DNA of 64,000 nucleotides, from positions 26,316 through 90,315 of the forward strand of contig JAZQFQ010000084.1 in assembly GCA_045539595.1 (NCBI GenBank). Direction: 5' to 3'. The number at the start of each line of letters is the position of its first letter. The stretch's first letter is position 1. Origin of the DNA: Eubacteriales bacterium. GTDB taxonomy: Bacteria > Bacillota > Clostridia > Oscillospirales > CAG-272. Shown here in pieces: positions 1-64,000 of the stretch. The position numbers and the translations under genes are program-made. Below the pieces are notes generated by a model. It searched no databases. It was not told the origin of the DNA and saw nothing but the letters and a program-made list of their open reading frames with translations.

Positions 1-396
1 CAATGTCCAACTTGTAAAATGACGGTTGACGAAAAAAACGAATGCCCAATCTGCGGTGCGACACTGACTTATGAGCCGATTGTAAATGCTGAAAAAGAGC
101 ACATTATATTCAATAAGTATTATTGGATGTATTTTGTAAAAACAACTTGGTTTTCGCTTTTATGTTCAATCGTATGTATTGTTCGAGCGGCGATAGTAAG
201 ACCACAAATATCACCACCTTTGTTAGGGATGGTAGGACTTTTGCTAATTTCTATTGTTGTGTCTATCTTTCAACGTAAATTGCCCGATTTAATTCGATGG
301 AAATATAAACATATGGGATATTATGCAGAATTCAAAATATCCATGTGGAAATATCTATGTGCAGTAATAGCGGTTTTGTTTTCATTCTTTGTATAA
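1..396 (+). CDS. Zinc-ribbon membrane protein (hypothetical), possibly 5'-truncated by the window edge
   Basis: Frame 1 is open from base 1 (QCPTCKM...). CPTC and CPIC Cys pairs are followed by about three hydrophobic helices. First ATG is at 19. The region is AT-rich relative to the rest of the window. Confidence 0.5.
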   Translation, partial: QCPTCKMTVDEKNECPICGATLTYEPIVNAEKEHIIFNKYYWMYFVKTTWFSLLCSIVCIVRAAIVRPQISPPLLGMVGLLLISIVVSIFQRKLPDLIRWKYKHMGYYAEFKISMWKYLCAVIAVLFSFFV

Positions 397-496
397 TGAA
401 AGATACTGTCACTCGATGATAAAAACCGTTGCAGAGCAGATAATGAGCGTTTTATAAAGTAAAACAAATTGGAATTTGACAAAGGAGAAATGATTT

Positions 497-658
497 ATGA
501 AAAAAATATTAGTTGCATTTTTCTTTGTGTTGATAGGTTTTTATACCCCGTCGTTCATAGACGCTTTTCAACTCGAGAACTCTGCTTTTGAATTATTAAT
601 GTTCGCTCCGTATGTTGGAATTCCACTTGCGGTCTGGGGAATGTTTGAAAAGAAATAA
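497..658 (+). CDS. Small hydrophobic protein, 53 aa (hypothetical; below the ORF-track cutoff)
   Basis: AAGGAG at 482-487 precedes ATG 497. Sequence MKKILVAFFFVLIGF... has two hydrophobic stretches. TAA is at 656-658, and a hairpin terminator follows. Confidence 0.35.
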   Translation: MKKILVAFFFVLIGFYTPSFIDAFQLENSAFELLMFAPYVGIPLAVWGMFEKK

Positions 659-690
659 GAGATGCCAATCCCAACTTGTCGAACAGATAA

Positions 691-727
691 GGAGCAGAGG
701 TTTAGACCTCTGCTCCTGTTGTTTTAC
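691..727 (+). terminator. Rho-independent terminator candidate
   Basis: GGAGCAGAGGT-TTAG-ACCTCTGCTCC stem-loop followed by TGTTGTTTT. Confidence 0.5.
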
Positions 728-919
728 TCTATAATTGTCCTGTGGCTCATTTTAAGCGATTTTAAGTACCAATGCAGTATTGCTGTGGGTAAATGCCGTA
801 AATCGCGCTGTGGGACATTTCCCTGTGCATTTCGACGGCGAATTAAATTTATTGGCGTTCAGCAACAAAAATCTAAAAAGGGACTGCAGAAGTATTGAAC
901 CGATGAGATACGGTAGACT

Positions 920-950
920 TTTTCCCCATTATATGTTATAATGGGGAAAA
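920..950. repeat. Perfect 14-bp inverted repeat with a 3-nt spacer
   Basis: TTTTCCCCATTATA-TGT-TATAATGGGGAAAA. It contains a TATAAT hexamer and lies at the AT-rich to GC-rich transition, about 90 nt upstream of the CPBP gene. Confidence 0.7.
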
Positions 951-1041
951 GTCGCTGGTGCAGGCATGTGCATCCATAGCGTGAGATCGGCTCACAACCG
1001 ATGTGCCGAATGCCGTAAACAATGTGCAAAAGGAGAGCCGT

Positions 1042-1995
1042 ATGACTAATACAACTCAAAAGGATTCTAATCTGTTTCGGCTGGGGGGCGCCTTTTTTGC
1101 CATGGTGGCGGCAGTCATCCTTTTTCAGTTTGGAATCAGTATTGCAGTAGGGATAGTTGCCCCGGCCGCTGCCGAGCATCCGCTGTTTGATTGGCTGCTA
1201 TCGTTGGTGCCGATTTACGTGGGAGGATTGCCCATATGCTGTCTGATTCTTCGCAAAGGCTCCTATGAGCCGCTGAAGAAACAGAGGCTTTCCCCCTCTC
1301 ATTTTTTGCTGGCGGCGGTGGTTGCCTTTGGTGTTATGTTGCTGGGAACGATTATCGGCAACACAATTATGCTGACCCTGTCCTCCATCCTGGGAAAGCA
1401 GGTATCCAATCCTGTGCAGGAAATCGTGATGGAGTCCCATCTGGCTGTGTCCTTTGTGTCCACGGTGATTGTGGCACCGATCGGGGAGGAATTTATCTTC
1501 CGCCGTTTGATCATCGATCGCACCCATCGGTACGGGGAATTGCCGGCCATCCTGCTTTCGGCAGCCATGTTCGCTGCATTCCATATGAATCTGTACCAGT
1601 TCTTTTACGCGTTCTGTGTCGGCACTGTTCTCGGATACGTGTATGTTAAAACTGGCTGCCTTCGCTACTCTGTGGCACTTCATGCGCTGATCAATTTTAT
1701 CGGCGGTGTGGTGCCCAGCATAGTATTGAAATTGGTTCTCCCCGTGGTGGAGATGGGAACGGAATCGGTGTCTGCTACGCAGATAGCTGTCATTCTTGTT
1801 GCTGCTGTAGTCTTGCTTTTGCAATATGTGCTTCTGATTGGATGTCTGATTGCCACGATTGTTATTGCTTGCTGCCACTTGCATAGGATTCCCTTAGCAC
1901 AGGGGGAAGGGGGGCGGCATCTATGGCGTTCTCCGTTTTTGATTCTGTTCTTCGCCGTTTGTGCGGTATGGATGATCTTGGCCGTATTTATTTAA
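1042..1995 (+). CDS. CPBP family intramembrane glutamic endopeptidase (CAAX protease/Abi family)
   Basis: AAAGGAG lies 6 nt before ATG 1042. The protein is polytopic, with motifs GEEFIFRRL, FAAFHMN and HALINF. Confidence 0.85.
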   Translation: MTNTTQKDSNLFRLGGAFFAMVAAVILFQFGISIAVGIVAPAAAEHPLFDWLLSLVPIYVGGLPICCLILRKGSYEPLKKQRLSPSHFLLAAVVAFGVMLLGTIIGNTIMLTLSSILGKQVSNPVQEIVMESHLAVSFVSTVIVAPIGEEFIFRRLIIDRTHRYGELPAILLSAAMFAAFHMNLYQFFYAFCVGTVLGYVYVKTGCLRYSVALHALINFIGGVVPSIVLKLVLPVVEMGTESVSATQIAVILVAAVVLLLQYVLLIGCLIATIVIACCHLHRIPLAQGEGGRHLWRSPFLILFFAVCAVWMILAVFI

Positions 1996-2004
1996 CCGCA
2001 GTGT

Positions 2005-2052
2005 TAAAAAAGGGGCTGTTGCATGCAGATGCAACAGCCCCGGATTTTCTTT
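2005..2052. terminator. Bidirectional terminator between convergent genes
   Basis: GGGGCTGTTGCAT-GCAG-ATGCAACAGCCCC (2012-2041), flanked by an A-run and a T-rich tract. Confidence 0.75.
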
Positions 2053-3621
2053 TCACTCAATGACCGTGCGGACGAAGGTGATGCTGTTTTCGTAGAGATA
2101 ATATGTTATGTAGTTTCTGTGCAGCGGATGGTGCAACTCGATTTTCGCCAGTTCCGCGGTCATATCGGCAGAGAATACGGTCAGTGTATCCTTGCCGATC
2201 CGTCCCGTTTCACCAACCGCCTCCGATTCCAGTTTCAGCCATTTGGAGTGGCGGAAGGAAAGGCCGGCCAGCGGCATTTTTTCCTTCGTTCCGTCCACAT
2301 GTACTTGGTATATCTCCCCGGGAAGAATTGGATTCCGGTCATCGTAGTCGGTGCGGGCCTGTATGAACAAAACGCCGTCGTAGGTGGTCAGCGGGTGGCA
2401 GGCATCCCGGTATTCCGTGGCCATGCCGCTTTCCAGATCGTAAATGCCGTAGCCCCGGCTCCACTCCCAGCCGCCGATATAATAGGCAAAATGGGTGTCA
2501 TCCATAAATCCCAGAGGCGTGTAACCTATCACGTCGCCGATTCCTACTGCCTTGCAGTCGGGGGAGTCGCCCAGCATCACGTTGGTGAGAATCTGCCGTA
2601 CCGATCCGTCAGGATATTTCACGTCGATGCCGCCGTTGTTCCAGCCGTCCTCCTGGGTGTGATATACGGTATATGTGCCATGGGGAGAGTGCATAATGGC
2701 GTCGGCGGAGGGGAAAGCCTCCCATTCTACGGGAGTTACGGTAAACACGCCGTCCGCCTCGGTGATCTTGTAGCAGGCGGAGGTCTTGTAATATGCGCCG
2801 TCTTCCATCGGCATCCGATTCATAATCACACATCCGTCGTCGGTGTAGATCAGGTCGAATGGATCTTCGTCAATATCCAACGTCTCCCGATGGACGATTT
2901 CCCCGGTGGACAAATCCACGATAAACAAGTCGTCTGTGTGTACAAGGTAGCCGCTGGCATCGTTCCGCAGAACTTCGGATGTAACGTACATCCGATACCG
3001 ATCGCTGAAGGTGTAGTCCCTCACCTGCGTCTTTTCGTTCTTCACCGGGATTTTCACTGTGTGTACGGACAGATTGCCGGGATTTTCCACCACTTGGATC
3101 AGATGTGCCAGCGGCACGTCGGGGATATCCTCCCGGAGCGTTGCTGTGAATTGCCCCAGCGAATCGGACAGGCCCAGATAGTCCAGTGCCACGGTCGCGC
3201 TGTCTTTTTCTGCCACCACCGTCATCACAATCTCTCCACTGCCCGCACCGGCACCTACGGAAACAATGCGGCCGCCGGTATATCCCTCCGGCAGGGTGAG
3301 AGTGCCCCGGTAGTATTCGGCCGGATCCGCCTCCGAGGGCTGATGGACGACGTAATAGGCCAGCCCCATTTCCCAGACATACAAGGCGGGATTGCCGCCG
3401 AGGGGCGATCCCTTCAGGATGGCGTAATCCACGGAAAAGGGGAGCTGCTCCAGTTTCTCAAGAGCAGAAAAATCCGGGGAGGGAATATCCGCGACGGGGG
3501 GATCCGTGTCGGCGGGGGTGGATGTGCCCGGCACATCCGGCACATCCGGCGGATCGGTATGGCAGGCGGCCAGCGATGCACTCAGCAGGAGTGCGAGCAA
3601 TACGGCGAGGATTCGTTTCAT
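2053..3621 (-). CDS. Lipoprotein, function unknown (522 aa)
   Basis: GGAGG RBS precedes ATG at 3621. Signal peptide plus lipobox MKRILAVLLALLLSASLAAC, then a Pro/Asp-rich linker (PPDVPDVP). No catalytic motif recognised. Confidence 0.75.
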   Translation of the reverse strand: MKRILAVLLALLLSASLAACHTDPPDVPDVPGTSTPADTDPPVADIPSPDFSALEKLEQLPFSVDYAILKGSPLGGNPALYVWEMGLAYYVVHQPSEADPAEYYRGTLTLPEGYTGGRIVSVGAGAGSGEIVMTVVAEKDSATVALDYLGLSDSLGQFTATLREDIPDVPLAHLIQVVENPGNLSVHTVKIPVKNEKTQVRDYTFSDRYRMYVTSEVLRNDASGYLVHTDDLFIVDLSTGEIVHRETLDIDEDPFDLIYTDDGCVIMNRMPMEDGAYYKTSACYKITEADGVFTVTPVEWEAFPSADAIMHSPHGTYTVYHTQEDGWNNGGIDVKYPDGSVRQILTNVMLGDSPDCKAVGIGDVIGYTPLGFMDDTHFAYYIGGWEWSRGYGIYDLESGMATEYRDACHPLTTYDGVLFIQARTDYDDRNPILPGEIYQVHVDGTKEKMPLAGLSFRHSKWLKLESEAVGETGRIGKDTLTVFSADMTAELAKIELHHPLHRNYITYYLYENSITFVRTVIE

Positions 3622-3727
3622 AAGGATGCCTCCGTAAGTTGGTTTGTCTGTTGGACGGAGCGGGGAGGGGATTTGTTCCCGCGAAAAACACAACATATTG
3701 TTATTTCTTTGAGAGAGCATCAATGCA

Positions 3728-3756
3728 TTGACAAAAAAGGGAATTTGTGATATAAT
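3728..3756 (+). promoter_or_regulatory. Sigma-A type promoter for nrdR
   Basis: TTGACA (3728-3733), 17-nt spacer, TGaTATAAT (TATAAT at 3751-3756). Confidence 0.55.
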
Positions 3757-3806
3757 ACGGCATATTATGAAATCCCTTTGGTGCAGGTATGCAAAGGAGT
3801 TTTTCC

Positions 3807-4271
3807 ATGAAGTGTCCCATGTGCGGCTACGAAGACAGCAAAGTAATCGATTCCCGACCGGTAGAGGAGAGCGACAGCATCCGCCGTCGCCGTGAGTGCA
3901 AGAAATGTCAGAAGCGGTTTACGACCTATGAAATCATTGAGGCATTCCAGCCGCTGATCGTGAAAAAAGACGGTACGAAGGAATATTTTGATAAAAATAA
4001 GATCCTGGGCGGCCTGATGAAGGCCTGTCAGAAACGCCCGGTGGACGCAGAAGCCATCGCCGCGGAGATCGAGGTGGAGATCATGAATTCTCTCCGCCGG
4101 GAGATCCCCTCCCGGGAGATTGGCGAATTGGCCATGGAAAAACTGAAAAAGCGGGACGCGGTGGCCTACGTGCGCTTTGCATCCGTGTACCGCGAGTTCA
4201 AGGACGTGGAGACATTCATGAAAGAATTGCAGGGACTGAAAGAAGAGCCTACGGAAGACGCGGCGGAGTAA
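3807..4271 (+). CDS. nrdR: Transcriptional repressor NrdR
   Basis: MKCPMCGYEDSKVIDSRPVEESDSIRRRRECKKCQKRFTTYE zinc ribbon followed by an ATP-cone-like remainder. AAAGGAG lies upstream. Confidence 0.95.
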   Translation: MKCPMCGYEDSKVIDSRPVEESDSIRRRRECKKCQKRFTTYEIIEAFQPLIVKKDGTKEYFDKNKILGGLMKACQKRPVDAEAIAAEIEVEIMNSLRREIPSREIGELAMEKLKKRDAVAYVRFASVYREFKDVETFMKELQGLKEEPTEDAAE

Positions 4272-4309
4272 TCCGCCGCCGATTCTTCGGGAATCTTGCG
4301 CGATTCCCC

Positions 4310-4338
4310 TTGCATTTGTGCGTCGGGTGTGGTATACT
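4310..4338 (+). promoter_or_regulatory. Promoter for tRNA-Ser
   Basis: TTGCAT (4310-4315), 17-nt spacer, TGgTATACT (TATACT at 4333-4338); about 30 nt upstream of the tRNA. Confidence 0.6.
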
Positions 4339-4369
4339 ACTCCTTGGCGTAATGAATAATGGAATATAC

Positions 4370-4462
4370 GGAGAAGTACTCAAGTGGTCGAAGAGGCGTG
4401 ACTCGAAATCTCGTAGGGCGTGAAAAATCGCCGCGTGGGTTCAAATCCCACCTTCTCCGCCA
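4370..4462 (+). tRNA. tRNA-Ser (anticodon CGA), class II with long variable arm, CCA encoded
   Basis: Acceptor GGAGAAG/CTTCTCC. Anticodon loop CTCGAAA. T-arm GTGGG-TTCAAAT-CCCAC. One T:T mismatch in the anticodon stem. Confidence 0.88.
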
Positions 4463-4464
4463 AA

Positions 4465-4504
4465 ATCGACAGGTTTCGATAGAAGCCTGTCGATTTTTCT
4501 TTTT
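4465..4504 (+). terminator. Rho-independent terminator after tRNA-Ser
   Basis: ATCGACAGGTTTC-GATA-GAAGCCTGTCGAT followed by TTTTTCTTTT. Confidence 0.85.
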
Positions 4505-4736
4505 ATCTCTTCACTCTTCTCTTACTGCCTATTTTGGCGGAAGTAATAAGTAATAGTGAATAGTGAAAAAGTATGGGGTTGCGCTACGCGAACAATTTCA
4601 AAATTCGTAAGTTTAGTCTTATACGAAACGAACTCCTATTTTATCCGAGTGGCCGTCCCTGTAACGTCCTTTGCATTCCTCTCGTTGGAGGGAAGATTTC
4701 CCACACCTATGAATTTTTTGTAAAACCGCAATTCTG

Positions 4737-4793
4737 GGTTGACATCCGTCAACCCATGTGATATACTGGATGTACAGTAAACAAGTGTCAACC
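4737..4793 (+). promoter_or_regulatory. Promoter with candidate operator for the blaI-like operon
   Basis: TTGACA (4739-4744), 17-nt spacer, TGaTATACT (4762-4767). GGTTGAC-ATCC-GTCAACC dyad (4737-4754) overlaps the -35. A third GTCAACC half-site lies at 4787-4793. Confidence 0.55.
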
Positions 4794-4807
4794 GATGGAG
4801 GTGTCCT

Positions 4808-5191
4808 ATGGAACATATTACATTATCTGACGGCGAATGGAAGATTATGAAACTGTTGTGGGCACAGTCTCCCCACACCGTGGGCGAGATCGTCAAAGCC
4901 CTGGAGGGCGAGACCGGCTGGACCAAGCCCACCATTTTCGTCATGCTGAAGCGGTTGATCGCCAAAGGTGCCGTCCGCATGGACGACAGCGGTAAGCTGC
5001 AGGAATACTATCCCCTTATCCAGCGGGAGGACGTGGTTCCCCAGGAGGTGGATTCTTTCCTCAGCCGGGTCTTTGACGGAAGCGTGCGTATGATGATATC
5101 CGCTCTGACGGATCAGAAATCACTGACAAAGAAGGATATTGCCGAGCTCCGGCATATTCTGGATGAGGCGGAGCAGAACGGGAAGGAGTAA
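4808..5191 (+). CDS. BlaI/MecI/CopY family transcriptional repressor
   Basis: GGAGG RBS. 127 aa; LSDGEWKIMKLLW...TVGEIVKAL...GWTKPTIFVMLKRLIAKGAV winged helix typical of the family. Confidence 0.9.
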   Translation: MEHITLSDGEWKIMKLLWAQSPHTVGEIVKALEGETGWTKPTIFVMLKRLIAKGAVRMDDSGKLQEYYPLIQREDVVPQEVDSFLSRVFDGSVRMMISALTDQKSLTKKDIAELRHILDEAEQNGKE

Positions 5192-5194
5192 GCC

Positions 5195-8100
5195 GTGGCA
5201 GAATATCTTGTAACCCTATCGCTTTTGATCATGATTCTCTTGGTGGTGCGCGGCCTGTTCCGTAAATCCATTTCCCCCACGGTGATGTACGCCTTGTGGC
5301 TGGTGGTAGTCGTGCGGCTGTGCCTGCCGTTTTCGCTGTTCCAGGTAGAGGTGGATCTGCCCGCCTGGCAGGAGACAATCCCCCAGGAGCAGCAGGGGCA
5401 TCAGGGCGCGGCGGATCCTGGAATCGATCCGGATGCGATCACGCCGCCCACGTCCGGCGCGCCGAGCATGCCGGATACGCCCTCGGTGATTATCCCTACC
5501 ACACCGTCCCTTCCATCCGTACCCACCGTTCCCGCGATACCGGAAAATCCCACGGTGCCGGGTGAGGATTCCTTACCGGATATCCCCCATATCCCGGATG
5601 TTCCCGTTACCCCTGAGGTGCCGCCGGCACCGCCCGCCCCCATCGATTGGATGCGGGTGGCTGTTACGGTATGGATTGCGGGATCGGCCGTCCTGGCTTT
5701 GTGGTTTGCCATTACAGGAATCGTATATCATGGTCGGCTCATCACCCACCGGACGCTGTATAAGACTCTGCGCAAAACGAAGGTCTATCTCACCGAGGAC
5801 GAAAGCGCGCCTTGCCTGGCCGGCGTGGTCCCCGCGATCTACATTCCTCCCGTGGAGATGGATGAGGATGCCCGGGCGTTCATCGTGCTTCATGAATATA
5901 TGCATCTGCGCCACGGTGATCACGTGTGGGCGTTGGTTCGCATCCTGGCCCTTATTGTCCATTGGTGGAATCCCCTGGTGTGGGCGGCCGTCATCCTGTC
6001 CAAGCGGGACGCGGAGTTGGCCTGCGATCACGCCGTCGCGGCCCAGCTGAATCGGGAAAACCGATTGGAATACGCCCGCATTCTGTTGGATACGATTCCC
6101 CAGAAGCACCGTTATGCGGTGGGGCTGGGAAGTGCGCCCATGAAAGAGCGTATCCTCCGGCTGACAAAGACCCAGAAGAACCGCATCCTCTGCGTGGTTC
6201 TCGCTGTGATTATCACCGCCGCCGCGGTGGGATGCTCATTTGTCCATCTGACGGAGAAAGAGTCCCCTGAGGAGCCGCCCGCGTTCGATTTCGATCTCGA
6301 TACCCTGTGCCGGCATATCGCGGACGGCGATCTGTCGGCGCTGGATCTGTTTGATGCATCCAATGAAGAATTCCTGCAGGGGCAGTTTAATGCTCTGCAC
6401 GCTTATTACAGCGGCACAGCGGAAAAGGCCGGCGGCGATTGGGAAGCCATGCCCGAGGGGGGCGTGGCTCTGCCCGGGGAGCTTTCCTTTAAAAACTGCG
6501 AGAAATTCGAGTACAGCACCGCGTCACAAACGCCCGTGGTATTGCGTTATGACGTGGGGGATTACTGGCTGTATGCCGCCTTTACGCTCTTGGATGTGGG
6601 CACCACAGGCGACGTTTCCGAGATTCTGTGGCACCTGAGTGAGGCGTGGTTCATCCCCCAGTCGGACGCAGTGGAAGCCTCCGTGGCGGATCTTGCCGAA
6701 TGGAAGGTGTACAGCTATTTCCAGAATGTCGGCTATACCGAATGGAAAACTCTGAAATTTTACAACCAGGTGACGGGAGAATCGGATTATTTCTCCGCCG
6801 CCGCCGGGATAAAGATCACATCCCTGCAGTACAGCGGCGGAAAAGTGTTTGTCGAGTGTGACTCCCACGGATTTTTGATCTTTGATCTGACGGACGGATT
6901 GTATGAATGCCTGTCCACCAACAAAGACACCTATATTGCCTACAAAAACGAGTACGGCGCCTACATTCCCGGCTCCGGCCGCTGGCTGAGCGATAGCCGG
7001 CTGCAGGCGCGGGGAGAGAAGGGGATTTTCACCGTCACCGTGCTTGACGGGGAGTACAGTCTGGCGGATGCATCCCTGTCTGAATCCGAGATTCTGGAAA
7101 TCTGGCGGTACAATGTGGGCAATGCCCAAAAGAACAACAACGCTCCCCAGTACCATGTTCCCTATGGAAAACTGCTGAATGATGTGGGAAGCCATGTTCT
7201 GGATCTCTTCGTGATGAAGGGGCAGGCATATCTGGAGGCCCGTCAGGCGTATGACGAGGAAGCGGCCACCGTGCCGTGGCTGGTCTATATGATCCGGGCG
7301 TTGGATGTGTCCCGGGAGGAGATCACTTCCGCCTTGCAGAAGGATTTTGTTCCCTATACGGATGCCATTGTGGACGCGCTTTTCTCGGAGGATGACGGGC
7401 GGATCAATGAAACCTTCCACAGCCCTCTGGCCCTCTGCCATGAGGGGAAGGTGTACACCGCCTACGATCTCAGCCTGAAGATCACCGACGTGGATTCCGA
7501 GGAGCAGAAGGCATTTGTGCGCTCCATCCCGAAAGAGGATATCATCGCCCTGATCCGCGCCATACAAGCGCGGGATGCGATGCATGGCGTTGTGACACCC
7601 GGTGAGATCGTTAAACTGATCTATCGCTTGAAGGATATAACTCTGACCGCACCCGGGGACGAGTATGCGTACGGATCCTACTGCTATGTCCATGGCATGG
7701 CGTATCATTCCTATCCGTCCGCCCTTACGGATGCTTTGGACAGAGATGCGTTCAATGCGTGGCAGGAGGAAGCCCAGTGGCATACCCGGGAGAACGGATG
7801 TCCGTTTCCCCAGTCCAATATTTACGAATTTATCCATCATTTCAACATCCCCAAATCCCGCTTTGTGGAGTTGTACAATGAGCGGACTATAGACGATGAT
7901 TATCCTATCGATCTTCTGTACGGCGGGACCGCCGAGGCGGTAGATGCCTATTATCGCACCAGCGACCCGGAAAAAGAACTGGAGAGCATTAAATGGGCCA
8001 ACCTCCGGGAGTTGAAAATGCATATCAACGCCTATATCCGGGATGAGCTTCATATACAGATGAAGACCTCGCATTGCAGTCTGGCGGAACTGATGTATGT

Positions 8101-11100
8101 GGCCGGTATCAAAGCCGAGGAACTCTCTTCCTATTACAGTAAAGGACACGCAGTGAGTCCGGAAAATCGGTATGATACCATCTTCGACTACGATCCGGCG
8201 GCCATCGGTTATACAACGGATGCATCCTTTGAGAAAGTTCTGGCCCGCTATACGGCGTATTATCTGGACTGTGCCATCTGCGGACTGACTCCCTACGATA
8301 CTCCCTATGACCGACAGGTGAGCGAGATGCAGAATGGTTCATTCACGGACATCCCCCTCCCTGACAATTTCGCGGAATTCTATCACGAAGCGGAGCGGGT
8401 GTATGCGTTGTTCACCGGGTATCGTGCGAATATCTATACAGAAGGCAAATTCTCCGATGATGGAGCGGATTATCAGGCCGTTGACATCGACGGATGCACC
8501 ACTATGGCAGGACTTCGTGCGCTGTGTGAAACGTATTTTGACGCGGCTCTCACCGACAAACTGCTTTCCACCACCGTGATGAATCAATATCCCCTTTATC
8601 GTGAACATAACGGCAAGCTGTACCGCTTTAGCGGATACGCTGCTCAATTCGGATATGATATCGGCGACAACTATACGATGACTTCTGTACAGGCTGAAAA
8701 CGGCAAGCATACGGTGCGCGTTGACGCTGTGTGGAACGAAGGGGGGCGCGTGATTCCCGGCAAGGCAATGTGCACATACACCGTGGATGAAAACGGAGAA
8801 ATCCGCTTCACCTCTTTTGACTTGATGGCACAGGCACTGTGTGAAGTGTGGGGGCAGGGAACATCGGATACACCCAATGTGGAACCATCTACTCTCTACG
8901 AGTACAAAAACAAAAATCCGGGCAGCAGCCTGGTGTACGAGGGCTATACCGTCCAGTATGAACTTCCACATCCCACCTATGAGGGACAGACCTTTGATTT
9001 CCACATCCATCTGCCCCAGATCAACGACGATTCCCGGTATGTAGACGAGTGGAATCTGAACCTGGTCTACGAATACAATACGGCATACGAGGAGTATATC
9101 CGCAACAGCGCCTTTGGTCTCAACCGCAATTTCTATGCGGAGATCCGGTACGAAACCGTGACCACGGGCGACGTGGTGACGATCTACATCCTCAATTCCT
9201 GCGGTGTCTTGAATTCGGGGGATGCCAGACGCTCCTACGATATCTATCACTACGATACCAAGGGAAAGCGATTTCTCACCACCAATGAGTTCCTGGCCTA
9301 CTACGCCAAAGGGCAGTTTGCCTCCTCCTCAGTGGCGGATATCGTTGCCTTTATGAATGAGCATGCCTTTAACACCGATGAGGCCGGCACACCCATTCCC
9401 CTGAAGGAAGAGAATATCCAGGGCGTGATCCCCTCCGTCTTCGGCGGCGGCAAGTTTGACGTAGTATATCAGGGATACAGTATGGAAGGGAAGTTCGCTA
9501 CCCGCACTCTGTTCTCTCCCTATCCCACCTACGGTAATCCCCACCGATACACCTACCGCCTGACCTATCACGATTATACGGATTGCCATACGGCGGAAAT
9601 GAACGGCCGGCCCGTCGGCTACCGTCTGTTGCTCAGTCAGCGTGTGGAAGGTCAATACGACGCGGGTTATTATGTGGATTGCCTGTTTACTGAGGATATT
9701 GCCGAACGGCCGGAGAGCTATCCCCAGTCTGTGTACGGTGAGTATTACACCCCTGTGCGTGAAGATGCATACGGCAATATGTATATAGTCACCGATCACG
9801 AAACCGACCGTGGTCAGCTGCAAGCCTGGATTCCCTTCGATCAGCCCAGCGCGGCCCAGGATTATTACCGGGGCGTCCTCCTGGGGTATTTCAACTATGA
9901 CCGACTCTTCGGCGGAAATTATACGGTGGAGAAATCCGTTGGAAGTATGATTGCCAGTGTACTGGATGCTTACCGAAACGGTAAAGACCCAAACGAACTT
10001 CTCCCCGCATCCGAGACGAAATTCACTCCCTATCCCGCGAAAACCGTTCGCGCCAATCCCGGGGATGAGGAGATCCGTGCGATTCTCGATGCCGCCACGG
10101 TGGACGAAGCGGGAATCATCCGCCTTCGTGTGGATCTGGGTGAGGGATATATTCTGGAACTCCCCATGGATCTCGGTATCTTCGGCGAAAGTTATCAGGC
10201 CTACTTTACGGGAATCTATTTCATAAAACAGCAGAAAGTCGCCACCCAGGGGCCCTTTGTGGGCTACGTGGCGGATAAGACTACCCCGTGGATCGATCTG
10301 TATACCGAGAAAAACGGCACCTATGTGGGACGGATCCCCTATGAGATCTTCCACGATTGGATAGCCACCGATCGGGACAAAGACACGTGGACTCCCGGTT
10401 GGATGGGCGAGTATGTCTGCTTCTACTATGCCGAATTCGGCGACTTCCGTTGGGCGGCAGCCCATCTGCGGGATACGGTTCTGGGAAGCGGACGCAAGAA
10501 CGTGGCTACCTCCGCTGACGGCGGGAAAACGTGGGATATCGGCAGTACCCGGGACAACTACGGCGGAAATCATGTGGTCGGTATGGGATTTGCCACCGAA
10601 AAGATCGCCTTTATCAGCTATGATCCCTACAACGAGAACGACGGCGCGGACGGACCTGTGATCTCCCGCACCACGGACGGCGGCAAAACGTGGAAGCTGC
10701 TGGATGTCACAGTGCCGGATTCTCTGGGGGGACAGAAACTGATTGCCGGCATCCCGTTCTATGACGGGGATCTGCTTCGCTATCCTGTGTGGTTGAATCC
10801 CTCTCACGGATTCAGGGAAGGCGAACCCATGTACCTGATCTCCCGGGATAAGGGAATGACGTGGGAGTGGGAGAAGAATTCGACTTCCGGCACAGCCTCC
10901 CTCAGCGGCGTTCTCAGTTGCATTTTGAGGGGCGAAGAGGCGTTTTACGACACTGCCGCGAAACGGCGGGTATTTCTTACAGACTGGCTACGAACCAACG
11001 AAATGTTTGTCAGCAAGTATTCCGTAATCGATCTAAACGGCGACGGCGCGTCTGAATTGGTGCTGTGGCTGAATCGCGGCACCAATGAATACGTCGGCTT

Positions 11101-12961
11101 CCTGGTTCTTTACGACGAAAATACCACCGTGTACACCCATCTTCTGTATTACCGCCAGTTCAGCAATCTGAAAGAAGACGGAACTTTCGGCTTCTCCGGC
11201 GGTGTATCCAACCACGGAATCGGACGAATTGATTTTGAGGGAGACAAGTACACGATCCGTAGCCTCGCCTATTGTGAATCCGCCGACAATCAGAACGTAT
11301 CCTATTTCGTGGATAATAAGGCTGTCACCAAGGCTGCATTTGAGGCGTACCAAAGTGCACAAAACAGCAAGCCCGATGCCATCTGGGTGGAGCATTCCAT
11401 TGAACCTGCCCCCGGTTATAAACAATACACACCCGCTATCGATGTCGATACCGACAAATTGGATTATATCAAGCCCATGGCCATGTATGGCGAAAGCCAG
11501 CCGGGTGCTAACTTTGACCGCACAGCCAATATCTATCCCGGCACGGGATTCGAGGGCTATGCCGACGGCGTGGGCTACATTACCTTTGGTATTTGCAACG
11601 ATCGAAAATCGCCCGATTACGTATCCCGCTACTATACCTACCGCGTCACTTCGGCGGGGGGATATATCCTCTCCGTGGAAGAAGCGGAGACCATCACCCG
11701 GGATATCGTTCTGAAAAAAGGAAAGCCCTATACGGGCAGCCTGGAAGGACAGCACACCTGCGTGGTGAATAATCGGTATTACGGCATCACCATCTCCGGC
11801 AATACGATCTCCGCATCGGTGGGACTGTATCAGACGGATGCTGGCGGCACCGGAAAGGGTACGTATACCTACGATCCCGCGACGGGCAAAATGACCATCA
11901 CGACCATAGAGAAGTACCACGACGGCAACGGCAATCTCTTAGTGAATCCCCCGAAAACCGTCACGGGCAAACTGTATGAGTATAATGACATGGTGCACTT
12001 CCTCTACGATGATGAGAAGGCCACACCGCTTCCTCTGAGTTTCCCCAAGATCAATGCCTTTCCGCCGGATCGCACGAATTTCATATCCGATGATCTTGCG
12101 GGCGGATGGTATCGTTCCTTTCGGGATGAGATGGGCGACCAGTTCTACTACCTTGCCCTGGACCCCGAAACACAGCAGATCCGCTTTGACCACGGATTCT
12201 ACGACGGCAGCTACGCCGCCCGCTATGTGGGTACCTACCGTGTGGATTACAACTATATCATTCATGCCACCCTGCGGGACAACAACGATCCGGACGGCGG
12301 CGAGATGCAGTTCGTGTTCATTTTGGAGTACTCCCACGGCCGGGATGAGACGGGCGTAATGCGTACCACGATCAGTATCACTCCCCAAAGCTGCGATATG
12401 GAAAACTATCGTCCCATGCTGGGCCGCTATTTCGGTTTCAAGCGGGAGAAGGCCACCGCAGAGGAACTGACGGAACTGGCAGAGCAGTACAATTTCGTGA
12501 TGAGCGCCTATGAGAAAGCGGCGGAGGCGGCAAGTTGGTTCCGTACCGCCAGCCTGGTGGAAGCCGGGGCGGCAGACGGAAAGGATTCCATCGAATACGA
12601 CGGCCGCCGGTATTATCGGGTAACCAAATTCGATACCTACGCGGATCTGCGGCAGTATCTGGAAGAGTGGTTTTCCGCATCCCTGGTGGATCAGCTGCTG
12701 AATGATCAGAGCGTGGCATCCTACATCTCTCACAACGGGAAACTGTATGCCACACCCGGTATGGTCCCGCAGAATATCCGCCTGGGTGAGCGGTATTACA
12801 GCGGCGGAAAAGTTAAGGACGATTGGTATTCGCTGGACGTCACGGTAGAAGTGCTGGACACAAAGGATCTCACTACCGTCCTGGCGTATCAGAGTTTTCA
12901 GTTTGACTACCAATACAAAAACGGCAAGTGGGTATTTATAGGTTTCCCCCACATCCAATAA
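5195..12961 (+). CDS. M56 (BlaR1/MecR1-like) membrane metalloprotease fused to a very large extracytoplasmic region (2,588 aa)
   Basis: GTG start lies 3 nt after the blaI-like stop, with GGAAGGAG upstream. N-terminal TM helices. HEYMHLRHGDH (HExxH at 5891-5905). TM at about 6184-6246. About 2,230 aa of uninterrupted ORF follow, with three Asp-box motifs. Confidence 0.85.
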   Translation: MAEYLVTLSLLIMILLVVRGLFRKSISPTVMYALWLVVVVRLCLPFSLFQVEVDLPAWQETIPQEQQGHQGAADPGIDPDAITPPTSGAPSMPDTPSVIIPTTPSLPSVPTVPAIPENPTVPGEDSLPDIPHIPDVPVTPEVPPAPPAPIDWMRVAVTVWIAGSAVLALWFAITGIVYHGRLITHRTLYKTLRKTKVYLTEDESAPCLAGVVPAIYIPPVEMDEDARAFIVLHEYMHLRHGDHVWALVRILALIVHWWNPLVWAAVILSKRDAELACDHAVAAQLNRENRLEYARILLDTIPQKHRYAVGLGSAPMKERILRLTKTQKNRILCVVLAVIITAAAVGCSFVHLTEKESPEEPPAFDFDLDTLCRHIADGDLSALDLFDASNEEFLQGQFNALHAYYSGTAEKAGGDWEAMPEGGVALPGELSFKNCEKFEYSTASQTPVVLRYDVGDYWLYAAFTLLDVGTTGDVSEILWHLSEAWFIPQSDAVEASVADLAEWKVYSYFQNVGYTEWKTLKFYNQVTGESDYFSAAAGIKITSLQYSGGKVFVECDSHGFLIFDLTDGLYECLSTNKDTYIAYKNEYGAYIPGSGRWLSDSRLQARGEKGIFTVTVLDGEYSLADASLSESEILEIWRYNVGNAQKNNNAPQYHVPYGKLLNDVGSHVLDLFVMKGQAYLEARQAYDEEAATVPWLVYMIRALDVSREEITSALQKDFVPYTDAIVDALFSEDDGRINETFHSPLALCHEGKVYTAYDLSLKITDVDSEEQKAFVRSIPKEDIIALIRAIQARDAMHGVVTPGEIVKLIYRLKDITLTAPGDEYAYGSYCYVHGMAYHSYPSALTDALDRDAFNAWQEEAQWHTRENGCPFPQSNIYEFIHHFNIPKSRFVELYNERTIDDDYPIDLLYGGTAEAVDAYYRTSDPEKELESIKWANLRELKMHINAYIRDELHIQMKTSHCSLAELMYVAGIKAEELSSYYSKGHAVSPENRYDTIFDYDPAAIGYTTDASFEKVLARYTAYYLDCAICGLTPYDTPYDRQVSEMQNGSFTDIPLPDNFAEFYHEAERVYALFTGYRANIYTEGKFSDDGADYQAVDIDGCTTMAGLRALCETYFDAALTDKLLSTTVMNQYPLYREHNGKLYRFSGYAAQFGYDIGDNYTMTSVQAENGKHTVRVDAVWNEGGRVIPGKAMCTYTVDENGEIRFTSFDLMAQALCEVWGQGTSDTPNVEPSTLYEYKNKNPGSSLVYEGYTVQYELPHPTYEGQTFDFHIHLPQINDDSRYVDEWNLNLVYEYNTAYEEYIRNSAFGLNRNFYAEIRYETVTTGDVVTIYILNSCGVLNSGDARRSYDIYHYDTKGKRFLTTNEFLAYYAKGQFASSSVADIVAFMNEHAFNTDEAGTPIPLKEENIQGVIPSVFGGGKFDVVYQGYSMEGKFATRTLFSPYPTYGNPHRYTYRLTYHDYTDCHTAEMNGRPVGYRLLLSQRVEGQYDAGYYVDCLFTEDIAERPESYPQSVYGEYYTPVREDAYGNMYIVTDHETDRGQLQAWIPFDQPSAAQDYYRGVLLGYFNYDRLFGGNYTVEKSVGSMIASVLDAYRNGKDPNELLPASETKFTPYPAKTVRANPGDEEIRAILDAATVDEAGIIRLRVDLGEGYILELPMDLGIFGESYQAYFTGIYFIKQQKVATQGPFVGYVADKTTPWIDLYTEKNGTYVGRIPYEIFHDWIATDRDKDTWTPGWMGEYVCFYYAEFGDFRWAAAHLRDTVLGSGRKNVATSADGGKTWDIGSTRDNYGGNHVVGMGFATEKIAFISYDPYNENDGADGPVISRTTDGGKTWKLLDVTVPDSLGGQKLIAGIPFYDGDLLRYPVWLNPSHGFREGEPMYLISRDKGMTWEWEKNSTSGTASLSGVLSCILRGEEAFYDTAAKRRVFLTDWLRTNEMFVSKYSVIDLNGDGASELVLWLNRGTNEYVGFLVLYDENTTVYTHLLYYRQFSNLKEDGTFGFSGGVSNHGIGRIDFEGDKYTIRSLAYCESADNQNVSYFVDNKAVTKAAFEAYQSAQNSKPDAIWVEHSIEPAPGYKQYTPAIDVDTDKLDYIKPMAMYGESQPGANFDRTANIYPGTGFEGYADGVGYITFGICNDRKSPDYVSRYYTYRVTSAGGYILSVEEAETITRDIVLKKGKPYTGSLEGQHTCVVNNRYYGITISGNTISASVGLYQTDAGGTGKGTYTYDPATGKMTITTIEKYHDGNGNLLVNPPKTVTGKLYEYNDMVHFLYDDEKATPLPLSFPKINAFPPDRTNFISDDLAGGWYRSFRDEMGDQFYYLALDPETQQIRFDHGFYDGSYAARYVGTYRVDYNYIIHATLRDNNDPDGGEMQFVFILEYSHGRDETGVMRTTISITPQSCDMENYRPMLGRYFGFKREKATAEELTELAEQYNFVMSAYEKAAEAASWFRTASLVEAGAADGKDSIEYDGRRYYRVTKFDTYADLRQYLEEWFSASLVDQLLNDQSVASYISHNGKLYATPGMVPQNIRLGERYYSGGKVKDDWYSLDVTVEVLDTKDLTTVLAYQSFQFDYQYKNGKWVFIGFPHIQ

Positions 12962-12989
12962 CAATCATGGACAGGAGCCAGGTAAGCAT

Positions 12990-13322
12990 ATGAGCGACAC
13001 AGAACGACAGAACACCTACGAAATCACCTGCCAGCGGTGCATCGCCGATTTGTATCGCGCCGCGTACCTGACTCTTGCCGATTCCGCTCTGGCGCAGGAT
13101 GTTGTCAAACAAACCTGCGTCGCCTGCGTGCACCGATACGGGAAGTCCGAGGATCCTATCGAGATCCGATACAATCTGGTGCAGGATCTTACCCGCCGCT
13201 GCCGGCGGAAACTGCAGTCGTACACCCCGTCCACCGACGCCTTGCCGGAGGCAGTGCGATCTCTTACGTCGGATGCGCGGCTGAAGTGGGTGGCACGAGT
13301 GATGTTTGGAATGGCAGTGTAA
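12990..13322 (+). CDS. Hypothetical 110-aa protein with weak resemblance to sigma-70 regions 2 and 4 (truncated)
   Basis: Lies 28 nt downstream of the giant ORF. DLYRAAYLTLADSALAQDVVKQT resembles an ECF region 2 helix. LPEAVRSLTSDARLKWVARVMFG resembles the start of region 4. The ORF stops before any HTH. Confidence 0.4.
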   Translation: MSDTERQNTYEITCQRCIADLYRAAYLTLADSALAQDVVKQTCVACVHRYGKSEDPIEIRYNLVQDLTRRCRRKLQSYTPSTDALPEAVRSLTSDARLKWVARVMFGMAV

Positions 13323-13534
13323 ATCGACAAGCATATGTGGGACGGATGGAAAATCACGCGAATGAGCCGATCTTTTGCGGCGGGTTCGGTGACCCTCCGT
13401 CCCTTGTGTCTTTCCGCTGCCTTCCACGTTCCGACCGATTTTTGGGTATATGATGGGTAGGCATGATTTTTCCTTTTGGCGGCATACGTTGAGTCGGCGG
13501 CAGGAAAAGGATCCCAAAAAACTCAAAAGAAGTA

Positions 13535-13563
13535 TTGACAAACAAAAAAAACAAGAGTATAAT
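13535..13563 (+). promoter_or_regulatory. Consensus sigma-A promoter upstream of feoA
   Basis: TTGACA (13535-13540), 17-nt spacer, TATAAT (13558-13563), with an A-rich UP-like tract upstream. Confidence 0.7.
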
Positions 13564-13570
13564 AATGGAG

Positions 13571-13586
13571 GTTAGCGGGGGCTAAC
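13571..13586. promoter_or_regulatory. Palindrome copy 1, GTTAGC-GGGG-GCTAAC (candidate operator at the feo transcription start)
   Basis: 16-bp dyad immediately downstream of the -10, preceded by GGAG and followed by TCC and T5. Confidence 0.5.
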
Positions 13587-13603
13587 TCCTTTTTGCGGAG
13601 TGA

Positions 13604-13619
13604 GTTAGCCCATGCTAAT
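13604..13619. promoter_or_regulatory. Palindrome copy 2, GTTAGC-CCAT-GCTAAT
   Basis: Same half-sites (one mismatch), 33 bp downstream of copy 1, in the feoA leader. Confidence 0.45.
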
Positions 13620-13661
13620 CGAATTACGGTTTGTGCGTTGCGCATAAATTGAGGATATACG

Positions 13662-13883
13662 GTGACTGGTATGACATTAAAAGACGCTATCGAGGGAAGG
13701 GAATACATCATTCAGCGGATTGAAACGGATGACGAAGAGCTGGATGCGTTTTTGTTTTCCCTGGGCTGCTACAGCGGTGAGCCCATTACTGTCGTGACGC
13801 GCCGGAAGAGCGGCTGTGTTGTTTCCATAAAGGACGGAAGATACAGTATAGATGCACAATTGGCTGAGGCCATTGTGATTTAA
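13662..13883 (+). CDS. feoA: FeoA family ferrous iron transport protein
   Basis: 73 aa; GREYIIQRIETDD...GEPITVVTRRKSGCVVSIKDGRYSID, an SH3-like FeoA pattern. GTG start with GAGGA 6 nt upstream; alternative ATG at 13671. Confidence 0.85.
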   Translation: MTGMTLKDAIEGREYIIQRIETDDEELDAFLFSLGCYSGEPITVVTRRKSGCVVSIKDGRYSIDAQLAEAIVI

Positions 13884-13922
13884 GCGGCAAAGAACAATCT
13901 GCGAATGGTCTTTTGCCCGGAG

Positions 13923-13938
13923 GTTAGCGGCCGCTAAC
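13923..13938. promoter_or_regulatory. Palindrome copy 3, GTTAGC-GGCC-GCTAAC (feoA-feoB intergenic)
   Basis: Perfect 16-bp palindrome. It shares the 12-mer GGAGGTTAGCGG with copy 1. Confidence 0.45.
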
Positions 13939-13995
13939 ATATAAGGACGCCCCATCCGAACGATGGAAAGTATAGTTAATATAAGGAGATATTCC

Positions 13996-16053
13996 ATGAG
14001 AATTGCTTTAGCAGGCAACCCGAACTCAGGTAAGACCACCATGTACAACGCTCTCACCGGCCGAAACGAGAAAGTCGGCAACTGGGCGGGCGTTACCGTA
14101 GACAAGAAGGAGCACGCCATTAAGAGAGCGTATGCCGGCAGCGATACGCTGCTTGCGGTTGACTTGCCCGGAGCGTATTCCATGTCCCCCTTCACCAGTG
14201 AAGAGAGCATTACCAGCTCCTATGTAAAAAACGAAAATCCCGACGTCATTATCAATATCGTCGACGGCACCAATCTCAGCCGCAGTTTGTTCTTCACGAC
14301 GCAGCTGTTGGAGTTGGGCGTGCCGGTGGTGGTTGCCCTGAACAAGAGCGATCTCAATGACAAAAAAGGAAACAAGATCGATGTGGATATCCTGGCCGCT
14401 AAGTTGGGTTGTCCGGTTGTCCATACCACGGCTACCTCCGCTGACGGTCTGAAGGCGGTGGTGCAAGCGGCGGTCGCCGCGGCAAATACCCCCCAGAGTG
14501 CTCCGTATCATCAGGGGGCGATCGATCTGACCGATAAGGCGGCTGTAGTGGCCGCGGACCGCAAGCGGTTTGCCTTTGTGAATGACATCGTGAAGGCTGT
14601 GGAAACCCGCAAGGTCCTCACTCGATCCAGAAATGCCGGCGATGCCATCGATGCTGTGCTGACCAACAAGTGGCTCGGTATTCCGATCTTTGCCGTTGTT
14701 ATGTTCCTCGTGTTCCAGATTTCCCAGGCTTGGCTTGGCGCGTGGATCGCAGAAGGCGTGGAGATCGGTGACACATTCATTCCCGGCCTTGTGCCGCTTC
14801 TGGAGATTTTCCAGGGGTGGGTAGGCGATCTTCTCTCGGATGCCAATCCGCTTCTTTCCGCCATCCTGGTGGACGGCGTGATCGGCGGCGTCGCTGCCGT
14901 TGTGGGATTCCTGCCTCTTGTGATGGTTATGTACTTCCTCATTGCGCTGCTGGAAGATTGCGGATACATGTCCCGCGTGGCGGTGGTTCTGGACCCCATT
15001 TTCAAGAAGGTCGGTTTGTCCGGTAAATCCGTGATCCCGTTCGTTATTACCATCGGCTGTGCTGTGCCCGGTGTTATGGCTTCCCGTACTATCCGCAGCG
15101 AGCGGGAACGCCGCGCCACTGCCATGCTGGCTCCCTTTATGCCTTGCGGTGCCAAGATTCCGGTTATTTCCTTGTTTGCCGGTGCATTTTTTGACAACGC
15201 CGGCTGGGTGAGCACCGTGATGTATCTGACAGGCATCGTGCTCATCTTCTTCGGGGCCCTTCTCGTAAATAAAATAACCGGTTATAATGCGAGAAAATCG
15301 TTTTTCATCATCGAACTTCCCGAATACAAAGTGCCGTCCTTTTGGGGGGCATTCAAGTCCATGTGCAGCCGGGGCTGGTCGTACATCGTAAAGGCCGCTA
15401 CCATCATTCTTCTGTGCAACATGGCCGTACAGCTCATGCAGACTTTCACCTGGTCCTTCCGGGTGGCGGAGTCGGCCGATCAGTCCATCCTTGCCTCCAT
15501 TGCCGCTCCCTTCGCGTATCTGCTTGTTCCGATCATCGGCGTTCTTTCCTGGCAGATGGCGGCGGCAGCGATTACCGGCTTCATCGCTAAAGAGAATGTG
15601 GTGGGTACGCTGGCCGTTTGCTTTGTGGGCTTGGAGAATCTGATCGACACGGAAGAACTTGTACTGATAGAGGGGGGCGGTGCAGAAGTGGCCGGCATCA
15701 TGGCTATCACGAAAATGGCCGCCCTCGCGTATCTTATGTTTAACCTGTATACGCCGCCGTGCTTTGCCGCCATCGGTGCTATGAACGCCGAGATGCGGTC
15801 CGGTAAGTGGCTGTGGGGCGGTATCGGTCTCCAGCTGGCTGTGGGCTATACCGTATCCTATCTGGTATACACCATCGGTACGCTTATCATGGCTCCCGCT
15901 TCGCTGCACATCGGCGCAGCCATCGCCGGCCTGGTCGCGGTCCTTGTTATGGCCGGTATCGTGGTGGTGCTGATCCATAACACCGATCGGAAACAGAAGG
16001 TGGAGTGTACACTGGATGCTTCCGGAAAGAAAAACTATGCTGTGAGCAAATAA
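13996..16053 (+). CDS. feoB: Ferrous iron transporter FeoB
   Basis: AAGGAG RBS. MRIALAGNPNSGKTTMYNALTG G-domain P-loop followed by a polytopic permease. Confidence 0.95.
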   Translation: MRIALAGNPNSGKTTMYNALTGRNEKVGNWAGVTVDKKEHAIKRAYAGSDTLLAVDLPGAYSMSPFTSEESITSSYVKNENPDVIINIVDGTNLSRSLFFTTQLLELGVPVVVALNKSDLNDKKGNKIDVDILAAKLGCPVVHTTATSADGLKAVVQAAVAAANTPQSAPYHQGAIDLTDKAAVVAADRKRFAFVNDIVKAVETRKVLTRSRNAGDAIDAVLTNKWLGIPIFAVVMFLVFQISQAWLGAWIAEGVEIGDTFIPGLVPLLEIFQGWVGDLLSDANPLLSAILVDGVIGGVAAVVGFLPLVMVMYFLIALLEDCGYMSRVAVVLDPIFKKVGLSGKSVIPFVITIGCAVPGVMASRTIRSERERRATAMLAPFMPCGAKIPVISLFAGAFFDNAGWVSTVMYLTGIVLIFFGALLVNKITGYNARKSFFIIELPEYKVPSFWGAFKSMCSRGWSYIVKAATIILLCNMAVQLMQTFTWSFRVAESADQSILASIAAPFAYLLVPIIGVLSWQMAAAAITGFIAKENVVGTLAVCFVGLENLIDTEELVLIEGGGAEVAGIMAITKMAALAYLMFNLYTPPCFAAIGAMNAEMRSGKWLWGGIGLQLAVGYTVSYLVYTIGTLIMAPASLHIGAAIAGLVAVLVMAGIVVVLIHNTDRKQKVECTLDASGKKNYAVSK

Positions 16054-16056
16054 ATT

Positions 16057-16227
16057 ATGGAAAACATTATCATCGTCCTTATTTTGCTGGCGATCGTCGG
16101 CGGGATCGTGTGGTATTTGTACCGCGCCAAAAAGCGCGGAGAAAAATGCATTGGCTGCCCGTATGCCAAGCAGTGCGGCGGCAAATGCGGCAGTGCCCAT
16201 CCGGACAGCCCGGAACAACACGATTGA
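16057..16227 (+). CDS. FeoB-associated Cys-rich small membrane protein (56 aa; below the ORF-track cutoff)
   Basis: ATG lies 3 nt after the feoB stop. One TM (IIIVLILLAIVGGIVWYLY) followed by CIGCPYAKQCGGKC. Confidence 0.65.
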   Translation: MENIIIVLILLAIVGGIVWYLYRAKKRGEKCIGCPYAKQCGGKCGSAHPDSPEQHD

Positions 16228-16234
16228 CAAATGC

Positions 16235-16274
16235 AGGGGATGCGAGTTTGACGCTCGCATCCTCTTTGTGTTTG
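16235..16274 (+). terminator. Rho-independent terminator of the feo operon
   Basis: AGGGGATGCGAG-TTTGACG-CTCGCATCCTCT followed by TTGTGTTT. Confidence 0.7.
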
Positions 16275-16424
16275 CCGGGCATCGGCACTTGCGCTTTTGG
16301 CGCATTTGTCGTACAATGATGACGCGGGGGATTTTTTGAAAATTCTCCGATTATTGTGAAACGAATCGGGCGATTTTATCCGCTTATAGTATGGGATCCC
16401 ACAATGAATCAAAGGAGGCAGGCT

Positions 16425-16955
16425 ATGACAATAGAAGAACGGTTCCGACAAATCTATGACACTACATACCGTCAAACGGCCGCTCAAATTCTGGCCAAGT
16501 CCCGCCAGAGTGCCGATGCCGCCGATTTGATTCAGGAGGTGTATTTGGAGGTGTATACGATCCTTCAGCGGCGGGGCCAGGGGTATATCCGGAATCCGGT
16601 TGCCCTGGTAGGGAAAATCACCCGGCAGACGTTGGCTCGCTATTACCGCACCATGAGCCGTCGGCAGGAGGTGTATGACGCATCCTCCGAGGAGGAGATC
16701 ACCGCAGAACTGGAGGACATCCATGCCTTGTCCGTGGAGGAGATCGCGGCCGATCGGGAGGTACTTTTGTGGACGGATCGGTATCTGCAAAAGCGGGGCG
16801 AGGAGGTGCGGAAGATCTTTCATCTGTACTACCGCTTCGGTATGACACTTCCGGAGATCGCCCGCCTGCTGGGCAGGACGGAATCCGATGTGAAGAACAA
16901 ACTGTATCGCACATTGAAAGAAATCAGTACCTATTGGAAAGGAGAAGAAACATGA
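16425..16955 (+). CDS. Sigma-70 family (ECF-like) RNA polymerase sigma factor
   Basis: AGGAGG RBS before ATG 16425. ADAADLIQEVYLEVY (region 2) and MTLPEIARLLGRTESDVKNKLYRTLKEI (region 4 HTH). Confidence 0.8.
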   Translation: MTIEERFRQIYDTTYRQTAAQILAKSRQSADAADLIQEVYLEVYTILQRRGQGYIRNPVALVGKITRQTLARYYRTMSRRQEVYDASSEEEITAELEDIHALSVEEIAADREVLLWTDRYLQKRGEEVRKIFHLYYRFGMTLPEIARLLGRTESDVKNKLYRTLKEISTYWKGEET

Positions 16956-18070
16956 AACTGGATGAGTTGATTCTGGAGGCCACCAAGGACGATCTGGTCG
17001 GGACAGATGCGGACAGTATCCTGGCCATGGCACGGCAGAAGAAAAGCACTGCCCATACATTTTCCGGCTGGAAAAAAGCGATTCTGATCGCCGCGGCGGT
17101 ATGCCTTCTGGTGGGAACGGTTTCCGCCACGGCTTTACTCAGTGGCTTTGGAAACACTTTTTCCCGCCCGGTGGACACGGGCAATGTGACCATTCTCTCC
17201 TCTGAATCCACCAACAAAAAGGTCAAGTGGAATCTGACGGAGGTGTGGTACGACGAATTTACTTTGTTTATCGGCGGCACGGTGATTACGCCGGAACCGC
17301 TTTCCCTCAGTGAAGAACATGATGCGACCTGTCAGGTGTGGCTTCCCGGGGAGAATCGGTTTGATTTCATGATTCTGCACGTTTACCCCACCGGGGAGAA
17401 GGAATCCTCCTTTATCATGAAACTACAGAGGGATGAATCGCCCCTCACGGTGAGTGAGACTGCCATTGCATTGAAAATTTCCAATTTCTATGACGGGGCT
17501 TTGATTCCCCGGCGGGAGGATGGCTCTTATAGCATCAGCATTGAAGAATTACAGCAATACCTGAATTACCCCGGCGAGTGGCAATTTGAATTGGCTTTGA
17601 CAAACAGCAACTACAACGCCATCCATGTAGCGGAAAGGTATGAGAGCCGGGTGGAGTATGCTCCCGATACGGTGGTGACATCGGTAACGGTTACTCCTTT
17701 TACCCTGAAAGTGGAGGGGGAGGCGTTGGTGCATCGCTATATCAGCTCTTTCGGCGGCTATGGCGAGAATCCCATGAGCGTTATGCTGAGAATGAAGGAC
17801 GGCACCTATCTGGGCGGCACGAAACGGTATGAATATACAGAGAGCCGTATTTGCTATTCTAAGAATACCCCCGAATGCATTCTTTACCGCTTTGCGGAGC
17901 CGATTGATCCCGCCGAGGTGGACGCTATCATCCTGGAAACCGGCTGGGCATACTTTGCCGAGCGAGATAAAGCGTTCATGGAGGAGAGCGGGTACGTTGT
18001 GATGCCGGATGTTACTTGGGACGGGAAGTGTCTGGGATATCGCTGTGTGTTTGAGATCCCCGCTCCCTGA
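16952..18070 (+). CDS. Single-pass membrane protein, putative cognate anti-sigma factor (372 aa)
   Basis: ATGA start/stop overlap with the sigma gene, with GGAGAAG RBS. Short N-terminal cytoplasmic segment, TM (AILIAAAVCLLVGTVSATALL), then a ~300-aa extracytoplasmic domain. Confidence 0.6.
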   Translation: MKLDELILEATKDDLVGTDADSILAMARQKKSTAHTFSGWKKAILIAAAVCLLVGTVSATALLSGFGNTFSRPVDTGNVTILSSESTNKKVKWNLTEVWYDEFTLFIGGTVITPEPLSLSEEHDATCQVWLPGENRFDFMILHVYPTGEKESSFIMKLQRDESPLTVSETAIALKISNFYDGALIPRREDGSYSISIEELQQYLNYPGEWQFELALTNSNYNAIHVAERYESRVEYAPDTVVTSVTVTPFTLKVEGEALVHRYISSFGGYGENPMSVMLRMKDGTYLGGTKRYEYTESRICYSKNTPECILYRFAEPIDPAEVDAIILETGWAYFAERDKAFMEESGYVVMPDVTWDGKCLGYRCVFEIPAP

Positions 18071-18085
18071 TTTTCCATATAAACA

Positions 18086-18124
18086 AAAAGGGACTGCTGC
18101 ATGAAAATGCGGCAGTCCTTTTAT
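18086..18124. terminator. Bidirectional terminator between convergent genes
   Basis: AAAAA-GGACTGCTGC-ATGAAAAT-GCGGCAGTCC-TTTTA. Confidence 0.75.
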
Positions 18125-18132
18125 GTTATGTT

Positions 18133-19776
18133 TCAGATCCGGACGGTCAATGTAAAGAGGTTCGATCCCGGCGGCAGAATATAGTCAATGCAGAACAGGC
18201 CGTTCTCTTCCGTGACCTTCGCTTCTGTCTCTGTTTCCAGCAATACCCCCCCGGTCACCACGCCCGCCGGTGTGATATCGGCAGGATAGCGGGAGATGAA
18301 TCGCTCTGCAATGGAAAGAGGTTGTCCGTGAAAATCGTACTCGTCCTGCAGCGTGATGGTGTCCTCCGTAAAGGAAAACGAGCGACTCAGACGCTCCAGC
18401 GTCGGAATATCGTAGGCACGGTGGAATTCCAAGGTAAACACACCGTTTTCAAAGGAAGCAGATGCGGCTCGATCGCGGCCCGGTTTCTGATACTGTCCGT
18501 CGATGATGGGAACGCTGTGGCCCCGGGAGCAGGTATGGAAAAACGTATACCGCTGCGGGCTGAAATACTCCCGGCAGTATTTTCCGGAGCCCGGATCGCA
18601 GAGCACCTGCTCACCGTTTCGGCTGATAATAAAGCTGCCGATATCGTTGTGGTTGTGCGGCTCATCGTTGTGACCGCCCTTGGCCGCAAAGCTGTAGCGG
18701 GGCGTTTTTTTGATCAGCCATTGGGACGCGGGCGCGTAGTCTGTACATTCCCGCTTCTCGTCTTCACTTTCCAGCGTTTCGTCAAACCACAAAAAGGCAC
18801 GGAGATGGATACCCCAGCGACCGCAATGATCGCTTGTGTAGGAAAAATCCCTCGGCGGGAGATGGATGTCGGCGGGAAACTTCTTTTTCAGATAGTGCAG
18901 CAGTCCAATGTGCCATTTTCCCATCAGCTGGCCGTCGGAGAAACTGACCACGGTGTCGCCGTCCAGAAACATCCGCTGGGGGTATTTTATGATCTCCCGG
19001 ATTTTTGGATCTGCAAGATAATCTGTCTCGCCGCCGGTAAATTCCCGCATCAAATCGGCGATGCACAGATAGAATCCGAATCCGTAGTGCCAGTAAGCAA
19101 ATCCTTCCTGGCAGATTCCGTCCTCCGGGAATCCGGTGAGAAAAATGCGCAGAGTTTCTTCCATGCGGGGACGGATGTACTCAAACAGATCGGGCCGCTG
19201 ATAGAGGAATGTGATGCCCACACTACCCGCGCACACGGCAGACCAGTTGTAGGGACTCTTCTCCCACCAGTAGCGCCTCTCTCCGGTATAGGCAGCAATG
19301 ATTCGCCGATCGATTTCGGCACGGATGCGGCTGCGGATCAGAGGTGGCAGACGGTCCTGCAGCAGATAATCGATCTCGGAGAGGGCAAAGCCCGTCTCGG
19401 CGGCAAACAGATCGATGAATGCTACAATATTGTCTCGAAAATTGCCTATGTGGGCCGGGACCACCCAACTGTACTCATCCAGTATGGCCCAGATCACGTC
19501 GCACAGTTTGGTGAAATATGCATCGTTGTCGGGATAGATCAGCGAAAGCAGAGCCGCTGTGTTCATGGCCCTGCGCCGCCGGAAGTACTTTGCCTCGTAT
19601 TCCTTGCGGCTTCCTGTTTGGTCGTACAGGATGTATTCGCTGTATTTCAGGGCAGGGAAGTCGTCTGCGCACTCTTTTTCCCAGAGGTCCCGGAGTTCAA
19701 GAACGAGGGGTTCGTACGCGCCTGACGTGCGGACTTTTTCCCAAAAGGCGGGATTTTTTGCTTTGCCGAGAAGCAT
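18133..19776 (-). CDS. Heparinase II/III-like family protein
   Basis: GGAGGAG RBS. 547 aa; GGHNDEPHNHNDIGSFIISRNGEQVLCDPG, as in the heparinase II/III C-terminal domain. Confidence 0.7.
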   Translation of the reverse strand: MLLGKAKNPAFWEKVRTSGAYEPLVLELRDLWEKECADDFPALKYSEYILYDQTGSRKEYEAKYFRRRRAMNTAALLSLIYPDNDAYFTKLCDVIWAILDEYSWVVPAHIGNFRDNIVAFIDLFAAETGFALSEIDYLLQDRLPPLIRSRIRAEIDRRIIAAYTGERRYWWEKSPYNWSAVCAGSVGITFLYQRPDLFEYIRPRMEETLRIFLTGFPEDGICQEGFAYWHYGFGFYLCIADLMREFTGGETDYLADPKIREIIKYPQRMFLDGDTVVSFSDGQLMGKWHIGLLHYLKKKFPADIHLPPRDFSYTSDHCGRWGIHLRAFLWFDETLESEDEKRECTDYAPASQWLIKKTPRYSFAAKGGHNDEPHNHNDIGSFIISRNGEQVLCDPGSGKYCREYFSPQRYTFFHTCSRGHSVPIIDGQYQKPGRDRAASASFENGVFTLEFHRAYDIPTLERLSRSFSFTEDTITLQDEYDFHGQPLSIAERFISRYPADITPAGVVTGGVLLETETEAKVTEENGLFCIDYILPPGSNLFTLTVRI

Positions 19777-19817
19777 AAAAGACTCCTCCTCAAATTAGAA
19801 TAAGGCGGTGGATTTAA

Positions 19818-20693
19818 CTATCGGGTGTGCTCCCGGATGAATTCGATCACGCCCATCCCGCCGGGGATCACCGCATCGGCGGCGGCTTTTACGGCATCGG
19901 CGGCACGTTCTACCGCAAAGGCGTAATCGCTTTCCGCGAACATGGGCAGATCGTTGCTGTTGTCCCCGAAGCAAACGATGGTTTTCGCCCCTGTCATTTC
20001 CCGCAGACGGCGGATCACCGTTCCCTTGGAGGCGGTGGGCGCGAACACTTCCAGATACCACAGCCCGGGACGGTAATGATCGGGATAAAAGGCGCATTTC
20101 GTGGACGACTCCCCGGACGGATCGCGGAGCGCGGCGATGGCGTCGCGGATAGGTGTCAGATGCTCTTCCGTATCCAGATAGCAGAAATAGATGATGCGCT
20201 GTCCCTCATCCAGCAAGGTTTGACAATCGTCCAGCTGACGGAAGGGTTTGGCGTATTTGTCCATCCGCTCCCGGCGAAAATCTTCCATGTGTTCGTTTTC
20301 GAGCCGATGGTAGGCTGTGAACAACTCGCCCTCGGGTGTCAGTGTATACACAAAGGGTTCACCGCCCACGGTGAGAATCTGCGCCGCCGTCTCCGCCGAG
20401 AGCAGATTGTCCGCCACGTACCGCTCCTCGTTCATATCCCGCATCAGCACGCCGTTCATCAGCGCCACCGGAGCGGGGAAGGGCAGGCCTTCCAGAATGA
20501 ATGCCGCCGAGCGGATCGTTCTTGCGGTGGCATAGGTCAGGCGGATTCCGCGGCGATGCAGATCCCATATGGCATCCGCCGCCCCGGCGGGCAGGATGGC
20601 CTCGGGGGTCAAGAGTGTGCCATCCAGATCCGTGACGAACAAAGTGGTTTTCGGATCGAATTTCATGGTGTCGCAAAAAGGAATTTTCGCCAT
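19818..20693 (-). CDS. Cof-type HAD-IIB family hydrolase
   Basis: LFVTDLDGTLL (motif I) and CFGDNSNDLPMF (motif IV); GAGGTG RBS. Confidence 0.85.
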   Translation of the reverse strand: MAKIPFCDTMKFDPKTTLFVTDLDGTLLTPEAILPAGAADAIWDLHRRGIRLTYATARTIRSAAFILEGLPFPAPVALMNGVLMRDMNEERYVADNLLSAETAAQILTVGGEPFVYTLTPEGELFTAYHRLENEHMEDFRRERMDKYAKPFRQLDDCQTLLDEGQRIIYFCYLDTEEHLTPIRDAIAALRDPSGESSTKCAFYPDHYRPGLWYLEVFAPTASKGTVIRRLREMTGAKTIVCFGDNSNDLPMFAESDYAFAVERAADAVKAAADAVIPGGMGVIEFIREHTR

Positions 20694-20882
20694 AGATGCA
20701 CCTCGGTTTCCGTAATATCCTTACAATATATATTGAGTGTAACGCAAATATTCGCGGCTGTCAAGTGCAGGAGGTTGGTTTTCTCACTTTCCATTATGAC
20801 AACCTTGCGGTACAATTTGTCTCTGTGCGTGGAAATAGCCAAAAATGTTTTATGTTAATAGGCGCAACCATTCACAAACCCA

Positions 20883-20911
20883 TTGACAAACCGAAAAAAT
20901 TGATGTATAAA
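20883..20911 (+). promoter_or_regulatory. Candidate promoter for the rnf operon
   Basis: TTGACA (20883-20888), 17-nt spacer, TATAAA (20906-20911), in an AT-rich intergenic region. Confidence 0.4.
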
Positions 20912-21008
20912 TATAGTGGCGAAAAATCGGGCATACTTGTCCGATGTGTCAAATTTGTATATAAAGGCAAGATTTACGAAATCGGTCGTAAAGTCTTATT
21001 TTTGTGCC

Positions 21009-21042
21009 TGTGAACGCTACATCTATGTGAATCCTACATCTG
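21009..21042 (+). repeat. Tandem 17-bp direct repeat in the rnfC leader
   Basis: TGTGAACGCTACATCTA followed by TGTGAATCCTACATCTG (14 of 17 identical); ends just upstream of the rnfC RBS. Confidence 0.7.
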
Positions 21043-21062
21043 AATGAAGGAAGGAACACAAT

Positions 21063-22385
21063 ATGGCTTTTTCTCTTCGCGGGGTCCACGTACCCCATAG
21101 AAAAAATACCCAAGATACGCCCGTTGTCCGTATGGATCCGCCGACCACGGTAACCATTCCCATGTCGATGCATATCGGCGCACCGGCCCGTCCTGTCGTA
21201 CAGGCAGGGGATCTTGTGTGCGTCGGCACCAAGATCGGCGAGGCGGAGGCTCCGGTTTCTTCTCCGATCTATTCCAGCGTATCGGGAAAAGTACTCAAAG
21301 TGCGCGATTTTCTGTTGGCCGGCGGCGGTACAACATCTGCTGTGGTGATCGAATCCGATGGGGAGATGACGCCGGATGCGGCGATCTGTCCTCCCACCGT
21401 GGATTCCCGGGAGAGTTTGATCGCGGCCGTCCGGGCCAGCGGCATCGTGGGATTGGGCGGTGCGGGATTTCCCGCCCATGTCAAACTGAATGTGGATCCA
21501 TCCCGCATTGAGCATCTGATTATCAACGGAGCCGAGTGCGAGCCCTATGTGACCAGCGATACGGTGACTATGACCGATCGCCGGGAGGATATGGCGGTTG
21601 CTTTGGAAGCCCTGAAAACCCATCTGGGCATCAAGAGTATCATCATTGGAATTGAATCCAATAAACCGAAGGCTATCCAGTCCATGAAACAACTCATGAC
21701 TGAGACAGCACAGGGATGCACGGCACAGGTGAAGGTGCTGCCCCCCATGTATCCGCAGGGCGGCGAGAAGGTGCTGATCTACCACACCACGGGCAAGGTG
21801 GTTCCCGCCGGGAAGCTGCCCATCGATGTGGGATGCATTGTGCTCAACTGTACCACCATTGCCGCCATCGGCGCCTATCTGAAAACGGGTATGCCCCTGG
21901 TGGAAAAGTGCGTCACCGTGGACGGCGGCGCTGTAAAGAATCCGCAGAACGTCATTGTGCCCATCGGCACGGCGATTTCGGATGTGTTCACCTTCTGCGG
22001 CGGCCTTACCGAGGATCCGGCCAAGGTGATTTACGGCGGCCCCATGATGGGCATTACGCTGCCTGACATGGACGGCCCCATTCTGAAAAACACCAACGCC
22101 ATCCTGGCATTGACCGTCAAGGAAGCCAAGCTTCCCAAGACCACGGCCTGCATCCGCTGTGGTTCCTGTACCAATACTTGCCCCTTCGGGCTGGCGCCGG
22201 CGGAGATCATGAAAGCCTATGACCGTCGGGATGCGGAGCGGCTTATAGAACTGTCTGTCACCGCCTGCATGGAATGCGGATGCTGCAGCTTCGTCTGCCC
22301 GGCCAACCGACCGCTGGTGCAGACCAATCGTATGGCAAAAATCTTTCTGCGGGAAGAAAAAGCAAAGGAGGACGCAAAGAAATGA
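21063..22385 (+). CDS. rnfC: Rnf electron transport complex subunit C
   Basis: 440 aa; GLGGAGFPAHVKL; two ferredoxin motifs, CIRCGSCTNTCP and CMECGCCSFVCP. Confidence 0.95.
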   Translation: MAFSLRGVHVPHRKNTQDTPVVRMDPPTTVTIPMSMHIGAPARPVVQAGDLVCVGTKIGEAEAPVSSPIYSSVSGKVLKVRDFLLAGGGTTSAVVIESDGEMTPDAAICPPTVDSRESLIAAVRASGIVGLGGAGFPAHVKLNVDPSRIEHLIINGAECEPYVTSDTVTMTDRREDMAVALEALKTHLGIKSIIIGIESNKPKAIQSMKQLMTETAQGCTAQVKVLPPMYPQGGEKVLIYHTTGKVVPAGKLPIDVGCIVLNCTTIAAIGAYLKTGMPLVEKCVTVDGGAVKNPQNVIVPIGTAISDVFTFCGGLTEDPAKVIYGGPMMGITLPDMDGPILKNTNAILALTVKEAKLPKTTACIRCGSCTNTCPFGLAPAEIMKAYDRRDAERLIELSVTACMECGCCSFVCPANRPLVQTNRMAKIFLREEKAKEDAKK

Positions 22386-23311
22386 ATACTACGCTGAAGC
22401 TTGCCGTCTCTCCCCACATCCATAGCGGCCGCTCCACAGCAGGCATTATGCGGGATGTGCTGATTGCTTTGCTCCCTGCCACCGCCGCAGGCACAATCCT
22501 GTTCGGATGGCGCGCGCTGCTGGTGGTTGCGCTCTGCACCGCCTGCTGTGTGGGATTTGAACTGCTCTTCAATCTGATCACTAAACAGGATTTGACCGTG
22601 GGCGACCTCAGCGCCGCCGTCACCGGTGTTTTGCTCGGCTTGAATCTTCCCGCCAATGTGCCCCTGTGGCAGTGCGTGGTGGGATCTCTCTTTGCGATTA
22701 TCATTGTAAAATGCCTGTTCGGCGGTATCGGATGCAACCTGGTCAATCCGGCCATTACGGCGCGGGTGTTCATGCTGGTGGCATTCGGTTCGATGGCCAC
22801 ACAGGCGTTTCCCACGATGGTGGACGCGGTGTCCGGGGCTACCCCGCTCGGCGGATCGGTTACCGATTTTTCGCTGACGGATCTGTTTCTCGGCCTGCGG
22901 GGCGGTGCCATCGGCGAAACCTGCGCACTTGCTCTCCTGATCGGATTTGTGTATCTGCTCGTCCGCCGTGTGATTACCTGGCATGTTCCCGTGACATTTG
23001 TGGGCACGGTGTACATACTCTCCTTCTTCTTCGAAGGCATGGATTTCGGTCATGCCCTGGCTATGATCCTCTCGGGAGGATTGCTCCTCGGCGCCATCTT
23101 CATGGCCACCGATTACGTTACATCCCCCTCGACGGCCGCCGGCAAGATCATTTTTGGCCTGGGCGCGGGGCTTATCACCGTCCTCATCCGTTATTTCGGC
23201 GTGTATCCGGAGGGCGTGTCCTTTGCTATCCTTCTTATGAATATTCTGACCCCCTATATCGATGCATGGACAAAACATAAAGTCTTTGGTGTGGGAGGAA
23301 AGAAAGCATGA
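22382..23311 (+). CDS. rnfD: Rnf complex subunit D
   Basis: ATGA overlap with rnfC. LAVSPHIHSGRST start. Polytopic, with the SGATPLG flavinylation-type motif. Confidence 0.93.
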   Translation: MNTTLKLAVSPHIHSGRSTAGIMRDVLIALLPATAAGTILFGWRALLVVALCTACCVGFELLFNLITKQDLTVGDLSAAVTGVLLGLNLPANVPLWQCVVGSLFAIIIVKCLFGGIGCNLVNPAITARVFMLVAFGSMATQAFPTMVDAVSGATPLGGSVTDFSLTDLFLGLRGGAIGETCALALLIGFVYLLVRRVITWHVPVTFVGTVYILSFFFEGMDFGHALAMILSGGLLLGAIFMATDYVTSPSTAAGKIIFGLGAGLITVLIRYFGVYPEGVSFAILLMNILTPYIDAWTKHKVFGVGGKKA

Positions 23312-24495
23312 AAAACTCTGTAAAAAGTACGCTGGTGCTGGTGTGCATCTGTGCCGTGATGGCTCTGATGCTGGCTGTTACCAACGCCATCACCGCTCCC
23401 ATTATCGAAAAGAATCAAAGTGCCGCTGCCAACGAGGCATTGAAAGTGGTTATGCCGAACGGCCAGGACTTTGAAAAGATAGACATCAGCGGGTATACAC
23501 TGCCTGCCACCGTTACCGAGGCGTATCGGGAGGCCGGCGGCGGATACGTCTTTACTCTGCAGACCACGGGCTACTCCTCCGGATTGGTCATCATGTGCGG
23601 CGTGAATGCCGACGGTACCGTCAGCGGTGCGACTTGCCTGTCTTCCACCGAAACGTTGGGGTATGAGAAAACCTTCGGCGAAAACTTCGTCGGCAAGACG
23701 GGCGACGGCGTGGATGCGGTAGATACCATCTCCGGTGCCACCAAGACCACCGGTGCCTACCGTGCCGCGGTGAAGGATGCGCTGAATGCGGCCATCATTC
23801 TCGGCGGCGGATCGGTGGATCTGCGCACCGAGGAGGAAATCCTTAACGACAATCTTTCCGCCGCACTGCCGGCGGGTGAGGGCAAGTTTACTAAGTTTTT
23901 CATCGTGGAAGTGATCGAAGGAATCGACGCGGTTTACACCGCAGACAACGGTAAGGGAGCGGTCTGCATCGTGGGCGAGCAGTTTATCGCGGTGGATGAA
24001 ACCGGTGCCGTGATCACGGATGCCCCCGCCGATGTCTCGGCGAATGTGGCGGCGCAGATGGCTGTTTTGCATGCTACTACGACCACCGATATCGACTTGA
24101 CTCAGTACGAGGGATTGCCCTCTGCCTGCCTGTCGGCCAAGAAGACCGCCACGGGCAACTATATCCTGGAAATGCGGGGTGCCGGCTACGGCATCAACGG
24201 CGGCGACGATTACCATCCCGCCTCCGGCGAGTATATCTACATCCGCGTGTCCATGACAGCGGACGGAAAAATCATCGACTGTCTGACCACATCCCAGGCG
24301 GAAACCGCCAATATCGGCTCGGTTTGCGCCGAGGAGTCCTTCTACGGACAGTTCGTCGGTAAGACCGAATCGGATTACAACGAAATCGACGCCATCTCCG
24401 GCGCGACTCTGACCACCAACGGCTATAAGAAAGCCATAGAGCGGGCCTTTGCGTCCGTCAAGATTCTGGAAGGAGGTGCCACTCATGAAGAATAA
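23308..24495 (+). CDS. rnfG: Rnf complex subunit G, elongated form with two FMN-binding-type motifs (395 aa)
   Basis: ATGA overlap with rnfD. N-terminal TM. SGATKT at 23731-23748 and SGATLT at 24397-24414. Confidence 0.85.
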   Translation: MKNSVKSTLVLVCICAVMALMLAVTNAITAPIIEKNQSAAANEALKVVMPNGQDFEKIDISGYTLPATVTEAYREAGGGYVFTLQTTGYSSGLVIMCGVNADGTVSGATCLSSTETLGYEKTFGENFVGKTGDGVDAVDTISGATKTTGAYRAAVKDALNAAIILGGGSVDLRTEEEILNDNLSAALPAGEGKFTKFFIVEVIEGIDAVYTADNGKGAVCIVGEQFIAVDETGAVITDAPADVSANVAAQMAVLHATTTTDIDLTQYEGLPSACLSAKKTATGNYILEMRGAGYGINGGDDYHPASGEYIYIRVSMTADGKIIDCLTTSQAETANIGSVCAEESFYGQFVGKTESDYNEIDAISGATLTTNGYKKAIERAFASVKILEGGATHEE

Positions 24496-25174
24496 CGGGA
24501 ATATGACTACCCTGCTGAAGGGAATCCTTATGGAGAATCCTGTCCTGGTTCTCATCCTCGGCACCTGTCCTACCCTCGCCACCACTACCAATGTGGCCGG
24601 GGCCTTCGGCATGGGTATCGCCGCCCTGGTAGTGCTTGTGTGCTCCAATATCCTGATTTCTCTGCTCCGCAAGATCATCCCCGATAATGTGCGCATCCCC
24701 TGCTATATTGTTATCATCGCAGGATTTGTCACCATGGTGCAGATGATCGTGCAGGCGTTTTTTCCCGCACTGTATGAGATGCTGGGTGTGTATCTGGCGC
24801 TCATCACCGTAAACTGCATCATCCTCGGCCGCGCCGAGATGTTTGCCAGCAAGAATTCCGTGGGCAAATCGGCACTCGACGGCATCGGCATGGGTCTGGG
24901 ATTCACCCTCGCCCTCTGCGCCATGGCCGTGATCCGCGAAGTATTCGGAAACGCCAGCTTTGCGGGCATGCCGATTGCCTTCCTTGAGCCCTTTAAGATT
25001 GCTTTCCTGGTGAAAGCGCCCGGCGGCATGCTGGTCTACGGCTTGCTGATTGCGCTGGTGTCCGCCGTTACCCACGGCAAAGCACCTGCCAAAACCGAGT
25101 TTTCCTGTGAGGGATGTCCCTCCGCAGGAAACTGCCACACCGGCCTGTGCCGTGCGAAAGGAGAAAAACTGTAA
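24485..25174 (+). CDS. rnfE: Rnf complex subunit E
   Basis: GGAAGGAGG RBS. ENPVLVLILGTCPTLATT pattern. Ends in a Cys-rich tail, CEGCPSAGNCHTGLC. Confidence 0.9.
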   Translation: MKNNGNMTTLLKGILMENPVLVLILGTCPTLATTTNVAGAFGMGIAALVVLVCSNILISLLRKIIPDNVRIPCYIVIIAGFVTMVQMIVQAFFPALYEMLGVYLALITVNCIILGRAEMFASKNSVGKSALDGIGMGLGFTLALCAMAVIREVFGNASFAGMPIAFLEPFKIAFLVKAPGGMLVYGLLIALVSAVTHGKAPAKTEFSCEGCPSAGNCHTGLCRAKGEKL

Positions 25175-25773
25175 TGGATCTGATGAAATCTTTGATCGTC
25201 ATTTTGCTCTCCTCCGTTTTGGTGAATAACTACGTCCTCAGCCGTTTCCTCGGAATCTGCCCCTTTTTGGGCGTGTCCAAGAAGTTGGATCAGGCCACGG
25301 GCATGGGCATCTCCGTAACCGTCGTCATGCTGCTGGCCACCGCGGTCACATGGCCCATTCAGCATCTTCTGCTGGATCGGGTTGGTCTGGGCTATATGCA
25401 GACCATCATCTTTATTCTGGTCATCGCCGCTCTGGTGCAGATGCTGGAGCTGATCCTCAAGCGGTTTTTCCCGGCACTGCATAAGAATCTGGGCGTGTAT
25501 CTGCCTCTGATCACCACGAACTGCGCGGTATTGGGCGTGGCGATCAACAACATTACCGATGGCTACAGCTTTCTGGAATCTATTGTCAGCTCCCTCGGAT
25601 GCGGACTTGGATTCCTTCTGGCCATGGTGCTGTTCTCCGGCATGCGCTCCCGCATCGATGAAACCAATATTCCGAAGCCGTTCCGCGGCCTTGCCGTCAC
25701 TCTGATTGCCGCATCGTTTATTTCGCTGGCATTTATGGGATTCGCGGGCGTGGTGGACGCGCTGTTTGCGTAA
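25174..25773 (+). CDS. rnfA: Rnf complex subunit A
   Basis: TAATG overlap with rnfE; VLVNNYVLSRFLGICPFLGVS pattern. Confidence 0.93.
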   Translation: MDLMKSLIVILLSSVLVNNYVLSRFLGICPFLGVSKKLDQATGMGISVTVVMLLATAVTWPIQHLLLDRVGLGYMQTIIFILVIAALVQMLELILKRFFPALHKNLGVYLPLITTNCAVLGVAINNITDGYSFLESIVSSLGCGLGFLLAMVLFSGMRSRIDETNIPKPFRGLAVTLIAASFISLAFMGFAGVVDALFA

Positions 25774-25785
25774 AGGAGGTACGAT

Positions 25786-26607
25786 ATGGAAATTTTGATT
25801 GCTCTTGCTGTCGTTGCCTCTATTGCCTTGCTGGCCGGTGTGCTGCTGGCCGTGATCTCCCACTTTTTCGGTGTGGAGAAAAGCAAGGATCTGAAGGAAA
25901 TCAGTGCCTGCCTGCCCGGCGTCAACTGCGGCGCCTGCGGCTATAAAGGCTGCGATGATTATGCCGCTGCTCTGGCGAAAGGGGAAGCACAGCCGAACCG
26001 CTGTATCCCTGGTGCGGAGACTACCGCTCGGGCGCTGAGCGAGCTTCTGGGCATGGAGATTGAGAAGCCCAAGGATGTGGTGGCGTTTGTGCACTGCGAC
26101 GGCTATTGCGAGGCGGCCAGCATGAAGGCCCGTTATGAGGGAATGAAGAGCTGCCGATCCGCCGCCATGGTGTATGGCGGTCCCAAATCCTGCCGCTTCG
26201 GCTGTCTGGGATTTGGCGAGTGTGCCGCTGTTTGCCCCGCCGGAGCCATCTGCATGAAGGACGGCATCGCACATATCGATTTCGAGCGCTGTATCGGATG
26301 CGGACTGTGCCAGAGCATTTGTCCGAAGAAGATCATCTCTATGGTGCCCCGTACATCCCCCGTTGTAGTCATGTGCAGCAGCACGGACAAAGGAGCAGAG
26401 GCACGCCGTGTCTGCCAGAACGCCTGCATCGGATGCAAGAAATGTGAGCGGAGTTGTCCCCACGGCGCGATTACTGTTACGAATAATCTGGCCAAGATCG
26501 ATTATGATAAGTGTACGGGATGCGGCACCTGCGTGGACAGCTGTCCTACCGGATGTCTAAAAAACAGAGTGTCCCCTGTACCTTTCTGTGAATCCGAGGC
26601 AGAATAA
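25786..26607 (+). CDS. rnfB: Rnf complex subunit B
   Basis: N-terminal TM, CGACGYKGCDDYA, and several CxxCxxCxxxCP ferredoxin motifs. Confidence 0.93.
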   Translation: MEILIALAVVASIALLAGVLLAVISHFFGVEKSKDLKEISACLPGVNCGACGYKGCDDYAAALAKGEAQPNRCIPGAETTARALSELLGMEIEKPKDVVAFVHCDGYCEAASMKARYEGMKSCRSAAMVYGGPKSCRFGCLGFGECAAVCPAGAICMKDGIAHIDFERCIGCGLCQSICPKKIISMVPRTSPVVVMCSSTDKGAEARRVCQNACIGCKKCERSCPHGAITVTNNLAKIDYDKCTGCGTCVDSCPTGCLKNRVSPVPFCESEAE

Positions 26608-26610
26608 TTT

Positions 26611-27018
26611 ATGAATCGACCGAATCATGCCGCGCCCGACGGGCGCAGGCGGCGCAACGATTGGATTTTTGTCCTTTCCTTGCTTCTTGTTGTGTCCCTG
26701 GCGGGGGTGGCACTCTTCTTTCTGCGGGGCGAAGGGGATACCGTGATCGTCACCGTGGAGGGGGAAATCTATGGTACCTATCCGCTGGATCGGGACATTA
26801 CGGTGGAAATCCGCACGGGCGCTGAGGAGCAGAACCGCAATGTGCTTGTAATCCGGGAAGGGAAGGCCCGCGTGGAAGAAGCCACCTGCCCCGACGGCAT
26901 CTGCGCGGCTCACAAGCCCATCTCCCGGGAAGGGGAAAGCATCGTCTGTCTGCCTCACCGTGTGGTGATCACCGTCCATGCTGAGAACGGCGATCAGGAG
27001 CCGGACATCATCGCGTAA
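26611..27018 (+). CDS. NusG domain II-like small membrane-anchored protein
   Basis: Lies 3 nt after rnfB. TM followed by VIVTVEGEIYGTYPLD...CPDGICAAHKPISREGESIVCLPHRVVITV. Confidence 0.65.
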   Translation: MNRPNHAAPDGRRRRNDWIFVLSLLLVVSLAGVALFFLRGEGDTVIVTVEGEIYGTYPLDRDITVEIRTGAEEQNRNVLVIREGKARVEEATCPDGICAAHKPISREGESIVCLPHRVVITVHAENGDQEPDIIA

Positions 27019-27031
27019 AGGAGGAAGTGCC

Positions 27032-27535
27032 ATGCGACACACAAGCCGGAAATTGGCCTATCTGGGGCTGTGTACCGCCGTGGCGCTGATCCTTGCCTAT
27101 GTGGAAGTACTGCTTCCGCCGCTCACTTCCGCGGTGCCCGGCATCAAATTGGGCCTGCCCAACATCGCCATTATCTTTGTCTTATACCGATACGGTGTCC
27201 GCTATGCGGCCATGGTTTCCTTTGTGCGCATTGCGGTGGTGTCCATTCTGTTCGGCAATCCCATGACGTTTGCGTACAGCGCGGCGGGGGCCGCCCTCAG
27301 CCTGCTGGTCATGGCCATACTGCGGCGGATGGATGTTCTGTCCACCGTGGGCGTCAGCGTGGCGGGCGGGGTGTTCCACAACGTGGGACAGATTCTGATG
27401 GCCATGTGGCTGCTCGGCACGGCGGAGTTGGGATATTATCTGATTGTGCTGGCGATTACGGGAACCGTGTCGGGCATTTTTGTGGGATTGTGCGGCGGTA
27501 TGGCCGTAAAACGGATTCCCATGAGAAATATATAG
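27032..27535 (+). CDS. Gx transporter / heptaprenyl diphosphate synthase component I-like polytopic membrane protein
   Basis: AAGGAGG RBS. YVEVLLPPLTSAVPGIKLGLPNIAIIFVLY and GGVFHNVGQIL patterns. Confidence 0.6.
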   Translation: MRHTSRKLAYLGLCTAVALILAYVEVLLPPLTSAVPGIKLGLPNIAIIFVLYRYGVRYAAMVSFVRIAVVSILFGNPMTFAYSAAGAALSLLVMAILRRMDVLSTVGVSVAGGVFHNVGQILMAMWLLGTAELGYYLIVLAITGTVSGIFVGLCGGMAVKRIPMRNI

Positions 27536-27543
27536 CATCTGTG

Positions 27544-27572
27544 TTGACAAATCGTCCCTCATCGTGTATGAT
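27544..27572 (+). promoter_or_regulatory. Promoter for the tandem-domain lipoprotein gene
   Basis: TTGACA (27544-27549), 17-nt spacer, TATGAT (27567-27572). Confidence 0.5.
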
Positions 27573-27625
27573 TAGTGTGTGTGATTGATTTATTGTATAA
27601 ATTAAATGAATTTAGGAGAATTACC

Positions 27626-28624
27626 ATGAAAAAACTGCTTTGTGTACTGCTCAGCGCTCTCATGCTCCTCCCCGCGTTTGTATTTTCCGGCTGCGGCCAG
27701 GCGGAAACCTTGAAATTCGGTCTTGGCGTGTATACGGATGTATCGAAGGCATCCGATGCCAACGAAGACACCGCAGGTCAGGGTAAAGTGGCCATCACCG
27801 CCGCCGCTGTTACCGTAGATGCCGCCGGTAAGATCGTTGCCTGCGTGCTGGATACCGCCGATATTACCGTTTCCTATACCGCGGACGGTAAGGCTATCGC
27901 CAACGACGGCTTCAAGACCAAGTATGAGCAGGGTGCCGACTACAACATGAAAACCTACGGCGGTGCCGCCAAGGAATGGTTTGAGCAGGCCGATGCGTTT
28001 GCCGCCCTCGTTGCCGGCAAGACCCTGGACGAGGTAAAGGCACTGGTTGCTGCCGAGAACAAGGGTAACGAGGAAGTGATCAGCGCAGGCTGTACCATCA
28101 TGATCCACGAGTTCGTTCTCGCTATCGAGAAGGCGTACAACAACGCCGCCGCGTCCAATGCCACTGCCGATCACGCCCTGAAACTGGGTACGCATACCGA
28201 GCAGTCTACGGGGGATGCCACCGAGGACAAGGACGGACAGAACCAGATCGAGACTACCTTCTTTGCCGCCGCTGTGGATGCAGAGGGCAAGGTTGTGGCC
28301 GCTTCCAGCGAGTGCGTGCAGGTGAAATTCACCTTTGACGCCAAGGGTGCTTCCACCTATGACCTGAACAAGGCCGTGCTGGGCAAGAAAGAGGCCGGTG
28401 CGGGCTATAACATGAGCGCATACGGCACTGACCTGAACGGTGATGGCGTGGTGAAGGAATGGAATGAGCAGTCTGCTGCCTTTGATGCTGCCTGCATTGG
28501 CAAGAGTGCTGCTGAGATCGCGTCTCTCATGGGCGAGAACAACTACGGCAACGCCGATCTGCAGAGTGCAGGATGCACCATTCTGGTAAACGGACTGGTG
28601 AAGGCCGCTTCCAAAATCGGATAA
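27626..28624 (+). CDS. Lipoprotein with two tandem homologous domains (possible divergent FMN-binding-type domains)
   Basis: AGGAGA RBS. Lipobox LLPAFVFSGC. Domain 1 (about 27695-28160) and domain 2 (about 28180-28621) share AAAV..DA.GK.VA, G.GYNM..YG, KEW.EQ..AF and SAGCTI. Confidence 0.7.
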   Translation: MKKLLCVLLSALMLLPAFVFSGCGQAETLKFGLGVYTDVSKASDANEDTAGQGKVAITAAAVTVDAAGKIVACVLDTADITVSYTADGKAIANDGFKTKYEQGADYNMKTYGGAAKEWFEQADAFAALVAGKTLDEVKALVAAENKGNEEVISAGCTIMIHEFVLAIEKAYNNAAASNATADHALKLGTHTEQSTGDATEDKDGQNQIETTFFAAAVDAEGKVVAASSECVQVKFTFDAKGASTYDLNKAVLGKKEAGAGYNMSAYGTDLNGDGVVKEWNEQSAAFDAACIGKSAAEIASLMGENNYGNADLQSAGCTILVNGLVKAASKIG

Positions 28625-28635
28625 ATAAGCAAACG

Positions 28636-28663
28636 AAAATGGGAGGGCAACCTCCCATTTTTC
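28636..28663 (+). terminator. Rho-independent terminator between the lipoprotein gene and apbE
   Basis: ATGGGAGG-GCAA-CCTCCCAT followed by TTTTT. Confidence 0.7.
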
Positions 28664-28677
28664 ATTGGATGGTTTTT

Positions 28678-29727
28678 ATGAAAAAACGTTTTTTGCTCCT
28701 GTTTCTGGCGGGATGTCTGCTGTTGCTTGCGTTTCCGTCCTGCGAAAAGAAGCCCGATAAGTACACCACCTACTCCTTTGCGTATTTCGATACCGTGACT
28801 ACCATCGTGGGATACGCCGACAGCCAGGCGGAGTTCGATCGAATTGCGACGGATGTTCTGGCGGAGTTGGGTGAGTATCATAAGCTGTTCACCATTTATC
28901 ATCGGTACGAGGGGATGGAAAATCTCTGCACCGTCAATGAATGGGTGGACGGGGCCCACCGCACTGTCACCGTGGACCGAAGGATTATTGATATGCTGCT
29001 CTACGCGAAGGAGATGTACAAAAAGACCGATGGCCGGGTGAATATCGCCATGGGCAGTGTCTTGTCCATCTGGCACGAATACCGCACGGAAGGGATGGAT
29101 GCGCCCTGGTCGGCCAAACTTCCCCCGATGGATGCGCTGACGGAGGCGGCAGGGCACACGAATATCGACGATGTGATCATCGATGAGGCGGCGTCCACCG
29201 TCACTTTGCGGGATCCCCGTATGACATTGGATGTGGGGGCCATCGCCAAAGGCTATGCGGTGGAGATGGTGGCCCGATCCTTGGAGGAGAAGGGAATCAC
29301 GGGATACGTCCTCAACGTGGGCGGCAATGTCCGCACCGTGGGTGCCAAAGGGGACGGCGGCACGTGGACGGTGGGAATCGACAACCCCGCAGAGGACGCG
29401 GCGGATCCCTATTTTGCCTATCTGGCGCTGGCAGGGGAATCTCTCGTCACCAGCGGATCCTATCAGCGATACTACACCGTGGACGGCAAACGGTATCACC
29501 ACATCATTGATCCGGATACCCTGATGCCCGCCGAGGGCTATCTGTCCGTATCCGTGGTGTGCGGCAGTTCCGCCGACGGCGACGCGCTGTCCACCGCGCT
29601 GTTCTGCCTCTCCCCGGCGGAGGGGCTTGCCCTGATCGAATCCCTGCCCGACACGGAAGCCATGTGGGTGATGAGCGATGGAAGCCGACAGACCTCCAGC
29701 GGATTTCGTGAATATGAGACGGAGTGA
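28678..29727 (+). CDS. apbE: FAD:protein FMN transferase (ApbE family) lipoprotein
   Basis: Lipobox LLLAFPSC. FDTVTTIVGY, LDVGAIAKGYA and HHIIDPDT patterns typical of ApbE. Confidence 0.88.
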   Translation: MKKRFLLLFLAGCLLLLAFPSCEKKPDKYTTYSFAYFDTVTTIVGYADSQAEFDRIATDVLAELGEYHKLFTIYHRYEGMENLCTVNEWVDGAHRTVTVDRRIIDMLLYAKEMYKKTDGRVNIAMGSVLSIWHEYRTEGMDAPWSAKLPPMDALTEAAGHTNIDDVIIDEAASTVTLRDPRMTLDVGAIAKGYAVEMVARSLEEKGITGYVLNVGGNVRTVGAKGDGGTWTVGIDNPAEDAADPYFAYLALAGESLVTSGSYQRYYTVDGKRYHHIIDPDTLMPAEGYLSVSVVCGSSADGDALSTALFCLSPAEGLALIESLPDTEAMWVMSDGSRQTSSGFREYETE

Positions 29728-29731
29728 ATAC

Positions 29732-29761
29732 AAAACCGCAGGATGGCGCCTGCGGTTTTTT
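29732..29761 (+). terminator. Rho-independent terminator after apbE
   Basis: AAAACCGCAGG-ATGGCG-CCTGCGGTTTTTT. Confidence 0.8.
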
Positions 29762-29881
29762 GCGCCCATGGATCAACCATCGGTGGAGTAATATCCAAAC
29801 AGTTGTATATGGACACGGAAAAAGAGAACTGCTATAATAACAACAGAACCGGTTCAATAATAAAAATCAGAGGTAACATTT

Positions 29882-30640
29882 ATGTACAGCAAATTTTGTG
29901 AGACGATGAAAACTCTCCGTAAGCAGAGAGGATTGAATCAGGAACAGATGGCGGAAACCCTGGGTGTTTCCGCGCAGGCAGTCAGCAAATGGGAATGCGG
30001 CGGTTCCTTCCCGGATATTTCGCTTCTTCCCATCATTGCGGATTATTTCGGTGTGTCCGTGGACTATTTGTTGGGACACGATACAAGCAAGCGAGTGGAG
30101 AAAATCGAAAAAATCTGTCTGCAGGCAGAGGCACTGTTTCAGGAACAGAAGTATATGCAGGCCGTGTCCTTGCTTCGTGAGGCGCTGATTCAGCACCCGG
30201 GCAACGAAAAACTGATGTATTCCCTTGCCTGGGCGTTGTCCGGTACTCTGTGTGAATCTCCGGACAATTACGATGAAGCCATTCTTTTGTACCACAAGAT
30301 TCTGGAGATCAGCACAGACACCGCCATGCGAACCAAGGTGACAAGAGATTTGATGTATCGCTACTACACAAAGGAAGAATACGACAAGGCGTTGGCCTGT
30401 GCCCATGCTCTGCCGCCGTTCGCTGTGTGCCGCGAATACAATCTGGGACGGGGCAATTTATACGCAGGAAAACAGTTGGCGGAATACCTGCAGTCCAATA
30501 TTCACTTGTTCGGCGCGGCGATGATGGAATGTTTGGAATACTTTGTGGACGATCGGATTCTCACCGCCGAGGAGAAACAGCCGTACACCGTCGATTCCGC
30601 AAAGGAAAAAATGGAACTTTTGAAGCAGATTATGGCATAA
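29882..30640 (+). CDS. XRE family HTH regulator with TPR-like C-terminal domain
   Basis: LRKQRGLNQEQMAETLGVSAQAVSKWECG HTH followed by a helical repeat region. Confidence 0.8.
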   Translation: MYSKFCETMKTLRKQRGLNQEQMAETLGVSAQAVSKWECGGSFPDISLLPIIADYFGVSVDYLLGHDTSKRVEKIEKICLQAEALFQEQKYMQAVSLLREALIQHPGNEKLMYSLAWALSGTLCESPDNYDEAILLYHKILEISTDTAMRTKVTRDLMYRYYTKEEYDKALACAHALPPFAVCREYNLGRGNLYAGKQLAEYLQSNIHLFGAAMMECLEYFVDDRILTAEEKQPYTVDSAKEKMELLKQIMA

Positions 30641-30677
30641 GCAAAAAGCTGAACCCGGAAGGGTTCAGCTTTTTTGC
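30641..30677. terminator. Bidirectional terminator
   Basis: GCAAAAAGCTGAACCC-GGAA-GGGTTCAGCTTTTTTGC. Confidence 0.85.
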
Positions 30678-30678
30678 T

Positions 30679-31899
30679 TTATTCGTTCATCGCCTTTTCT
30701 ACTTCTTCGATGCGGCGGCTCAGCGGGGGATGGCTGTATTCCAGAACCACGTTGACGGGGGAGGGAGCCAGATGGGCGAAATTATCCTTGGCCAGCTTCT
30801 TCAGCGCCGTGACCATGGAGGCACCGTATCCTTCCTTTACCGCCTGCCGATCCGCGCGATACTCCGCTTTGCGGCTGTGGACATTCATCAGAATGCCCGT
30901 GAAGGGCTGTACCAGGCCGAGGAGGATACCCATCAGTACGTAAGCAAAGCCGTAGTTCACCTCGGCGAAGCCGAATGCGGTATGGAGTGCGGGATTCTGT
31001 ACGGTGGCATAGGCCACCACTGCCATCAGCACCAGATTGCCGAAGTTCATGATCTGCTGCTTGAGCACGTCTTTGTGCAGGCCGTGGCCCAATTCGTGGG
31101 CGAATACGGCGCAGATCTCGTCGGGTGTCATGGCATTCACCAGATTGTCAAAGAGCACGATGGTCTTCATCTTGCCAAGTCCTGTGAAATAGGCGTTCAG
31201 CTTGGTGGTGCGGCGGGAAGCGTCCATCACCTCGATGGCTTTGACCTGATAGCCGTGGCTTGTCAGCAGTTCCATCAAGCGATCCTTCAACTCACCCTCC
31301 TCCAGCGGCACAAACTTGTTGCCGATGCGGCTGAAGATCGGATACAGAAAGGAGATCACGAGCGTGAAGCAGAACACCGCGCCGGCGAACAGCACGATCA
31401 TCCAGTAGTTCATCCAATTATAGAACACAAGGACCATGCTGCTCAGAAACAGAGCCAGGGCGAATCCGAGAAGGGTGGAACGGATCCGGTCAAAGACAAA
31501 TGTCTTCATAGTGGATCGGTTAAAGCCGTATTTCTGCTCGATCACCATGGTGCTTATGTAGCTGCGTACGGTGTCCAGTACCGTGCCGACCGCCGTTTCC
31601 AAAAGGATCACGGCAATCATTTGCCAGTAGATGTTGGAGGGGAACAGCGCCGCAAAGGCGGCATAGACATCGGTGTAAAGCAGGACCAGGGTGATGAGAG
31701 TGGTCACGACGGTGGACCAAAGTCCCAGACGGCAATGCTCCGCGCTGTAGCGCTTCCATGTCCGGTAGGTTTCCGCATCGTACACATCCGCCACGTTGGC
31801 CGGTGTGGGATTGTTTGCGGATCGGTAGCGCACAATCTCCAAGACCACAGAATAGATGCCGCTGATCAGGGCAAGAAGCAGAATCGTAATTCTCATCAT
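30679..31899 (-). CDS. M48 family (Ste24/HtpX-like) membrane metalloprotease
   Basis: GGAGGAA RBS. Polytopic N-terminus. FAHELGHGLHKD HExxH motif. Confidence 0.85.
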   Translation of the reverse strand: MMRITILLLALISGIYSVVLEIVRYRSANNPTPANVADVYDAETYRTWKRYSAEHCRLGLWSTVVTTLITLVLLYTDVYAAFAALFPSNIYWQMIAVILLETAVGTVLDTVRSYISTMVIEQKYGFNRSTMKTFVFDRIRSTLLGFALALFLSSMVLVFYNWMNYWMIVLFAGAVFCFTLVISFLYPIFSRIGNKFVPLEEGELKDRLMELLTSHGYQVKAIEVMDASRRTTKLNAYFTGLGKMKTIVLFDNLVNAMTPDEICAVFAHELGHGLHKDVLKQQIMNFGNLVLMAVVAYATVQNPALHTAFGFAEVNYGFAYVLMGILLGLVQPFTGILMNVHSRKAEYRADRQAVKEGYGASMVTALKKLAKDNFAHLAPSPVNVVLEYSHPPLSRRIEEVEKAMNE

Positions 31900-31925
31900 A
31901 AATCATTCCTCCGAGGATGTAAATA

Positions 31926-31961
31926 TCAAAAAACTGCGGTATGACTAATCATACCACAGTT
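31926..31961 (-). terminator. Terminator-like hairpin downstream of the five-gene small-protein operon
   Basis: On the minus strand: AACTGTGGTATGA-TTAG-TCATACCGCAGTT followed by TTTTTT. Confidence 0.6.
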
Positions 31962-32037
31962 TTGGAAATCATACAAGCGAAAATGACGGAAAATCGCAAT
32001 TTTGCTGGGAAATGTCATCGAGAGACTCCCCGAGCAA

Positions 32038-32553
32038 TCACGAATCGTCCTGCGAGGTGATTCGCTGCAATACACCTTGTATCTGGGCGATGCTCCGCTC
32101 CATATCCCGCGCCACCGAATCCAGTGCGGGATGGCTTGCGCTCTCGCACTTTACAATCCCCTGGAACGTGTTCAGTCCCGCCAAAATACCGCTCAGAATA
32201 TGCTCGCAGGTGCATGTTCCCTCATGCAGGATGATGTCATGGCGCAGAAAATGCAGGGATACTTCTGTATTCGATGGTTTTGTGATCTCTATCCGGTACG
32301 GCCCGTCCATGAAATACAGTGTTCTCTTTGTCAGGACGGATTGACCGCGGACAATTTCAGCGACCCACATCATCAGTACGTCGTATGTCAAATCGGTCCA
32401 TTGTGAATCGGGGAAACAGTAATTATTCAATTTTACATAAAATACAGTGGACAGGGAGGTATCGGACAGGGGAATATCCTGCTCAATGATAAGCTGAAAA
32501 GGGCTTTCATCTTTTCCGGTCTTCCCGGGGAAAAGAGATTTCGCTTGCCTCAT
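32038..32553 (-). CDS. Hypothetical protein (gene E of the small-protein operon, 171 aa)
   Basis: Continuous ORF. ATG at 32553 with GGAG 10 nt upstream; the GTG at 32559 is an alternative start. No recognised motif. Confidence 0.55.
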   Translation of the reverse strand: MRQAKSLFPGKTGKDESPFQLIIEQDIPLSDTSLSTVFYVKLNNYCFPDSQWTDLTYDVLMMWVAEIVRGQSVLTKRTLYFMDGPYRIEITKPSNTEVSLHFLRHDIILHEGTCTCEHILSGILAGLNTFQGIVKCESASHPALDSVARDMERSIAQIQGVLQRITSQDDS

Positions 32554-32560
32554 ACACACA

Positions 32561-33034
32561 TCACTCCGTTGTATCCTTGTTTTCCAAATCGCTTGTCAGA
32601 ATATATTTGGGGGATTTTCCTATTCCAAATACCGCCTCATGTCGTACCGGATAGAGAATATCCCAGCCGGAAACGGTATATTCCACGATTGGCTGCCGCA
32701 TTTCCTCGGAATAGTATTCGCGGCGGCTTTCCACATAGAAGACGAACGTGTTGTCCGCCATGGCAAAATCATAGTGGAGCGGCAATTCCCGGAAGGGATC
32801 CGCACCCACAATGCGGCAAAACTCCCCGTCATTGCCTATCTCGCCCGCATCCGTTACGTGCCAATCAAAGCCGGTGGTCCTGGCTCTTTGGCATAGGATA
32901 TACTCACCGCTCACAGAACTCTTTTTTACCGCTTCCTTTACGATCTGCTCCGGCGGCACACAGTATTCCCGCACAGTCAAAAGCAGTACCAAGGCGGCCA
33001 GTATGGCGAGGAAAATGTATGTTTTTTTCTTCAT
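32561..33034 (-). CDS. Hypothetical membrane-anchored or secreted protein (gene D, 157 aa)
   Basis: N-terminal MKKKTYIFLAILAALVLLLTV signal/anchor. The stop abuts gene E. Confidence 0.6.
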   Translation of the reverse strand: MKKKTYIFLAILAALVLLLTVREYCVPPEQIVKEAVKKSSVSGEYILCQRARTTGFDWHVTDAGEIGNDGEFCRIVGADPFRELPLHYDFAMADNTFVFYVESRREYYSEEMRQPIVEYTVSGWDILYPVRHEAVFGIGKSPKYILTSDLENKDTTE

Positions 33035-33076
33035 AGGTTGCTAGCCTCTTTGAGAATGAAGTCATTTTATAGTATC

Positions 33077-33514
33077 TCAAAATTCGCTGAATTCGATGGA
33101 TTCGACGGTGACGCCGTGTTCCACCAATTTTCCTACCAGATGTTTCATGTACCAATTCACATCGGTCATTCCGATCCGATGGGAATCTCCCAGCGTAACA
33201 CGGTTTATGGACAGCAAAAAAACGACTGTATGCACGTTCTCTGCGGACAGCGAGACACCGATATTCTCTTTTGTAAACAGATGGATGCCTACGGGTTCGT
33301 GCAGTGCTTCTTTTTGCACAACAAGATCCATCACCGCCGCGTCATCCATCACTCGAATCTGCCAATCGCATCGATCCTCGTCGTGAAGCGGAAGATATTC
33401 CACCTTGCCTTCGCTGTTGCACCACGACCATCCGCATCTTTTCAAGGCAGTAAGCAGATCCCACAGGGAAGAGACGCCGTGTATTCCAAGATCCAAAGAA
33501 ACCTGTAAAGACAT
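33077..33514 (-). CDS. Hypothetical protein (gene C, 145 aa from the preferred start)
   Basis: GGAGGG RBS before ATG 33514. An alternative ATG at 33538 overlaps the gene B stop (ATGA). Confidence 0.55.
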   Translation of the reverse strand: MSLQVSLDLGIHGVSSLWDLLTALKRCGWSWCNSEGKVEYLPLHDEDRCDWQIRVMDDAAVMDLVVQKEALHEPVGIHLFTKENIGVSLSAENVHTVVFLLSINRVTLGDSHRIGMTDVNWYMKHLVGKLVEHGVTVESIEFSEF

Positions 33515-33534
33515 AATCGTATACCCTCCATCGA

Positions 33535-33774
33535 TCATTCATATAGTTTTCCCACATACAGGATTCTGGCTGTGTTTTGCAGAGCCGTCGGGCTTTCCAT
33601 GGCAGGATCCCGGCAGTCCCCGAGCCATGCCGCCATCGCGTCCAGATAGGTGGGGATATCCGTATTTCCCCACTGATCGCGATTTGTAAGAAAATCCTGT
33701 TTCAAGGAGAGGATATACTCTGCAAGATCTTCTTTCGTCTGTATGGAGTCTATGTTTGTCAGTGATTTAATCAT
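33535..33774 (-). CDS. Hypothetical small protein (gene B, 79 aa)
   Basis: GAGGAGAG RBS. The start overlaps the end of gene A. DQWGNTDIPTYLDAMAAWL motif, unassigned. Confidence 0.55.
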   Translation of the reverse strand: MIKSLTNIDSIQTKEDLAEYILSLKQDFLTNRDQWGNTDIPTYLDAMAAWLGDCRDPAMESPTALQNTARILYVGKLYE

Positions 33775-34096
33775 CAAGTCCGCTCTCCTCTACATTTTTA
33801 TATTCTTTGTGTAGTGTGACCAGCTTATCATATAAATCGGTGGTTTGGCCTATATCCATATTCCAACACCATTCCTTGAAAGCGTATGCGAAAGAATTCA
33901 GAAACCGTTTTTCTTTTGGTGGAAGGGTGGCGGGAGTCAGGGCAAGCAGCGCATCCATTTCCGGGAGGATGATCTCTTCCAGCTGTTCAATGTTGCTTTC
34001 ACCCGGAACACCGGCTTTTCGCTTTTCCAATTCCAGCAAGCATTGCAGTCGGAATTCGTTCACATGTTCTATAAATGTGTCAAAAGGCACAGTCAT
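33767..34096 (-). CDS. Hypothetical small protein (gene A, 109 aa)
   Basis: Strong GGAGGTGG RBS before ATG 34096. The longer ORF to 34168 would run into the divergent promoter. Confidence 0.55.
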   Translation of the reverse strand: MTVPFDTFIEHVNEFRLQCLLELEKRKAGVPGESNIEQLEEIILPEMDALLALTPATLPPKEKRFLNSFAYAFKEWCWNMDIGQTTDLYDKLVTLHKEYKNVEESGLDD

Positions 34097-34161
34097 CCAC
34101 CTCCCAACACCATTGTACCATATCTCCCTAATCCTTGTAAACAAAAACCACCATTTTCCTC

Positions 34162-34218
34162 TTGACATCCTTTTCGCTGTATGCTATACTATATTTAACA
34201 AATAGGTTAAATGTTAAA
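34162..34218 (+). promoter_or_regulatory. Promoter and candidate operator of the sdpR-like gene
   Basis: TTGACA (34162-34167), 17-nt spacer, TATACT (34185-34190). TTTAAC-N6-GTTAAA dyad (34194-34211) plus an extra GTTAAA at 34213-34218. Confidence 0.55.
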
Positions 34219-34231
34219 TGAGAGGGAAGAT

Positions 34232-34516
34232 ATGGGACTGCAAAACACGTTGCGTGCCTTGTCCGACCCGATCCGGCGGGAGATTCTGAATCTTCTGAAG
34301 GGCGGGCGCATGTCCGCCGGGGACATCGCGGATCATTTTGAGGTGACGGGGGCGTCCATTTCCCGGCATCTGTCCGTTTTGAAGGAAGCGGATCTGATCC
34401 GCGACAAGCGGGAAGGGAAGTTTATTTTTTACGAGTTGAACGCCTCCGTTTTGGAGGAGATCATGCTGTGGATCACGGAACTGAAAGGAGATAATGACGA
34501 TGCTGAAACGAAATAA
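34232..34516 (+). CDS. ArsR/SmtB family regulator, SdpR-like
   Basis: LSDPIRREILNLLKGGRMSAGDIADHFEVTGASISRHLSVLKEADLI wHTH; GAGAGGGAAG RBS. Confidence 0.85.
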   Translation: MGLQNTLRALSDPIRREILNLLKGGRMSAGDIADHFEVTGASISRHLSVLKEADLIRDKREGKFIFYELNASVLEEIMLWITELKGDNDDAETK

Positions 34517-35581
34517 AGGGAAACTGATTGTTTCCTCTATATTGATTCTTTTGCCGATTCTGTTCGGGGCACTTGTGTGGGAGAAGCTGCCCGAATCCAT
34601 GCCCATCCATTGGGGTGCGGACGGAAAGGCGGACGGATTCAGCAGTCCGCTTGTGGCGGTAATTCTTCTGCCCCTGCTTCTTCTTGCCCTGCACTGGATC
34701 GGCTTGTGGATCACGGCAAAGGATAACGGCAAAACAACCAGAGCGAAAAAGTGACGGGCATGATCTATTGGATTCTCCCCCTGATCTCTCTGTTTGCCTG
34801 CGGGATGATATATGCCGCCGCTTTCGGCCATATGGTGCATATGGGTGCCTATGCTGGGCTTCTGATAGGTGTTGTGTTCATTATAATCGGCAACTATATG
34901 CCCAAATGCCGCCCCAACCGCACCATTGGCATCAAGATCAAATGGACGCTGGCCAATGAGGAAAACTGGGAGCGTACCCACCGTCTGGCCGGCAAGGTAT
35001 GGGTGATCGCGGGTGTATTGTGTCTGCCGGCGGCTCTGCTTCCCGTGACGGTGTTCCCCTATACGATGGTATCTCTTCTTTTCGTGAGTGTGATTGTGCC
35101 GTTTGTGTATTCCTACTGCCTGTACAGAAAGCATCTGCGGGAGGGAATCGCTACGAAAGAGGACTACAAACGGAAGTGGACCAAGGGGGAAAAGATCGCA
35201 ATTCCCATTGTGATCGCGATTCTTGTATTCTGTATTGCCATTTGCTTCACGGGGAATATTGCGGTACACCTGGATGAGGATTCCTTCACAGTCAAGACCG
35301 CCTACTACGACGATCTGCGCCTTGCGTATGCGGACATCGATTCCGTGGAATTCCGTACCGCCGACGATCCCGGTGAGCGGGTGAGCGGTTTTGGAACGCC
35401 CCGGCTGATGATGGGCTGGTTCCGCAACGAGGAATTTGGCGATTACACCCGCTATGCCTACACCGATTCCGATGCCTGCGTGGTGATTCGTTCAAGCGGC
35501 AAGATTTTGGTGATCGGACTTGGGGAAGAATCGGCTACAAAATCCTTTTATGATTCCTTGATGGAGAAAGTGGGAGGCTGA
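34500..35581 (+). pseudogene. SdpI/YhfL-like membrane protein (DUF1648-type N-terminus, SdpI core, extra C-terminal domain), split by an apparent frameshift at an A5 run
   Basis: ORF 34494-34754 (PESMPIHWGADGKADGF) and ORF 34751-35581 (NYMPKCRPNRTIGIKIKWTL..NW..THR) are consecutive parts of one family. They join at GCGAAAAAGTGA (A5 at 34746-34750). Confidence 0.5.
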
Positions 35582-35582
35582 T

Positions 35583-36521
35583 ATGATTGAAGAAAAAATC
35601 GTTGTGGGCGAGGGTTCCCGGTATCCGCTGAAGGGCTGCATGACTTTGCCCGACGATTTGACAAATCCCGTGCCCGCGGTGGTGTTCGTTCACGGCTCGG
35701 GATCCAGTAATAGGGACGAAAAGGTGGGCAAACTGACTCCTTTCCGGGATCTGGCTCATGGACTGGCCGCCCACGGCATCGCTTCCGTCCGGTACGATAA
35801 GCGGTCCTTTGCCCACGGATTCAGGATGCTGCGGGACAAATCCCTGACGATCACGGTACAGGAAGAAACCATCGAGGACGCGATTCTGGCCACGGAAATG
35901 CTGCGGCAGGATCCCCGTATCGATCCGGAGAAGATATTTCTCATCGGTCACAGCATGGGCGGTATGCTGGCGCCCCGCATTGACGCCGAGGGCGGCAACT
36001 ACCGGGGGCTGATCCTGATGGCGGGCACGTCCCGCCGTTTGGAGGAGGCACTCATTGAGCAGAACAACGATGTTCTCAGCGAGATGAGAGGTTGGATGCG
36101 GAAACTGGTGGAAAAGCAGATCAGTAAGCTCAACGATACCTTTGCGGGACTGTACGAGATGTCCGATGAGGAGGCAAAGAAGAAAAAGCTGGGCGGCGGT
36201 GTGACGCTGTACTACTTCAAGGAAATGGGAGAGCATCCCGTGGAGGCGTATCTGGCACGTCTTGACAAACCGATCCTCGTGATGCAGGGCGGAAAGGATT
36301 TTCAGGTGAAGGCGGATGTGGATTTCCGTATGTATAAGGAAATCCTGGCGGATCATCTCCGGGCATCCTTCCGCATGTATGCGGATCTGAATCATGCCTT
36401 TGTCCCCTCCGTGTACGGAAGCATTACAAAGGCAAAACAGGAGTACGGTAAGGAGCAGCATATCGGTGAGAATGTCATCACCGACATAGCCGATTGGATC
36501 CGGCAGGAATCCGTTTCGTAA
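35583..36521 (+). CDS. Alpha/beta hydrolase
   Basis: VVFVHGSGSSNRDE, nucleophile elbow GHSMGG, and C-terminal D/H region. Confidence 0.8.
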   Translation: MIEEKIVVGEGSRYPLKGCMTLPDDLTNPVPAVVFVHGSGSSNRDEKVGKLTPFRDLAHGLAAHGIASVRYDKRSFAHGFRMLRDKSLTITVQEETIEDAILATEMLRQDPRIDPEKIFLIGHSMGGMLAPRIDAEGGNYRGLILMAGTSRRLEEALIEQNNDVLSEMRGWMRKLVEKQISKLNDTFAGLYEMSDEEAKKKKLGGGVTLYYFKEMGEHPVEAYLARLDKPILVMQGGKDFQVKADVDFRMYKEILADHLRASFRMYADLNHAFVPSVYGSITKAKQEYGKEQHIGENVITDIADWIRQESVS

Positions 36522-36538
36522 GAGGACGCACAACAGAG

Positions 36539-36569
36539 AGGCTCTGCCTGAGATGGCAGGGCCTTTTTA
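36539..36569 (+). terminator. Rho-independent terminator
   Basis: AGGCTCTGCC-TGAGAT-GGCAGGGCCT followed by TTTT. Confidence 0.7.
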
Positions 36570-36603
36570 CGGCTCGCTTACGGGGGAAGAATCTCGATTT
36601 TTG

Positions 36604-36632
36604 TTTACAAGCGGCGAATCTTTTGTTATAAT
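36604..36632 (+). promoter_or_regulatory. Promoter for the MFS transporter gene
   Basis: TTTACA (36604-36609), 17-nt spacer, TGtTATAAT (TATAAT at 36627-36632). Confidence 0.6.
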
Positions 36633-36666
36633 GTACGCAGTATTTCAATGAAACCGAGGATTCCCC

Positions 36667-37890
36667 ATGAAAACCAAAAACGCGACTTCGTCCGTGCGCT
36701 GGCTGTATCTGGCCGTGGGCACATTCACCATGCTCTTCGCCGGTATACTGTATGCCTGGTCCATTCTGAAAACGCCCCTGGCAGGTGCGTTCGGATGGGA
36801 TACGTCCGCGCTGGCACTGAATTTCACCCTGACCATGTGCTGCTTCTGTCTGGGCGGCTTCTTCGGCAGCCAGATTTCCCGCAGAATCGGCGCGCCGCTG
36901 ACCATCGTGATCGCCGGGATTCTGGCCGGCGCGGGATTTGTCCTGACCGGTCTGCTGACGGGCAATGTATATCTTTTGTACATCACCTATGCCGTTTTGG
37001 CAGGCCTTGGCATCGGCGTGGCCTATAACGTGATTATCTCCACGGTCAATGCCTGGTTCCCCGACAAGCGGGGGCTGTCCTCCGGATGCCTGCTCATGGG
37101 ATTCGGCGCCAGCAGTTTGCTCTTCGGCACGATTCTGGATAAAATGTTTGCCGCCGATGCTTTCGGCTGGCGTAAGACTTACATCCTATTCGGTATCGCG
37201 GTGGCACTTTGCCTGCTGATCGCCGGCTTGATTATCCGCCGTCCCGGCGAGGACGCGCATCTTCCCGCCCCGAAGAAATCCGCCGCCGTGCGGCAGGAGA
37301 ATTTTGAGGTGAAGGACTTCACTACCTCTCAGATGCTGCGCCGCTTCTCCTTCTGGATGGCCTTTGTCTGCCTGTCCTGCCTGGCGGCAGTGGGCAATAC
37401 GGTAATCAGCTTCGCCCGGGATCTGGCCTTATCTGTGGAAGCCAGCGCGTCTCTTGCCACCACCTTGGTGGGCGTTCTTGCCGTGTGCAACGGATTGGGA
37501 CGGATTATCACCGGCGCGGTGTTTGATTCCTTCGGCCGCCGCGTGACCATGATCGGTGCCAATCTGATCACCATCGTTTCAGCCGGGCTTACCCTGCTGG
37601 CTGTGGTGCTGCATTCCTTGCCCTTGTGCATCGTGGGACTCTGTCTGACCGGCATCTCCTACGGTGCCACCCCCACGGTTTGCTCTGCATTCGTGTCCGC
37701 CTTCTACGGACAGAAATATTTTGCCACCAACTACAGCATCATCAATTTCACATTGATGGCGGCATCCTTTATCGCCACGGCGTGCAATGCGCTGCTGGCG
37801 GCGTCGGGCGCCTATGTGGCTCCGTTTGTTCTGCTGTTGGTATTGGCCTGCGGTGCGCTGGTTTTGAATCTGAGCATCCGCCGCCCGTGA
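36667..37890 (+). CDS. MFS transporter (oxalate/formate antiporter-like subfamily)
   Basis: 407 aa, about 12 TM; RWLYLAVGTFTMLFAGILYAWSIL start typical of OFA-type MFS. Confidence 0.8.
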   Translation: MKTKNATSSVRWLYLAVGTFTMLFAGILYAWSILKTPLAGAFGWDTSALALNFTLTMCCFCLGGFFGSQISRRIGAPLTIVIAGILAGAGFVLTGLLTGNVYLLYITYAVLAGLGIGVAYNVIISTVNAWFPDKRGLSSGCLLMGFGASSLLFGTILDKMFAADAFGWRKTYILFGIAVALCLLIAGLIIRRPGEDAHLPAPKKSAAVRQENFEVKDFTTSQMLRRFSFWMAFVCLSCLAAVGNTVISFARDLALSVEASASLATTLVGVLAVCNGLGRIITGAVFDSFGRRVTMIGANLITIVSAGLTLLAVVLHSLPLCIVGLCLTGISYGATPTVCSAFVSAFYGQKYFATNYSIINFTLMAASFIATACNALLAASGAYVAPFVLLLVLACGALVLNLSIRRP

Positions 37891-37909
37891 AGTTTGGAGG
37901 GATGAAAAA

Positions 37910-38305
37910 ATGAACTGGGGGAATCTGTTGGCTTACGTGGTGATTGCTCTTCTTGGATTGGCTGCCCCGGTAGGCTTCGTTGTGCACTACTGGATCATCA
38001 AATCAAAACAGAAGCGAGAGCTGGACTCCATGGAGGAGTCGGATACGTTGCCCGAGCCGGAATTGGTGCCGGCGCAGGTGACGGAAAGGAAGATCGACCG
38101 CTATTACACGGGCGGCAGGAAATCATCTGTGTATCATGAGGATTTTCTGGTCACGTTCCAGCTTGAGGATGGCGGCGTGATGACCTGCGCTGTTCCCAAG
38201 GAAACGTACTATACCCTAAGCGAAGGGGACAGCGGCATGCTGCTCCATGTAAACGGACATTTTTTGGATTTCGGTGAGGGCAAAGAATGCGATACAACCA
38301 TGTGA
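37910..38305 (+). CDS. DUF2500-like membrane-anchored protein
   Basis: N-terminal TM followed by FLVTFQLEDGGVMTCAVPKETYYTLSEGDSGMLLHVNGHFLDF. Confidence 0.6.
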   Translation: MNWGNLLAYVVIALLGLAAPVGFVVHYWIIKSKQKRELDSMEESDTLPEPELVPAQVTERKIDRYYTGGRKSSVYHEDFLVTFQLEDGGVMTCAVPKETYYTLSEGDSGMLLHVNGHFLDFGEGKECDTTM

Positions 38306-39003
38306 TCGAGGGCACGTTCATCGATCGTCCCAACCGATTCATTGCCCATGTGATGGTGGATGGCAAGACGGAGATCGTCCATGTAAAGAATACGGGACGG
38401 TGTCGGGAACTGCTTGTGCCCGGATGCACGGTCTATCTGGCGGTGTCCGATAATCCGTCACGAAAAACGAAGTACGATCTGATTGCCGTGGACAAACACC
38501 GCCCCGACGGGACCGTGTGGCGGATCAATATGGATTCCCAGGCTCCCAACGAGGCGGTGGCGGAATGGCTTCCGCTCAGCGGATTGTTTTCTCCCCGGGC
38601 GGTGATCCGCCGGGAGGTCACCTACAAGGGATCCCGCTTCGATTTCTATATTGAGGATGGAGATACCAGGGCCTTTCTGGAAGTCAAAGGCTGTACGCTG
38701 GAGCGGGATGGCGCGGCCCTGTTTCCCGATGCGCCCACGGAACGGGGCGTCAAGCATCTGCGGGAGTTGGCGGCGTGCGTGAGCGAGGGATACGATACCT
38801 ATGTGCTGATCGTCGTTCAGATGAAGGGCGTGAGTGCCTTTTCGCCTAACGACGAAACCGATCCCGCCTTCGGCCGGGCTATGCGGCAGGGACACACCGA
38901 CGGCGTGCGGATTCTTGCCGTGGATTGCCTGATCGAGAGGGATAAAATGTTCATCGATGCCCCCGTGCGGGTGGATCTTACGGATAGGAGAGATGCGGAA
39001 TGA
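38287..39003 (+). CDS. sfsA: Sugar fermentation stimulation protein SfsA (DNA/RNA nuclease fold)
   Basis: GTFIDRPNRFIAHVMVDGKTEIVHVKNTGRCRELL and FLEVKGCTL patterns. Confidence 0.9.
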   Translation: MRYNHVIEGTFIDRPNRFIAHVMVDGKTEIVHVKNTGRCRELLVPGCTVYLAVSDNPSRKTKYDLIAVDKHRPDGTVWRINMDSQAPNEAVAEWLPLSGLFSPRAVIRREVTYKGSRFDFYIEDGDTRAFLEVKGCTLERDGAALFPDAPTERGVKHLRELAACVSEGYDTYVLIVVQMKGVSAFSPNDETDPAFGRAMRQGHTDGVRILAVDCLIERDKMFIDAPVRVDLTDRRDAE

Positions 39004-39479
39004 TCGGAATTATGTTCGTATGCCACGGCAACATCTGCCGAAGTCCCATGGCAGAATTTATTTTGAAAGATATGCTGAACAAACGGGGACTGGCCAAGCA
39101 TTGCCGGGTGGCATCCTGCGCTACCAGCACGGAGGAGATCTGGGGCGATGTGGGCAATCCCATGTACCCGCCCGCCAAAGCCATGCTGGAGGCGCACCAT
39201 ATCCCCTATACGGAGCGGCAGGCGGTGCTGCTCAAGCGGAGTGATTACGCCGCGTATGATTTGCTCATCGGCATGGACACGGCCAATATCCGCAATATGA
39301 TGCGGATATGCGGCGGGGATCCCGACGGGAAGATTCATCGGCTGATGGATTTCACCGCCCGGGGCGGCGATGTGGCCGATCCCTGGTACAGCCGGAATTT
39401 TGAGGCCGCTTATCGGGATATTTGCGCAGGATGCGAGGGCGTTCTTTCGTGGATCGAAAAACGGATTCACGCGGAATAA
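39000..39479 (+). CDS. Low molecular weight protein-tyrosine phosphatase
   Basis: ATGA overlap with sfsA; P-loop VCHGNICRSPMAE; DPWY near the C-terminus. Confidence 0.9.
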   Translation: MIGIMFVCHGNICRSPMAEFILKDMLNKRGLAKHCRVASCATSTEEIWGDVGNPMYPPAKAMLEAHHIPYTERQAVLLKRSDYAAYDLLIGMDTANIRNMMRICGGDPDGKIHRLMDFTARGGDVADPWYSRNFEAAYRDICAGCEGVLSWIEKRIHAE

Positions 39480-39483
39480 CACA

Positions 39484-39517
39484 AAACGGTCCGTTGCTCA
39501 TAGCAACAGACCGTTTT
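39484..39517. terminator. Bidirectional terminator
   Basis: AAACGGTCCGTTGCT-CATA-AGCAACAGACCGTTTT. Confidence 0.7.
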
Positions 39518-39717
39518 CACGATTCTATATTTTCTGTATCCTTGGGAGGGTATTCAATGGTTCCCTCAGCAGATTCAAAGTCGCGGATCGCCCGACGGAT
39601 CAGATACAGAATCTCTCCGTTGGCAGATCTACCTTCGTATTTGGCAATATAATGTAGTTTGTAATGCAGCTCAGGATCGATTTCGATGCCGAGATGCTTG
39701 TTGTTTTTATTTCTCAT
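39517..39717 (-). CDS. Ribbon-helix-helix (Arc/CopG-like) DNA-binding protein, 66 aa
   Basis: GGAGG RBS. KHLGIEIDPELHYKLHYIAKYEGRSANGEILYLIRRAIRDFE fits a beta-strand plus two helices. Confidence 0.65.
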   Translation of the reverse strand: MRNKNNKHLGIEIDPELHYKLHYIAKYEGRSANGEILYLIRRAIRDFESAEGTIEYPPKDTENIES

Positions 39718-39734
39718 ATTGCCTCCGATAACTT

Positions 39735-39791
39735 AAATTAAGTATATTTTAAGATAATTTTGTGGTATAATGTGCGGAGTATACTTAATTT
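39735..39791. promoter_or_regulatory. 12-bp inverted repeat pair bracketing divergent promoter elements
   Basis: AAATTAAGTATA (39735-39746) and TATACTTAATTT (39780-39791). TGgTATAAT on the plus strand at 39763-39771. TATACT on the minus strand lies inside the left arm. Confidence 0.55.
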
Positions 39792-40048
39792 GAGTACACT
39801 GAATTGAAGGACAAGATGAAAGTTGCTGTAATAGATGTGAGACAGACAGGAGACAATAATCCAAAATAAATCTGGTGCTCCCCCCACACTTTCGGCAAAA
39901 ACGCGCAAAATCCGCCTTGTGCAACCCCGAGTTGCGTAATTTTCAACTCAGGTTAGTAGACTTTACATCGAAAATGTGGTACGATATAGGCAGAAAAGAT
40001 ACAGAAAAACGCACCTTGAGGAGCCCGGATGCGTTTTTGGAGGAATTT

Positions 40049-40627
40049 ATGAGCCTGGGTGAAAACATCTACAAACATCGCATGGCGAAAAACTGGTCCC
40101 AAACGGAATTGGCGGAGGCACTGGAGGTGTCGCGCCAATCCATATCCAAATGGGAAAACAACATGGCAACACCGGATCTGGATAAAGTGATCAAGATGGG
40201 GGCGATTTTCGGGATCACGCTGGATGAGTTGGTATTTGATACCCCGCCCACGAATAATCCCGACCCGGTCCGGATTACGGAAAGACAGTTCCCCCCTTTT
40301 CGCGTTATGGTGGGGGTGGTTATGCTGGTGTTCGGCATGATTATGTTTCTGCTTTCCATTTTCTGGGGAGATCATCTATACTTCGGTGAGGTGTTCGGCG
40401 AGTTGTTTTCCGCCGTCACCGTGCTGATCAGCATTGCCTTGATCCAGCCCTACGATCTGCGCGTTTTGTCCGTCTGCAGCATCATCTACTTTATCTATAT
40501 GGTAATCTGCTTTGGTGTCTTGAATATTTCCAATGTGATCAATTCACTGTTTACGCTGATTGCCAGCTTTGTGATTGTGATCTGGTTTATTGTATGCGGA
40601 TTGCATGCCAATCCGGAAAAAAAGTAG
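40049..40627 (+). CDS. XRE family HTH protein fused to a 4-TM membrane domain
   Basis: GGAGGA RBS. KNWSQTELAEALEVSRQSISKWENN HTH followed by four hydrophobic helices. Confidence 0.75.
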   Translation: MSLGENIYKHRMAKNWSQTELAEALEVSRQSISKWENNMATPDLDKVIKMGAIFGITLDELVFDTPPTNNPDPVRITERQFPPFRVMVGVVMLVFGMIMFLLSIFWGDHLYFGEVFGELFSAVTVLISIALIQPYDLRVLSVCSIIYFIYMVICFGVLNISNVINSLFTLIASFVIVIWFIVCGLHANPEKK

Positions 40628-40646
40628 AGTGTCACAAGGAGTCAGT

Positions 40647-41339
40647 ATGAATATCATTGGGAACACGCTGGCGGAACTGAATGTGTGGTCCACGGCGTTT
40701 CGGGTCTTTCTGGCGGTTTTGCTGGGGGGATTGATCGGCCTGGAGCGGGGACATCACGGACGGGCTGCCGGTCTCAGAACCCACATTCTGGTGTGTCTGG
40801 GGGCGGCCATGGCGGCGCTGGTGGGACTGTACACCGTGTCCGTGCTGGGATTCTCCAGCGATCCCATGCGCGTGGGCGCTCAGGTCATATCGGGAATCGG
40901 ATTTCTGGGCGTGGGTACGATCATCATCCGCAACCGACAGCAGGTGACGGGCCTTACCACCGCGGCGGGATTGTGGACAACGGCCTGCATCGGGCTGGCC
41001 GTCGGTATTGACTATTACGTGGCGGCATTGGTGGCCTTTTTGGCGGTCATGATCACCATGGCGATCTTTGTCTATCTGGAGCGATCGGTAAAAAGTAAGG
41101 TTACATACAGCTGTTATGTGGAACTGACGGACGTGACCCGGGTGAATGCGCTGTACGACAGCGTAAAATCCCTTGTTTCCCAGGCGGAACTGATTCCCGC
41201 CAAAAGCGGAATCGTGCCCCATGTGGGGATGGAGTTGAACGCCGATTCCAAATCCCCAGCTTCTGCTGCTGATCGATCAAAGCGACGACATTGTGGTGGC
41301 CTTGCCTATCCAAAACTAACGAAAAATCGGGATCGATAG
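40647..41339 (+). CDS. mgtC: MgtC/SapB family membrane protein (3' end possibly frameshifted)
   Basis: AAGGAG RBS. FLAVLLGGLIGLERGHHGRAAGLRTHILVCLGAA. The annotated-frame tail is Arg-rich and runs into the terminator hairpin. Confidence 0.8.
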   Translation: MNIIGNTLAELNVWSTAFRVFLAVLLGGLIGLERGHHGRAAGLRTHILVCLGAAMAALVGLYTVSVLGFSSDPMRVGAQVISGIGFLGVGTIIIRNRQQVTGLTTAAGLWTTACIGLAVGIDYYVAALVAFLAVMITMAIFVYLERSVKSKVTYSCYVELTDVTRVNALYDSVKSLVSQAELIPAKSGIVPHVGMELNADSKSPASAADRSKRRHCGGLAYPKLTKNRDR

Positions 41340-41352
41340 ATCCCGATTTTTT
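41322..41352. terminator. Bidirectional terminator
   Basis: AAAAATCGGGATC-GATA-GATCCCGATTTTTT. Confidence 0.8.
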
Positions 41353-41353
41353 A

Positions 41354-43048
41354 TTACATTTGTGATGTCAGTTTCTCCGCCATGGCCCGCATCCGTGCGC
41401 CATCCACTTTGCATACCTTCCGGTCGTAGGTCAAAAGCCCGTTGGTCTCGTCTTCCACGTCGGACAACTGGGTGTACACCGCGGCGCACAGTCCCGATTT
41501 CACGTGGGGAATCACTTCGTTTTCATACAGTGCGATCAGCGCATCTTCGAACTTTTGTCGATTGTCGAATATCCGGTAGCCATAGGTTTTGTCCGGGTTG
41601 AAGATGTGTCCATCCACGCGGTACACATAGCCACCGAATTCGGAGAGAAAAATCGGTTTGTCCGCGGGCGTCAGCTTCACCGGCTTGAAATATACGTGAT
41701 GGCTGTCCACATCGCTGGGAGCGCCGCGGAACCAGCCGGAGGCGGTATCGATGAAGCGGGAGGAATCCATCTCCTTCAGACGGCGGTACATGGCTCCACT
41801 GTTGAACTGGCCCCAGCCCTCATTGAAAATGGTCCAGCAGCAGATGCAGGGATGATTGTACAGATTCCGCACCGTTTCCTCCATGCCGGTAATGAAAGCC
41901 TGCCGCGTGGCAGGATCCCGATGGAGCCACCGATCGGGCAGGGATTTCAGGCCCACGGTAGGCAGAGCCGTATCCCGCAAAAAGGAATAATCCCCGTTAT
42001 TGACCATGTCCTGGAAAACGATCATGCCTATCTTGTCGCAGGCGTAATAGAAGTATTCCGGCTCGATTTTGATGTGCTTGCGCAGCATGTTGAAGCCCAG
42101 TTCCTTCATGGCGCGGATATCGTCATCGTAGCATTGCGGTGTGGCGGGGGTAAAGATGCCGTCGCTGAAATAGCCCTGATCCAGCACGCCGTGGAAGAAA
42201 TAGGGCTTGCCGTTTAGGCACAGGCGGGGGATTCCGTTTACCTCACGGATGTCCAACGTGCGCAAAGCAAAATAGGAGCGAACGGTGTCGGCGGCGGTCT
42301 GCAGGGTGAACTCGTACAGATAGGGATCCTCCGGGGACCACAGGCGGGGGGCGGGGATGTCCACGCGGGCCACGCCGTCATGCAGATCGGCTCGCAATTC
42401 GCCCTCTGGCGTAATCACGGTCACTACGCCATCCGTCACCCCATCGGCATGGATCACAGCATGATCCGCCCCGGTTTCGATGCGCAGGGCGCGCACATAT
42501 TCCGTGGGCACGCTCTCGATCCAAACGGTTTGCCAGATGCCCGACACGGGCGTGTACCACATCCCGCCCCGCTTTTCGCACTGCTTTCCGTAGGGGAGAG
42601 TCTTGTCTGGCAGATCGTCCGTTACCGTTAGGACCAGGGTGTTGGTATTCCGCAGATGATCGGTGATGTCAAAGGAGAAGGGGGCATATCCGCCCCGATG
42701 CTCTCCCAGCGGGGTGCCGTTCAGCGTAACGGAGGTGCACTGATCCACCGCGCCGAAATGGAGCAGAACCCGATCCCGCACGAATCCCTCGGGCAGAGTG
42801 AAGGTTTTTCGATAGACCAGCCGCGGGCGCTTTCCCATGGAGCGATGGATGCCGGACAAAAGAGACTCCGGCGGGAAGGGAACGGTGATGGTTTCGGCCA
42901 TGCCGTCACCGCAGGAGAATTCCCACCGGCCGTTCAGGGAGAAAAAGGAATCCCGCACCAGTCCGGGACGGGGATAGATATCCCACTCGCCGCCCACGGC
43001 GGATTCCCCGGCGGTGGTGTACAGATCGTTGAGAATCGGTTTTTTCAT
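41354..43048 (-). CDS. Glycoside hydrolase family 2-like protein
   Basis: 564 aa. Sugar-binding N-terminal domain pattern, TIM-barrel region RKHIKIEPEYFYYACDKIGMIVFQDM, and CCWTIFNEGWGQ. Confidence 0.75.
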   Translation of the reverse strand: MKKPILNDLYTTAGESAVGGEWDIYPRPGLVRDSFFSLNGRWEFSCGDGMAETITVPFPPESLLSGIHRSMGKRPRLVYRKTFTLPEGFVRDRVLLHFGAVDQCTSVTLNGTPLGEHRGGYAPFSFDITDHLRNTNTLVLTVTDDLPDKTLPYGKQCEKRGGMWYTPVSGIWQTVWIESVPTEYVRALRIETGADHAVIHADGVTDGVVTVITPEGELRADLHDGVARVDIPAPRLWSPEDPYLYEFTLQTAADTVRSYFALRTLDIREVNGIPRLCLNGKPYFFHGVLDQGYFSDGIFTPATPQCYDDDIRAMKELGFNMLRKHIKIEPEYFYYACDKIGMIVFQDMVNNGDYSFLRDTALPTVGLKSLPDRWLHRDPATRQAFITGMEETVRNLYNHPCICCWTIFNEGWGQFNSGAMYRRLKEMDSSRFIDTASGWFRGAPSDVDSHHVYFKPVKLTPADKPIFLSEFGGYVYRVDGHIFNPDKTYGYRIFDNRQKFEDALIALYENEVIPHVKSGLCAAVYTQLSDVEDETNGLLTYDRKVCKVDGARMRAMAEKLTSQM

Positions 43049-43109
43049 AGTACGTCCTCGTATAAGAATGACCCGCCGAAACGCAAGGCATCTCAGCGGG
43101 AAATTGGGT

Positions 43110-45227
43110 TTAGTCGGAGTTTACATCAAAGTAGTAATCGAACACATCGCGCACCGCAAATCCTGCGTCCGTGCCGTTGGCCCCCTGCTCAATGACGCAG
43201 GTGACTACGATTTCCGGATTGTTAAAGGGCGCGAAGGCGGTGAAGATGGCGTTATCACTCTTGGTTTCCAGAACCTGTGCGGTACCGGTTTTACCGCCCA
43301 TTTCGATGGGGTAACCACGGAATACGCGGGCCGCGGAGCCGTTTTCCGTAACGCTCTTCATGGCGTTCAGCAGTACATCCCGTACGCCCTCGCCCAGGGT
43401 GATGCCGTCCATCTGCTGGGGGGTGAAGGTTTCCAGAACTTCCCCCGTATGGAAGGCTTCCACCTTGTGAAGAAGATGGGTCTTCATGCGGATGCCATTG
43501 TTGAGGATGGATGACATATACACGCTGATCTGCAGGGGAGTGAACGAGTTCTCCGCCTGTCCGATGGCGGCGGCCAGCGTGTCGCCGGGATTCCATGCGC
43601 CCAATCCCTTTTCGCTGCGGTAATCCGGCCCGGCAAGAATGCCGGTCTTCTCCGTCAGCTCGATGCCGGTGGGAACGCCCAGGCCGAAGGCCCGGTCGTA
43701 TTTGTTCATGGTCTCGATGGTCAGAAGACGGCCTACCTCGTAAAAGAAGTAGTTGCAGGATACCTGAATGGCCGTTGTCACATTGATGGGGCCATGGGTG
43801 GCGCCGGATTGGTTGTAGATCCAGCAGGCAGGGGTGTAGGTGGAGTAGTAGGTGTACTCGCCCTTATCGTGGATGATGGTTTTGGGAGTGATGATTCCCT
43901 CGGTCAGGGCAGCGGCGGCTACGCCGATCTTGAATGTGGATCCGGGGGCGTACAGTCCGCTCAGTGCCCGGTTGTACATCGGGGCATTTTCATCGCTGTT
44001 CAGCATGCTGTAATCCTGCTGGAAGGTGGCCAGGTTGTAGGTGGGATAGGAGGCCATGGCCAGCACCTCACCCGTGCGGCTGTCCAGGGCGGTCAGCGCA
44101 CCGGTTTTGGCATCCTCGCCGGAGAGGGGCTTGCCGGAGGCTACTGCTTTATCCACGATGTATTGGATGTTGTCCCGCAGAGCATCCTCGGCGGTGATCT
44201 GCATTTCGATATCAATGGTCAAGTATACGTTGGAGCCGGCCTTCGGTTCCTTGCTCACATACTGATCCACGATATTGCCATCCTTATCCTCCACGATGGT
44301 CAATACGCCGTCCTCGCCGTGGAGATAGGATTCAAAGGCTTCCTCGGCACCGCCGATGCCCACGATGGCATCCAGCGGATAGCCCAACTCCGTGAAATAG
44401 TCCTCGTATCCCTTCTGGATCTTGCCCAGCCGGCCGAGAATGTGGGAGGCGTAGCCGGGATAGGTGTACGCTCGGGAGGCGTTGGTGTAGGGGGCAATGC
44501 CGCGCACGCCGGATTCCTTCACACGGGTGAGCAGAGGCAGGGAAACATCGGTGAGCAAGGTGTAGGGGGTATAGGCGGAGAAATCGGACAGCTCCATATC
44601 CAGGCGAAGTGTCAGAAGAAGCTGTGCCGTATTTATGTCGTAATTCAGAATGGGATAGCCGTCGTCGTCTTTCTGCGTGATGCCGTAACGGGCGAGAAGC
44701 ACTGCGGCGGTATCCTCCGCGGAGGAGGCTTCATCGCATCCCAATTGTGTCACCAGACGGTAGAATTTATTCTTGCGGCTGGTGCTCTCAAAATAGGTGG
44801 AGTCGTATTCAAAATGCAGACTGGAGCCATCCGGCATGGGAAAGTATGTGAATGGGGAGGCGGGCAGGGTGAACGTATCCGCCTCGCCGGCTGCGGAGGC
44901 ATCGGAAAGTACGGAGAGGATGACTTCGTTTTTGTCCCTCTGGGCGTAAGGCATACTGCCGCCGTCCAGACGGATATTGTAGGTATACGCATTGACTACC
45001 AGCGGCACGCCGTTGCGGTCGTAGATTTCGCCCCGCTGGGCGTGGATAGTCTCATAGCGGTACGAATATTCGGAATCGGATTTGTCCGCATATGCATCCT
45101 GTCCCGCGATTTGATAGCGGATGAGGCGGCCGGTGTAGATTAAACAAATGATGACAAAGAACGCCGCCAGGGACAGGTAGCGAATGAAATAACCGCGTTT
45201 TTTGTTCAAACCGGTCTCCTTTCTCAA
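43110..45227 (-). CDS. mrdA: Penicillin-binding protein 2 (elongation transpeptidase)
   Basis: N-terminal TM; STFK, SCN and KTGTA motifs; lies downstream of mreBCD. Confidence 0.9.
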   Translation of the reverse strand: MRKETGLNKKRGYFIRYLSLAAFFVIICLIYTGRLIRYQIAGQDAYADKSDSEYSYRYETIHAQRGEIYDRNGVPLVVNAYTYNIRLDGGSMPYAQRDKNEVILSVLSDASAAGEADTFTLPASPFTYFPMPDGSSLHFEYDSTYFESTSRKNKFYRLVTQLGCDEASSAEDTAAVLLARYGITQKDDDGYPILNYDINTAQLLLTLRLDMELSDFSAYTPYTLLTDVSLPLLTRVKESGVRGIAPYTNASRAYTYPGYASHILGRLGKIQKGYEDYFTELGYPLDAIVGIGGAEEAFESYLHGEDGVLTIVEDKDGNIVDQYVSKEPKAGSNVYLTIDIEMQITAEDALRDNIQYIVDKAVASGKPLSGEDAKTGALTALDSRTGEVLAMASYPTYNLATFQQDYSMLNSDENAPMYNRALSGLYAPGSTFKIGVAAAALTEGIITPKTIIHDKGEYTYYSTYTPACWIYNQSGATHGPINVTTAIQVSCNYFFYEVGRLLTIETMNKYDRAFGLGVPTGIELTEKTGILAGPDYRSEKGLGAWNPGDTLAAAIGQAENSFTPLQISVYMSSILNNGIRMKTHLLHKVEAFHTGEVLETFTPQQMDGITLGEGVRDVLLNAMKSVTENGSAARVFRGYPIEMGGKTGTAQVLETKSDNAIFTAFAPFNNPEIVVTCVIEQGANGTDAGFAVRDVFDYYFDVNSD

Positions 45228-45901
45228 ATGGTTCCGACGCGCTCGGAACGGGATTTATGGAAGGGATGCAGTACCGTGCGGACCAGAATCTGCACGGGAA
45301 TGGACAAAAGCAAGGTGGATGCATATTCCGGCAGGACCACGGAGAGAAACAGCCCGGGAAGGCTGAAATCCGTTACCGTCATGGCCAGAAGCATCAGCGT
45401 CAGAATGGCCCGTCCGATGCCTGCTATGGCGGAATACAGGAAGCGCACCGGGGCGGAGTCGGTGAAATACAACTCCGTAGCCACGGGAGCAAAGTATCCC
45501 ACGGGCATATAGAGAAGGGGCAGAAGATGGATAGCTCCCCCGCCCAAGGCATCAATGATAAAAGCGGCGCACAGACCGATAAGACATCCCCATTTTTCGC
45601 CTTCCAGCATAGCGATGGCGATGACGGCGGATAACATCAGATCCGGTATGGCACCAAACGGACGAAAACGGGCAAGAAGTGTGGTCTGGAGAAGGGCCAG
45701 CAAAAGAAGCAAAGCCACGCACACCATGCCTTTTCCAATGAGAAATCCGTCCAGGTGAATCTGGGGGATACGGAGTGCCCGAATCAGAAAACGGTAGGTG
45801 CGGCGAAGAAACCGGATGACGGGATGGCGGCGCCGTCGTCTCCGGTTTTTAGTGGCGTTCTGCGCTGCCGCCGGTGCAGGATTATTCTGTAACTGTTTCA
45901 T
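45224..45901 (-). CDS. mreD: Rod shape-determining protein MreD (start uncertain)
   Basis: Polytopic, with GAIPDLMLSAVIAIAMLEG pattern. ATGA overlap with mrdA. The long form has an Arg-rich 58-aa N-terminal extension; the alternative ATG is at 45727. Confidence 0.75.
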   Translation of the reverse strand: MKQLQNNPAPAAAQNATKNRRRRRRHPVIRFLRRTYRFLIRALRIPQIHLDGFLIGKGMVCVALLLLLALLQTTLLARFRPFGAIPDLMLSAVIAIAMLEGEKWGCLIGLCAAFIIDALGGGAIHLLPLLYMPVGYFAPVATELYFTDSAPVRFLYSAIAGIGRAILTLMLLAMTVTDFSLPGLFLSVVLPEYASTLLLSIPVQILVRTVLHPFHKSRSERVGTI

Positions 45902-46721
45902 AGGACGTAATGATCATAACCCGATCCAGATCGGTCAGTGTGGCAGCAGGGCGGATGGTGGCAGTCAGCGTACGGCTGTACTCGTCGGGGATCACTTCGG
46001 TGACGTATCCGATGACCAGATCCCGGGGATAGATGCCGCCGGTACCGCTGGTGATGACCCGATCCCCTACGCGGACATCGGAATCGGCCGCCAGATAAGT
46101 GATGCGGCAAATGCCCTCCGCGGCCAGGGAGAAGTTCCCCTCCACCAATCCCAACTCACCGGTTCTTTCAATGCAGGCGCCAATGGAGGTAGAGGATTCG
46201 ATCAGCGTGCGCACCTTGGCCCAGGTGAGTCCTGCCTCGTAGATGTATCCCAGCACGCCGTCCGGGGTGACAACAGGCATGCCTTCGGCAATGCCGTGAG
46301 CGGTACCGCGGTCAATGGTGCAGACCGTCATATGGTTGGCGCTTTCCCGACCGGTGATGACGGCTTCCGCAAAGGTGAAGTCCGTGTGGGATCGCTTCAT
46401 CTCCAGAAAGGCGGTGAGCCACTGGTTCAGCTCCTCCGTCTTTTCCGCCTGATACAGGCGGTTGTTCAAGGCGGCGATTTCTTCTTTCAGATGGGCGTTT
46501 TCCTTTACCACATCGTCAAATTTGGTGAAATACGACGTGAATCCATCGATGGCATCCGTCACATAATTGAATGCCTTCTGCGCCGGCGTCATCAGGATGT
46601 TTACGGCACTGCGGACGTATCCGCCCTTTCCGGCCAGATTGAGAACGGTGGGTACCACCGTCAGAATCAGCATCAGGACAACGGCCAGAATAAAGAATTT
46701 GTTTTTGATGAATCGTTTCAT
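45882..46721 (-). CDS. mreC: Rod shape-determining protein MreC
   Basis: N-terminal TM, coiled coil (LKEEIAALNNRLYQAE), then beta-rich domains (VVTPDGVLGYI, VITSGTGGIYPRDLVIG). Confidence 0.9.
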   Translation of the reverse strand: MKRFIKNKFFILAVVLMLILTVVPTVLNLAGKGGYVRSAVNILMTPAQKAFNYVTDAIDGFTSYFTKFDDVVKENAHLKEEIAALNNRLYQAEKTEELNQWLTAFLEMKRSHTDFTFAEAVITGRESANHMTVCTIDRGTAHGIAEGMPVVTPDGVLGYIYEAGLTWAKVRTLIESSTSIGACIERTGELGLVEGNFSLAAEGICRITYLAADSDVRVGDRVITSGTGGIYPRDLVIGYVTEVIPDEYSRTLTATIRPAATLTDLDRVMIITSYETVTE

Positions 46722-46730
46722 ACGGCGGCC

Positions 46731-47738
46731 TTATCTGGTGCGGAAGGTGACGATACCGTTCAATTCGCCTACGCTGTCGATGACTTTGCCGATACCCATA
46801 GCCACACAGTCCAAGGGGTTTTTGGCAATGGTGGTGCGGATACCGGTCAACTGCTGGATCAGCATGTCCAAGCCGGCCAGAAGCGCACCGCCGCCGGCCA
46901 GCATAATGCCGTTGTCATAAATGTCGGAGGATAGCTCCGGCGGTGTGTTTTCCAACGTGGTGCGGATGCAGTCAATAATACGGGATACCTGCTCGGACAT
47001 AGCCTCCCGGATCTCCCCGGAGGTGACCGCCAACGTGGCGGGCAGACCGTTCAGCAGATTCCGTCCGCGGATGACCATGTTGCCCCGATCTGCCACGGAA
47101 ATGACACTGCCGATGTTCTTCTTCAGCATCTCGGCCGTCATTTCGCCAATCAACACATTGTGTTTGCGCTTCATATACGCAATGATGGCGTTGTCCAATT
47201 CATCACCGGCGGAGCGAAGGGAAGAGGACAGAACGATGCCGCCCAGGCTGGTGACAGCCACCTCGGTGGTACCGCCGCCGATATCTACAATCATACTGCC
47301 GCGGGCATCCGCTACTTTCAAACCGGCGCCGATGGCGGCAGCAATAGGCTCTTCAATCAGCGCCACAGACTGGGCACCGGCTTCCAGCGCCACGTCCTGC
47401 ACCGCGCGCTTTTCCACCTCCGTTACCCCGTAGGGGATGCAGATGATGACGCGGGGACGGCTGAAGATGGAAGGGCCCGCCACCTTGTTGTAGTAATGAT
47501 GGAGCATGGCGGCGGTGATATCGAATTCCGCGATAACGCCGTCCTTCAAAGGACGCATGGCGACGATGGAACCGGGGGTTTTGCCCAGCATCAACTTGGC
47601 TTCGTTGCCCACGGCCATAACCCGACGGGTGCGTGCCTCCACCGCAACAACAGAGGGCTCACGAAGCACAATGCCGCGGCCTTTCACATAGACGAGGGTA
47701 TTTGCCGTACCCAGATCAATACCAATGCTTTTTCCCAT
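46731..47738 (-). CDS. mreB: Rod shape-determining protein MreB
   Basis: IGIDLGTANTLVYVKGRGIVLREPSVVA and DIGGGTTEVAV actin-fold motifs. Confidence 0.97.
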   Translation of the reverse strand: MGKSIGIDLGTANTLVYVKGRGIVLREPSVVAVEARTRRVMAVGNEAKLMLGKTPGSIVAMRPLKDGVIAEFDITAAMLHHYYNKVAGPSIFSRPRVIICIPYGVTEVEKRAVQDVALEAGAQSVALIEEPIAAAIGAGLKVADARGSMIVDIGGGTTEVAVTSLGGIVLSSSLRSAGDELDNAIIAYMKRKHNVLIGEMTAEMLKKNIGSVISVADRGNMVIRGRNLLNGLPATLAVTSGEIREAMSEQVSRIIDCIRTTLENTPPELSSDIYDNGIMLAGGGALLAGLDMLIQQLTGIRTTIAKNPLDCVAMGIGKVIDSVGELNGIVTFRTR

Positions 47739-47783
47739 ATGTATTTCCCATCCGCTTGTGGAGCGGAATTCCTTTCGTACGGA

Positions 47784-48383
47784 TTATATAAGTGTGAATG
47801 CGAAATGTTTCTTCAGAATGCTGCCTACGCGGCAGACAGGAAGTCCTACAATGGTAAAGTAATCGCCTTCGATACCGGTGACAAAGAGGCCGGCTTTGCC
47901 CTGGATGCCGTACGCCCCGGCTTTATCCATAGGATCGCCTGTGGCGATGTAGGCATCGATCTCCTCGGGGAGAATGGGACGCATATGCACGGCGGCTTCC
48001 TCCACCGCGGTCACGGATTTCGTCCGGTTGGCAATCGTGATGCCGGTACAGACGGTGTGGCTTCGCCCGGAAAGACGGGACAGCATTTGCCGGGCTTCTT
48101 CCGTCGAGTGGGGTTTGCCCAGAATTTCTCCGTCCACAGCCACCACCGTGTCGGCGGCCAGGACGAGCGCATCTGTTTCCGGTGCCGCGGCCAGCGCCGC
48201 GGTCGCTTTCCGCATGGATAAAATGGCTACCGCACGGCGGGGATCGATGCGGGGCGGCAGGGATTCGTCTGCCTGCGGTACGCGGACGATGTGAGGAATG
48301 CCTGCCACCGTGAGCAGTTCATGCCGGCGGGGGGATCCCGAGGCAAGAATCAGCGTCGGATGTGTGAATGGTGTATGATTCAT
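47784..48383 (-). CDS. maf: Maf family nucleoside triphosphate pyrophosphatase
   Basis: LILASGSPRRHELL and AGAYGIQG motifs; ATGA overlap with the upstream gene. Confidence 0.9.
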   Translation of the reverse strand: MNHTPFTHPTLILASGSPRRHELLTVAGIPHIVRVPQADESLPPRIDPRRAVAILSMRKATAALAAAPETDALVLAADTVVAVDGEILGKPHSTEEARQMLSRLSGRSHTVCTGITIANRTKSVTAVEEAAVHMRPILPEEIDAYIATGDPMDKAGAYGIQGKAGLFVTGIEGDYFTIVGLPVCRVGSILKKHFAFTLI

Positions 48384-48634
48384 TTTTTCGCGATCAGCCC
48401 TCCGAGCCATACGGACAGCACAATGCACACAATGACGGCGATATTCAGATTCAGCGACAGGCCGAAGGTGATATCGATCACGTGCAGATTAAGGGCGGAG
48501 GTGGGGATGCCGAAGGACATACCGTAGGCCAACCAGGACAGCATGGGGATCTTGGCGCACATATCGGCGGCCAGTGTTCCCACCACGATGCCCACGCAAA
48601 CAAGGAACAGGTTCAACCAGAAATTACGTCTCAT
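48380..48634 (-). CDS. DUF4321-like small membrane protein
   Basis: GAGGTG RBS before ATG 48634. Two TM helices. Conserved position between dut and maf. Confidence 0.65.
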   Translation of the reverse strand: MRRNFWLNLFLVCVGIVVGTLAADMCAKIPMLSWLAYGMSFGIPTSALNLHVIDITFGLSLNLNIAVIVCIVLSVWLGGLIAKK

Positions 48635-48645
48635 AATATTGCACC

Positions 48646-49098
48646 TCACATTTTTCCTGTGGAGCCGAATCCGCCCGCGCCCCGCTCCGTGTCATCCAGT
48701 GTGTCGGTCACGGTGAAAGCGGCGGCCAGGCAGGGCATAAACATCAGCTGGGCGATCCGCTCGCCGGGCTGCACGGTATAGTCGGAGGGACCGTCGTTGC
48801 GCAGGCCCACGCAAATCTCGCCGCGGTAGTCGGAGTCGATGACACCGATGCCGTTGACCAGAGAAAGCCCGTGCTTGAAGGCCAGTCCCGAGCGGGCGCA
48901 GACGATGGCTACCACGTCCTTACGCTCCATGGCGATGGCGATGCCGGTAGGGATGGACGCGCTGCCGCCCCGGGGAATGGTAACAGGGGCATCGATGGCG
49001 GCCGTCAGATCGCAGGCGGCGGAGCCGTCGGTGGCATACCGGGGCACGGATGCGCCGGGACGGGTGAGGCGAATTTGTACGCCCAATGTTTCAGACAT
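48646..49098 (-). CDS. dut: dUTP diphosphatase
   Basis: YATDGSAACDL, GVIDSDYRGEI and ERGAGGFGSTG motifs. Confidence 0.95.
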   Translation of the reverse strand: MSETLGVQIRLTRPGASVPRYATDGSAACDLTAAIDAPVTIPRGGSASIPTGIAIAMERKDVVAIVCARSGLAFKHGLSLVNGIGVIDSDYRGEICVGLRNDGPSDYTVQPGERIAQLMFMPCLAAAFTVTDTLDDTERGAGGFGSTGKM

Positions 49099-49123
49099 AA
49101 GGGTTCCTCCGGTGTCAAGAGTA

Positions 49124-51181
49124 TTATTTCAATCGCCGTACCGCCGAGGGACCCTCGGGCGGCAGGCCGTTTTTGTAGGCGTGGATCACTTGCTTCACTT
49201 CCGCTTTGGTTTCCACGGAGAAGATGAAATGGAGGGTCGACACGCCGCAGGACAGCAGTGTGTCCATCCGATCGGCCATATACAAAGGCACGCTGTTGTA
49301 CAAAACATTGGAGCAGTCGTACATACCGAGCAGGGGGAAGGACGCGCCGGTGCGATCGGTCAAGGCCGAGCGGCAGATAAAGTTTTTCTCAATAAAATCG
49401 GTGAAGCCACCGTTGCCGCGGGTGCGGCAGTGCTCCCCGCCATCGGAGATGGCGCAGCGCATCATCAGCATCAGGGGCAGCCGTCCGTAAGCGATCACGG
49501 CTTTACTGGCACGGATGGCCCGCACGGCACCCAGGGGAATCTCCGGCGTGATGGTAACGGTATCCGCGCCCATGGCGCATACCGCTTCCGCACAGGGGGT
49601 GTTCCACACATTCATGCGCATGGAGGCAAAGACGGGGATGCCCAATTCTTTGGCCATGGCGATCTGGGAGGGGGTGTGAGCCAGCACCGATTTCGGCGAT
49701 GTGACAGACAAGGTGGCCGCCAACTGAGTGGTGGTAATATCCGGCGCATAGGGAACCATGTCCAACGAGTAATCCCGGGCATAGCACTCCGGCGGCAGAT
49801 AGATTTCCTCAAAGAATTCCTCCGCCTCGGCGGGGATCTGATCGGCGGTGAGGAACTGGGCTGTATATCGCACCTTTGCCGGCATCACCGGGGGCGTCTT
49901 TTCGGGAAGTACCACCGGCGTCGCTGTACGGACGGGCGGTGCGTTCCACTCCGCCAGGGCGCGGCGGCGCAGATCGTTCAGAGCGGCGGGGGTAAAGAAC
50001 AGCCCGTCGTCGATATCCGCCGTAAAGGATGCCAGCGCATAGGGCGTGCCGCCCAATTTACCGATGTTCTTTTTGGCGGAAGCTTCATCCAGTGCGGCGG
50101 TGCGCGCCGCATCGGGAACGGGTCCCGTGACGGTCACGGCCCGCTCACCGGCAGAAACGGTGAGGGAAGCGGGTGCGCCCTCTTTCACGGTCAGAGCGGC
50201 GTGAAGAGGGATTTTCTTTGCCAGTCCCGGGAATGGGGGAGCCTGGCGGCTCATGGCCGTATCGTCCTCCCTACGTACGCCCAGCATGGAGCGGTATTTC
50301 TCGCTGAAATAGCCGTCGCTGAAACCATCCCGGCTGAACAGAGCGGCCAGCGAGGCGATGTCGTCCCCTGTGGCATCCCGCCGTTCGTCCAGCAGGGTGC
50401 GATACATTTTTGTTACGCCGTATACATAATCTGAGGATTTCTGCCGTCCCTCAATTTTCAGGGAAGTAACGCCGGAGAGCATGATCTCTCGTATATGGGA
50501 TGCCAGACACATGTCCTTCAGACTGAGCGGATACTCGGCGGGGTTATCCGCCGTACCGCAGATCTTGTATGGCAGACGGCAGGGCTGGGCACATTCGCCC
50601 CGGTTGCCGCTGCGGCCGCCCATAGCGTAGCTGAGCATGCACTGTCCCGAGTAGGATACGCAGTGTGCCCCGTGGATGAACATTTCAATCTCCAGGGGAG
50701 AGTGGGAGCAGAGCAGGGAAATCTGCCGGAGGGACAATTCCCGCGGGCACACCATGCGGGTGAATCCCAACCGGGCCAACTGAGCCGCATCGGCGGAGGA
50801 ACAGCCGGAAAGCTGTGTGCTGGCGTGCAGTTCCATATCGGGAAAGTGCTCCCGCACCAGCGAGGCCACGCCCAGATCGGCTACGATGAGGGCATCCGCC
50901 CCCGCTGTGTACAGATGGGATATGGTATCCATGACCTCCGCCATTTCCGTATCCCGCACGCGGATGTTGACGGTAATATAGGAACGAACGCCGTAGGCGC
51001 GGCACAGCGCGATGGCATCCGCGATTTCGTTTTCGTCAAAGTTTTTGGCACGCATCCGCGCGCTGAATTTGACGGAGCCGAAATAAACCGCGTCGGCGCC
51101 GCCCTCAATGGCGGCGGCCAGTGCCTCCGGTGAGCCGGCGGGGGCGAGCAGTTCGGGGGGGAATTTTCTTGCTTGCGTCAT
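49124..51181 (-). CDS. U32 family peptidase (long two-domain form)
   Basis: ELLAPAGSPEALAAAIEGGADAVYFG and EMFIHGAHCVSYSGQC patterns. Confidence 0.85.
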   Translation of the reverse strand: MTQARKFPPELLAPAGSPEALAAAIEGGADAVYFGSVKFSARMRAKNFDENEIADAIALCRAYGVRSYITVNIRVRDTEMAEVMDTISHLYTAGADALIVADLGVASLVREHFPDMELHASTQLSGCSSADAAQLARLGFTRMVCPRELSLRQISLLCSHSPLEIEMFIHGAHCVSYSGQCMLSYAMGGRSGNRGECAQPCRLPYKICGTADNPAEYPLSLKDMCLASHIREIMLSGVTSLKIEGRQKSSDYVYGVTKMYRTLLDERRDATGDDIASLAALFSRDGFSDGYFSEKYRSMLGVRREDDTAMSRQAPPFPGLAKKIPLHAALTVKEGAPASLTVSAGERAVTVTGPVPDAARTAALDEASAKKNIGKLGGTPYALASFTADIDDGLFFTPAALNDLRRRALAEWNAPPVRTATPVVLPEKTPPVMPAKVRYTAQFLTADQIPAEAEEFFEEIYLPPECYARDYSLDMVPYAPDITTTQLAATLSVTSPKSVLAHTPSQIAMAKELGIPVFASMRMNVWNTPCAEAVCAMGADTVTITPEIPLGAVRAIRASKAVIAYGRLPLMLMMRCAISDGGEHCRTRGNGGFTDFIEKNFICRSALTDRTGASFPLLGMYDCSNVLYNSVPLYMADRMDTLLSCGVSTLHFIFSVETKAEVKQVIHAYKNGLPPEGPSAVRRLK

Positions 51182-51193
51182 GTGCGATTTCCT

Positions 51194-51754
51194 TTATTGT
51201 GCATCACTTCCGCCGCGGCGGAGCAGGCTTTCGATTTCTTTCAATTTGCCCTCGCGGGTGGCGGGGGAAGTCCCATCGGCGGGAGCGGTCTTTTCCGTGC
51301 CGGGGCGAAGCAGATTCTCAATCTCGCGGACCTTGTCCGCAGATGCGCTCTGCACATCGGAAATGGAAAGCTGTTCCGTACGGCGGGGGGATTTGGCCGC
51401 TTTTGTCGTCGGGGCAGGTGTTTCCTCCTCGGCCTTTGGCTCCTCTGCCTTTTCCGCGGGAGCGGCGGCACGCAGCTGTTCCGCCTCCTCTTTCAGGCGG
51501 CGGATATTGGCTTCGTAGAGGGAAATCTGAGCTTCCAGATTCTTGATTTTTTTGTCGGCCTTGGTTTTCTCAGAGTAGAAATCCAGCGCGCACAGAATGG
51601 CGGCATCCAGCTTGGAGCAGCGCTTGTTTTTCACCGTCATATCCCGGATCAGAGAATCCAGCTGTGCGACTGTGGACGCAACAAAATCCTCCGGCTCATC
51701 CGACAGGATTGTGAGTTGAATATCGGCGATTTCAATGTTGTAACGTTCTTTCAT
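51194..51754 (-). CDS. zapA: Cell division protein ZapA with extended charged C-terminal tail
   Basis: GGGAGA RBS before ATG 51754. YNIEIADIQLTILSDEPEDFV...LDAAILCALD ZapA core. The tail carries repeats KVREIENLLRPG and KLKEIESLLRRG. Confidence 0.75.
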   Translation of the reverse strand: MKERYNIEIADIQLTILSDEPEDFVASTVAQLDSLIRDMTVKNKRCSKLDAAILCALDFYSEKTKADKKIKNLEAQISLYEANIRRLKEEAEQLRAAAPAEKAEEPKAEEETPAPTTKAAKSPRRTEQLSISDVQSASADKVREIENLLRPGTEKTAPADGTSPATREGKLKEIESLLRRGGSDAQ

Positions 51755-51935
51755 AACGTTTTCTCCCATTCTGTACTCAGTCAATTTTCCGCATGCACTT
51801 GATTTATTGACAAAAGATATGTATAATTATGTGTATTCTACACTTCGCATAAAAGTATACAGTATAATTATAATCGATTGCGGCGGAGAAAGAAATACAT
51901 TTTTCGAAATTTTTTGTGAAATCGGGTGCTTTTTG

Positions 51936-52742
51936 ATGACAAATATGGAATATTCGGTGAAACATAAACGGATCGTCGTGAAAATCGGCACATCCACTCT
52001 GACCTATGCCACGGGCAAGCTGAATATCCGCCGGATCGAAACGCTGGTGCGGGTCTTGTCCGATATGCGGAACGCCGGTCTGGAGGTGGTGCTGGTGTCC
52101 TCCGGTGCGGTGTCGGCAGGCACCAGCCGTCTGGGGCTGGAGATCACCAAGCGGACCATCGAGGAGAAGCAGGCCCTGGCCGCGGTGGGACAGTGCGAGA
52201 TCATGCGTCTGTACGAGCGTTTGTTTGCTACATATGGCCACACCGTGGGCCAGATTCTCATCACCAAGGACGTGGTGGATAACGAAAACCGCTTCGCTCT
52301 GGCCAAATCCACCTTCGCCCGCCTCATCGATTTCGGATGTATCCCGATCGTCAACGAAAACGACTCCGTTTCCTTTGAGGGAATCAAATTCGGCGGAAAC
52401 GATACGCTGTCCGCCTATGTTGCCATCATTTGCGAGGCGGATCTGCTCATCAACCTCAGCGATATCGACGGTCTGTACGACAGCGATCCCCGCAAAAACA
52501 AAAATGCCCGCCTCATTGAGCACGTGGCGGAGATCGACGACTCCATTCTGGCCTGCGCCGGCGGCGTGGGCTCCGATCGGGGTACGGGCGGTATGCTGAC
52601 CAAACTGAAAGCGGCGCAGATCGCCACCGCTGCAGGCATTCCCATGCAGATCCTCAACGGACGGGATCCCCGGGTTCTGCATCGGGTGATCGAGGGCGAG
52701 CATGTGGGCACCTATTTTGCCGCAAAGGGGGAGAACGCATAA
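51936..52742 (+). CDS. proB: Glutamate 5-kinase (short form without PUA domain)
   Basis: KRIVVKIGTSTLT, VLVSSGAVSAG and NENDSV motifs. Start is ambiguous (ATG at 51936 or 51945). Confidence 0.9.
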   Translation: MTNMEYSVKHKRIVVKIGTSTLTYATGKLNIRRIETLVRVLSDMRNAGLEVVLVSSGAVSAGTSRLGLEITKRTIEEKQALAAVGQCEIMRLYERLFATYGHTVGQILITKDVVDNENRFALAKSTFARLIDFGCIPIVNENDSVSFEGIKFGGNDTLSAYVAIICEADLLINLSDIDGLYDSDPRKNKNARLIEHVAEIDDSILACAGGVGSDRGTGGMLTKLKAAQIATAAGIPMQILNGRDPRVLHRVIEGEHVGTYFAAKGENA

Positions 52743-53998
52743 TGGAAAATGCTGTATTTAATGAAGTCTACGATCTGTGCATGCGGGCGAAAGCCCATTC
52801 CGCCACTCTGGCGAGAGCGCGTACCGAGGTGAAGAATCAAGCACTCTGCACTTTTGCGCGTCTTTTGCGGGAGAATGTCGATGAAATCCTCGCCGCCAAC
52901 GAAAATGATCTGGCGAACGCCAAGGAAAACGGTGTGAAGGATACCATGCTGGACCGCCTTCGCCTGACCGAAGCCCGCATCGAGGGCATGGCCAAAGGAG
53001 CGGAGGATATCGCCCGTCTGGACGATCCCGTGGGCAAGGGCGACTGCTGGACACGCCCCAACGGATTGACTATCCGCCGTGTGCGTGTGCCAATGGGTGT
53101 GGTGGGCGTGATTTTTGAAGCTCGCCCCAATGTGGCCGCCGATGTGGCCGCTTTGTGCATCAAGAGCGGCAACGCCGTGGTGCTCCGCGGCGGCAAGGAA
53201 GCCATACAGTCCAACCGCGCCATTGTGGCATTGGCACGCCGTGCCTTGGCAGAATCCAGATTGGCGGCGGAAGCCGTCCAGTTGATTGAAAACACCACCC
53301 GCGCCTCCTCCGAGGCGCTGATGCAGATGCGGGGACTGATCGACGTCCTCGTGCCCCGCGGCGGCAAGGGATTGATCCGCGCCGTGGTGGATAATGCCCG
53401 GGTGCCCGTGATCGAAACCGGCGCCGGCAACTGTCATCTGTATATCCATGCGGATGCGGATCTGAGTATGGCGTTGGAGATCGCCGTCAACGCGAAAATC
53501 TCCCGTCCCTCCGTGTGCAACGCCTGCGAGACGATTTTGGTAAACGCGGCGGTTGCGGAAAAATTCCTTCCCATGCTGAAGGAAGCCATGGACGCCCATC
53601 ATTGCGAGATTCGCGGATGTGAGCGCACAAGAGAGATCCTGCCCGATGTCACCCCCGCCACCGAGGAGGATTGGGATACGGAGTACAACGATCTCATCCT
53701 GGCGGTGAGAGTTGTCGATACGCTGGATGAGGCACGGATTCACATCAACCGCTACGGCACGGGACACAGCGAAACCATCGTGACGAACGATCTCTCTGCC
53801 GCAGAATATTTCCAGTCTGCCGTAGACGCGGCGGCGGTGTACGTCAACGCCTCCACTCGCTTTACCGACGGCGGTGAGTTCGGATTCGGTGCGGAATTGG
53901 GCATCTCCACCCAGAAGCTTCACGCCCGGGGCCCCATGGGCCTGACGGCATTGACTACGGAAAAATACCTCATAAACGGCAACGGCCAGGTAAGGTAA
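52742..53998 (+). CDS. proA: Glutamate-5-semialdehyde dehydrogenase
   Basis: TAATG overlap with proB; VIFEARPNV, CNACETILV and GTGHSETI motifs. Confidence 0.95.
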   Translation: MENAVFNEVYDLCMRAKAHSATLARARTEVKNQALCTFARLLRENVDEILAANENDLANAKENGVKDTMLDRLRLTEARIEGMAKGAEDIARLDDPVGKGDCWTRPNGLTIRRVRVPMGVVGVIFEARPNVAADVAALCIKSGNAVVLRGGKEAIQSNRAIVALARRALAESRLAAEAVQLIENTTRASSEALMQMRGLIDVLVPRGGKGLIRAVVDNARVPVIETGAGNCHLYIHADADLSMALEIAVNAKISRPSVCNACETILVNAAVAEKFLPMLKEAMDAHHCEIRGCERTREILPDVTPATEEDWDTEYNDLILAVRVVDTLDEARIHINRYGTGHSETIVTNDLSAAEYFQSAVDAAAVYVNASTRFTDGGEFGFGAELGISTQKLHARGPMGLTALTTEKYLINGNGQVR

Positions 53999-54004
53999 TG
54001 AAAT

Positions 54005-54034
54005 CAAAAAACTCCCCGAGAGGGGAGTTTTTTA
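54005..54034. terminator. Bidirectional terminator
   Basis: AAAAAACTCCCC-GAGA-GGGGAGTTTTTT. Confidence 0.85.
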
Positions 54035-54043
54035 GTTGTGCTT

Positions 54044-54868
54044 TTACTTCAGCATTTCTTTCACATTCTCCGCGATGTATGCGTCAAAATCGCCTCGGCA
54101 GGCGTCGTATTCCTGCCGCGCGCGGATCGTCCATGCCACGGTGGCGGCACCCAACTTGCGGCACAGCCAAACGGGGAAGGATCGGCCGTACACATGCCGT
54201 GCGGCGATGAAATCCGGCCGGGCGAGGAAGTTCAAGAGGAGATTCTGCAGAATGAGTCCCAACGCCCCCCGATTCTCGCCGTCCCGCTTGAATTTCGTGA
54301 CCAGTACGCCCCGCATGACGTGGGGCGCCAGCTTTCCGTACCGGGCTACCAGCAGGGGATTGAAGGATTCCACGCAGTAGCGTCCGCCGTAATTCTCCAG
54401 AATCGGCATGGCCGCACCGCACAGCGAGGTGTCGGTGTTCTCACCTTTCAGTTCCACCACAAGGGGAACCCGATCGGCCACCAGATCCAGCACTTCTTTT
54501 AAGGTGGGGATGGTTTCACCCGTGTCAAGCAGGGACAACTCCCGCACTTCCGCCAGGGTCAGATCGGTGATCCGACGGGGATCGCCGCACATGCGCTGCA
54601 GGGTGGCATCGTGGAAGACCACCACTTCGCCGTCGGCGGTACGGTGGATGTCCAATTCGATTCCCACACCCAGGCGGATCGCGCCCTGAAAAGCGGGCAG
54701 GGAGTTCTCGGGGATGCGTTCGTTGTCAAACACGCCCCGATGGGCATAAATCTGCCCGAGAAAGGCGCGGTATTTCTTTTTCGCGCCCACACGGGGGAAG
54801 ATCATAAACAAATACAGCAGAATGAGGGCGGCCAGTATACCGCCGATGATCCAAAGAATTTCCATCAA
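54044..54868 (-). CDS. Glycerophosphodiester phosphodiesterase family protein, membrane-anchored
   Basis: N-terminal TM followed by IYAHRGVFDNERIPENSLPAF...GIELDIHRTADGEVVVFHD. Confidence 0.85.
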   Translation of the reverse strand: MMEILWIIGGILAALILLYLFMIFPRVGAKKKYRAFLGQIYAHRGVFDNERIPENSLPAFQGAIRLGVGIELDIHRTADGEVVVFHDATLQRMCGDPRRITDLTLAEVRELSLLDTGETIPTLKEVLDLVADRVPLVVELKGENTDTSLCGAAMPILENYGGRYCVESFNPLLVARYGKLAPHVMRGVLVTKFKRDGENRGALGLILQNLLLNFLARPDFIAARHVYGRSFPVWLCRKLGAATVAWTIRARQEYDACRGDFDAYIAENVKEMLK

Positions 54869-56139
54869 TCGTCACTGTCCAGATATTCGATGGCGGATTT
54901 CTTTGCCAGGGGCTTTGCGTCACCGTGGCGCACCTGCCACATGGTGAACAGGGCGAGTCCGGAGAAGATCACCGCATAGGGGAAGAGGATACGGTAGCCG
55001 AACAGATCGATCAGCACGCCGGAGAGGATGGGGGTCGCGATCTGTGCCGCCATGGAGAAGGTGTAATAAATGCCGGTGTAACGGCCTACGTCGGCTCCGG
55101 TGGACATTTCTACCACCATAGGATAGGAATTTACGTTGATGGATGCCCAGCCGATACCGATCACCGCCATGACCGCGTAGATCACGGGGGAGTAGGAGGT
55201 GAGGAAGAATCCGGCCAGATAGGCGGCGGTCATGATGGCTACGCCGAAGAGAATCACTTTCTTCCGTCCCAGTTTGGAGGAAATGATGCCCACGGGGATG
55301 TAGCTGGCGGTGGCCACCACCGTGGCTACCAGCATCATGTTCGCACCGGTGGATTCGGATATGTTCCAGATTTCCAGGACGTAGCGGGAGTAGGCGCTGG
55401 ACAGGGCGTTGTAAGCGATGTACCACAGGGCCACGGAGATCAGAATAAAGATCAGACTGCGGCGCACATCGGGTGCCAGCTTTGCGCCGGCGGTGCCGTT
55501 TTTCTCATCCTCTTTGGGCATGGCATCGGCCAGCTTCCGCTCCCGGACGGTGAGAACAAGAACCAGGGCGGAGACGGCCATAAAGGCGGCCATGATGGCG
55601 AATACGGTAAAATAACTGCCGTCCTTGGTGCCTGTTTCCACATTCACCTTGGGAAGGAGTTTTATGATCAGTAAAGCAAAAATACCGCCCACCGTGCCCA
55701 TCAGATTGATGACCGCATTGGCAGAGGAACGCAGCGGCTTCGGCGTCAGATCGGGCATCAGTGCCACGGCCGGGGAACGGTAGGTGGACATGGCGATGAG
55801 CAGAAGCCCCAAGGCAATAACGAACAGGGGAAGATTGACGGTGTTATCGGCTACGGGAATGACCAGCATCAGCACAGCCGCCAGCGCGGTGCCCACCAGA
55901 ATGAAGGGGGTGCGGCGGCCAAGGCGTGTGTTGATCCGGTCGGATAAAGAGCCGAACAGGGGCAAAAGAAACAGGGCCAGCACGTTATCCGCGGCCAGAA
56001 CTACGCCCGACAGGCTTTCCGGAAAATGAAAGGTGTATTTCAGAATGAGGGGGACTACATAATCATACAACTGCCAGAATCCGCAGATGGACATAAAGGC
56101 CAGACCAATAAAAAAGGTGCGCTTGTAATTCAGTTTCAT
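54865..56139 (-). CDS. MFS transporter
   Basis: 424 aa, about 12 TM; LFGSLSDRINTRLGRRTPF loop motif; 4-nt overlap with the downstream GDPD gene. Confidence 0.8.
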   Translation of the reverse strand: MKLNYKRTFFIGLAFMSICGFWQLYDYVVPLILKYTFHFPESLSGVVLAADNVLALFLLPLFGSLSDRINTRLGRRTPFILVGTALAAVLMLVIPVADNTVNLPLFVIALGLLLIAMSTYRSPAVALMPDLTPKPLRSSANAVINLMGTVGGIFALLIIKLLPKVNVETGTKDGSYFTVFAIMAAFMAVSALVLVLTVRERKLADAMPKEDEKNGTAGAKLAPDVRRSLIFILISVALWYIAYNALSSAYSRYVLEIWNISESTGANMMLVATVVATASYIPVGIISSKLGRKKVILFGVAIMTAAYLAGFFLTSYSPVIYAVMAVIGIGWASINVNSYPMVVEMSTGADVGRYTGIYYTFSMAAQIATPILSGVLIDLFGYRILFPYAVIFSGLALFTMWQVRHGDAKPLAKKSAIEYLDSDD

Positions 56140-56188
56140 ATCCGTTTCTCATTTCTGTTTTATGATCCCGGGAGAGATATCTACGGTC

Positions 56189-56217
56189 ATTATATCATGG
56201 GGGCTCTGTCTTGTCAA
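56189..56217 (-). promoter_or_regulatory. Consensus promoter for the MFS-GDPD operon (minus strand)
   Basis: On the minus strand: TTGACA (56217-56212), 17-nt spacer, TATAAT (56194-56189). Confidence 0.65.
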
Positions 56218-56249
56218 GCAAGGGGGCGGCACGGATTTGCCTCCGGCGG

Positions 56250-56278
56250 TTGACAGATTTCCCATTGTTCGGTACAAT
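56250..56278 (+). promoter_or_regulatory. Promoter for the acyltransferase gene
   Basis: TTGACA (56250-56255), 17-nt spacer, TACAAT (56273-56278). Confidence 0.6.
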
Positions 56279-56312
56279 ATACATATCGAAATCAACATAA
56301 TAGAGGGATTGT

Positions 56313-57356
56313 ATGAAAGAACGTTCTCCCGGTTTGGATCTGGTACGGACGCTGGCGGTATTGTGCGTGCTGGTCACCCATGCCATCGCCTATACGGGCG
56401 TAATGGATGTCTCCCCCGCCTCGCCTGTGTGGTGTGTATATCTGGTGCTGCGGTTTGCCGCCATGGCGGGTGTGCCGCTGTTCCTTCTTCTGAGCGGGTA
56501 TCTGTGCTGTGAAAAGCGGCTCAGCCACACCTATTACGGCGGCGGAATCTCCGTGGTTTTGTCCTATGTGCTGATTGCCGCCGCGGTGGTTATCCTCTGC
56601 ACCGTGTCGGGTTTGCAGAAGTACACCGTGTGGGACGGCATCAGCGGGATTCTGAACTTCACCGCCCACGGCTACGCCTGGTATGTGGAGATGTATCTGG
56701 GGCTGTTTCTTTTGATCCCCTTTCTGAATCTGATATTTGAGGGACTGCAAACGGGGCGCAATCGGTTGATTCTGATCATCACGCTGGCCATCCTTACCCT
56801 GCTGCCGCCTACCCTGGAGAGCTTCCGCGTGGGCGGTGTGAGTCTGGATATCACCGCCGATTACTGGCGTGCCGTCTATCCTTTGACGTACTACTTCATC
56901 GGAGCCTATCTGCGCAAGCATCCGCCGAAATTGTCCCGCCTTGTGCGTATCGGACTTGCAGTTTTGGCCACCGTCCTGCCGTGCTTGCTGTGCTATATAT
57001 ACACCGTCCGGGACGGGGCGTATGCCTGGTACATGATGAACGGATTTGCGTCCGTGACCGCCGCCATGACGGGCGTTGCCTATTTCCTTCTGCTGTACGA
57101 TTGGCCGGTGCGCACGGGATTTTTGCGGGGCGTCGCGAAGGAAATCTCTGTTTGCTCCTTTGAGATGTATTTGTTTTCCTACATCACCGATCAGGGCATG
57201 CTCCGCGTGCTGGATCATCTGGGCATAGCCCGCCATAGTGCACGTCTTGTCCTTCTGGTGATGGGATCCTTGATCGCGGCCTATGCCGCATCCCGTGTGC
57301 TGCGGCTGATCACCGTGCCGCTGGTGAAGTGGATCCGCGGGAAGTGCCGCATCTGA
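56313..57356 (+). CDS. Acyltransferase family 3 membrane protein
   Basis: GLDLVRTLAVLCVLVTHA start and about 10 TM helices. Confidence 0.8.
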   Translation: MKERSPGLDLVRTLAVLCVLVTHAIAYTGVMDVSPASPVWCVYLVLRFAAMAGVPLFLLLSGYLCCEKRLSHTYYGGGISVVLSYVLIAAAVVILCTVSGLQKYTVWDGISGILNFTAHGYAWYVEMYLGLFLLIPFLNLIFEGLQTGRNRLILIITLAILTLLPPTLESFRVGGVSLDITADYWRAVYPLTYYFIGAYLRKHPPKLSRLVRIGLAVLATVLPCLLCYIYTVRDGAYAWYMMNGFASVTAAMTGVAYFLLLYDWPVRTGFLRGVAKEISVCSFEMYLFSYITDQGMLRVLDHLGIARHSARLVLLVMGSLIAAYAASRVLRLITVPLVKWIRGKCRI

Positions 57357-57397
57357 CAAAAAAGCAGTGCGAAGGCTTGTCCTTCGCACTGCTTTCG
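57357..57397. terminator. Bidirectional terminator
   Basis: AAAAGCAGTGCGAAGG-CTTGT-CCTTCGCACTGCTTT. Confidence 0.85.
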
Positions 57398-58186
57398 TTA
57401 TTGTACCAATTCCATATACGCTCCGTTTACGCCCGGGGCGGTGTGGGTGTTGTATTCCATATCATTGATGGAAAGGTTGCCTGCGGCCTCACCGTACACG
57501 GTGATCACATCACCGGGGAGGAAATTCCGGCTGTTTTCCCGCCGGCAGTCCCGGATGAGAAAACGGATCTGGGTGTTGTTCGGATCCTGACAGACATAAT
57601 AGACGGTGTATTTTCCGCCATTGTAGTGGGCATAGACGTCCGTGATCTTCTGGACTACTTCCACTGTAAAGGAAACATACGTATCCGTATATACATCCGC
57701 ACCGCGGTACAACTCCTCGGGGGAGATCGCCCCGCAGGTGTCCATATATTCCTCCCGGGAAAGGGAGGTGTTCACCGGCTTTTCCCACTGGGCCGCCAGG
57801 AAGGACACCACATTACTGATGCCGAAGCTGGATAAGAACAGATACACACCGGCTGCTACTCCTACGGCGATCTTGATGCCTTTTTTGTGGGGACTGGTGA
57901 CCAGCAGAATGATGCCCACCAGGGGGAACAGAAACAGCATCAGAACGATAAACCACCAGCGGTGAAACCAATCGATGAAGATCACCCGGCCGTTTGTGGA
58001 GGAGGTTTGTTTCTTTTTGGGTATCTCCGGCGGCTTCCGTCGGCCTGCCCGCATTTCCTCCGGGCAGAGCTTTCCGCACAAGGGACACCGCTCACCGGCG
58101 AAGAAGCATTCGCAGTCCGGGCACTTGTTCAAATCCGGGTGGTCCATATTGCTGTTGTAGTCACGGGTGTCTGCTTTGCGTCCCAT
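57398..58186 (-). CDS. Zinc-ribbon membrane protein with extracytoplasmic C-terminal domain (hypothetical)
   Basis: AAGGAG RBS. CPDCECFFAGERCPLCGKLC, two TM helices, then a ~140-aa C-terminal domain. Confidence 0.65.
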   Translation of the reverse strand: MGRKADTRDYNSNMDHPDLNKCPDCECFFAGERCPLCGKLCPEEMRAGRRKPPEIPKKKQTSSTNGRVIFIDWFHRWWFIVLMLFLFPLVGIILLVTSPHKKGIKIAVGVAAGVYLFLSSFGISNVVSFLAAQWEKPVNTSLSREEYMDTCGAISPEELYRGADVYTDTYVSFTVEVVQKITDVYAHYNGGKYTVYYVCQDPNNTQIRFLIRDCRRENSRNFLPGDVITVYGEAAGNLSINDMEYNTHTAPGVNGAYMELVQ

Positions 58187-58204
58187 GGAAGTCTCCTTTC
58201 GTTC

Positions 58205-60532
58205 TTACAGCCGAATCACGTTGGCGCCGCCGTTGTTTTCGGCCAATTCCGCTTCCACCCGGCGGCAGGTGAGCAGAATGCTCTGGGCACCCTCGTCTCC
58301 CGATGCGTTCAGCATCCGGAGAACCCGCGCCAGACGGGTTTCATCCACTCGGGCGAAACTCTCGTCGTAGATCAGCGGCGGCTGGGTGTCGCCGAATAAA
58401 GCACCGCTCAACGCCCGCCGCAGGCTGATGTATGCGATATCTTTTGTCCCCTCGGAGAGGTATTCCACCCCGCGGGTCATGCCGTTTCGGGTGAAGGTCA
58501 TGGCCAGACCGTGATCCACGCCGATGGCGTCAAAGGCACCGCCGCTGATGCGGTTGGCCGATGCACAGGCCTGGGCGACTACCTTGGGCAGAACGCCGGC
58601 CCGCATGGTATCCGAGGCTCTCTGCAGCGTTTCCATGGCCAGGCAATAGGCTTCGTGGCGCATGGTCAACGTATCGATCTGTTCATCCAATTCCGCCAGA
58701 CGGCTGGCCAATTCCGTGGGAGATGTGCTTACCGCACGGGATGCGGCCACACGGGTTTCCAGGGAGTGGCATTGCTCCTCCGCCTCGCGGAGTGCGGACT
58801 GCAACTCCTTCAGGAATCTCTTTGCCTCCTCCAGCTTATCTCCATCCAGCCCGGATGCGATCTTGCCCTCCGGTGTGCGGAGATTCTCCGCAAAGATGCG
58901 GCGGACTTCCTCTTCATTTTCGCCTGCCAGCTGCTCCTGCAGTACGGAGATGCGCCCCGCCAGCTTATCGATGGCGCGCTGCATTTCTTCCCGCTCGGCG
59001 CAGATGTCCTCCGCCTGCTTGACGGTCAAAGCCAGTGCCTCCTTGGCACCATCGGCATACTCGTCCTCCTTTTCCTCATCCGGCACACGGATGTCGGTGA
59101 GCACACGCCCGGCCAGCGCATATGCCTCCTTGGCTTCGTTGTGGCGGGCAAGGATCAGATCGGACAGGGCTTTTTGCATCTGTTTGGATTCATTTGCGAG
59201 GGAGTCCAGATCCCCCTTGACGCCGATCACGTCGGTGATGGCATCGGGCAGGGAAGGCACATCCGGTGCATCCCATTCCTGCAGAAGATCGCCCAGCACG
59301 GCGGACGCCCGTCCGCGGATGACGAAGCACAACACGGACAGCACAGCCAGAAGAGCGGCCGCGGCAATGGGCACGGGATACAGTGAAACCTCGTAGGAGT
59401 ACAGCATCCATCCGCCCAGACCGGCCAGAATGGCCAGCACCAGAATGGTGATGCCCATGGCCAGCGTCAGACGCATACGTCCTACCAGAGAATCCGCCAG
59501 GGTGGTGGCGGCACGGATTTCGGTTTGCGCCCGCTCATGCTTTTCGCTGGCGGAGGTGTGCTTGCCCCGCAAAACGCTCTCCGCGTTCTGCATTTGGGCC
59601 AGCATGGAGGACTGCTCGGCGATCCGCGCCGCGGATTCCTTGGCACGGGCCACAAAGGCGCGATCCACCCCGTCCCGGTTCCGATTGGCCAGCTCCTGCT
59701 GCATGGCTTTCAGCTTTTGCGTACCGGCAATAACGGTGTCAAACCGACGCCGCACCAGATTGATTTCTCCGTAGGAGCAGATCAGCGTCTGGCGGCGGAT
59801 TTTTTCTTTGAGTGCATCGCATTTCGCCTGGGCGTCCGTGAGGGAGTTCTCCTCTCCCAACAGGGAACCAAGCTGTTCCTGGGCCGACCGCAGCCGGGCG
59901 GCAACCGCACTGCGCTCCTCTTTGCAGGCGTGGAGTTCACCGCCGCCGCCGTTTTTGTGCAGAATCTGCTTGCGGGCGGTATCCAGCCGATCCATGGCTT
60001 TTTTGGTACTGATATTTTCATTGGCGGTGAAAAGCAGATTTTCGATGGAGGTGAGAATGCTTTCTCCGCTGGGGCGCGCGCCGTCGATCTGGCGCACGAA
60101 CACGGTGTTCATGAAGATGGCCTCGGGTACGTGGAAGATCACCTCGCCCGGCACCTCACCCCGATGGACGGGAGTACCCAGGGCGGTGTCGATGATGCGC
60201 ACGGTTTCCCGTACGGTTTCCCGCTGTCTGGTGCCATCATCGGACACGGAGGCGGCCAGATGCCGCTCAATGCGGAATTCGCCCTCCTCCCCGGAGACGA
60301 TCATGGTGCCGGCGGCACAGCCCGTGTCCCAGTTCACATAGCGGCGCCGCTCCGATAAATCCCCGCCGGTGGATTTTCCCGACAGACCGTAGAGCATGAA
60401 TTTGATGAACATGGCCAGGGCGCTTTTGCCGGATTCGTTGGCACCTTCGATGATATTCAATCCGTCCGACAATTCTACCTCACGGTCGCGAAGCACGCCG
60501 AAGGATTCAATTTTCAGATGTTTTATGTACAT
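58205..60532 (-). CDS. SMC/SbcC-like AAA ATPase with central TM hairpin (YhaN-like)
   Basis: N-terminal Walker A GANESGKSA, long coiled coils, TM pair at about 59305-59476, C-terminal LIYDESFARVD Walker B-like motif. Confidence 0.8.
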   Translation of the reverse strand: MYIKHLKIESFGVLRDREVELSDGLNIIEGANESGKSALAMFIKFMLYGLSGKSTGGDLSERRRYVNWDTGCAAGTMIVSGEEGEFRIERHLAASVSDDGTRQRETVRETVRIIDTALGTPVHRGEVPGEVIFHVPEAIFMNTVFVRQIDGARPSGESILTSIENLLFTANENISTKKAMDRLDTARKQILHKNGGGGELHACKEERSAVAARLRSAQEQLGSLLGEENSLTDAQAKCDALKEKIRRQTLICSYGEINLVRRRFDTVIAGTQKLKAMQQELANRNRDGVDRAFVARAKESAARIAEQSSMLAQMQNAESVLRGKHTSASEKHERAQTEIRAATTLADSLVGRMRLTLAMGITILVLAILAGLGGWMLYSYEVSLYPVPIAAAALLAVLSVLCFVIRGRASAVLGDLLQEWDAPDVPSLPDAITDVIGVKGDLDSLANESKQMQKALSDLILARHNEAKEAYALAGRVLTDIRVPDEEKEDEYADGAKEALALTVKQAEDICAEREEMQRAIDKLAGRISVLQEQLAGENEEEVRRIFAENLRTPEGKIASGLDGDKLEEAKRFLKELQSALREAEEQCHSLETRVAASRAVSTSPTELASRLAELDEQIDTLTMRHEAYCLAMETLQRASDTMRAGVLPKVVAQACASANRISGGAFDAIGVDHGLAMTFTRNGMTRGVEYLSEGTKDIAYISLRRALSGALFGDTQPPLIYDESFARVDETRLARVLRMLNASGDEGAQSILLTCRRVEAELAENNGGANVIRL

Positions 60533-60540
60533 GATTCACC

Positions 60541-61668
60541 TCAGGTTTCGCTGATGTTCTCGCCGGCTATGGCCGCCAGACCGTAGCGGAGTGCCATAGC
60601 GGCGATTTTTCTCTCTTCGGGGGTGCCGCGTTCCATTTGCGCGGCGAGGGCGCGGTAAAATTCGCCCCGCACCGTGCGATCGTTTTCGTAATCCCGGGGG
60701 TGGATGGCGGGCAGCGTTTCGTCCCGCACGTCCAGAGAGAACAACTGCGGGAAGCGGGATGCCAGCGCATGGGTATCCACAATCAGCGCAGGGGCCACTC
60801 TGCCTTGCAGAGTGACGCGGAGAAGCGTGTCCTCGCCGTATCCTTTTTCCTCCATGCACGCACCGATGCGTGCTTCTATGTCAGCCAGGGTTTCTGCCCC
60901 GGTGCAGTCCAGAATCTCGTTTTCGTACCGCCGGCGGGAGATGCGGATCCGTTTGGGACGGACATCGGCCTGCGTACCGTTCTTTTCGATCTCGCACAAG
61001 ATGGCGCCTTTGATACCGGTCTCATCGAATGCCCGTCCTTCGGGGCATCCGCAGTAGGCCGCCACGGTACCGCCGATTTTTTCCACGGGCGGGGCATTGT
61101 GGATGTGGCCCAGGGCCGCGTAATCCGCGCCGAACTCGCCCAGCGCGGCACGGGAAATGGGACAATAACGGGACAGAGGCACACCGATTTCGCCATGGGC
61201 CAGGAGCAGATTGATCCGCTGCGGATCGTCTGCGTGCAGGCCATGCAAAGGACATTCTGTCATTTCGGGGGATACAAAGGCGTAGCCGTACACGTCCACA
61301 CCCAAATCATCGAAGGAGAATTTTTCCACCTTCGGGGAGCGGAAAATGTGCACGTTTTTCGGAAACAGGGGCTTGGCCCAGATGCTGTCCGGAGAGGCGC
61401 AGTCATGATTGCCGGGGGCGATGACGATGGGGCACTCCGTCTGCTCAAATTCCCGCAGAATCAACGAGAGCGTTTCCCGCGTCACAAATTCCCGATCGAA
61501 CACGTCGCCCGCCATCAGAATCAGATCCACGGAGGACTTTCGCGCGAAGGCAAACATGGCGGAAAATGACGAGCGCAGCTCCTCCCGACGGATTTCTGCC
61601 CTGCGGGCATCCAGCCGCGCGAAGGGGGAGTCGAGATGGATATCGCCGGTATGAAGAATCTTCAGCAT
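60541..61668 (-). CDS. SbcD-like metallophosphoesterase / DNA repair exonuclease (YhaO-like)
   Basis: MLKILHTGDIHLDSPF, MAGDVFD, GNHD and GHIH motifs. Confidence 0.85.
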   Translation of the reverse strand: MLKILHTGDIHLDSPFARLDARRAEIRREELRSSFSAMFAFARKSSVDLILMAGDVFDREFVTRETLSLILREFEQTECPIVIAPGNHDCASPDSIWAKPLFPKNVHIFRSPKVEKFSFDDLGVDVYGYAFVSPEMTECPLHGLHADDPQRINLLLAHGEIGVPLSRYCPISRAALGEFGADYAALGHIHNAPPVEKIGGTVAAYCGCPEGRAFDETGIKGAILCEIEKNGTQADVRPKRIRISRRRYENEILDCTGAETLADIEARIGACMEEKGYGEDTLLRVTLQGRVAPALIVDTHALASRFPQLFSLDVRDETLPAIHPRDYENDRTVRGEFYRALAAQMERGTPEERKIAAMALRYGLAAIAGENISET

Positions 61669-61713
61669 AGCATTATCCTTTGTTTTCGGTGTGATGTATA
61701 CCTTAATGTATAC

Positions 61714-61742
61714 ATTATACCATTTTGCGACACGGACAGCAA
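61714..61742 (-). promoter_or_regulatory. Candidate promoter for the yhaO-like operon (minus strand)
   Basis: On the minus strand: TTGCTG, 17-nt spacer, TGgTATAAT. Two ATGTATAC direct repeats lie just downstream (about 61694-61713). Confidence 0.45.
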
Positions 61743-61810
61743 CAGCATTTCACGAAAAAAGGCGGATATTTTCACAAATGTCTATAATCGATCAAAATTA
61801 GGCATATGCA

Positions 61811-61849
61811 TAAAAATAGGTTTGCACACGAATCTGCGTGCAAACCTAT
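61811..61849 (-). terminator. Rho-independent terminator after truB
   Basis: ATAGGTTTGCAC with a 10-nt loop and GTGCAAACCTAT; the T-run on the minus strand is the forward A5 at 61812-61816. Confidence 0.75.
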
Positions 61850-61853
61850 AGTA

Positions 61854-62750
61854 TTACAGAACAAAAATCTTGATGGCCTTGACGGCACTGCCGTCGGGAT
61901 AGTCCCGCACCTCACCCAAGGCGAAAAATACGCCGTCGTGGATCATACGGACCACCGTCCCCACAGGGAGGTCGGTGCGGATTTTCTTTTGATAGATCTC
62001 GCATCCGTTTCGTGCCAGACGGGCATAAAACGCAGGCAGATCCACCGCGGGACAATGGAGAAAGAATTTCTCCAAGGGGATCACGCATGCGGTCCGCTCC
62101 TCATCCGTCATGGCTTCCAGCTGTTCGATGGTAACGGATTCCGCCAGAGTAAAGGGACCGCTTTCCGTCCGTGTCAGACGGGCCATCACACCGCCGCATC
62201 CCAGTTTCGCACCTATATCGGCGCACAGAGTGCGGATGTATGTACCCTTGGAGCAGCATACGTCCAATTCGTACAGATCCTCCGCCAGACGTCTGGTTTG
62301 CAGATCGTGAATGGTGATGGGGCGGGCTTGCCGCTCTACCGTGATGCCCTCTCTGGCCAGATCCACCAGTTTGCGGCCGTTCACCTTCAGCGCGCTGTAC
62401 ATGGGAGGGGTCTGCAAAATTTCTCCGATAAACGAGGCGCAAACCGCCAGCACATCTTCCTCCGGGGGAATCGTCTCCGACGCGGTCAGAGTGGTGCCGG
62501 TGGTGTCCTCGGTGTCGGTGGTGATGCCCAGCTTCAGATGAGCGGTGTACCGCTTGTTCTCGGCTGTGATGTTCTCCGACGCTTTGACAGCACGGCCGAT
62601 CAGCACGGGCAGAACGCCCGTGGCCATGGGATCCAGCGTGCCGGTGTGGCCCACCTGTCGTGTGCCGAACAGACGGCGCAGTTTGATCACGATGTCGTTT
62701 GAGGTGACGCCCTCGTGCTTATTGACGATCACAATACCCGATACGTCCAT
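61854..62750 (-). CDS. truB: tRNA pseudouridine(55) synthase TruB
   Basis: GIVIVNKHEGVTSNDIV...GHTGTLDPMATGVLPV catalytic Asp motif. Confidence 0.95.
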   Translation of the reverse strand: MDVSGIVIVNKHEGVTSNDIVIKLRRLFGTRQVGHTGTLDPMATGVLPVLIGRAVKASENITAENKRYTAHLKLGITTDTEDTTGTTLTASETIPPEEDVLAVCASFIGEILQTPPMYSALKVNGRKLVDLAREGITVERQARPITIHDLQTRRLAEDLYELDVCCSKGTYIRTLCADIGAKLGCGGVMARLTRTESGPFTLAESVTIEQLEAMTDEERTACVIPLEKFFLHCPAVDLPAFYARLARNGCEIYQKKIRTDLPVGTVVRMIHDGVFFALGEVRDYPDGSAVKAIKIFVL

Positions 62751-63775
62751 TACGCCGTTTCCTCCGCTTCTTCCAGAGCATGCCCGAAGGCCTCACAGGC
62801 GATGGCCAATGCCGCATCCGCGTCCGGCGCGGAGATACTGCATCCGGCAGCCCGCTTGTGTCCGCCGCCGCCGAACGTGGCGCAAACGGCGGAAACATCC
62901 ACATCCACATTTGCACGGGAGCTGATGCGCCAGGCGGTGGGATCGTCGGGGGATTGCTTGATGGCCAGGGCGATCTTCACGCCGTCCACCGTGCGGGGAA
63001 GGCCGATCACGTTGGCGATATCCTCCATAGTGAGTCCGTTGTCCGTGAGCATTTGCTGAGTGAACAGAACGATGCCCAACTCCCCGCCGTGCTCCAACCG
63101 CAAAGCGTCGATGCCCGCCCGCTGGGCCCGGAGTTCCGTCATGGTTCGGCATTCAAACAAACGGTGGCACAGCATGGGAATATCGTCGCCCCCATCCGTC
63201 GCCGTCTGGATCTCGCCCATCAACTCCGCCGCGGCCAGCATGGTCTTTTTCGTGGTGTTGGAATACTTAAAACTGCCCGTGTCCGACACGATGGCGGTGT
63301 AGAGCAGCCGGGCAATATCCGCGTCGGGCTGCATCTGACCGGCCTCGCACCACATCCGGTACAGATCAAACAAAATCTCCCCGGCGGCCGATGCCTCAGG
63401 GGCAACAAAAGCGGGGCAGAACACCTCACCCATACCGTGATGATCGATGCTTACGCCGATTTTGTCCGCCAGATGACCGAGCGCACCCAACTGCCCCACC
63501 GACGCCGTGTCCACGGCGCACAGAAGATCGTATTCCGTCTCCATGCCCTCGGTGTACAGCCACTCCTCCTGCTCCCGCAGAGTGAAGCGGAGCCGCTTCG
63601 GGATGGGATCGGCACAGATCACCCGGGTGTATTTGCCCATGGCCCGCAGCATTTGTGCGAGGGCAAAAGCACTGCCGGCGGCGTCCCCGTCGGGATTGTG
63701 ATGAATACAGATCAGTACCCGCTGTGCCCGGTACAGAATGTCCGACACAGCGGATAGCGTGAGATTATTCGGCAT
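62750..63775 (-). CDS. nrnA: DHH/DHHA1 phosphoesterase (NrnA-type oligoribonuclease/pAp phosphatase)
   Basis: CIHHNPDGDAAGS, SIDHH and GGGHKRAAG motifs. Start is ambiguous (63775, 63781 or 63802). Confidence 0.85.
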   Translation of the reverse strand: MPNNLTLSAVSDILYRAQRVLICIHHNPDGDAAGSAFALAQMLRAMGKYTRVICADPIPKRLRFTLREQEEWLYTEGMETEYDLLCAVDTASVGQLGALGHLADKIGVSIDHHGMGEVFCPAFVAPEASAAGEILFDLYRMWCEAGQMQPDADIARLLYTAIVSDTGSFKYSNTTKKTMLAAAELMGEIQTATDGGDDIPMLCHRLFECRTMTELRAQRAGIDALRLEHGGELGIVLFTQQMLTDNGLTMEDIANVIGLPRTVDGVKIALAIKQSPDDPTAWRISSRANVDVDVSAVCATFGGGGHKRAAGCSISAPDADAALAIACEAFGHALEEAEETA

Positions 63776-64000
63776 CGTCATCCTCCGCCTCGTCGGGATC
63801 ATCCTGGGGGATGTCCAGCTGAGACAAAATCTCGGCGATATGGGCGCCGTGGCTGACGGAGGTATCGTGGGCGAAGGTCAATTCCGGCGTCACGCGGAGA
63901 TTCAGCCGGCGCGCCAGCTGACCGCGGATAAATCCGGCGGCGGAGCGCAGGCCCTGCAGAGTTTCCTTCACCTCTCCGCTGTAGAGAGAAAAGAAGATTT
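63765..64000 (-). CDS. rbfA: Ribosome-binding factor A (5' end beyond the window)
   Basis: The frame stays open to base 64000. LQGLRSAAGFIRGQLARRLNLRVTPELTFAHD matches the RbfA C-terminal half, followed by an acidic tail. Confidence 0.85.
   Translation of the reverse strand, partial: IFFSLYSGEVKETLQGLRSAAGFIRGQLARRLNLRVTPELTFAHDTSVSHGAHIAEILSQLDIPQDDPDEAEDDDAE

Follow-up and report, generated by a model that had tools for sequence, protein, structure and literature searches.

A three-gene operon that pairs a BlaI-like repressor with a giant, mosaic M56 membrane protease in uncultured Clostridia

The 64,000 nt stretch of DNA from a gut Clostridia bacterium analysed here (the window) carries on its + strand a three-gene operon for a blaI-like repressor, a giant M56 protease and a 110-aa protein. 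The operon is probably a non-canonical BlaI/BlaR-type (CenIR-like) signalling system made up of a repressor, a giant sensor-protease and a small protein. A first-pass annotation had described a BlaI-type ORF at 4808-5191 that ends 3 nt before the GTG of a 7,767-nt ORF, an HExxH motif at 5891-5905 and a TM helix at about 6184-6246. All of these were recovered, the helix as hydropathy segment 331-349 (nt 6185-6241), but the TM4 lipobox, the third gene and the operator pair had been missed. The features of the operon outside the ectodomain are:

4738..4753, no strand, operator-like dyad 1, GTTGAC-ATCC-GTCAAC, a perfect inverted repeat overlapping the -35 hexamer
4739..4767, + strand, sigma-70-type promoter, TTGACA, 17 nt spacer, TATACT, with TG before the -10 hexamer
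4777..4792, no strand, operator-like dyad 2, GTAAAC-AAGT-GTCAAC, just 3' of the -10 hexamer
4808..5191, + strand, blaI-like repressor gene, 127 aa, winged-helix BlaI/MecI/CopY family, without the CopY metal motif
5195..12961, + strand, giant M56 (BlaR1-like) membrane metalloprotease gene, 2,588 aa, GTG start
5195..6271, + strand, M56 transducer module, aa 1-359: TM1, TM2, outside loop, TM3, cytoplasmic zinc-protease domain, TM4
5891..5905, + strand, HEYMH zinc-binding and catalytic motif (H233, E234, H237), residues 233-237
6014..6028, + strand, E274-LAC-D278 (ExxxD), second zinc-site motif
6176..6241, + strand, TM4 with lipoprotein-signal-peptide features: basic KTQKNR, hydrophobic core, lipobox A-A-V-G-C347
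12990..13322, + strand, third operon gene, 110-aa cytoplasmic protein, 28 nt 3' of the giant ORF

Penicillinase_R (PF03965) matches along the entire 127-aa ORF (E 2.9e-31; 108.6 bits, cut-off 22.6). Its product is 64-99% identical in family loci with an M56 module at least 33% identical, and 31-38% identical in the distant loci L019-L023; the gene shows a dN/dS of 0.03 against relative L001. The S. aureus BlaI cleavage site, N101-F102, is not conserved, the aligned residues being S-A. The operon promoter, a strong one, matches the consensus at 11/12 positions and is conserved in upstream alignments of related loci. Dyad 2 has one mismatch to the pattern GTTRAC-N4-GTYAAC, which was matched 2 times in the 64 kb (0.25 expected). 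In 13 related loci (399 kb searched) the dyad was found only about 55-75 nt 5' of blaI, and over the 463 kb examined (64 kb + 399 kb) the pattern is confined to the blaI promoters of this family. Dyad 2 keeps its position and sequence in relatives; its half-sites co-vary in distant loci such as L016, and the distant loci L020 and L021 have GACTAT-type half-sites. No further operator copies were found in the window or in the ~20 kb around each relative.

Peptidase_M56 (PF05569) matches residues 152-316 of the giant protein (E 3e-38, 132 bits, cut-off 31). By hydropathy, TM segments lie at residues 4-22, 30-48, 155-173 and 331-349, an additional hydrophobic stretch (250-268) falls within the protease domain, and there is no hydrophobic segment beyond residue 349. 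By this topology, residues 350-2588 are extracytoplasmic. TM2 and TM3 are joined by a proline-rich external loop (aa 50-150, 27% Pro). The module aligns to S. aureus BlaR1 residues 181-270, with HEYMH aligned to HEYAH and E274-LAC-D278 to EVEAD. H233, E234, H237, E274 and D278 are invariant in a 49-sequence alignment, and the module is 41-95% identical in 47 of 48 relatives, 33% in P0048 and 26% in P0049. With its catalytic residues invariant and aligned to the BlaR1 motifs, the repressor and transducer chassis is intact, as the first-pass annotation had proposed.

Given the lipobox in TM4, the ectodomain may be severed from the transducer. If TM4 were a working internal lipoprotein signal peptide, Lgt would lipidate Cys347 and signal peptidase II would cut before it, yielding two products from one gene: a sensor-less M56 protease of 346 aa, comparable to those of mycobacteria and Pseudomonas or to CenR, and a distinct ~2,240-aa surface protein with a lipid anchor. 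Non-covalent contact would then carry the signal, or lipoprotein maturation itself would be monitored. Of the 87 M56 proteins collected, 71 have a lipobox-like motif where TM4 reaches the outer face, distant lineages with the canonical forms LLAGC, LLTGC and VLTGC included; the motif is absent from TM4 of S. aureus BlaR1. An N-terminus inside, a C-terminus outside and a basic n-region suit a signal peptide; the TM4 segment is homologous (49% identity across 47 residues) to the signal peptide with which P0075 begins, a true stand-alone lipoprotein whose gene has its own ribosome-binding site; and most non-M56 carriers of the same ectodomain modules are lipoproteins. However, the motif is missing from the other 16 proteins, and the architecture is kept both in close relatives that read AAVVC, with valine at -1 (P0005, P0008, P0009, P0010), and in proteins without the cysteine (P0018, P0019, P0021, P0025, P0026). 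To our knowledge, no lipobox placed behind three TM helices is known to undergo Lgt/Lsp processing, and the motif could be a mere relic of gene fusion. Such processing is regarded as unlikely.

The ectodomain of ~2,230 residues comprises about nine modules, among them two IseA-like folds, a BNR unit with three Asp-boxes and several modules without a recognised fold:

6347..7069, + strand, module A, aa 385-625, beta-rich, low model confidence
7082..8284, + strand, module B, aa 630-1030, predicted helical, low model confidence
8342..8854, + strand, module C, aa 1050-1220, IseA-like fold, copy 1
8891..10222, + strand, module D, aa 1233-1676, sub-units 1233-1552 and 1546-1677
10238..10885, + strand, module E, aa 1682-1897, BNR/Asp-box beta unit, Asp-boxes at aa 1773, 1826 and 1883
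10898..11404, + strand, module F, aa 1902-2070, pLDDT ~90
11423..12454, + strand, module G, aa 2077-2420, all-beta, two sub-units
12491..12958, + strand, module C', aa 2433-2588, IseA-like copy 2, repeat of module C

Module C was modelled with pLDDT 59-95 per 10-residue block, mostly 71-95, and its top Foldseek matches are IseA (2rsx, TM 0.66, probability 1.00) and IseA complexes with CwlO (8wt4) and LytE (8i2e), the three spanning TM 0.65-0.66. It is repeated internally at aa 2469-2534, within module C', which matches PF16800 below the curated cut-off (E 1.7e-5) with model confidence 45-75. IseA (YoeB) of Bacillus subtilis inhibits the DL-endopeptidases LytE, LytF, CwlS and CwlO. It is a free secreted protein of ~180 aa, whereas here two copies lie within a membrane-anchored giant; sequence scores of the IseA-like modules are below curated cut-offs, and any inhibitory activity is putative.

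Module A is common only to the close relatives P0014 (37%) and P0070, and module B shows 25-27% identity to P0018, P0019, P0021, P0025 and P0026. Blocks of module D, for which Pfam and PDB searches gave no match, are 57-68% identical in P0012, P0013, P0016 and P0017 and in lipoproteins such as P0054, P0055 and P0058. The profile of module E matches sialidase propeller blades (E 2e-8; pLDDT ~85), and its Foldseek matches are generic propellers. Elsewhere module F makes up whole lipoproteins of its own, a family of ~200-290 aa marked by a DLDGDGxxE motif; it was aligned with 29 proteins, most bearing a lipoprotein signal peptide, and a search for a solved structural relative found none. Relatives have one to three copies of module G. 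The second of the structure models is of low confidence over most of its length, and for most modules neither a fold nor a function could be recognised.

Close relatives gain, lose, swap and reorder modules, the IseA-like modules are found in only part of the family, and ectodomain modules also occur as free lipoproteins. The ectodomain is a mosaic from a pool of modules shared with Clostridia lipoproteins. The giant multi-domain sensor of the earlier reading stands in so far as a very large multi-domain extracytoplasmic region replaces the penicillin sensor; shuffled modules and free lipoproteins speak against one dedicated sensor. Against L001, dN/dS is ~0.22 in the ectodomain and ~0.14 in the M56 module, and dS in the ectodomain is below that of the M56 module and blaI. 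This lower dS, together with the relaxed constraint, suggests cassette exchange.

The third gene has homologues in the same position in L001, L003, L007, L008, L009 and L010, with a conserved product length of mostly 108-111 aa. The 110-aa protein shows faint similarity to sigma-70 region 2 (NCBIfam sigma-factor models, E 6e-6 to 4e-5, far below cut-offs). L024 has a 142-aa homologue, whose gene follows one for a stand-alone lipoprotein.

By analogy with BlaR1/MecR1 and CenIR, BlaI dimers would occupy the two dyads and shut the operon off. An event at the ectodomain would be passed through TM4 to the cytoplasmic zinc protease, and BlaI would be inactivated by proteolysis, de-repressing the operon. 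We infer both ligand and output. With no other operator in the window or in ~20 kb per relative, the operon itself is the probable main output, which would be more surface protein and more of the small sigma-like protein; the latter may relay the signal further. The two IseA-fold modules and the BNR unit, with its presumed glycan binding, suggest that what is sensed is probably an event at the cell envelope, such as contact with a glycan or a wall hydrolase, and not a small antibiotic; this is the most speculative step. Variable module content between close relatives argues against a single conserved ligand. The non-conserved BlaI cleavage site and the patchy occurrence of IseA-like modules also count against the proposed mechanism.

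This variability, the sharing of modules with ordinary lipoproteins, the relaxed constraint and lower dS of the ectodomain and the lack of a detected regulon beyond the operon would also suit an effector. The ectodomain would then be mainly a working surface structure (for example a hydrolase inhibitor, glycan binder or adhesin), and the M56 module a membrane anchor and part of a simple autoregulatory loop without a specific external ligand. An active site invariant in 49 divergent proteins and purifying selection on the M56 module are unexpected for a mere anchor, and the tight linkage to blaI and the conserved operators indicate that regulated proteolysis matters. The effector alternative is judged unlikely. 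The giant protein may be both a surface structure and a signalling device, as the first-pass annotation had suggested.

It is highly improbable that the long ORF was joined from several genes during assembly or is a pseudogene in decay. The exact giant protein is known from a single contig, and relatives differ by whole blocks of a kind that strain-mixing assemblers could in principle create. However, ORF 5195-12961 is stop-free over 2,588 codons in DNA of 54% G+C, including the ~2,230 residues after the last TM helix that had been reported as uninterrupted, and judged from the sequence an ORF of this length cannot be a product of chance. Tandem repeats and sizeable direct DNA repeats that could mislead an assembler are absent from the giant gene, dN/dS of ~0.2 is maintained, and the substitution data indicate purifying selection on all three operon genes, where measured. 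Module boundaries coincide with block boundaries, and four contigs carry the relative P0005, the two locations listed deriving from two samples. Homologues of the same architecture, for which a search had been proposed, recur across independent assemblies: at least 49 giants of 1,434-2,753 aa were found in uncultured herbivore-gut Clostridia, from NCBI, ENA, JGI and Logan assemblies, with blaI directly upstream in every locus whose 5' flank is included.

That the protein is a beta-lactam sensor after all, its penicillin-binding domain being cryptic, is scarcely conceivable and is favoured by the family name only: NCBIfam blaR1_generic matches the protease part, but it scores 69.6 bits where the cut-off is 400 and covers the M56 part alone, and there is no adjacent beta-lactamase gene. 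The proposed profile-HMM scan of the giant ORF returned PF05569 and a weak PF16800, and no transpeptidase domain. Transpeptidase/PBP matches in the giant ORF were absent from Pfam, NCBIfam and PDB sequence searches, and the S. aureus BlaR1 sensor domain and BlaZ, used as queries, had no match in it, in line with the earlier failure to see beta-lactam sensor motifs by eye. Fold searches of two models, in which aa 361-1049 and 1233-1552 are mostly of low confidence and from which aa 1553-1676 are excluded, also gave no transpeptidase domain. No penicillin-binding domain was present in 23 diverse family members scanned, nor is one listed among the Pfam domains precomputed for the full set of 49.

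BlaR1/BlaI and MecR1/MecI of S. aureus and Bacillus licheniformis share with this operon an alignable M56 module, including HExxH and ExxxD, the PF03965 winged-helix repressor and paired dyads at the promoter. They differ in having a class-D-like sensor and a beta-lactamase or PBP2a target gene, both missing here; BlaR1 has 585 aa as opposed to 2,588 aa, and its outside loop between TM2 and TM3 is replaced here by the proline-rich stretch. In CenIR of Clostridioides difficile, as here, a blaI-like gene lies directly 5' of an M56 gene with four TM helices, HExxH and no penicillin-binding domain; the host also belongs to the Clostridia, and a link to the cell envelope is likely to be common to both. 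Among the cell-envelope genes under CenIR control is one for a peptidoglycan hydrolase (PMC13492132). CenR, however, has an extracytoplasmic part ~100 aa shorter than a transpeptidase domain and predicted to be disordered (PMC13492132), in contrast to the ~2,230 aa of folded modules here. CenIR has a regulon of ~12 genes, whereas only self-regulation is detectable here (64-kb window), and the lipobox and third gene are absent from CenIR descriptions. The sensor-less pairs Rv1845c/Rv1846c of M. tuberculosis, MAB_2414c/2415c of M. abscessus and PvmSR of P. aeruginosa (bioRxiv 10.64898/2026.08.03.742534) combine M56 and BlaI and are beta-lactam-unresponsive; they end shortly after TM4 and resemble the giant only if its ectodomain is cleaved at the lipobox. 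The C. thermocellum BlaI paralogues Clo1313_0696 and Clo1313_1845 share the layout seen here, with two inverted-repeat pairs 5' of their own operon and, as shown experimentally, regulons limited to one to three operons (PMC8457756); the GACTAT-type half-sites of the distant loci L020 and L021 add to the likeness. Their partner M56 proteins are ordinary-sized; the half-site here is GTTGAC/GTCAAC.

Replacement of the sensor had been presented as exceptional, which is out of date. Only ~6% of ~15,000 M56 proteins have a transpeptidase domain (Kurtz et al., J Bacteriol 2026, PMC13492132), so the principle of non-antibiotic BlaI/BlaR systems was already known; the commonest M56 architecture is M56 with a C-terminal region without a known domain, and ~96% of these M56 proteins are encoded near a blaI (PMC13492132). 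What is new is the size, the mosaicism and the lipobox, not the principle of sensor replacement. The operon is an extreme example of the non-antibiotic BlaI/BlaR systems, a class now recognised as common.

The first-pass annotation described a BlaI-type repressor gene paired with a giant gene for an M56 protease, and the feature as a whole proved to be real and correctly described. The giant gene is a single uninterrupted ORF (5195-12961) with a GTG start and 2,588 stop-free codons, separated by 3 nt from the stop codon of blaI. Neither tandem repeats nor direct DNA repeats of appreciable length occur in it. Measured against L001, a fetched locus of a relative, dN/dS is about 0.22 for residues 1233-2588 and about 0.14 for the M56 module (residues 1-359), which argues for a real gene under selection; the corresponding value for blaI is about 0.03. 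The profile scan of the ORF placed Peptidase_M56 (PF05569) at residues 152-316 (E 3e-38, 132.1 bits against a cut-off of 31), and the HEYMH motif read by eye is found at residues 233-237 (nt 5891-5905). The residues H233, E234, H237, E274 and D278 do not vary among 49 sequences and align to S. aureus BlaR1. A 19-residue hydropathy scan gave TM segments at residues 4-22, 30-48, 155-173 and 331-349, with an extra hydrophobic stretch at 250-268 within the protease domain. The zinc site, HExxH plus a downstream ExxxD, is placed between TM3 (155-173) and TM4 (331-349), and the four-TM layout is as described for BlaR-type proteins (PMC13492132). The earlier reading of a TM after the protease domain followed by a TM-free tail agrees with the scan, in which nothing hydrophobic lies beyond residue 349; everything past residue 350 is thus predicted to be outside the cell.

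The 127-aa product of the ORF at 4808-5191 (+ strand), previously taken for a BlaI-type repressor, matches Penicillinase_R (PF03965) end to end (residues 6-120 of 127; E 2.9e-31, 108.6 bits against a gathering threshold of 22.6). The Asn-Phe cleavage site (N101-F102) of BlaI/MecI is absent, the aligned residues being Ser-Ala. The repressor lacks the C-terminal CxCxxxxCxC metal site of CopY/TcrY, contains no cysteine at all, and scores 81 against the CopY/TcrY model TIGR02698 (cut-off 121.95). BlaI identity is 64-99% across the family loci and 31-38% in the distant loci L019-L023. Features around the two genes are as follows.

3789-4271, nrdR, upstream of the operon
4370-4462, tRNA-Ser(CGA), upstream of the operon
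4462-4497, terminator-like hairpin between tRNA-Ser and the operon promoter
4738-4753, dyad 1, GTTRAC-N4-GTYAAC form, perfect inverted repeat overlapping the -35 hexamer
4739-4767, operon promoter, near-consensus, TTGACA and TATACT 17 nt apart, with an extended -10 TG
4777-4792, dyad 2, GTTRAC-N4-GTYAAC form with one mismatch, just past the -10 hexamer
12990-13322, small ORF of 110 aa, 28 nt 3' of the giant ORF

The two dyads are the sole matches to their pattern in the 64-kb window (chance expectation 0.25), with no third operator copy. The exact dyad is present in 13 of the 25 fetched loci of relatives (399 kb), in one or two copies per locus, every copy lying about 55-75 nt 5' of the blaI start. 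In distant relatives the half-sites shift jointly, to GATAAC/GTTATC in L016 and to a GACTAT type in L020 and L021, as expected for an operator co-evolving with its repressor. The dyads are candidate palindromic BlaI operators at the operon's own promoter, kept in relatives. For two BlaI paralogues of C. thermocellum, DAP-seq and EMSA located two inverted-repeat pairs 5' of their own operon, and the regulons comprise one to three operons (PMC8457756); the layout here matches theirs. The M56 proteins of L020 and L021 are distant relatives of ordinary size. About 40-90 nt 5' of blaI these two loci carry GTGACTAT / TACTATC-type repeats at promoters, similar to the GACTAT/GTCTAT half-sites that experiments established for the C. 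thermocellum paralogues. An Rfam scan of 4200-14200 matched the tRNA alone, with no riboswitch or leader RNA.

The neighbours of the operon genes in the window are NrdR, tRNA-Ser, the small ORF and FeoAB. Genes flanking the operon differ from locus to locus among relatives, which indicates that the three genes travel together as a cassette. The next unit downstream, feoAB, has its own promoter (12/12 consensus, 13535-13563). Three GTTAGC-N4-GCTAAC dyads lie 5' of feoA and feoB (13571-13586, just 3' of that promoter, 13604-13619 and 13923-13938; 0.06 expected in 64 kb). Their half-sites resemble DtxR/IdeR iron boxes, which suggests that feoAB is under iron-responsive repression. Two further ORFs of the window, 2023-3750 (575 aa) and 16769-18070 (433 aa), have no Pfam match at E <= 0.001, and each is overlapped by a long opposite-strand ORF.

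Beta-lactam sensor motifs had not been seen by eye, and searches of Pfam, NCBIfam and PDB sequences likewise gave no transpeptidase or PBP domain in the giant protein. Profile searches with family alignments against PDB sequences yielded no PF00905/PBP match, and Foldseek matched no PBP fold in two models, one of which (model 2, an AlphaFold2 model of residues 361-1552) is mostly of low confidence, with residues 1553-1676 lying outside both. Controls were taken from S. aureus pN315: the BlaR1 N-terminal part matched nt 5825-6103, the BlaR1 sensor domain and BlaZ had no match in the giant ORF, and BlaZ gave nothing significant in the whole window. PF00905 was found in 0/23 diverse family members scanned and is not listed for any of the 49 relatives in precomputed Pfam annotation. 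With the NCBIfam set NF000326, NF033108 and NF033109, the scores were 69.6 bits for blaR1_generic (cut-off 400), 25.1 for the MecR1 model (1200) and 15.9 for the BlaR1 model (1200). No linked co-regulated beta-lactamase or PBP2a gene occurs among the operon neighbours. Elsewhere in the window, the sole weak likeness to the BlaR1 sensor domain (43743-43952, - strand, E 0.012) sits inside a 705-aa ORF (43110-45227, - strand), probably a housekeeping penicillin-binding protein unrelated to the operon.

The proposal that the sensor has been replaced holds in that the ectodomain is giant and has no penicillin sensor, but the principle was already known from earlier M56 surveys and sensor-less pairs. 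Kurtz et al. (J Bacteriol 2026; PMC13492132) found a transpeptidase domain in only about 6% of roughly 15,000 M56 proteins, the commonest architecture being M56 plus an unannotated C-terminal region, and about 96% lie near a blaI, usually upstream. Work on sensor-less M56/BlaI pairs exists for mycobacteria and P. aeruginosa, and a 2013 paper (PMC3924330) pointed out fusions of M56 to extracellular DUFs. The present pair, an M56 protein without a transpeptidase domain and a BlaI homologue within five genes, is a non-canonical BlaIR system in the definition of PMC13492132. The open-access literature searched holds no prior description of a giant mosaic ectodomain or of a module pool common with lipoproteins, nor of IseA-like modules, a conserved TM4 lipobox or the three-gene cassette.

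Module borders in the ectodomain were drawn from BLAST against 48 relatives, an exhaustive HMMER search (residues 1233-2432) and two AlphaFold2 models. The ectodomain consists of about nine modules, with the following blocks.

Residues 385-625, module A, predicted beta-rich, low model confidence
Residues 630-1030, module B, predicted helical, low model confidence
Residues 1050-1220, module C, predicted IseA-like fold, pLDDT mostly 71-95
Residues 1233-1676, module D, no Pfam or PDB match
Residues 1682-1897, module E, putative BNR/Asp-box unit with three Asp-boxes, profile match to sialidase blades (E 2e-8)
Residues 1902-2070, module F, DLDGDGxxE motif, pLDDT about 90
Residues 2077-2420, module G, predicted all-beta
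Residues 2433-2588, module C', second IseA-like copy and repeat of C, PF16800 at E 1.7e-5, below cut-off

As modelled, module C has the IseA fold: the top Foldseek match is IseA 2rsx (TM 0.66, probability 1.00), followed by IseA in complex with CwlO (8wt4_A) and with LytE (8i2e_A), both at TM 0.65. The sequence of module C' scores under both cut-offs (25.2 bits against 29.9 for PF16800, 14.4 against 200 for NCBIfam NF058588). Module E scores 22 against a cut-off of 27 for BNR PF02012; its profile matches two sialidase blades, and at about 215 aa it is too short for a complete six-bladed propeller. Self-comparison of the 2,588-aa protein gave one internal repeat only, C against C', which rules out a repeat array as the plan of the ectodomain. 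The other model, a multi-domain one of 912 aa, gave only generic beta-propeller matches in Foldseek (TM about 0.1-0.3) and leaves modules F and G unclassified; model 2 has a mean pLDDT of 49.9 and leaves modules A, B and D without a class. The profile of a modules A-D alignment had no match among PDB sequences, and that of module F matched only the FG-GAP-like calcium-loop motif in YesW. Likeness of module D to the DUF4163/DUF3298 (RsiV-type) fold was considered and dropped, being unsupported by Pfam, PDB profiles or Foldseek.

The same architecture, sought in related genomes, was recovered by a word-indexed search in 49 proteins of 1,434-2,753 aa from NCBI, ENA, JGI and Logan assemblies, all 49 with PF05569. 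Few members are named; these are annotated as MAG proteins of Clostridia or Ruminococcaceae. Among GTDB species representatives, a scan gave 18 loci, from roe-deer, goat, faecal or other uncultured-bacterium MAGs (Clostridia, Eubacteriales, Oscillospiraceae) with the one exception of a distant Paenibacillus. Their M56 ORFs span 455 to 2,437 aa, so the giants form the upper end of a continuum. A word-index search with residues 361-1040 returned two proteins only and missed P0001, which is identical to the product of the giant ORF; this reflects a limit of the index and not rarity.

Wherever upstream sequence is present, blaI lies directly 5' of the M56 gene. The M56 module is 41-95% identical in relatives, except two (33% and 26%), whereas the ectodomains vary far more. 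Module order and copy number differ, with whole-block differences even between proteins 83-95% identical in their common parts. Among the collected proteins, P0002 carries an extra 144 aa at residue 1231, residues 1222-1637 are missing from P0004 and residues 1100-1903 from P0007, and in P0005, P0006, P0008, P0009 and P0010 residues 360-1232 are mostly or wholly replaced. Against L001, dS is 0.35 for the ectodomain (8891-12958), lower than for the M56 module (0.57) or blaI (0.53), which suggests that ectodomain cassettes were recently recombined between lineages. In MAG RGIG4012 (loci L011 and L014) two M56 genes stand in tandem on one contig, a 1,475-aa ORF open at its 5' end being followed directly by a second M56 N-terminus, an arrangement reminiscent of the C. 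thermocellum operon with its two blaR1 genes.

The modules are not confined to M56 proteins. The exhaustive HMMER search gave 1,366 matches at E <= 1e-3; only 43 of the best 140 new cluster representatives carry an M56 module, and most of the M56-free ones among these 140 start with a lipoprotein signal peptide. Module F alone constitutes a lipoprotein family of about 200-290 aa. A Pfam scan of ten module-carrying lipoproteins recognised almost nothing. Within the giant protein itself, TM4 ends in a lipobox:

6176-6241 (residues 328-349), TM4 with lipobox, KTQKNR-ILCVVLAVIITA-AAVGC347-SF

The segment comprises a basic n-region, a hydrophobic core and a lipobox with its Cys, oriented N-terminus in and C-terminus out. 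It begins at residue 328, behind three TM helices and the protease domain, and not at the N-terminus of the precursor. The Gram-positive lipobox pattern occurs at the end of TM4 in 71 of 87 M56 proteins of the collected set, distant lineages having LLAGC, LLTGC or VLTGC; it is missing in the other 16, including close relatives with AAVVC, and S. aureus BlaR1 has no lipobox. P0075, a stand-alone lipoprotein of 678 aa with its own ribosome-binding site, adjoins an ECF sigma factor gene, and its N-terminus, MLTKRKKNRCACLILALILTQSAVGCSF, aligns with the TM4 region of the giant over 47 aa at 49% identity. By this alignment, the TM4 segment and the P0075 signal peptide are homologous. The lipobox and this likeness give the giant the look of a fusion between an M56 module and a lipoprotein precursor.

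One reading of that fusion, which we consider rather unlikely, is a polyprotein in which TM4 doubles as an internal lipoprotein signal peptide and Lgt and signal peptidase II release the surface protein. The products would be a 346-aa BlaR-like protease and a mosaic surface protein of about 2,240 aa with a lipid anchor. In that case BlaI/BlaR signalling in this clade would be tied to lipoprotein maturation or, alternatively, to the state of a detachable, exchangeable lipoprotein co-receptor, a sensor wiring undescribed for regulated-proteolysis systems. ECF sigma genes also adjoin several M56/BlaI cassettes or related lipoprotein genes (L003 2703-5503, L004 11528-12909, L024 1110-3915), their partners being a putative anti-sigma, LRR_5 or DUF3298, a hint that two different signalling chassis use the same surface modules.

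The third gene has homologues at the same position in L001, L003, L007, L008, L009 and L010. The family, mostly 108-111 aa in length, has no Pfam domain, and the small protein bears a faint resemblance to region 2 of sigma-70 (E 6e-6, well short of the NCBIfam cut-offs). A homologue also lies 3' of P0075 (44% identity). The L024 homologue, longer at 142 aa (6153-6581), follows a stand-alone lipoprotein in an ECF-sigma neighbourhood. Such a position beside a stand-alone lipoprotein indicates that the small gene travels with ectodomain/lipoprotein modules rather than with M56/BlaI.

As read from the sequence, repressor, protease, topology and operators are intact, the three genes are linked and under purifying selection, and the ectodomain is a mosaic. 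If the system works like BlaR1/MecR1 and CenIR, the operon would be repressed by BlaI dimers bound to both dyads, the cytoplasmic zinc protease would be switched on by an event at the ectodomain, and inactivation of BlaI would induce the operon. With no further operator detected, the likely output would be the operon itself, and the small sigma-like protein may relay it. The signal may come from the cell envelope, a wall hydrolase or a glycan for instance, since the IseA-like and BNR modules and the precedent of CenIR, whose regulon includes the peptidoglycan hydrolase Cwp6 (PMC13492132), point there; this is the weakest step of the proposal. Against a simple signalling picture, module content varies by strain, IseA-like modules are missing from much of the family, and the repressor lacks the cleavage site of S. 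aureus BlaI.

BlaI/BlaR systems are textbook antibiotic-resistance switches. Recent work indicates that most of them sense something other than antibiotics, and the present locus is an extreme case, coupling the conserved protease-repressor switch to a large, fast-reshuffled set of surface modules that also occur as free lipoproteins in gut Clostridia. It offers three handles for identifying the signals of such systems: an operon that is small and self-contained and has a clear candidate operator, IseA-like modules pointing to peptidoglycan hydrolases, and a conserved lipobox predicting a testable processing event. The hosts are uncultured herbivore-gut bacteria, and the family marks a large block of surface proteins outside current domain databases.
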